Below, in pieces: positions 1 to 21,463 of a stretch of 21,463 nucleotides of DNA (within the stretch, counting starts at the first letter, position 1; every line of letters begins with the position of its first letter). The stretch is taken from the NCBI GenBank assembly GCA_040752415.1, contig JBFMGU010000184.1, forward strand, positions 1-21,463, read 5' to 3'. The position numbers and the translations under genes were made by a program. The notes beneath the pieces are model-generated. The model searched no databases and was not told the DNA's origin. It was given only the letters and a program-made list of their open reading frames with translations. Origin of the DNA: Myxococcota bacterium. Lineage in GTDB: Bacteria; Myxococcota; JACRCW01.

Positions 1-7
1 CCAGCGG

Positions 8-452
8 GTCATGACGACGGAAAACGGCACGCGATGTGCTGGAGCAGTTGGCTCCCGTCAGCGGAGAACTGGCCCGAATCGTCAGGGCTGCCGGAGCGCG
101 TTCTGGGTGAACCCTAAGCTCCGGACGCGTGGGGGCCGGCTTGGTCGTCGTGGACCGGTTTTCCGTCGTCATGACAGCGCCGCCCGGGGCTGACCATTGC
201 CGGCCACCTTCACCGTTCACGCGTTACCGGCAACGGGCAGCCCCTACATTGCAGGCCATTCTCCATCGTCATGAAGCGCTGGGCCCGGGGCTGACCATTG
301 CCGGCCACCTTCACCGTTCACGCCGTACCGGCAACGGGCAGCCCCTACATTGCAGGCCATTCTCCGTCGTCATGAAACGCTGGGCCGACGTTGCACGCCA
401 GTTTCCGTCGTCATGAAGCGCTGGGCCCGGGGCTGACCATTGCCGGCCACCT
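8..452. repeat. Degenerate tandem repeat (~101-bp unit, two full copies plus partial copies) with recurring TCCGTCGTCATGA core and one inverted core copy
   Basis: 161-261 and 262-362 are near-identical (..GCCCGGGGCTGACCATTGCCGGCCACCTTCACCGTTCACGC..ACCGGCAACGGGCAGCCCCTACATTGCAGGCCATTC). Partial copies start at ~363 and ~404. 8-25 GTCATGACGACGGAAAAC is the exact reverse complement of 158-175. Confidence 0.9.
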
Positions 453-570
453 GCGGATGTGCTTACGCCTGCGGCCAAGCGTCGTTTCAAAAAAGCCGCA
501 CCCAATCTCATTGGCGGAACCCAAGAGCGTCGTCTCAAAGTGGTGGCGCGGATGCGGCCGCTGCTCACGT

Positions 571-900
571 TCAAGGCGTGAGGCCCCCACCGCGCCCGCG
601 AACCACCCGCCACGCGTTCACCACCGTCCCAACGACAAACCCGCCCAGCGCCCACACCCTGAACCCGAAGGGAAGGCGCCACTCCCACGGCGTGGCCATC
701 AGGAGCGTGTTCACCAGCGCATAGCCCACCGTGGCAAACACCGCGCCCTGTCCTCCGTGCGCCAGGCCCTGGAATCCCCACGCGGTCCAGCGCAACACGT
801 TCCCGCTGCGGTCCCGCGCCAGCACGGATTGTTGCGCCGGGCTCGCCGCCGTGGCGGGCAATGACGACGGGGACTCCGGTGGATTTGCGCCCGAGGACAT
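571..900 (-). CDS. Small membrane protein (two hydrophobic segments), hypothetical
   Basis: ATG at 900 has GGAGG ~5 nt upstream. Product MSSGANPP...AVFATVGYALVNTLLMATPWEWRLPFGFRVWALGGFVVGTVVNAWR. Divergent from the 994 gene. Confidence 0.6.
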   Translation of the reverse strand: MSSGANPPESPSSLPATAASPAQQSVLARDRSGNVLRWTAWGFQGLAHGGQGAVFATVGYALVNTLLMATPWEWRLPFGFRVWALGGFVVGTVVNAWRVVRGRGGGLTP

Positions 901-993
901 GCACGCCTCCCGCGCCGTCAGCATTCCACCGCGCACGCCCACGCGTCATCCCGCGGCACGCTTGTTGAAGCATCCGACGGAAAGGAGGCGCCC

Positions 994-1476
994 ATGGCCA
1001 CCCTCTCTCCCGTCCTTCCCGGCTCTCCCCGCAAGATTCACGTGCGCGTGGTCCATACCCGCACGGACTTCACGGAGCGCGCACTGCGCGGCGTGCTCAT
1101 GGCGTTGCACACCGTCGTTGCCATCACCGCGCTGTACGGCGGGGGCATGCTGCTCCTCAACACCAGCGGGGAGTACCTGCAGCTGCCGCTGTCCATGCTC
1201 AAGGGCGCGCCCTTCCGCGACTACCTGGTTCCCGGCGTGCTGCTCTTCCTCGTCGTGGGCGGGGGGAACCTGGTGGCCAGCTTCTGGTTGGTGGGCGGTT
1301 GGCGCTGGGGGCCCGCGGCCTCGGTGGTGGCCGGCGCGTTCCTCACCGGCTGGATGGTCACGCAGATCCTCATGCTGGGCTACCAGGCGCCCATCCAGGG
1401 CGTGTTCCTGGCGCTGGGCGTGGTCACCCTGGCGCTGGCGTTGGCGCGCGCATGGCGCCGCGGGCTGGAGGGTTGA
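994..1476 (+). CDS. Four-TM membrane protein, hypothetical
   Basis: AAAGGAGG RBS at 981-988, high GC3, four hydrophobic helices, PF.DYLVPG.LLF motif. Confidence 0.85.
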   Translation: MATLSPVLPGSPRKIHVRVVHTRTDFTERALRGVLMALHTVVAITALYGGGMLLLNTSGEYLQLPLSMLKGAPFRDYLVPGVLLFLVVGGGNLVASFWLVGGWRWGPAASVVAGAFLTGWMVTQILMLGYQAPIQGVFLALGVVTLALALARAWRRGLEG

Positions 1477-1769
1477 GGGGCTGCGTCAGGACAAGGTGCC
1501 CATGGGGTCCGTGACACTCTCGAGCGGACCCCAACCTGGAGTGCGGCGGGCCCTCGCCGCCCTGGTCAGCGCCGAGGGCGTTCTCAAACGTGTGGAACGG
1601 TGCTCGATCTGGTGGCGACGGGAGGCCGACGTCTCCGCGACCGTCGACCGCTGACAAGGGTGCCACCCGCTCGTCGCTGACCAGGGCGGCGAGGGCCCGC
1701 CGCACTACAGGTCGTGGCCCGCTCACGACGTCTGCATTGCCACTGGGCGCCTTGTCCCGACGCAGCCCC
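1477..1769. repeat. 293-bp element with ~100-bp imperfect inverted arms (REPIN/MITE-like)
   Basis: 1477-1576 is an inverted copy of 1670-1769: outer 26 bp match 24/26 and an inner 32-bp stretch matches perfectly. Each arm contains a GCGGCG-N6-CGCCGC hairpin preceded by GGAG (left) or GTAG (right, minus strand). Confidence 0.85.
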
Positions 1770-1804
1770 GGAGCCGCGTTTGAAGCAACAGCCAACCCGG
1801 GGCA

Positions 1805-3364
1805 ATGTCCCCGCATCCCACGCGGAGCGCGGACATGACGGACAGCGCGGATGGATTGGAGCCCCACGTCGAGCTCTCGCAGTTCTCCCTCGACGAGAAG
1901 AGCGTGCAGCTGCTGGGCTACAAGTACTGCGTGCAGAACCACGTGGTGGTCCTGGGCAAGGTGGACCCCAAGGGCACCGACGCCGTCACCGTGGGCATGC
2001 TGAACCCGCACAACCGGCGACTCGTGTCAGACCTGATGGACTTCCTGCGCCGCCCGGTGAACCCGGTGCGCCTCAACGCCTATGAGCTGCACAAGGCCCT
2101 GGATGCCGGCTGGCCCGCCCACGACGACGAGGAACGCACCGCCGCCCTGACGCTGACGCCCGCCGCGGAGCTCTCGTTCGCCCCCGACACCGAGGTGGCG
2201 AGGATCCTGGAGGAGGTGCTTGCCCGCGCCGTGCAGGTCCGCGCCTCCGACGTCCACATCGAGACCTTCCGCGACGACGTGGACGTGCGCTTCCGCATGG
2301 ACGGCGTGCTGCGCCACGTCAACACCGCCATCAGCCCCGCCAACGTGCGCGCGCTGGTGAGTCGCATCAAGGTGCTGGCGGACCTGGACATCGCGGAGCG
2401 CCGGCTGGCGCAGGACGGGCGCATCACCGCCACCTTCCGCGAGGGCAGCGCGGAGAAGACGGTGGACCTGCGCGTGAGCGTGGTGCCCGGCCCGTTTGGC
2501 GAGGACGCCGTGCTGCGCATCCTGGATGGCTCCGCGCCGCTGCTGGGCCTGGAGAAGCTGGGTCTCCCCGCGGAGCTGCAGCGCACGCTGCGCGAGATCA
2601 TCAGCAACCCCGAGGGCATGCTGCTGGTGACCGGACCCACGGGAAGTGGCAAGACCACCACGCTGTATTCCGCGCTGCACCACCTGGCGTCCGAGACGCG
2701 GAAGATCCTCACCGTCGAGGATCCGGTGGAGTACGTGCTGCCCAAGGTGAACCAGAAGCAGGTGGGCCCCAAGATGGACTTCGCCGACCACGTGCGCGCG
2801 TTCCTGCGCCAGAACCCCGACGTGATCCTGGTGGGTGAGATCCGCGACGCCGAGACCGCCGAGGTGGCGGTGCGCGCGGCACAGACCGGGCACCTGGTGC
2901 TGAGCACGTTGCACACCAATGACGCCGTGCAGACGGTCTCCCGCCTGGGCGTGCTGGGCGTGCACCCCAACCTGCTCTCCGGCGTGCTGCTGGGCGCGCT
3001 GGCGCAGCGGCTGGTGCGTCGGTTGTGCACCGCGTGCCGCGAGCCGGCCGTCCCCACCGACGACGAACGCGCCCGGCTGGGGCTGTCCCCCGACGACCAC
3101 GCGTTCTTCCGCGCGCGCGGCTGCGCGCAGTGCGGCGGGGACGGCTACCGCGGGCGCGTGGGCATCTACGAGCTGATGGTGGTGGATGACGAGCTGGCCG
3201 ACCTCATCGCAGACAACGTGCCGGTGCACCGCCTGCGCATCGTGGCCACGGAGAAGGGCATGCGCAGCCTGGCGGCGGACGCGCTGCAGAAGGCACGGGA
3301 AGGGCTGACCTCGCTCGCGGAGATCCTGCGGGTGGTGCCCTACCGCCAGCTGGCGGGACGCTGA
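1805..3364 (+). CDS. GspE/PulE/PilB-family secretion/pilus assembly ATPase (alternative start ATG 1835)
   Basis: ASDVHIE, RFRMDGVL, LDIAERRLAQDGR, Walker A GPTGSGKTTT, TVEDPVEY, LRQNPDVILVGEIRD, STLHTND, and tetra-Cys CTAC...CAQC. Confidence 0.95.
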   Translation: MSPHPTRSADMTDSADGLEPHVELSQFSLDEKSVQLLGYKYCVQNHVVVLGKVDPKGTDAVTVGMLNPHNRRLVSDLMDFLRRPVNPVRLNAYELHKALDAGWPAHDDEERTAALTLTPAAELSFAPDTEVARILEEVLARAVQVRASDVHIETFRDDVDVRFRMDGVLRHVNTAISPANVRALVSRIKVLADLDIAERRLAQDGRITATFREGSAEKTVDLRVSVVPGPFGEDAVLRILDGSAPLLGLEKLGLPAELQRTLREIISNPEGMLLVTGPTGSGKTTTLYSALHHLASETRKILTVEDPVEYVLPKVNQKQVGPKMDFADHVRAFLRQNPDVILVGEIRDAETAEVAVRAAQTGHLVLSTLHTNDAVQTVSRLGVLGVHPNLLSGVLLGALAQRLVRRLCTACREPAVPTDDERARLGLSPDDHAFFRARGCAQCGGDGYRGRVGIYELMVVDDELADLIADNVPVHRLRIVATEKGMRSLAADALQKAREGLTSLAEILRVVPYRQLAGR

Positions 3365-3368
3365 CGAC

Positions 3369-3408
3369 GGGAATGCCGCGAAGGCGCCTCCGAGCTCCGC
3401 GGCATCCC
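3369..3408. terminator. Hairpin between convergent genes, possible bidirectional terminator
   Basis: ATGCCGCG (3373-3380) pairs with CGCGGCAT (3398-3405) and can be extended by GGG/CCC. No clear U-tract. Confidence 0.4.
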
Positions 3409-3418
3409 GGGGGAAACC

Positions 3419-3613
3419 TCACGGAGCCGGCGGTGGCGGACTGCGCGTCTCGCGGCTCGCCTGCTTGATGTCGTGCTTCACCTCTTCCGCGGCGCCTTTG
3501 GCCTTGCCCTTGGCGGTGTCGACCTTGCCGGCCGCTTCCACGCGACGCTTGCCGGTGGCGACGCCAAACACCTTCTTGAACTTGCCCTTGGCCTTGTCCA
3601 GGAACTCGCCCAT
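3419..3613 (-). CDS. csbD: CsbD-family stress-response protein
   Basis: DKAKGKFKKVFGVATGKRRVEAAGKVDTAKGKAK matches the CsbD pattern; AGGAGG RBS upstream. Confidence 0.85.
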   Translation of the reverse strand: MGEFLDKAKGKFKKVFGVATGKRRVEAAGKVDTAKGKAKGAAEEVKHDIKQASRETRSPPPPAP

Positions 3614-3767
3614 GGCCCACCTCCTCTGGCGGTGAGCTACCGACGAGCCCGCACACCCGCAGGGCCGTGGACGTCAACGACTCGTCGTCGTGGACGCTGT
3701 CGTTTCCGCCTTGTGGATCTCCAGAGACCGCAACGACGTCGTCGGCGTCAGCGCCCGTCTTCCCGCG

Positions 3768-4793
<1,026 letters not shown>

Positions 4794-4978
4794 GGATGCG
4801 TCAATGCGGCTCGTGAGGTGGGTCGGAAGATGCGCGTCCTCCCCCGGGCTCCACCCCGAGGGACACGCAGGAAGGCACCCCTTAGCGCCAGGCCCCCCGG
4901 TACGCCAGTCTCCGCCCCGCCCATCCCGCCACCAAGGCTTGCACCGGAGGGGCGGACCTTGTAGGTGCGCGCGTCTCC

Positions 4979-6049
4979 ATGCGTTTCCCTCGACGGCACC
5001 TCCACCTCTGCGCGTGCGTCGCGTTCCTGCTGGCGCTCTGGTCCTGCAAGAACTCCGAGGACCAGGCGGCCAAGGAGCGCGTCTTCTCCCCGCCACCGCC
5101 CAACCCCATCCTGGAGAAGGCCAAGGAGCCCGTGGACCTGGCCAAGCTGGAGCAGGACAAGGACTACCGGCGCAAGGTCCTGGGCATGCTCTTCCCCGAG
5201 GTCCAGGCACGCCTCAAGGCCGGCCTGTTCACCGTCAAGGAGACGCTCACCATCCAGAAGGGTGAGCAGAGCATCAGCGTGGAGGAGAACGGCCAGATCC
5301 AGTTCAACAGCCACGGCGACATGGCGGTGGAGCTCAAGACCGGCCCCACCGAGGCCATGCAGCTGGTCTACACCAACGAGGTGCTCTACCTGCGCAACCG
5401 CGCCGGCCAGTGGCGCGCCAGCCGCGACCCCTCCGACGAGCGCCACTTCTGGGCCAACGAGACCTACGGCGCGCTGCGCACCACCGCGGACCTCTTCAAG
5501 GACGCCATGACCTTCAAGCGCGTGGGCCCCGAGGAGATCGAGGGTCGCAAGGCCAGCCGCTTTGAGCTGGGACTGTCCCAGAGCGGTGGAGACCCCGACG
5601 TGCTCACCGACCCCGAGGACGGCGGCCCCCAGACCACGGTGCGCATCCCCGACGGCGGGGCGCTGTTCCGCGCCGCCCAGGACCACCGGCGCGCACTCAA
5701 GGGCGGCGTGCCGCAGTCGCTCACCGGCTACATCATCTTTGACGACGAGAAGGGCGTGCCGCTGAAGGTGGAGCTGGAAGGCACGCTCAAGCTGGGCGGC
5801 AAGCGCACCACCGACATCAAGGCCATGACCATCAAGCTGGAGAGCAGCGTGGTGGACGTGGGCAAGGACCAGGAGATCCTCCCGCCCAAGGGCGCGGTGG
5901 CGGAGATCATCCGTCGTCGCATCCCGGTGAGCCCGCTGGAGTTCCTGGACGGCGGCACCACGCCCGCCAAGGGCAAGCCGGCGCAGAAGGGTGAGAAGGA
6001 CAAGGCGCCCGCCCAGCCCGTCGAGCCGCCCGACGACACCGAAGAGTGA
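4979..6049 (+). CDS. Lipoprotein of unknown function, first gene of the proBA operon
   Basis: Signal peptide ending LLALWSC, very high GC3, stop overlaps the proB start (GTGA). Confidence 0.85.
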   Translation: MRFPRRHLHLCACVAFLLALWSCKNSEDQAAKERVFSPPPPNPILEKAKEPVDLAKLEQDKDYRRKVLGMLFPEVQARLKAGLFTVKETLTIQKGEQSISVEENGQIQFNSHGDMAVELKTGPTEAMQLVYTNEVLYLRNRAGQWRASRDPSDERHFWANETYGALRTTADLFKDAMTFKRVGPEEIEGRKASRFELGLSQSGGDPDVLTDPEDGGPQTTVRIPDGGALFRAAQDHRRALKGGVPQSLTGYIIFDDEKGVPLKVELEGTLKLGGKRTTDIKAMTIKLESSVVDVGKDQEILPPKGAVAEIIRRRIPVSPLEFLDGGTTPAKGKPAQKGEKDKAPAQPVEPPDDTEE

Positions 6050-7191
6050 CCATGGAGCCCGTCACCGAGGCCGCCGCACGCGCCGAGCTGCCGCAGGCCA
6101 AGCGCATCGTCGTCAAGGTGGGGAGCGCGCTGCTCACCACGCAGGGCCAGACCGTCAACGGCCAGGTCCTCTTGAGCCTGGTCACGCAGCTGGCGCACCA
6201 GCGCGCGCAGGGTCGCCAGGTCCTCCTGGTCACCAGCGGCGCGGTGGCCCTGGGCCTGGGCCCGCTGGGCCTCACCGAGCGCCCCGCCGACCTGGCCACC
6301 GCGCAGGCCTCCGCCGCCTGCGGGCAGGTCCGCCTCATGGCCCACTACGCCGACGCCTTCGCGCTGTGCGGCATCCACGTGGGCCAGGTGCTGCTCACCC
6401 ACGGGGACCTGGCGGATCGTCGTCGCTATCTCAACGCGCGGCGCGCGGTGGCGGCCCTGCTGGACCACGGCGTGCTGCCCATCTTCAACGAGAACGACAC
6501 CGTCACCTCCGACGAGATCAAGCTGGGCGACAACGACACGCTGGCCGCGGAGGTGGCCGGGCTCACCGACGCCGACGGCGTCATCCTGCTCACCGACCGC
6601 GACGGCCTGTACAACGCGGACCCGCGCACCAACCCGGAGGCGCGTCGCGTCCCCTTCGTGGCCCACATCACCGACGAGGTCCGCGCCATGGCCGGCGGCA
6701 CGGCGGGCGTGGGCACCGGCGGGATGATCACCAAGGTCCGCGCCGCCACCGTGGCCGGGGAGCACGGGGCGTGGACCGTGATTGCGCCAGGTCGCAAGCC
6801 CGACGTGCTGGAGCGCCTGCTCCGCGGTGACGACGAGGGCACCCTGTTTGCCGCGCGCGAGGCCACCGCGCCGGCGCGCAAGCGCTGGATCGGTCGCACG
6901 CTGCGGCCCAAGGGTGTCCTGGTGGTGGACGACGGCGCGGCGCGCGCGCTCAAGCAGGGTGGCAGCAGCCTCTTGCCCCGCGGGATCACCCGGGTGGAGG
7001 GCACCTTCGACAACGGCGACGCCGTGGAGGTGCGCGCGCTGGATGGCACCGTCCTGGGCCGCGGGCTCTCCGCCTACGCCAGCGATGAGGTCTCGCGCAT
7101 TGCTGGCCACAAGAGTGCGGAAATCCAGTCCATCCTGGGCTACAAATACGCCGACGAAGTCATCCACCGGGACGACCTGGTGGTGGGTTGA
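6046..7191 (+). CDS. proB: Glutamate 5-kinase with C-terminal PUA domain (start GTG 6046 or ATG 6052)
   Basis: RIVVKVGSALL, VTSGAVA, PIFNENDTV, GDNDTLAA, GTGGMITK, and PUA domain ending EVIHRDDLV. Confidence 0.97.
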   Translation: MTMEPVTEAAARAELPQAKRIVVKVGSALLTTQGQTVNGQVLLSLVTQLAHQRAQGRQVLLVTSGAVALGLGPLGLTERPADLATAQASAACGQVRLMAHYADAFALCGIHVGQVLLTHGDLADRRRYLNARRAVAALLDHGVLPIFNENDTVTSDEIKLGDNDTLAAEVAGLTDADGVILLTDRDGLYNADPRTNPEARRVPFVAHITDEVRAMAGGTAGVGTGGMITKVRAATVAGEHGAWTVIAPGRKPDVLERLLRGDDEGTLFAAREATAPARKRWIGRTLRPKGVLVVDDGAARALKQGGSSLLPRGITRVEGTFDNGDAVEVRALDGTVLGRGLSAYASDEVSRIAGHKSAEIQSILGYKYADEVIHRDDLVVG

Positions 7192-7218
7192 GAAGCGGGC
7201 GGTTAACGTCCCCCTGTC

Positions 7219-8517
7219 ATGGATTCCACGAACCATTCCTCCACCGACCTCGCCGCAGCCCTCGCCGGTCGTGCGCGCGTGGCCAGCCGGACCCTGGCCG
7301 CCGCCACCACGGCGCAGAAGAACGCGGCGCTGACCGCGCTGGCGCGTCGCCTCCGCGCGGCAGGTGGGGAGCTTGCCCGGGCCAGTGCCGAGGACGTGGA
7401 AGCCGCCCGGGCCGCCGGCGTGCGCGGCGCGCTGCTGGACCGCCTGCTCCTCGACGAGAAACGGGTGGCCGCGCTGGCCGCCGGCGTCGAGGAGATCGTG
7501 GCGCTACCCGACCCGGTGGGCGTCATCGAGGAGATGGTGCCGCGCCCCAGCGGGATCCTGGCCGGGCGCATGCGCGTGCCGCTGGGCGTGATCCTCATGA
7601 TCTACGAGGCGCGTCCCAACGTGACGGTGGAAGCCGCGGCGCTGGGCCTCAAGAGCGGCAACGCGATGCTCCTGCGCGGCGGCAAGGAAGCGGTGCGGGC
7701 CAACCGCGCGCTCATCCGGGAGGTGGCCGCGGCGCTGGATGAGGCCGGGCTGCCGCAGGATGCCGCGCTGCTCGTCGAGGATCCGGACCGCAGCGTGATG
7801 ATGGCGCTGTTGCAGCGTCGGGGCGAGATTGACCTGGCCATCCCGCGCGGCGGGGCGGCGCTCATCCAGACGGTGGCGGAGAACGCGCGCGTGCCCGTGG
7901 TGGAGCACTACCAGGGCATCTGCCACGTCTACGTGGAGAAGACCGCGGACCTGGACATGGCGCTGGACGTGGTGCGCAACGCCAAGGTGCAGCGTCCCGG
8001 CGTGTGCAACGCCGCGGAGTGCGTGCTGGTGGACCGGGAGATTGCGCCCGTGTTCCTGCCGCGCCTGGCCCAGGTGCTCACCGAGAAGAACGTGGAGCTG
8101 CGCGCGGACGCGGAGGCGCGGGCCCTGGTCCCGAGCATGAAGGCCGCCACCGACGCGGACTGGGACACGGAGTTCCTGGATTTGATCCTGGCGGTGAAGA
8201 CGGTGGGCGGGATGGAGGACGCGCTTCAGTTCATTGCGCTTCACGGCTCCCGTCACAGTGAGGCCATCATCACCAGCAACCATGACCTGGCCATGCGGTT
8301 TGTTCGTGAGGTGGACGCCAGCTGCGTGTTGGTGAACGCCAGCACGCGTTTCAACGACGGCGGCGAGCTGGGGCTTGGCGCCGAGATGGGTATCAGCACA
8401 ACGAAGCTCCACGCCTATGGACCCATGGGCCTGACGGAGCTCACAGCCCGAAAGTGGGTGGTGTTGGGCCGCGGGGAGATCCGCGGTGAGACACACGCGC
8501 GCGGCGGGCGGCAGTGA
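7219..8517 (+). CDS. proA: Gamma-glutamyl phosphate reductase
   Basis: [79 protein letters not shown]. Confidence 0.97.
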   Translation: MDSTNHSSTDLAAALAGRARVASRTLAAATTAQKNAALTALARRLRAAGGELARASAEDVEAARAAGVRGALLDRLLLDEKRVAALAAGVEEIVALPDPVGVIEEMVPRPSGILAGRMRVPLGVILMIYEARPNVTVEAAALGLKSGNAMLLRGGKEAVRANRALIREVAAALDEAGLPQDAALLVEDPDRSVMMALLQRRGEIDLAIPRGGAALIQTVAENARVPVVEHYQGICHVYVEKTADLDMALDVVRNAKVQRPGVCNAAECVLVDREIAPVFLPRLAQVLTEKNVELRADAEARALVPSMKAATDADWDTEFLDLILAVKTVGGMEDALQFIALHGSRHSEAIITSNHDLAMRFVREVDASCVLVNASTRFNDGGELGLGAEMGISTTKLHAYGPMGLTELTARKWVVLGRGEIRGETHARGGRQ

Positions 8518-9128
8518 AGGAGAACATGGCAACAGCCATTGGCGAGAGTGGGACAAGCAAGGGCAAGCCCCGCGGCAGCAAGAAGGCCGCGGCCACGTCA
8601 AAGACCAGCGCGGATCCCTCCCTGGTGCTTGCGCACCGCGTGGCGGAGCTGATGCTGGAGCGCAAGGCGGACAACGTCACCATCCTGCACGTGGGTGGGC
8701 TGACCTCGTTCGCGGACTACTTCGTCCTCGGCACCGCGCAGAGCGACCGGCAGGTCCAGGCCATGAGCCGGCACCTCTCCGAGCTCCTCAAGAAGGAAGG
8801 CCACCCCGTGCTCTCCATGGAGGGCGTGGAGCTGAGCCACTGGGTGCTGATGGATTTTGGCGGCGTGGTGGCGCACATCTTCTACGAGCCCGCGCGCGAG
8901 TACTACGACCTGGACGGCCTGTGGGCCGACGCGCCGCGGGTGGCCGTGGAAGACACCAAGGCCGAGCGCGCCGCCAGCAAGCGCAAGACCGCCGCCAAGA
9001 AGGGCTGACCGACCGCGTTGGCCGCCAAAGCCACGCCGGAGGGTCCTGAAGGGAGCGTGTCAAACCGCCAAGGTGATCCGGGTCACTCCGGAACGTGATT
9101 GGCACGCCGCCAAACGCGATCCGGAGCA
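8229..9128 (+). repeat. Direct repeat copy 1 (3' proA + rsfS + downstream intergenic), repeated at 14603-15502
   Basis: Constant offset of 6374; five substitutions found by eye (8240, 8328, 8391, 9058, 9085). Confidence 0.97.
8514..9008 (+). CDS. rsfS: Ribosome silencing factor RsfS (Iojap family), copy 1 (alternative start ATG 8526)
   Basis: KADNVTIL...[17 protein letters not shown]...EG...[14 protein letters not shown]...[13 protein letters not shown]; position after proA. Confidence 0.95.
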   Translation: MKENMATAIGESGTSKGKPRGSKKAAATSKTSADPSLVLAHRVAELMLERKADNVTILHVGGLTSFADYFVLGTAQSDRQVQAMSRHLSELLKKEGHPVLSMEGVELSHWVLMDFGGVVAHIFYEPAREYYDLDGLWADAPRVAVEDTKAERAASKRKTAAKKG

Positions 9129-9191
9129 CTCCGCAACGCGATCAGCACCCACCCAAAGTGATCCCGGCCACTCCTGAGTGCGCTTGGCACC
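9065..9191. repeat. Degenerate ~42-bp x3 (21-bp sub-period x6) tandem repeat
   Basis: CCGCCAAGGTGATCCGGGTCA / CTCCGGAACGTGATTGGCACG / CCGCCAAACGCGATCCGGAGCA / CTCCGCAACGCGATCAGCACC / CACCCAAAGTGATCCCGGCCA / CTCCTGAGTGCGCTTGGCACC. Confidence 0.7.
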
Positions 9192-9210
9192 CCAGGCGCG
9201 GTGAGGGCGG

Positions 9211-9945
9211 TCACCCCGGGATGAGCTCCTCGTTGGCCACTTCCGTGGTCTGCCCCGGCCGGCGGGAGGACGGGCGCACCTTTCCCGCCAGGTCCTTCTC
9301 CCCAATGAACTCCAACAGCGCACTGGTGAGGTTGGCCACCTGGGAGAAGGTCGCGTCATAGCTGGCGATCGCCTTGTTCTTGCGGTTGAGCGTGTCGTCC
9401 GCCTCTTTGCCTTCGCGGGAGACGTCCTTCAGCGCCTGGCTCAGCTCCGGCAGCTTCAGGGCAATCTGGGCGCGGTACTTCTCCGGATTGAACGTGAACT
9501 CCTCCACCAGTGGCGCGGGCGGCGGCACACTCTTGAGGCCTTCATGGACCTGGGTGGCCACGCGCTCGACGGCCACCGGGTCCTCAGGCGTTTCCCCGGC
9601 CAGGCCAAGCTGCGCCACGTAGCTCTGGCCCATCACGGGCGTGAGCACTTCCTTCATGCGCACCAGCACCGCACGCACTGCCACCGCGCTTTCGTCGCGC
9701 TTCGTCCGCGGACCGGCGTCATCGCCCAGCTCGCGCTCGTGCGCGTCGTCGGCTGCGACCATCGTCGTGGTGTCGGCCGCGAGCGTCTCGCGCATCTTGG
9801 TCAGCAACGTCGTGACCGGTCCCTCCAGTTCCGCGCCAAAGCGCGCGGCAACCCCCGCCGCGATGCGCGGCGCGTGCGTGCTGTTGGCCGCCTGCACGCT
9901 GTTGGACGACTTCTGTCGGTTGATCACCATCTTGGAAACAGCCAC
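9211..9945 (-). CDS. Alpha-helical hypothetical protein (~244 aa)
   Basis: GTG start at 9945 after a G-rich RBS. Host-like codon usage and protein-like helical sequence (MVAADDAHERELGDD...KVRPSSRRPG). The upstream ORF extension runs antisense into the transposase remnant and is discarded. Confidence 0.8.
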   Translation of the reverse strand: MAVSKMVINRQKSSNSVQAANSTHAPRIAAGVAARFGAELEGPVTTLLTKMRETLAADTTTMVAADDAHERELGDDAGPRTKRDESAVAVRAVLVRMKEVLTPVMGQSYVAQLGLAGETPEDPVAVERVATQVHEGLKSVPPPAPLVEEFTFNPEKYRAQIALKLPELSQALKDVSREGKEADDTLNRKNKAIASYDATFSQVANLTSALLEFIGEKDLAGKVRPSSRRPGQTTEVANEELIPG

Positions 9946-10086
9946 GTGAAACCCCCATGTCAAGGTTGGCGCACCATACGCCCCGCCCGACCGAATGCAC
10001 GACGGAATCCGTCGGACAGGTGACCGAGGATGCATCAATTCCCTTCGGCGAACGTCAGCGCCCGGGTCGTGCAACGATGGCACGCC

Positions 10087-10446
10087 TGGGCCGCGCTGAT
10101 TCCCGCGCCCCGCCGACAGACGCACCGGCTCTTCGGGTGCTGGGTCCGGCCTCCAAGCTGCGCCGCCACATCGTGCCGCTCCCCACGCATCGCCAGGGAC
10201 GGGCCAAGAGCCATTCCCACGACGAGCAGCCGCCTGCCTACAGCAACGCATCCCGTGGGCCGAGCTTTTGCGCCGCAACTTCGACGTCGACGCCCTGGAG
10301 TGTCCCCGCTGTGGTGGAAGATTGCGGATGGTAACGGTGGTGAAGGATCCGGCATAGGCCCGCCGCTACGCCAGTCACATGGGGCTGTCATGGGGCTGTG
10401 CGAGACCGACAGGCATGTCAGGGGCCCACCGGAGCTGGCCGCCTGA
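10087..10446 (+). pseudogene. 3' remnant of an IS91/ISCR-family rolling-circle transposase
   Basis: Across frameshifts it reads WAALIPAPRRQTHRLFG / VLGPASKLRRHIVP / RIPWAELLRRNFDVDALECPRCGGRLRMVTVVKDPA* (10247-10357) ... RGPP. This follows the C-terminal pattern of IS91/ISCR transposases (LAALVP.PR.H..RY.GVLAP; WA.LL.RVF..D.L.CP.CGG; ARGPP). Not present in the ORF track. Confidence 0.85.
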
Positions 10447-10492
10447 CCCGCCTTCACCCGCCTCTCATGTTGCGACGCCACGGCTCGCGGAT

Positions 10493-10654
10493 GGACCACT
10501 CCGCTCGCACACGGCCCCAACATGCCCCGTGACGAGGTAGGACCTCACGGGACCGCGCCGTCGCGGCCCACCGCCCTTCCGGAGATCGCCCCGCCTGGCA
10601 GGCACGACCACATCCCCACCCACGGGCGACCCTCGCGACCCTGCTTGGAGTTCC
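10493..10654 (+). mobile_element. Putative oriIS-containing right end of the IS91/ISCR element, copy 1
   Basis: Lies downstream of the transposase remnant and is repeated at 15543-15704. Homology stops at GCTTGGAGTTCC, which resembles the IS91/ISCR oriIS terminal motif (roughly G..TTTGAANTTCCTA, from recall). Confidence 0.65.
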
Positions 10655-10804
10655 CCAGTGTCGGTGGGGCATGGCCCGGAGCACCGCGCGCAGCTCCCGT
10701 CCGACGGTGAACGAGTCGTGTTCCCGACCGGAGGGGGTCTGGCCGTCGCAATTCTCGCGGGGGTCCCGCATCTTCTACGCCCGGCATCGCTGCATTCTCT
10801 TCGC

Positions 10805-10832
10805 TTGACATTAACGGAACATCGCCAACAAT
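10805..10832 (+). promoter_or_regulatory. Possible sigma70 promoter for the cargo operon
   Basis: Perfect TTGACA at 10805-10810, 16-nt spacer, AACAAT at 10827-10832. ATG is at 10839, so the transcript may be leaderless. Confidence 0.4.
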
Positions 10833-10838
10833 TAGCCT

Positions 10839-11603
10839 ATGCGACTACTTCGGATTCTCGTGCACGGCAATCGCAAGCCGGTTCTCCTGGCGGCGATTTG
10901 CTCCATTGTGGCCTTGGTTCCGCTTCTGGGTACCGGGACCCGTGCAGACCCAAGCTCTGATTCCGATGCGAACTCCCATTCTCGGGCACCTCAACCCTCC
11001 CCTGTCGAAGACACCGTGGCCGAGTCCATTTGCTGTCCGAGGGGCGTTTGCGATCCGACGCCAAGAGCCTCGTGTATCTCAGCTCAGCTGCCTCGCGCAG
11101 CGAGCGAGGCCGATTTTCGTGCGGAGATGCAGCCGCGGCGTCCTCGCCGACCGATTCTCTGGGAGCGGGATTACCTGCCCGACACGAACCATTTTGGCGA
11201 CTTGCTGGCTTGGTACTTTGATCATCCCAACACCCTCCACGTGGTGCACGGCGAGGTCGTCTCGGCGGAATCCTACTGGCGTGGTGCCCCAGGAACTAGT
11301 GATATCCGAACACGGTGTACGATGCGGGTGGACGAGACCTTCAAGGGCGAGTTCTTGAGCAGCGTTGTCTTTGACATTGAGGGCGGGAGTATTGATGGAG
11401 CGACACAATTTGTAAGCCACACGCCCGTGTGCACACTCGGGGAGCGTGCGGTTGCGTTCCTTTGGCGTGTGGACAACCTGCTCATCGCGGCCGGTCCCGA
11501 AACGATGTATGCCATCACGGAAGATTTCGCCGGACGACCGAATTCTCGTGGCCGAGTTCTCGCGGAGTCCATCCGTTCCAACTTGGTTGGGGGGCAGCCA
11601 TGA
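10839..11603 (+). CDS. Secreted protein with TIMP/NTR-like OB-fold pattern
   Basis: Hydrophobic signal peptide; VVHGEVVSAESYW...IRTRCTMRVDETFKG...IEGG...GERAVAFL. ATGA overlap with the next gene; many A/T-ending codons. The fold call is an inference. Confidence 0.75.
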   Translation: MRLLRILVHGNRKPVLLAAICSIVALVPLLGTGTRADPSSDSDANSHSRAPQPSPVEDTVAESICCPRGVCDPTPRASCISAQLPRAASEADFRAEMQPRRPRRPILWERDYLPDTNHFGDLLAWYFDHPNTLHVVHGEVVSAESYWRGAPGTSDIRTRCTMRVDETFKGEFLSSVVFDIEGGSIDGATQFVSHTPVCTLGERAVAFLWRVDNLLIAAGPETMYAITEDFAGRPNSRGRVLAESIRSNLVGGQP

Positions 11604-13561
11604 ATGTGCGAATAAGGCCGATAGGGTTCGTCGTAGTATCGGCGCTGACGACGAGCAGTGCAGCTGCGTACGAGTTCACTCCCCAGAACACTCTCAACAG
11701 CAACACGGTTTGGACATTCAGGGTTGACAACGACATAGCTGCTTCCCTCGACTTCGACGACGCGCCGCCACAGCCAGCGCTTGTTCATTTTATCGATGCG
11801 GTTGATCGGGCGATGCAGTACTGGAACTCGACAGGTCGCGCGCGAATCGCTCTGGCCGTGGACCCGGGAGAGAACTGGAGCGTACCAGGCCCGCCTTGTC
11901 CCCCGCCCGAATGTCCATGCCCAAATCCGCCGCTCTGTCTTCCTGCAACCTGCTCGCACGAAAACGATCCGTGCGCTTGCCTGGACCCGCCTTTTTGTAA
12001 GCAAAGTGGGACCTGTACTTCCAGGTGCCAGGGGTATTGGAACGGCTACAACGAAATTCTGCACTTGGACCAGCCCGCCTGGAAAGTGGGGAGCGGCGGC
12101 TACGCAAAGTGCCGCGACGACATTGAGGAATGCGACATTATTCTCTGGTCTAACTTGGGTACGATGGCCGCTCCACATTACTCGTTTCATGCGGAATCCT
12201 CCGGCGAACTGGATGAAGACGGATGCGTAAACTCCTCCGGGATTTCCGTCGCTTGGGTACTGGCCCACGAATTCGGTCACGTGTTGGGGCTTGGCGACAT
12301 GGACAGCGGTGACTCAGAGTGCCAAGTTTCGGGCGGTGGCCCGCTGATGTGTACCCGAAACCGTCGCGACTGGTATCACCCCGCCCCTGATGACGTTGAC
12401 GGCGTGCGTGCGAAGCATGGCGTCATGGCGCGAGACGTGAAGATCATGAGGGGAGACATTACCAATTCCGCGGGCGCGATCACTTACTCCGCGGACAGCG
12501 ACATTCTCGGTATTCAATCCATTTCCGAACCCAGAATCTCTTGTCACAACGTCTTTCCGAACGCTCCGGACTGCATCGTTACGACAACCACCAACAACTG
12601 CAATCCCGGCTTTACGTCTTGCATCAGGTTGTTGGGGACATATGTAAACTCGTCGGGCCAGTGGGAGGTGCAGAGGAGCTTGCTGATGAACAACGGCAGC
12701 AGGCACGATGTCGATGTTGCATACCGTTGGTATCGGGCCCTTGTCGTTCGCGTTGACTCCGCCGACAGTCGCGTGTGGTGGGCGTCTTGGTACCCAGACT
12801 CCTCCACAGTTACCCAAGATTGGTTGAGGACCTCATGCACCCAGAACTCGACGTGCCCAGATAACACCGCTTGTCCAACCTCGGGTCTGTGCGATGCCCA
12901 GACGCGGGAGCCGCCTCGGGTCGCTTGGAACGAGGCGATTGATCGCTTTGTCATCGCGTTCGCCGATCCGCAGAGGCGCCTGTGGGTTTCTGTCTCGACT
13001 AACACTACTGGCACTTCTTGGGGGACAGCGCAGCAAGTCGCCCTCCCGAATGGCGTGATTCCATTTGGACGCTTCGACCTGGTTTGTCCGCAGCACCAAA
13101 CGGCGAATACCCAGTGCCGAATCGTCCTTAGCGACATGGCTAATAACGTAAATGCCTTGGCAAACCGGCAAACGCGCGCGACAGCCTGTAGATTCAACGT
13201 GGCTGCCGCATTTCCCTATGTGTCCGGGGTCGTGTGTGCGTTGACAAGCCGAACCGCCATCATTGCCAACAGCATTTCCGACTACGGCAACAACCGACCA
13301 CCGGTATCTCCCGTCGGCCCAGCTTGGCTCTTCAGCACGTCGCGGCGTCATCCGCAAACTGACGACAACAGTGGGTATATTTTCAACTCGAACGCGACCG
13401 ACATGTTCACGGGGACCGACATGGATGTGGATACGAAGGAGATCCCCACCCTGTTTTCCCCGGGGGCTCCCGCGAGTCTTTGGGGCGGGACGTCTTGCGA
13501 TTGGGTTCCCTATTTGCAGCGCTTCGCATGCGCGGGCCTTGGGGGGGCAGAGCCATGGTGA
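11600..13561 (+). CDS. Secreted Cys-rich metzincin (matrixin/snapalysin-like) zinc metalloprotease with a long C-terminal beta-rich domain
   Basis: Signal peptide (..SSAAA/YEF), AMQYWN, HEFGHVLGLGD at 12266-12298, Met-turn GPLM at ~12340, DDVDGVRAKHG helix. Start ATG 11600 overlaps the upstream stop. Confidence 0.9.
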   Translation: MNVRIRPIGFVVVSALTTSSAAAYEFTPQNTLNSNTVWTFRVDNDIAASLDFDDAPPQPALVHFIDAVDRAMQYWNSTGRARIALAVDPGENWSVPGPPCPPPECPCPNPPLCLPATCSHENDPCACLDPPFCKQSGTCTSRCQGYWNGYNEILHLDQPAWKVGSGGYAKCRDDIEECDIILWSNLGTMAAPHYSFHAESSGELDEDGCVNSSGISVAWVLAHEFGHVLGLGDMDSGDSECQVSGGGPLMCTRNRRDWYHPAPDDVDGVRAKHGVMARDVKIMRGDITNSAGAITYSADSDILGIQSISEPRISCHNVFPNAPDCIVTTTTNNCNPGFTSCIRLLGTYVNSSGQWEVQRSLLMNNGSRHDVDVAYRWYRALVVRVDSADSRVWWASWYPDSSTVTQDWLRTSCTQNSTCPDNTACPTSGLCDAQTREPPRVAWNEAIDRFVIAFADPQRRLWVSVSTNTTGTSWGTAQQVALPNGVIPFGRFDLVCPQHQTANTQCRIVLSDMANNVNALANRQTRATACRFNVAAAFPYVSGVVCALTSRTAIIANSISDYGNNRPPVSPVGPAWLFSTSRRHPQTDDNSGYIFNSNATDMFTGTDMDVDTKEIPTLFSPGAPASLWGGTSCDWVPYLQRFACAGLGGAEPW

Positions 13562-14400
13562 TGGATCGACGTCTTGGCTTGACTGCACTGCTGATTCTCG
13601 TCGTTGCCTGCACCAAGGCGGCCGAAGGGGACTCAGAGTATGCCGAAGAGCCACCTCGATGCGCCGGCAGGGAGAATTTCTGTCGCGACCGGGTGTTTCC
13701 GAGTGATGAGTGGGTGGACTTGGTACATTTCGCAGGGATTGTCCGCCTCAGAAACCCCATTGGTTGTGTTGGCGCCTGCCCTTCGTCTCGAGGGTCGTCG
13801 ACCATCTCCTTGGAAGTGGAGGAGACACTTATTGGGTCGTTGGGAGATGTGCCTCAAGTCCTCGTTGAAGGGCTGGGGGAATTGGCGGATCCCGCACTGT
13901 TTTCCGCTGTGTCAGGTGGCGCTGACAACGTGTCCGCGTTGCTGGTTGCCCGTCTCGAAGGGCCCGGCCAAGATCCGATTTGTGGCATACCTCCGGAACT
14001 GCCGTTTGCGTGGGCCACGGTTGGCGATCCCGCGGAGCGCGGGAAAACCAACCTTCCAGATGGAACGGTTGGGTTCGCTTCGGAGGGGGTCAATGGGCTT
14101 TGGTTTCTTACCACTGACCGCGCCCGAATGGTCGAGGCGGGGTGGGTGGTCAGCGCCGCATACTACCACGCAAGTGGCGAGCATCCCATGAACGGCGGAC
14201 CCGTTGAGGGTGGACGAGATGGCGAAGCGTCCAGCAGCGTCGCGACGGCGAGAGCGGAGTTGCAGGCGTCCCTCTCACGAAATCCAACGAGATCCCCTGT
14301 CATCGTCACCGAGTGCGCGGATGACGTCAATGTCAAACGTGGGCCGTTCTGTTGCCGGTACACACCCTCGGCTGAACACCCAGGAGACGCCGGGCTGTAG
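13555..14400 (+). CDS. Lipoprotein, possibly TIMP/NTR-like
   Basis: MVMDRRLGLTALLILVVAC lipobox; G-rich RBS like that of the protease; overlaps the protease stop. Contains HFAGIVRL...TISLEVEETLIG. Confidence 0.8.
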   Translation: MVMDRRLGLTALLILVVACTKAAEGDSEYAEEPPRCAGRENFCRDRVFPSDEWVDLVHFAGIVRLRNPIGCVGACPSSRGSSTISLEVEETLIGSLGDVPQVLVEGLGELADPALFSAVSGGADNVSALLVARLEGPGQDPICGIPPELPFAWATVGDPAERGKTNLPDGTVGFASEGVNGLWFLTTDRARMVEAGWVVSAAYYHASGEHPMNGGPVEGGRDGEASSSVATARAELQASLSRNPTRSPVIVTECADDVNVKRGPFCCRYTPSAEHPGDAGL

Positions 14401-14602
14401 AGATCGCGCGTTTCGCGTTTCGCAATCAGCGTATCCTTCCGGTGAGCGCGCTTGACGCAGAGGCTGGGGCAGACGCTTCGACGCTTCGATCGTAAGTCCT
14501 CGCCGTGGCCCCCTGTTGGGGGCCTGGCAAAAGGCGGCAATGTTGGCGACGCTGGGAAGCGCTCAGCTTGAATTGGGGAGCTGCAACCCAGGCCGGTCCA
14601 TT

Positions 14603-14891
14603 GTTCATTGCGCGTCACGGCTCCCGTCACAGTGAGGCCATCATCACCAGCAACCATGACCTGGCCATGCGGTTTGTTCGTGAGGTGGACGCCAGCTGCG
14701 TCTTGGTGAACGCCAGCACGCGTTTCAACGACGGCGGCGAGCTGGGGCTTGGCGCCGAGATGGGCATCAGCACAACGAAGCTCCACGCCTATGGACCCAT
14801 GGGCCTGACGGAGCTCACAGCCCGAAAGTGGGTGGTGTTGGGCCGCGGGGAGATCCGCGGTGAGACACACGCGCGCGGCGGGCGGCAGTGA
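14603..14891 (+). pseudogene. proA: 5'-truncated duplicate of proA (last ~95 codons)
   Basis: Near-identical to 8229-8517; the rest of the gene is absent. Confidence 0.95.
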
Positions 14892-15382
14892 AGGAGAACA
14901 TGGCAACAGCCATTGGCGAGAGTGGGACAAGCAAGGGCAAGCCCCGCGGCAGCAAGAAGGCCGCGGCCACGTCAAAGACCAGCGCGGATCCCTCCCTGGT
15001 GCTTGCGCACCGCGTGGCGGAGCTGATGCTGGAGCGCAAGGCGGACAACGTCACCATCCTGCACGTGGGTGGGCTGACCTCGTTCGCGGACTACTTCGTC
15101 CTCGGCACCGCGCAGAGCGACCGGCAGGTCCAGGCCATGAGCCGGCACCTCTCCGAGCTCCTCAAGAAGGAAGGCCACCCCGTGCTCTCCATGGAGGGCG
15201 TGGAGCTGAGCCACTGGGTGCTGATGGATTTTGGCGGCGTGGTGGCGCACATCTTCTACGAGCCCGCGCGCGAGTACTACGACCTGGACGGCCTGTGGGC
15301 CGACGCGCCGCGGGTGGCCGTGGAAGACACCAAGGCCGAGCGCGCCGCCAGCAAGCGCAAGACCGCCGCCAAGAAGGGCTGA
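14888..15382 (+). CDS. rsfS: Ribosome silencing factor RsfS, intact copy 2
   Basis: Protein identical to 8514-9008; the overlapping alternate-frame translations are also identical. Confidence 0.93.
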
Positions 15383-15542
15383 CCGACCGCGTTGGCCGCC
15401 AAAGCCACGCCGGAGGGTCCTGAAGGGAGCGCGTCAAACCGCCAAGGTGATCCGGGTCGCTCCGGAACGTGATTGGCACGCCGCCAAACGCGATCCGGAG
15501 CAACTCCAACAGCGCGCTGGTCAGGTTGGCCACCTGGGAGAA

Positions 15543-15709
15543 GGACCACTCCGCCCGCACACGGTCCCAACATGCCCCGTGACGCGGTAGGACCTCACGG
15601 GACCGCGCCGTCGCGGCCCACCGCCCTTCCGGAGATCGCCCCGCCTGGCAGGCACGACCACATCCCCACCCACGGTCGCCCCTCGCCACCCCGCTTGGAG
15701 TTCCTACCC
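15543..15709 (+). mobile_element. Putative oriIS end of the IS91/ISCR element, copy 2 (no transposase)
   Basis: Copy of 10493-10654 ending CCGCTTGGAGTTCCTACCC, a better match to the oriIS motif than copy 1. Confidence 0.65.
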
Positions 15710-15806
15710 GTACGAAGGAAGCTCGGTTACAGCCAACGGGGCAATCAGGTGGAATTGACGTCCTGGCCTCCGGTATCTATCCGCGAGCGACGTTCCCTGA
15801 GGCTCC

Positions 15807-18539
15807 ATGTCACCGTCCTCTCGCGCCTTGGCCCTCACCGTTGTCGCCAGCCATCTCGCCTGCGCACCGGGAGCCCAGAACCCCTCCTCCTCCTCTTCCA
15901 CGACCACCTCCTCCTCGTCATCGTCGTCATCATCATCATCGTCTTCGTCAACGGGCGGCGCGGCTTCCGGCGGGTCCTCCGCGGCCACGAGCGCACCCAC
16001 CAGCGCCACCTCCGGAGCGCGCTCGTCGAGCGCCGAGGCCTCTTCCGCAACGAGCGCGGTCGTCGTGGTGTCCTCCTCGAGCGCGCCAGGCTCCGCGAGC
16101 GCTCCGTCATCATCCAGCGGGGCCACGGCCTCGTCGGGGCCGCGCAGTGGAATGACGTCGTCGTCGGCCTCGGCATCGCAGCCGCCCGGGAGCTCGAGCG
16201 CGGACAGCGCGAGCGGCGGCAGTGGCGTGACGTCGTCATCTCCGTCAGGGCCACCGACGCCAGGGAGCTCCAGTGCCAACAGCGCGGCCAGCAGCAGCGG
16301 CGTGGCGTCATCGTCAGCATCGCAGCTGCCCGCCAGCTCGAGCATGAGCAGCGCCAGCAGCGGGACACCCGTGAGCTCCTCGTCCTCATGGCCGGCCACG
16401 TTCCCCGGGAGCTTCAGCCAGCGCACCGTCGAGGTGATCCGCGCCGATTACGATCTCTGGTGGTGGGATGACCCGGACATCGATGACGACCAGGTTCGCG
16501 GGGTTGCGGTGGACCTCGAGGGAAACTCGTATGAGCTGCGGCCGGGCACGCTCATCAAGCGGAATCTCGACGGAGCGCGCCTGTGGACGGTGAACTTCGA
16601 ACCCACCGAGCACGTCAACGCGCTCCTGGCGCTTCCCGGCGGAACGCTCCTGCTCGGCGGCGCGGTCGTCCCGCCCGCTGGTCCGGTGCGTCCGCTGCTT
16701 CGTGAGGTGTCCCAGGCGGACCGCTCGATTCAGTGGGATGCCGAGGTGGAGCTCGAGGGCGGGCTCGCGAGCATGGCGTTGGATGGGCTGGGCAACCTGT
16801 TCATCGTCGCGGATGGGATGCTCCGGCGGTACTCGCCGGAGCGCACGGTGTCCTGGACCATTCCCAAACCGCAGGTGCTGCCCACCCTGGACGGCGTCGT
16901 CGGCGAGGCGTCCGGCGGCGTGTACGCGTACTCGGACAACAATGATTCCGTCGCGCGTCTGGATCTGTCCGGTGAGACCCTCTGGAGCGCCGAATTCCCG
17001 CACAATTGGGTCGTCTACCGCCGCTTCGCGTCCGACCCGAACGGCGGATTCTTCTATGCGGTCACGCATGAGACGGATTTCACCCACGTCCTGGACCTCC
17101 ACCATTACTCGCCGTCCGGCGAGCGCGTGAGCTGGTGGGCCTGGAGCGACCTGCCCTCCTACATCAACACGAACGTCACGGGACTCGACACCGATGCGCA
17201 GGGCCGCGTGTACATCATGGGCCACACCTCCGCCGGACACTTTGGCCAAGGCTCCGCCGAGGTGATCTTCCTCGCGCGGTTGAGCGCCCCCTGGACAACC
17301 GATTTCCACGGTCCCGCCGGCGGCTACATGAGCTGGTCCATGGCGGTGGACCCGTCCGGCACGTTCCTCTACGCGCTCGTCGGCTTCTCCAACCAGGACA
17401 TCCGCGGCGCAGACCTCCTCAAGAGATACGACGACACGGGCGCCGAGGTCTGGGTCGACTGCTTGTATTTCCCGTACCAGGATGCCGTCCTCGGCGGACT
17501 CGCGCGCAATGCCATGGGCCACACCGTCATGGCGGTCTCGCACGGGATTGAAGAACCCGTGGAACCCAACACCTGCCCGCCGCCGGCCTCGCCGCGCCTC
17601 CGCGAATACGCGCCGACCGGCATCCACGTGCGCACCGTGCCGATCGACACCGAGTTCAGCACCATCACCACGGGACCGGACAACTCGTTCTACGGCGCCA
17701 TCCACACGAACACCGTCCAGCGGCGCTCGGCCACCGATGGCGCGCTGATGTGGGCCCAGCCCCTGGTCCCCGCCTTCGGGTCCCCGAAGGTCATGATTGA
17801 CGCGGATGGAGCGGGAAATCTCTATGCGGTGCTGACGTCCGACCGCGACGACGGCCCGTTCACCAGCGTCGTGCAGTACACGCCCGATGGCACGCGGACA
17901 TGGCACATGGTGCCGTCCTCCGTTGAACGCGCGATGGCACTCCGCGCCCTCCGCACCAGCGGCGTGGCCGTGGGATTCCGGGAGGGGCTGGTCGTGCTGG
18001 ACGCACAGGGCGCCGAGCGCTGGCGCAACACCTCGACCACCTGGCTCATCGAGGTCGACGGCGCGGGCGACCTCTACACGCTCTCGTGGGAGTTGAAAGA
18101 GGACGCCTCCGGACAGCTCGTGCTGGACGACAATGGTGCTGTCATCTGGGAGCAGACCTTCCGCAAGCTCTCCGGCGACACCGGCACGGTCCTGTGGCGC
18201 TCCGCGTTCGAGGCGCCGAGTCCCACCATGTATCCCGTGGGACTCGCGGTGGACGCGGCAGGCTTCATGCGCGTGGCCTGCACCGAGAGACTCTACGACC
18301 CGCGCACGCAACAGTACTCGGATGGAAGGGTCACCATCCTGCAATGGGACGGCTTCACCGGGACGCCCCTGGGCGCGCTCCCCACCGTCACGGACCTCGG
18401 CCTGGTCGACGTGAAGGCGGTGCAGGCGGACCCGTTCGGGAACGTCTTTGTCGCGGGCACCGGGACGCAGGACCCCACGCTTCCGGGCCAGGAAGCGCAT
18501 GCGTACGCGCCGTATCTTGCGGTGTTCGGTTGGCAGTGA
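15807..18539 (+). CDS. Large lipoprotein with Ser-rich stalk and beta-propeller (SBBP/NHL/PQQ-like) repeats
   Basis: Lipobox ..VASHLAC and a ~170-aa Ser-rich linker. Blade repeats include GVAVDLEGNSY, SMALDGLGNLFIV, GLDTDAQGRVYIMG, SMAVDPSGTFLY, IDADGAGNLYAV, VQADPFGNVFVAG. Confidence 0.9.
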   Translation: MSPSSRALALTVVASHLACAPGAQNPSSSSSTTTSSSSSSSSSSSSSSTGGAASGGSSAATSAPTSATSGARSSSAEASSATSAVVVVSSSSAPGSASAPSSSSGATASSGPRSGMTSSSASASQPPGSSSADSASGGSGVTSSSPSGPPTPGSSSANSAASSSGVASSSASQLPASSSMSSASSGTPVSSSSSWPATFPGSFSQRTVEVIRADYDLWWWDDPDIDDDQVRGVAVDLEGNSYELRPGTLIKRNLDGARLWTVNFEPTEHVNALLALPGGTLLLGGAVVPPAGPVRPLLREVSQADRSIQWDAEVELEGGLASMALDGLGNLFIVADGMLRRYSPERTVSWTIPKPQVLPTLDGVVGEASGGVYAYSDNNDSVARLDLSGETLWSAEFPHNWVVYRRFASDPNGGFFYAVTHETDFTHVLDLHHYSPSGERVSWWAWSDLPSYINTNVTGLDTDAQGRVYIMGHTSAGHFGQGSAEVIFLARLSAPWTTDFHGPAGGYMSWSMAVDPSGTFLYALVGFSNQDIRGADLLKRYDDTGAEVWVDCLYFPYQDAVLGGLARNAMGHTVMAVSHGIEEPVEPNTCPPPASPRLREYAPTGIHVRTVPIDTEFSTITTGPDNSFYGAIHTNTVQRRSATDGALMWAQPLVPAFGSPKVMIDADGAGNLYAVLTSDRDDGPFTSVVQYTPDGTRTWHMVPSSVERAMALRALRTSGVAVGFREGLVVLDAQGAERWRNTSTTWLIEVDGAGDLYTLSWELKEDASGQLVLDDNGAVIWEQTFRKLSGDTGTVLWRSAFEAPSPTMYPVGLAVDAAGFMRVACTERLYDPRTQQYSDGRVTILQWDGFTGTPLGALPTVTDLGLVDVKAVQADPFGNVFVAGTGTQDPTLPGQEAHAYAPYLAVFGWQ

Positions 18540-18580
18540 GGGTCGGCCGCGCGCGGGACCGGTTGACCAATCCAGCGTGC

Positions 18581-18904
18581 ATGATCGGTCCGTCGCGAGG
18601 GAGGAACGCTCCAGTGCCGGTCTTGACACTCCTGGTGATGCGCTCGGTTGCCGCCGGCCAGCCCGCACCCGAGCCGGGGACGCTGCGCGTCGGCGTGGCG
18701 GGCACCGCCCCCTTCGTGCTGGACGACGCGGCCGCGCCCGGCGTCAGCGTCGAGATCTGGCAGGCCATGGCCACCGATGCGCTGGGCGCGTGCCTCTTGG
18801 GGGCCATGGGCGCTGGGCAGCGGGAGAAGCGGGGGCCGGCGTTGGCCCTGGCGCAGCCCTGCGCCTCCTTCAAGGTGGCGAGAGCGCGCCGGTCACCCGC
18901 CTGA
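18581..18904 (+). pseudogene. N-terminal fragment of a family-3 (polar amino acid) solute-binding domain protein
   Basis: TLRVGVAGTAPFVLDDAAAPGVSVEIWQAMA matches the start of SBP_bac_3-type domains; similarity is lost after ~18775. Confidence 0.55.
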
Positions 18905-19042
18905 CGCCACTCAAGATCCTGTGCGCGACCCGCGAGCGGCAGAGAAGTTCCTGCGTTTTCTCGTCGACCTGGCCGCGGAAGGGATGGCGAAGTCCCCTAC
19001 TCGGCGGAGACCCGCGCGGAGTGGCCGCAGTTCCAGAAGCTC

Positions 19043-19822
19043 ATGCGGGAGGCGCGCGCCGCCGTGCACCGACATGAGAAGCGAAGATCCAAGTTACGAA
19101 ATGAAGAACTGCGTCCGGTGCTGGGGCGACTCGAGAGTGCTCAGGACGAGTACCGCTCCACGCGCTGGGGCCTGGTGCGGACGGTCAAGAGCATGCACCT
19201 CGTGGCGGCAGAGCATGCCGTGCGCGGGCTGACGGCTCCTTTCGTCGCGGCGGAGGAAGCGTACCAGGCCGCCAAGGACCTCGCCGAGCACTACGATCCG
19301 ACCGTGCCCTTCCCGCTCAATCGGGGGTCACCGCCGGTGCTGGAGGAGATCGTCGGGTGGTGGCGCGACCACCTGGGCAAGGAGGTGGTGGCGGCGGTCG
19401 CGCAGATTGAAAAGCGTGCGGAGGCGCGCAAGTCACGGCCGCCACGACGCAAGCCGCTGCCCAAGGATGCCTTGCAGCGCGCGTTCCCGGAGTTGACGCG
19501 CTGGGTTGCGGAGCGCGGATGGATCGAGGTGGGGCACCACGACGGGTTCGAGCCCGAGCCCTCGCATGTCCGGGTCCTCGACGAAGGTGGCATGGTCTAT
19601 CAAAGCAACAAGGAGCGCTCCCTGGAGGCCGCGTTGCGGGAAGCCGAGCGCGCGCTGGCGCGGCGAAGACGACTCTACGGGAGTGACCCCGAGCAGAACC
19701 GTCCCGAGGATCCACGCGTGCAGCACCGGGGTGCGGAGGCGCGGGTCCATGGGAGGGAGTCGGTCACGCCTGGGCGGGCGCGGGCTCGTCGGCGGGGATG
19801 GCGGGCGGGCGCGGACCAATGA
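19043..19822 (+). CDS. Hypothetical protein, probably frameshift-damaged at one or both ends
   Basis: Protein-like core (FPELTRWVAERGWIEVG...VRVLDEGGMVY...SLEAALREAERAL). Protein-like sequence continues upstream in another frame, and the tail overlaps the convergent gene by 59 bp. Confidence 0.6.
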   Translation: MREARAAVHRHEKRRSKLRNEELRPVLGRLESAQDEYRSTRWGLVRTVKSMHLVAAEHAVRGLTAPFVAAEEAYQAAKDLAEHYDPTVPFPLNRGSPPVLEEIVGWWRDHLGKEVVAAVAQIEKRAEARKSRPPRRKPLPKDALQRAFPELTRWVAERGWIEVGHHDGFEPEPSHVRVLDEGGMVYQSNKERSLEAALREAERALARRRRLYGSDPEQNRPEDPRVQHRGAEARVHGRESVTPGRARARRRGWRAGADQ

Positions 19823-20264
19823 CGTCCGCCAGGATCCACAACGGCCCCACCAGCAGGTGCTCGAGGTTCTGCGCGAACGCGGGACGCTTCTTTTCCCAGA
19901 TGGCGTGCCCGGCCAGCTGGATCACCCAGCTCACCACGAACACGGCGAGGTTCGGCCAGGGACCGTACGGTCCGTCGTACTGGAACACCGGCTGCACCGC
20001 GAGCACGTACAGCCCTGGAATGACGACGAGCATGCCCAGGAACAGCCGCAGGTTGAGCGAGGCGTAGTAGCCCAGCACGCCCAGGCCCACGAGCTGGCCC
20101 AGGTTCAGCGCCACCCCGCCCACGCTCCCGAAGCGGACCCACGTCAAGAGGGCCAGGATGGAGAGCATGATGAGCGGAATGGCAACCTGGTGCGTGCGCT
20201 TGTTGCCCACGGTGCGGTGATAGCGCTGGTAGTCCACGAAGAGCGCGTGGAGTCGAGGGTTCAT
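19764..20264 (-). CDS. Mpo1-like / DUF962 membrane protein
   Basis: Y..YH...NK.THQVAIPLI, WVIQLAGHAIWEKKRPAF..NL..LLVGPLW; AGGAGG RBS before ATG 20264. Confidence 0.92.
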   Translation of the reverse strand: MNPRLHALFVDYQRYHRTVGNKRTHQVAIPLIMLSILALLTWVRFGSVGGVALNLGQLVGLGVLGYYASLNLRLFLGMLVVIPGLYVLAVQPVFQYDGPYGPWPNLAVFVVSWVIQLAGHAIWEKKRPAFAQNLEHLLVGPLWILADVIGPRPPAIPADEPAPAQA

Positions 20265-20334
20265 GGCAGGCCTCCTGCGAGGGATCCTAGACCGGACTTG
20301 CGGCGCGCGGGCAGTCTCGGGAGAACACCACCCC

Positions 20335-21414
20335 ATGGAGCTTCTGGACCAGGGTTGTGCCCTCTTGCGCGCACAGGCGCGGGTTGTCCTCGGGAAACCG
20401 TGGGACACCGCCCCACTTTCCGACGAGGAGACGCGGACGCTGGCCACGGCGCTCACGCCCCTGAGCGAAGCCCTCAACACCACCGCCGCCACCGCGCCGT
20501 ACCTGCAGGATCCCGCCACGCGCGCGGCCTACGTCGTGGGCATGGCGCCGCGCACGCTGGCCGCGGTGCTGCACGAGCTGCCACCCCTCCCCGTCGGGGC
20601 GCGCGTGTTGGACCTGGGCGCGGGCACGGGCGCGGGTGCCTTGGCCTGCGTGCTGAGCGGTGCGGCGCACGTGGCGCTGGTGGACCACGCTCCGGACGCG
20701 CTCGCCTCCGCCAAGGAGCTGCTCGGACACGCGGGCCTCTCCGACGTCACGCCGTACAACTTCCGCCTGGACACCTGGCTCAATCCGCTGCGGCGCATCC
20801 AGTTTGACCTGGTGCTGATGGCATTCTCGCTGCTGGAGGCCGCCGGTGACGACGTCACGCGAGCCACCGCGCTGCTGGTGAAGGCGGAGCGTTTCGTGTC
20901 GGAGGGCGGGCACATCCTGGTCGTCGACAGCGCCCAGAAGTCCCGTGCGCGCCTCATCAACGCGCTGCGCGAACCGCTGATGGAAGCCGGGTTCCACCTC
21001 TGGGCGCCCTGTCCGCATTCCGCCGCGTGTCCCGCGTTGGAACGCGAGCGCGACTTCTGCCACGCGGCCCGCCCGTGGGGCCTCCCCGACGACGTGGCGC
21101 AGGTGGGTGAGCGTGCCGGATTGCATCGGCATCGACTGGCCTACTCGTTCCTGCTGGTGGGGCGGAACCCGCGTCCCAGCGCGCCGCCGCCGGTGCGGGT
21201 GATTGGTGACGTCCGACGGGAGAAAGGCCGTGCCCGCGTTGCCGTGTGCGCCGAGGGTCCAGTGCGGGAGCTGGTGGCGCTGCAACGCGACCGTGCGACG
21301 TTCGAGGCGTTGCAGGAGCTGCCGAGGGGTGCGGGTTTGCGCGTGAAGGTGCCGGTGGATGCGGAGCGCACGTTGCGTGTCGTCGATCCGGGTGAGCTGA
21401 CGGAGGTGCCGTGA
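20335..21414 (+). CDS. Rsm22/METTL17-family SAM-dependent methyltransferase-like protein
   Basis: RAAY..., VLDLGAGTG SAM motif, APCPHSAACP...DFCH, AYSFL, and a later AVC. Start ATG 20335 follows GGGAG. Confidence 0.88.
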   Translation: MELLDQGCALLRAQARVVLGKPWDTAPLSDEETRTLATALTPLSEALNTTAATAPYLQDPATRAAYVVGMAPRTLAAVLHELPPLPVGARVLDLGAGTGAGALACVLSGAAHVALVDHAPDALASAKELLGHAGLSDVTPYNFRLDTWLNPLRRIQFDLVLMAFSLLEAAGDDVTRATALLVKAERFVSEGGHILVVDSAQKSRARLINALREPLMEAGFHLWAPCPHSAACPALERERDFCHAARPWGLPDDVAQVGERAGLHRHRLAYSFLLVGRNPRPSAPPPVRVIGDVRREKGRARVAVCAEGPVRELVALQRDRATFEALQELPRGAGLRVKVPVDAERTLRVVDPGELTEVP

Positions 21415-21463
21415 ACGAGCGCCTCAAGGTCGTAGACCCGCGGCGCATCACCACCCAGGCGTT
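21411..21463 (+). CDS. Probable start of the next gene, cut by the window edge
   Basis: GTGA overlap with the upstream stop; open frame MNERLKVVDPRRITTQA. Confidence 0.45.
   Translation, partial: MNERLKVVDPRRITTQA

Follow-up and report, generated by a model that had tools for sequence, protein, structure and literature searches.

A duplicated proA'-rsfS block with IS91/ISCR-type edges encloses two secreted-protein genes in an uncultured Myxococcota bacterium

Organization of the Locus

The locus analyzed here lies in a stretch of 21,463 bases of Myxococcota bacterium assembly GCA_040752415.1 (contig JBFMGU010000184.1; hereafter the window), in which proB and proA lead into two copies of one block, termed A1 and A2, with different secreted-protein genes downstream of each copy (Table I).

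Table I. Features of the window, with positions counted from its first base
Feature	Position	Strand	Remarks
proB (glutamate 5-kinase), upstream context	6046..7191	+	AA_kinase and PUA domains; 72% identical to the syntenic G001 gene
proA, sole full copy	7219..8517	+	Aldedh domain; 75% identical to the G001 gene
Block A1, putative one-ended transposition unit	8229..10654	+	Starts with GTTC, ends in a degenerate IS tip; homology possibly to 10659
rsfS copy 1	8514..9008	+	RsfS, 96.6 bits
hyp, conserved hypothetical gene, complete	9211..9930	-	239 aa; GC3 profile
3' remnant of an IS91/ISCR-family element	10076..10654	+	94% DNA identity to contig C466, 92% to contig C3
Cargo 1 (X), low-GC segment	10655..14602	+	GC 55-64% in 200-base windows from 10700 on
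X1, small protein	10839..11603	+	Signal-peptide-like N-terminal segment (read by eye)
X2, secreted metzincin-like protein	11600..13561	+	HEFGHVLGLGD motif; signal peptide read by eye
Block A2	14603..15709	+	Starts with GTTC, ends with TTCCTACCC, then GTAC; contains a proA 3' fragment (14603-14891), rsfS copy 2, a 43-base hyp piece (15502-15544) and the last ~170 bases of the IS
rsfS copy 2, intact	14888..15382	+	RsfS, 96.6 bits
Cargo 2 (Y), lipoprotein	15807..18539	+	Ser-rich linker and SBBP beta-propeller (SBBP repeat); N-terminus ...SHLAC read by eye
Third IS fragment, internal to the transposase gene of the same element	18770..18840	+	71-base core, 95.8% identity to C466
Rsm22-like methyltransferase	20263..21414	+	Pfam

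Comparison of the window with itself aligned 8229-9132 with 14603-15507 at 99.3% identity over 905 columns, which sets the starts of the two blocks 6374 bases apart, and was followed by two shorter matches, 9308-9350 with 15502-15544 (95% over 43 bases) and 10490-10654 with 15540-15704 (95% over 165 bases). Given these three matching segments, A2 corresponds to A1 minus 9133-9307 and 9351-10489, and short microhomology was present at both deletion joints. This alignment confirmed the first-pass annotation of the locus, which had described a repeated block of proA 3' end, rsfS, a hypothetical gene and an IS end with a deletion in the second copy; the hypothetical gene is present in A1 as proposed, and the annotation is corrected in that it is a complete minus-strand gene. 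The last 289 bases of proA (8229-8517) form part of A1. The divergence between the block copies was uneven, with 5 differences in 900 bases and then 10 in 208, and the exact core common to both spans 666 bases (8392-9057). The two rsfS copies showed no difference over 495 bases, an identity from which no conclusion can be drawn because the assembler may have collapsed internal variants.

In G001 the Rsm22-like methyltransferase gene lies directly after rsfS, and in the window it is 11.2 kb away; this gene was seen in 1 of 29 relatives' loci. Among 31 genomes searched, only G000 gave two rsfS matches. DNA searches at the genus and family levels found only this genome, which is the sole member of its genus and has one other genome in its family, and the latter carries no insertion at the site. 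An exact 40-base rsfS pattern had no match in metagenome contigs. Of 400 other genomes searched within the phylum, 5 had full-length homologues of hyp, and no IS91 transposases adjoined hyp homologues in the nine loci fetched.

Genes Downstream of the Two Block Copies

X is low in GC over its whole length, and both of its edges coincide with block edges. A paralogue of X1 (28% identical) was found on contig C51, where it adjoins a paralogue of X2. The X2 product gave weak Peptidase_M7 and M10 matches, below the cut-off; its homologues amounted to 22 proteins at E<=0.001 in 1.84 billion representatives, and a word-based search retrieved only X2 itself. No match to X was found in a plasmid collection, and the 1-kb tail of X contained no Pfam domain. 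A promoter scan yielded a single sigma-70-like site (10805-10832, within X), where chance alone would give 0.9, and provided no indication that the IS end contains an outward promoter.

Y showed a native-like GC3, and of the two cargoes only X is compositionally foreign. Y was not found in G001-G003, nor was the gene after Y found in the three nearest genomes. Different genes for secreted proteins follow the two blocks, as had been noted earlier for surface-protein genes, with the detail that cargo 1 comprises two genes and cargo 2 a single lipoprotein gene. Further downstream, no Pfam domain was detected at 18.4-19.2 kb, and a tentative reading of 18600-18770 as the N-terminal part of a solute-binding protein was set aside as having no Pfam support. 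In silico joins (X circularized, the X end to Y, and the A1 end to Y) produced only the open stretches expected in high-GC DNA and reconstituted no gene.

Fragments of an IS91/ISCR-family Element

The IS91 remnant reported in the first-pass annotation proved to be real, matching at 94% DNA identity the 3' end of an element on C466 that belongs to this family. The window retains only the last ~116 codons of the transposase as a pseudogene, with an in-frame stop and a frameshift in the C-terminal region (10087-10443; tblastn and frame translations), followed by ~205 bases of non-coding oriIS-side end. A Pfam search of the window gave no match for this remnant, and none of the 12 Y2_Tnp matches of the genome is on this contig; C466 and C3 both carry a Y2_Tnp domain. 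The full transposase is split over contigs C458 and C466 and gave 57.2 bits with Zn_Tnp_IS91 (PF14319) and 43 bits with Y2_Tnp (PF04986), together with an HVHLL (HUH) motif. It scored 102.1 and 89.2 bits against the NCBIfam model ISCR_clade_Ia and 63.2 and 26.8 bits against transpos_IS91, all below the cut-offs and far below the 925 bits set for the ISCR family. On these domain and motif matches the element is assigned to the IS91/ISCR family.

In the third IS fragment, weaker protein similarity extends over 18689-18856 (tblastn), and no trace of proA, rsfS or hyp was found upstream of it. All IS pieces in the window are decayed and dead. The native left end of the element (terIS) was looked for on C458, C438, C147 and C86 and not found, as the contigs break and branch around positions 878-1443 of C458. 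Beside the IS, C438 and C86 share a 1008-base repeat, which has no GTTC at its end. A related-loci search with the transposase C-terminus returned no match.

Edges of the Blocks

ISCR1 and IS91 tips read ...TTCCTAT(A/C)CC. For the element found here, the tip of A2 is the canonical one (TTCC+TACCC, to 15709, that is, TTCCTACCC) and that of A1 is degenerate (TTCC--CCA). The same nonamer, TTCCTACCC, was located 203 bases beyond the transposase stop in C466 and, on C78, 200 bases beyond that of an IS91-family element with 48% identity; of 32 loci having downstream sequence, 5 had TTCCTA at a distance of 102-203 bases past the stop. The IS-tip pattern had no match in genome contigs or metagenome contigs. 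Terminal pairing at the IS end was detected in copy 2 only (z = -2.7).

The bases following the tips were GTAC (A2), GTCA (C78), GTGT and, at the end of the C466 contig, GT, and both blocks start with GTTC, a tetranucleotide that occupies 0.35% of window positions. The flanks of A2, ...GGTCCATT and GTACGAAGG..., contain no direct repeat, and the self-comparison revealed no inverted repeat of at least 40 bases within 8-19 kb; the locus thus shows neither terminal inverted repeats nor a target-site duplication, as is expected of IS91/ISCR elements. These results support the view that each block ends on the right at the putative oriIS-side tip of the element and begins on the left at a target-like tetranucleotide. 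The earlier statement that block homology stops at an oriIS-like motif was right for the edges, with the correction that the canonical tip of copy 2 is 5 bases longer than the homology.

An intact right end and a target-like left tetranucleotide are published marks of one-ended rolling-circle transposition: in PMC3189936, experimental one-ended products of IS801 had an intact right end, started with a tetranucleotide like the element's left end or its target, and had recruited 290-1431 bases of upstream DNA. PMC13181058 places the target tetranucleotide next to oriIS and gives read-through rates. In the transposase sense, the products of IS801 and IS91 have GAAC or CAAG at their start (PMC3189936), from which the GTTC found here, in that sense, differs. 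The flanks are internally consistent but few, and with three full flanks and one two-base contig end the tetranucleotide rule fits only if the target of this element is GTNN.

The IS remnant inside A1 starts at GATG (10076). As this tetranucleotide is not target-like, ordinary deletion accounts for at least one edge in the region. The remnant was also considered as a "miniature" one-ended product and rejected, as its start at 10076 has no bounding tetranucleotide.

Origin of the Duplication

From the anatomy of the locus, the family of the element and the edge motifs, we infer a rolling-circle event, and we lean toward reading block A as a one-ended transposition unit of an IS91/ISCR-family element formerly located downstream of rsfS and hyp, a copy of which now lies downstream of X. 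Replication would have been primed at the oriIS tip, TTCCTACCC, would have run back through the element past a missing or ignored terminator, and would have continued through hyp and rsfS until it stopped at the target-like GTTC inside proA. The resulting copy would be the one now found 6374 bases downstream, adjoining GTAC, with the foreign low-GC X and its two secreted-protein genes trapped between the copies. X may have been part of a circle that recombined with the resident block and so re-entered the chromosome (the Toleman/ISCR1 route), or the unit may have hopped locally to the far side of X, as a direct one-ended insertion 3.9 kb downstream; the data fit either route. Later, two deletions at microhomologies would have removed hyp and most of the IS remnant from the second copy, and the tip of the first copy would have mutated.

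Several observations sit awkwardly with a one-ended origin, namely the GTTC left edge against the GAAC/CAAG of IS801 and IS91 (PMC3189936), the non-canonical tip of copy 1, the GATG start of the remnant, the uneven divergence between the blocks and the dependence of the tandem state on the assembler. Others sit well with it: the lack of a direct repeat flanking A2, the lack of an integrase or tRNA on the contig, and the adjacency of rsfS and the methyltransferase gene in G001.

An unlikely, although not negligible, alternative is that the locus is an ordinary rearrangement scar, produced by a segmental duplication independent of the IS plus a deletion, or by recombination between scattered IS fragments, with the GTTC and tip coincidences due to chance. 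Most natural IS801 fragments are reorganization products and not products of one-ended transposition, according to PMC3189936, and three plain deletion joints occur in the region. Nevertheless, a tandem duplication of 8229-14602 would give A-X-A-X, so that exact loss of the second X at the IS tip would need a further precise event, and both outer edges match IS91-type marks.

The assembly path was weighed as a further explanation, in which the chromosome would carry proA-rsfS, the deleted block and Y, and X with the fuller block would be a separate 6374-bp circle or belong to another strain. Overlaps between contigs are exactly 127 bases long, a sign of a de Bruijn graph assembly; since the 666-base exact core exceeds these overlaps, the same graph would fit a chromosome plus a free 6374-bp circle, and the putative tandem arrangement on the chromosome depends on the assembler's path through this repeat. 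Moreover, the differences between the copies are confined to chains that lie less than 127 bases from the edges of the repeat, the pattern to be expected had internal variants been collapsed, and the assembly consists of 520 contigs with 4.29% contamination. Conversely, X occurs only once in the assembly, and a shared 127-mer therefore cannot explain the junction between the X end and proA (14602|14603), so that a second proA'-rsfS copy joined to X exists physically. A circle that has no replication gene (the X tail gave no Pfam match) would be unlikely to persist at genome-like abundance, and the circle and tandem forms interconvert by recombination, so this explanation, improbable in our judgment, concerns the state of the DNA and not the mechanism.

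The first-pass annotation had proposed an ISCR-like mechanism working as a capture platform, in which read-through circles from oriIS are rescued by homologous recombination in proA-rsfS; in its full form this would have happened more than once, stacking X, Y and perhaps a third module marked by the fragment at 18770. Part of that proposal was supported, namely the IS91/ISCR element, the edges, the layout and the absence of an integrase: none of the nine tyrosine integrase matches of the genome is on the contig, which also has no tRNA genes and no Rfam families. The low GC throughout X, with edges that are those of the blocks, is easier to reconcile with arrival alongside a block copy than with a local target hit by chance; the downstream IS fragment and the absence of Y and the next gene from the three nearest genomes are further points in favor of repeated capture, and the Toleman model allows one or more rounds (PMC7707992). 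The terms "stacking" and "platform", however, are not supported, as one duplication event suffices for the A-X-A'-Y layout and only X is compositionally foreign. Y has a native-like codon composition, the third IS fragment has no trace of proA, rsfS or hyp before it, other cargo at this site is seen in no second genome, the family's one other genome having no insertion there, and all the IS pieces are dead; repeated capture is thus also improbable. Least probable of all is that the oriIS tip downstream of rsfS would be a reusable, integrase-free docking site for proA'-rsfS rolling-circle units, which would enter by homologous recombination or through a transposase acting at the resident tip, each adding a secreted-protein module (X, then Y, the 18770 fragment being the stump of a third), with rsfS copy 2 kept as anchor. 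On the reading favored here, the locus is a scar and not a demonstrably working capture platform.

Relation to Known Systems

One-ended transposition as we favor it here has close counterparts. According to PMC3189936 and PMC13181058, IS801, IS91 and IS1294 likewise combine an intact right end with a left edge in the upstream flank at a target-like tetranucleotide, and recruit kilobase-scale upstream DNA with no target duplication; they differ in using GAAC/CAAG (transposase sense) against GTTC/GTAC here, where the event is deduced from a scar.

As in the ISCR1-linked complex class 1 integrons of the Toleman model, the locus has a duplicated segment, a rolling-circle IS with a sharp oriIS tip boundary, variable genes and a 5'-truncated second copy, in that order, and neither an integrase nor an att site is involved. 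The first-pass annotation had already likened this layout to the series 3'-CS-ISCR1-cargo-partial 3'-CS, a comparison borne out by PMC7707992 and PMC6218425; the latter presents the ISCR1 route as being without experimental proof. The transposase also scores higher against NCBIfam ISCR clade Ia than against the IS91 model, although far below the 925-bit ISCR cut-off. In contrast to those integrons, the anchor here is the chromosomal proA 3' end with rsfS instead of qacEdelta1-sul1, a pair of secreted-protein genes takes the place of resistance genes as cargo, the organism is an uncultured member of the Myxococcota, only 579 and 170 bases of the IS are left, and a population of variants carrying other cargo is lacking.

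The 11-kb circle cIS91sdpA of Sphingobium herbicidovorans, which carries catabolic genes, similarly reflects IS91-family read-through of non-resistance genes, in circular form; that circle was experimentally detected and resides on a plasmid (PMC5737581), whereas the present locus has a chromosomal anchor and is known from an assembly. A-X-A' is also the formal product of a single crossover between a circle and the chromosome, as in Campbell-type insertion-duplication, from which the locus differs in that the circle's own joints coincide with IS91-type end marks.

Most documented cases of gene capture by ISCR/IS91 elements concern resistance, virulence and catabolic genes located on proteobacterial plasmids. 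The present case appears to be a natural chromosomal scar of the same architecture in an uncultured Myxococcota bacterium, with a housekeeping anchor and secreted-protein cargo, and suggests a role for the mechanism in shaping ordinary accessory regions outside clinical settings. The locus is best read as a natural, non-resistance example of a known gene-moving mechanism, rather than a proven new capture platform; as a single decayed locus read from an assembly, it adds an example and not a principle. A search of 401 genomes of the phylum detected related transposases in 152, so that the phylum could be mined for cleaner, active examples.

A duplicated proA-rsfS block

Self-comparison of the window, which represents one whole contig (C95, 21,463 bases) of an 11.0-Mb assembly in 520 contigs, revealed that 8229-9132 is repeated at 14603-15507 (99.3% identity over 905 columns), 9308-9350 at 15502-15544 (95%) and 10490-10654 at 15540-15704 (95%). 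These three matching segments bear out the two-block layout described in the first-pass annotation. The second copy of the block equals the first minus 9133-9307 and minus 9351-10489, with short microhomology at both deletion joints, and the first deletion begins within a 43-base tandem repeat of the rsfS-hyp spacer (9065-9174, 2.6 copies, 75% matches). The block repeat ranks fourth-longest among assembly repeats of at least 90% identity, and two rsfS matches were found in this genome only, among 31 genomes searched.

Coordinates of the genes and of the cargo region
Feature	Position	Strand	Remarks
proB	6046-7191		
proA	7219-8517		
rsfS copy 1	8514-9008		
rsfS copy 2	14888-15382		
hyp	9211-9930	minus	complete, 239 aa; third-position GC and full-length homologues
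X (cargo 1)	10655-14602		low GC
X1	10839-11603		signal-peptide-like N-terminus
X2	11600-13561		signal peptide and HEFGHVLGLGD metzincin motif, both spotted by eye
Y (cargo 2)	15807-18539		single gene: lipoprotein signal, long Ser-rich linker, SBBP propeller repeats

The insertion sequence remnant and its relatives

Although no Pfam transposase was detected in the window and none of the 12 Y2_Tnp matches of the genome falls on C95, the previously proposed IS91 remnant is real at the DNA level. Segment 10076-10654 matches contig C466 at 94% identity and contig C3 at 92%, and 15545-15711 matches the end of C466 at 97%. C466 and contig C458 overlap by exactly 127 bases, and one long open frame runs across both. 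Its transposase scored 57.2 bits with Zn_Tnp_IS91 and 43 bits with Y2_Tnp, and the NCBIfam model ISCR_clade_Ia (102.1 and 89.2 bits) outscored transpos_IS91 (63.2 and 26.8 bits), all under the curated cut-offs. In the protein, HVHLL is found, together with one tyrosine within R-Y-L-L-R. Enzymes of the ISCR type use a single catalytic tyrosine. The window remnant comprises the last ~116 transposase codons, interrupted by a frameshift and an in-frame stop, and ~205 bases of non-coding DNA; its start at GATG is an ordinary deletion joint. A third fragment of the same gene (71 bases) lies at 18770-18840. Of 401 genomes searched in the phylum, 152 carry related transposases. The left end of the element itself was sought on the contigs of the genome and was not located.

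Several other repeats were observed. A short repeat family (matches of ~100-300 bases on dozens of contigs, including C3:35875-36001 and C205:13313-13439) may be a MITE, since on C3 and C205 a member of it splits the same IS91-family element at an identical internal position. A 1008-base repeat (C438:904-1911 and C86:1-1008, 96%) adjoins on C438 the left part of the same insertion sequence, with no GTTC at its end. On a 2.6-kb contig, a different IS91-family transposase gene (C420:470-2064, Y2_Tnp 203.8 bits) directly follows a tyrosine-recombinase gene (Phage_integrase 137.3 bits).

Block edges and a proposed one-ended transposition unit

At the right edge, C466 and copy 2 both read ...CTTGGAGTTCCTACCC, then GT. 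In a 48%-identical IS91-family element on contig C78, ...TTCCTACCC is followed by GTCA, 200 bases past its stop, and TTCCTA occurs 102-203 bases past the stop in 5 of 32 related loci with downstream sequence. From these ends, the predicted element tip, i.e. the terminal motif on the oriIS side, is TTCCTACCC, and copy 2 has it at 15709. In copy 1 the sequence is TTCC--CCA then GTGT, with two bases lost and one substituted. The copy 2 tip pairs with GGTAGGACC, located ~125 bases upstream of it (z = -2.7 on the bottom strand), a pairing not seen in copy 1. At the left edge, GTTC (0.35% of window positions) opens both blocks, and the preceding bases differ between copies.

In the IS91 family, the target tetranucleotide abuts oriIS, a related one lies at the terminator, and read-through gives one-ended products (PMC13181058). 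Experimentally trapped IS801 products (PMC3189936) kept the right end, started at a tetranucleotide resembling the left end or the target, and had recruited 290-1431 bases of upstream DNA. Judged by its sequence, the block appears to show both of these operational marks of one-ended products, a kept right end and a tetranucleotide start, but in the transposase sense its tetranucleotide reads GTTC/GTAC and that of IS801 reads GAAC. We read the block as a putative one-ended rolling-circle transposition unit.

Genomic context and origin of the arrangement

In G001, the sole other genome of the family, proB-proA-rsfS is followed, 120 bases on, by an Rsm22-like methyltransferase gene, which in the window starts at 20263. 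Because rsfS and this gene are adjacent in G001 and far apart here, the window contains ~11.2 kb extra relative to G001; the adjacency was found in 1 of 29 relatives' loci, and the ancestral state thus rests on one genome. Searches of the three nearest genomes (G001-G003) turned up neither Y nor the gene after it. The accessory region is separated from the methyltransferase gene by an Mpo1-like (PF06127) membrane-protein gene (19815-20264, minus strand), for which G001 gave no more than a weak match.

Two routes could account for the present order. In that of Toleman (PMC7707992), a circle with X and a block copy would re-enter through homologous recombination; as a variant, the transposase would insert the circle at the resident tip. 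Alternatively, the unit would have inserted directly beside GTAC, 3.9 kb downstream of its source site and beyond an X that was already resident. The circle is favoured because X is low in GC along its whole length and both its edges coincide with block edges, parsimony favours direct insertion, and the junction motifs fit both alike.

The first-pass annotation had proposed an ISCR-style platform stacking cargo at proA-rsfS. Its observation stands and its interpretation holds in part. The locus is best read as a scar of one-ended transposition by an IS91/ISCR element, a known mechanism class. Stacking was not shown, since one event is enough, Y has a native-like composition (GC3 profile), and the DNA before the third insertion-sequence fragment shows no remains of proA, rsfS or hyp. 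The locus resembles the ISCR1 arrangement in architecture, but its housekeeping anchor, host and non-resistance cargo are unusual. The portions of the literature consulted that pair IS91 with Myxococcota suggest no such locus, which is no proof of its absence from print.

A chromosome with the deleted block only, plus a free 6374-bp circle, would also fit, giving the same assembly graph. X occurs nowhere else in the assembly, so the junction between its end and proA must itself be real. Both copies have an exact 666-base core in common (8392-9057), and sequence differences are confined to 8240, 8328, 8391, 9058 and 9085, then 2 of 43 and 8 of 165 bases. Contigs of the assembly overlap by 127 bases, and, starting from a repeat edge, every difference can be reached in steps of less than 127 bases, the pattern that collapsed internal variants would leave; given this possibility, copy identity permits no inference on gene conversion or selection on rsfS. 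The boundaries are not explained by a tyrosine integrase, since none of the nine matches of the genome lies on C95, and neither a tRNA nor an Rfam family there accounts for them.

Genes of the block and of the cargo

Of 400 further genomes searched in the phylum, 5 contain full-length homologues of hyp, and none of these adjoined an IS91 transposase in the nine loci examined. The GC content of X is 55-64% (200-base windows, from 10700 on), compared with roughly 65-74% for most other window DNA. X2 gave only sub-threshold Pfam matches, and its family is rare, with 22 proteins reaching E<=0.001 in a search of 1.84 billion representatives; a word-based search returned X2 alone. Because distant paralogues of X1 (28% identity) and X2 (25%) lie in the same order at C51:17808-20539, the pair forms a conserved module of two genes. 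The Ser-rich linker accounts for what looks like a change of frame in the GC3 profile of Y.

Near the contig start, a tandem array of period 101 (162-427, 2.2 copies, 92% matches) is overlapped by a period-41 array, and a 60-base inverted repeat (1522-1581 and 1665-1724, 88% complementary, 83 bases apart) lies just 5' of a T2SSE/PilB-like ATPase gene (1805-3364).
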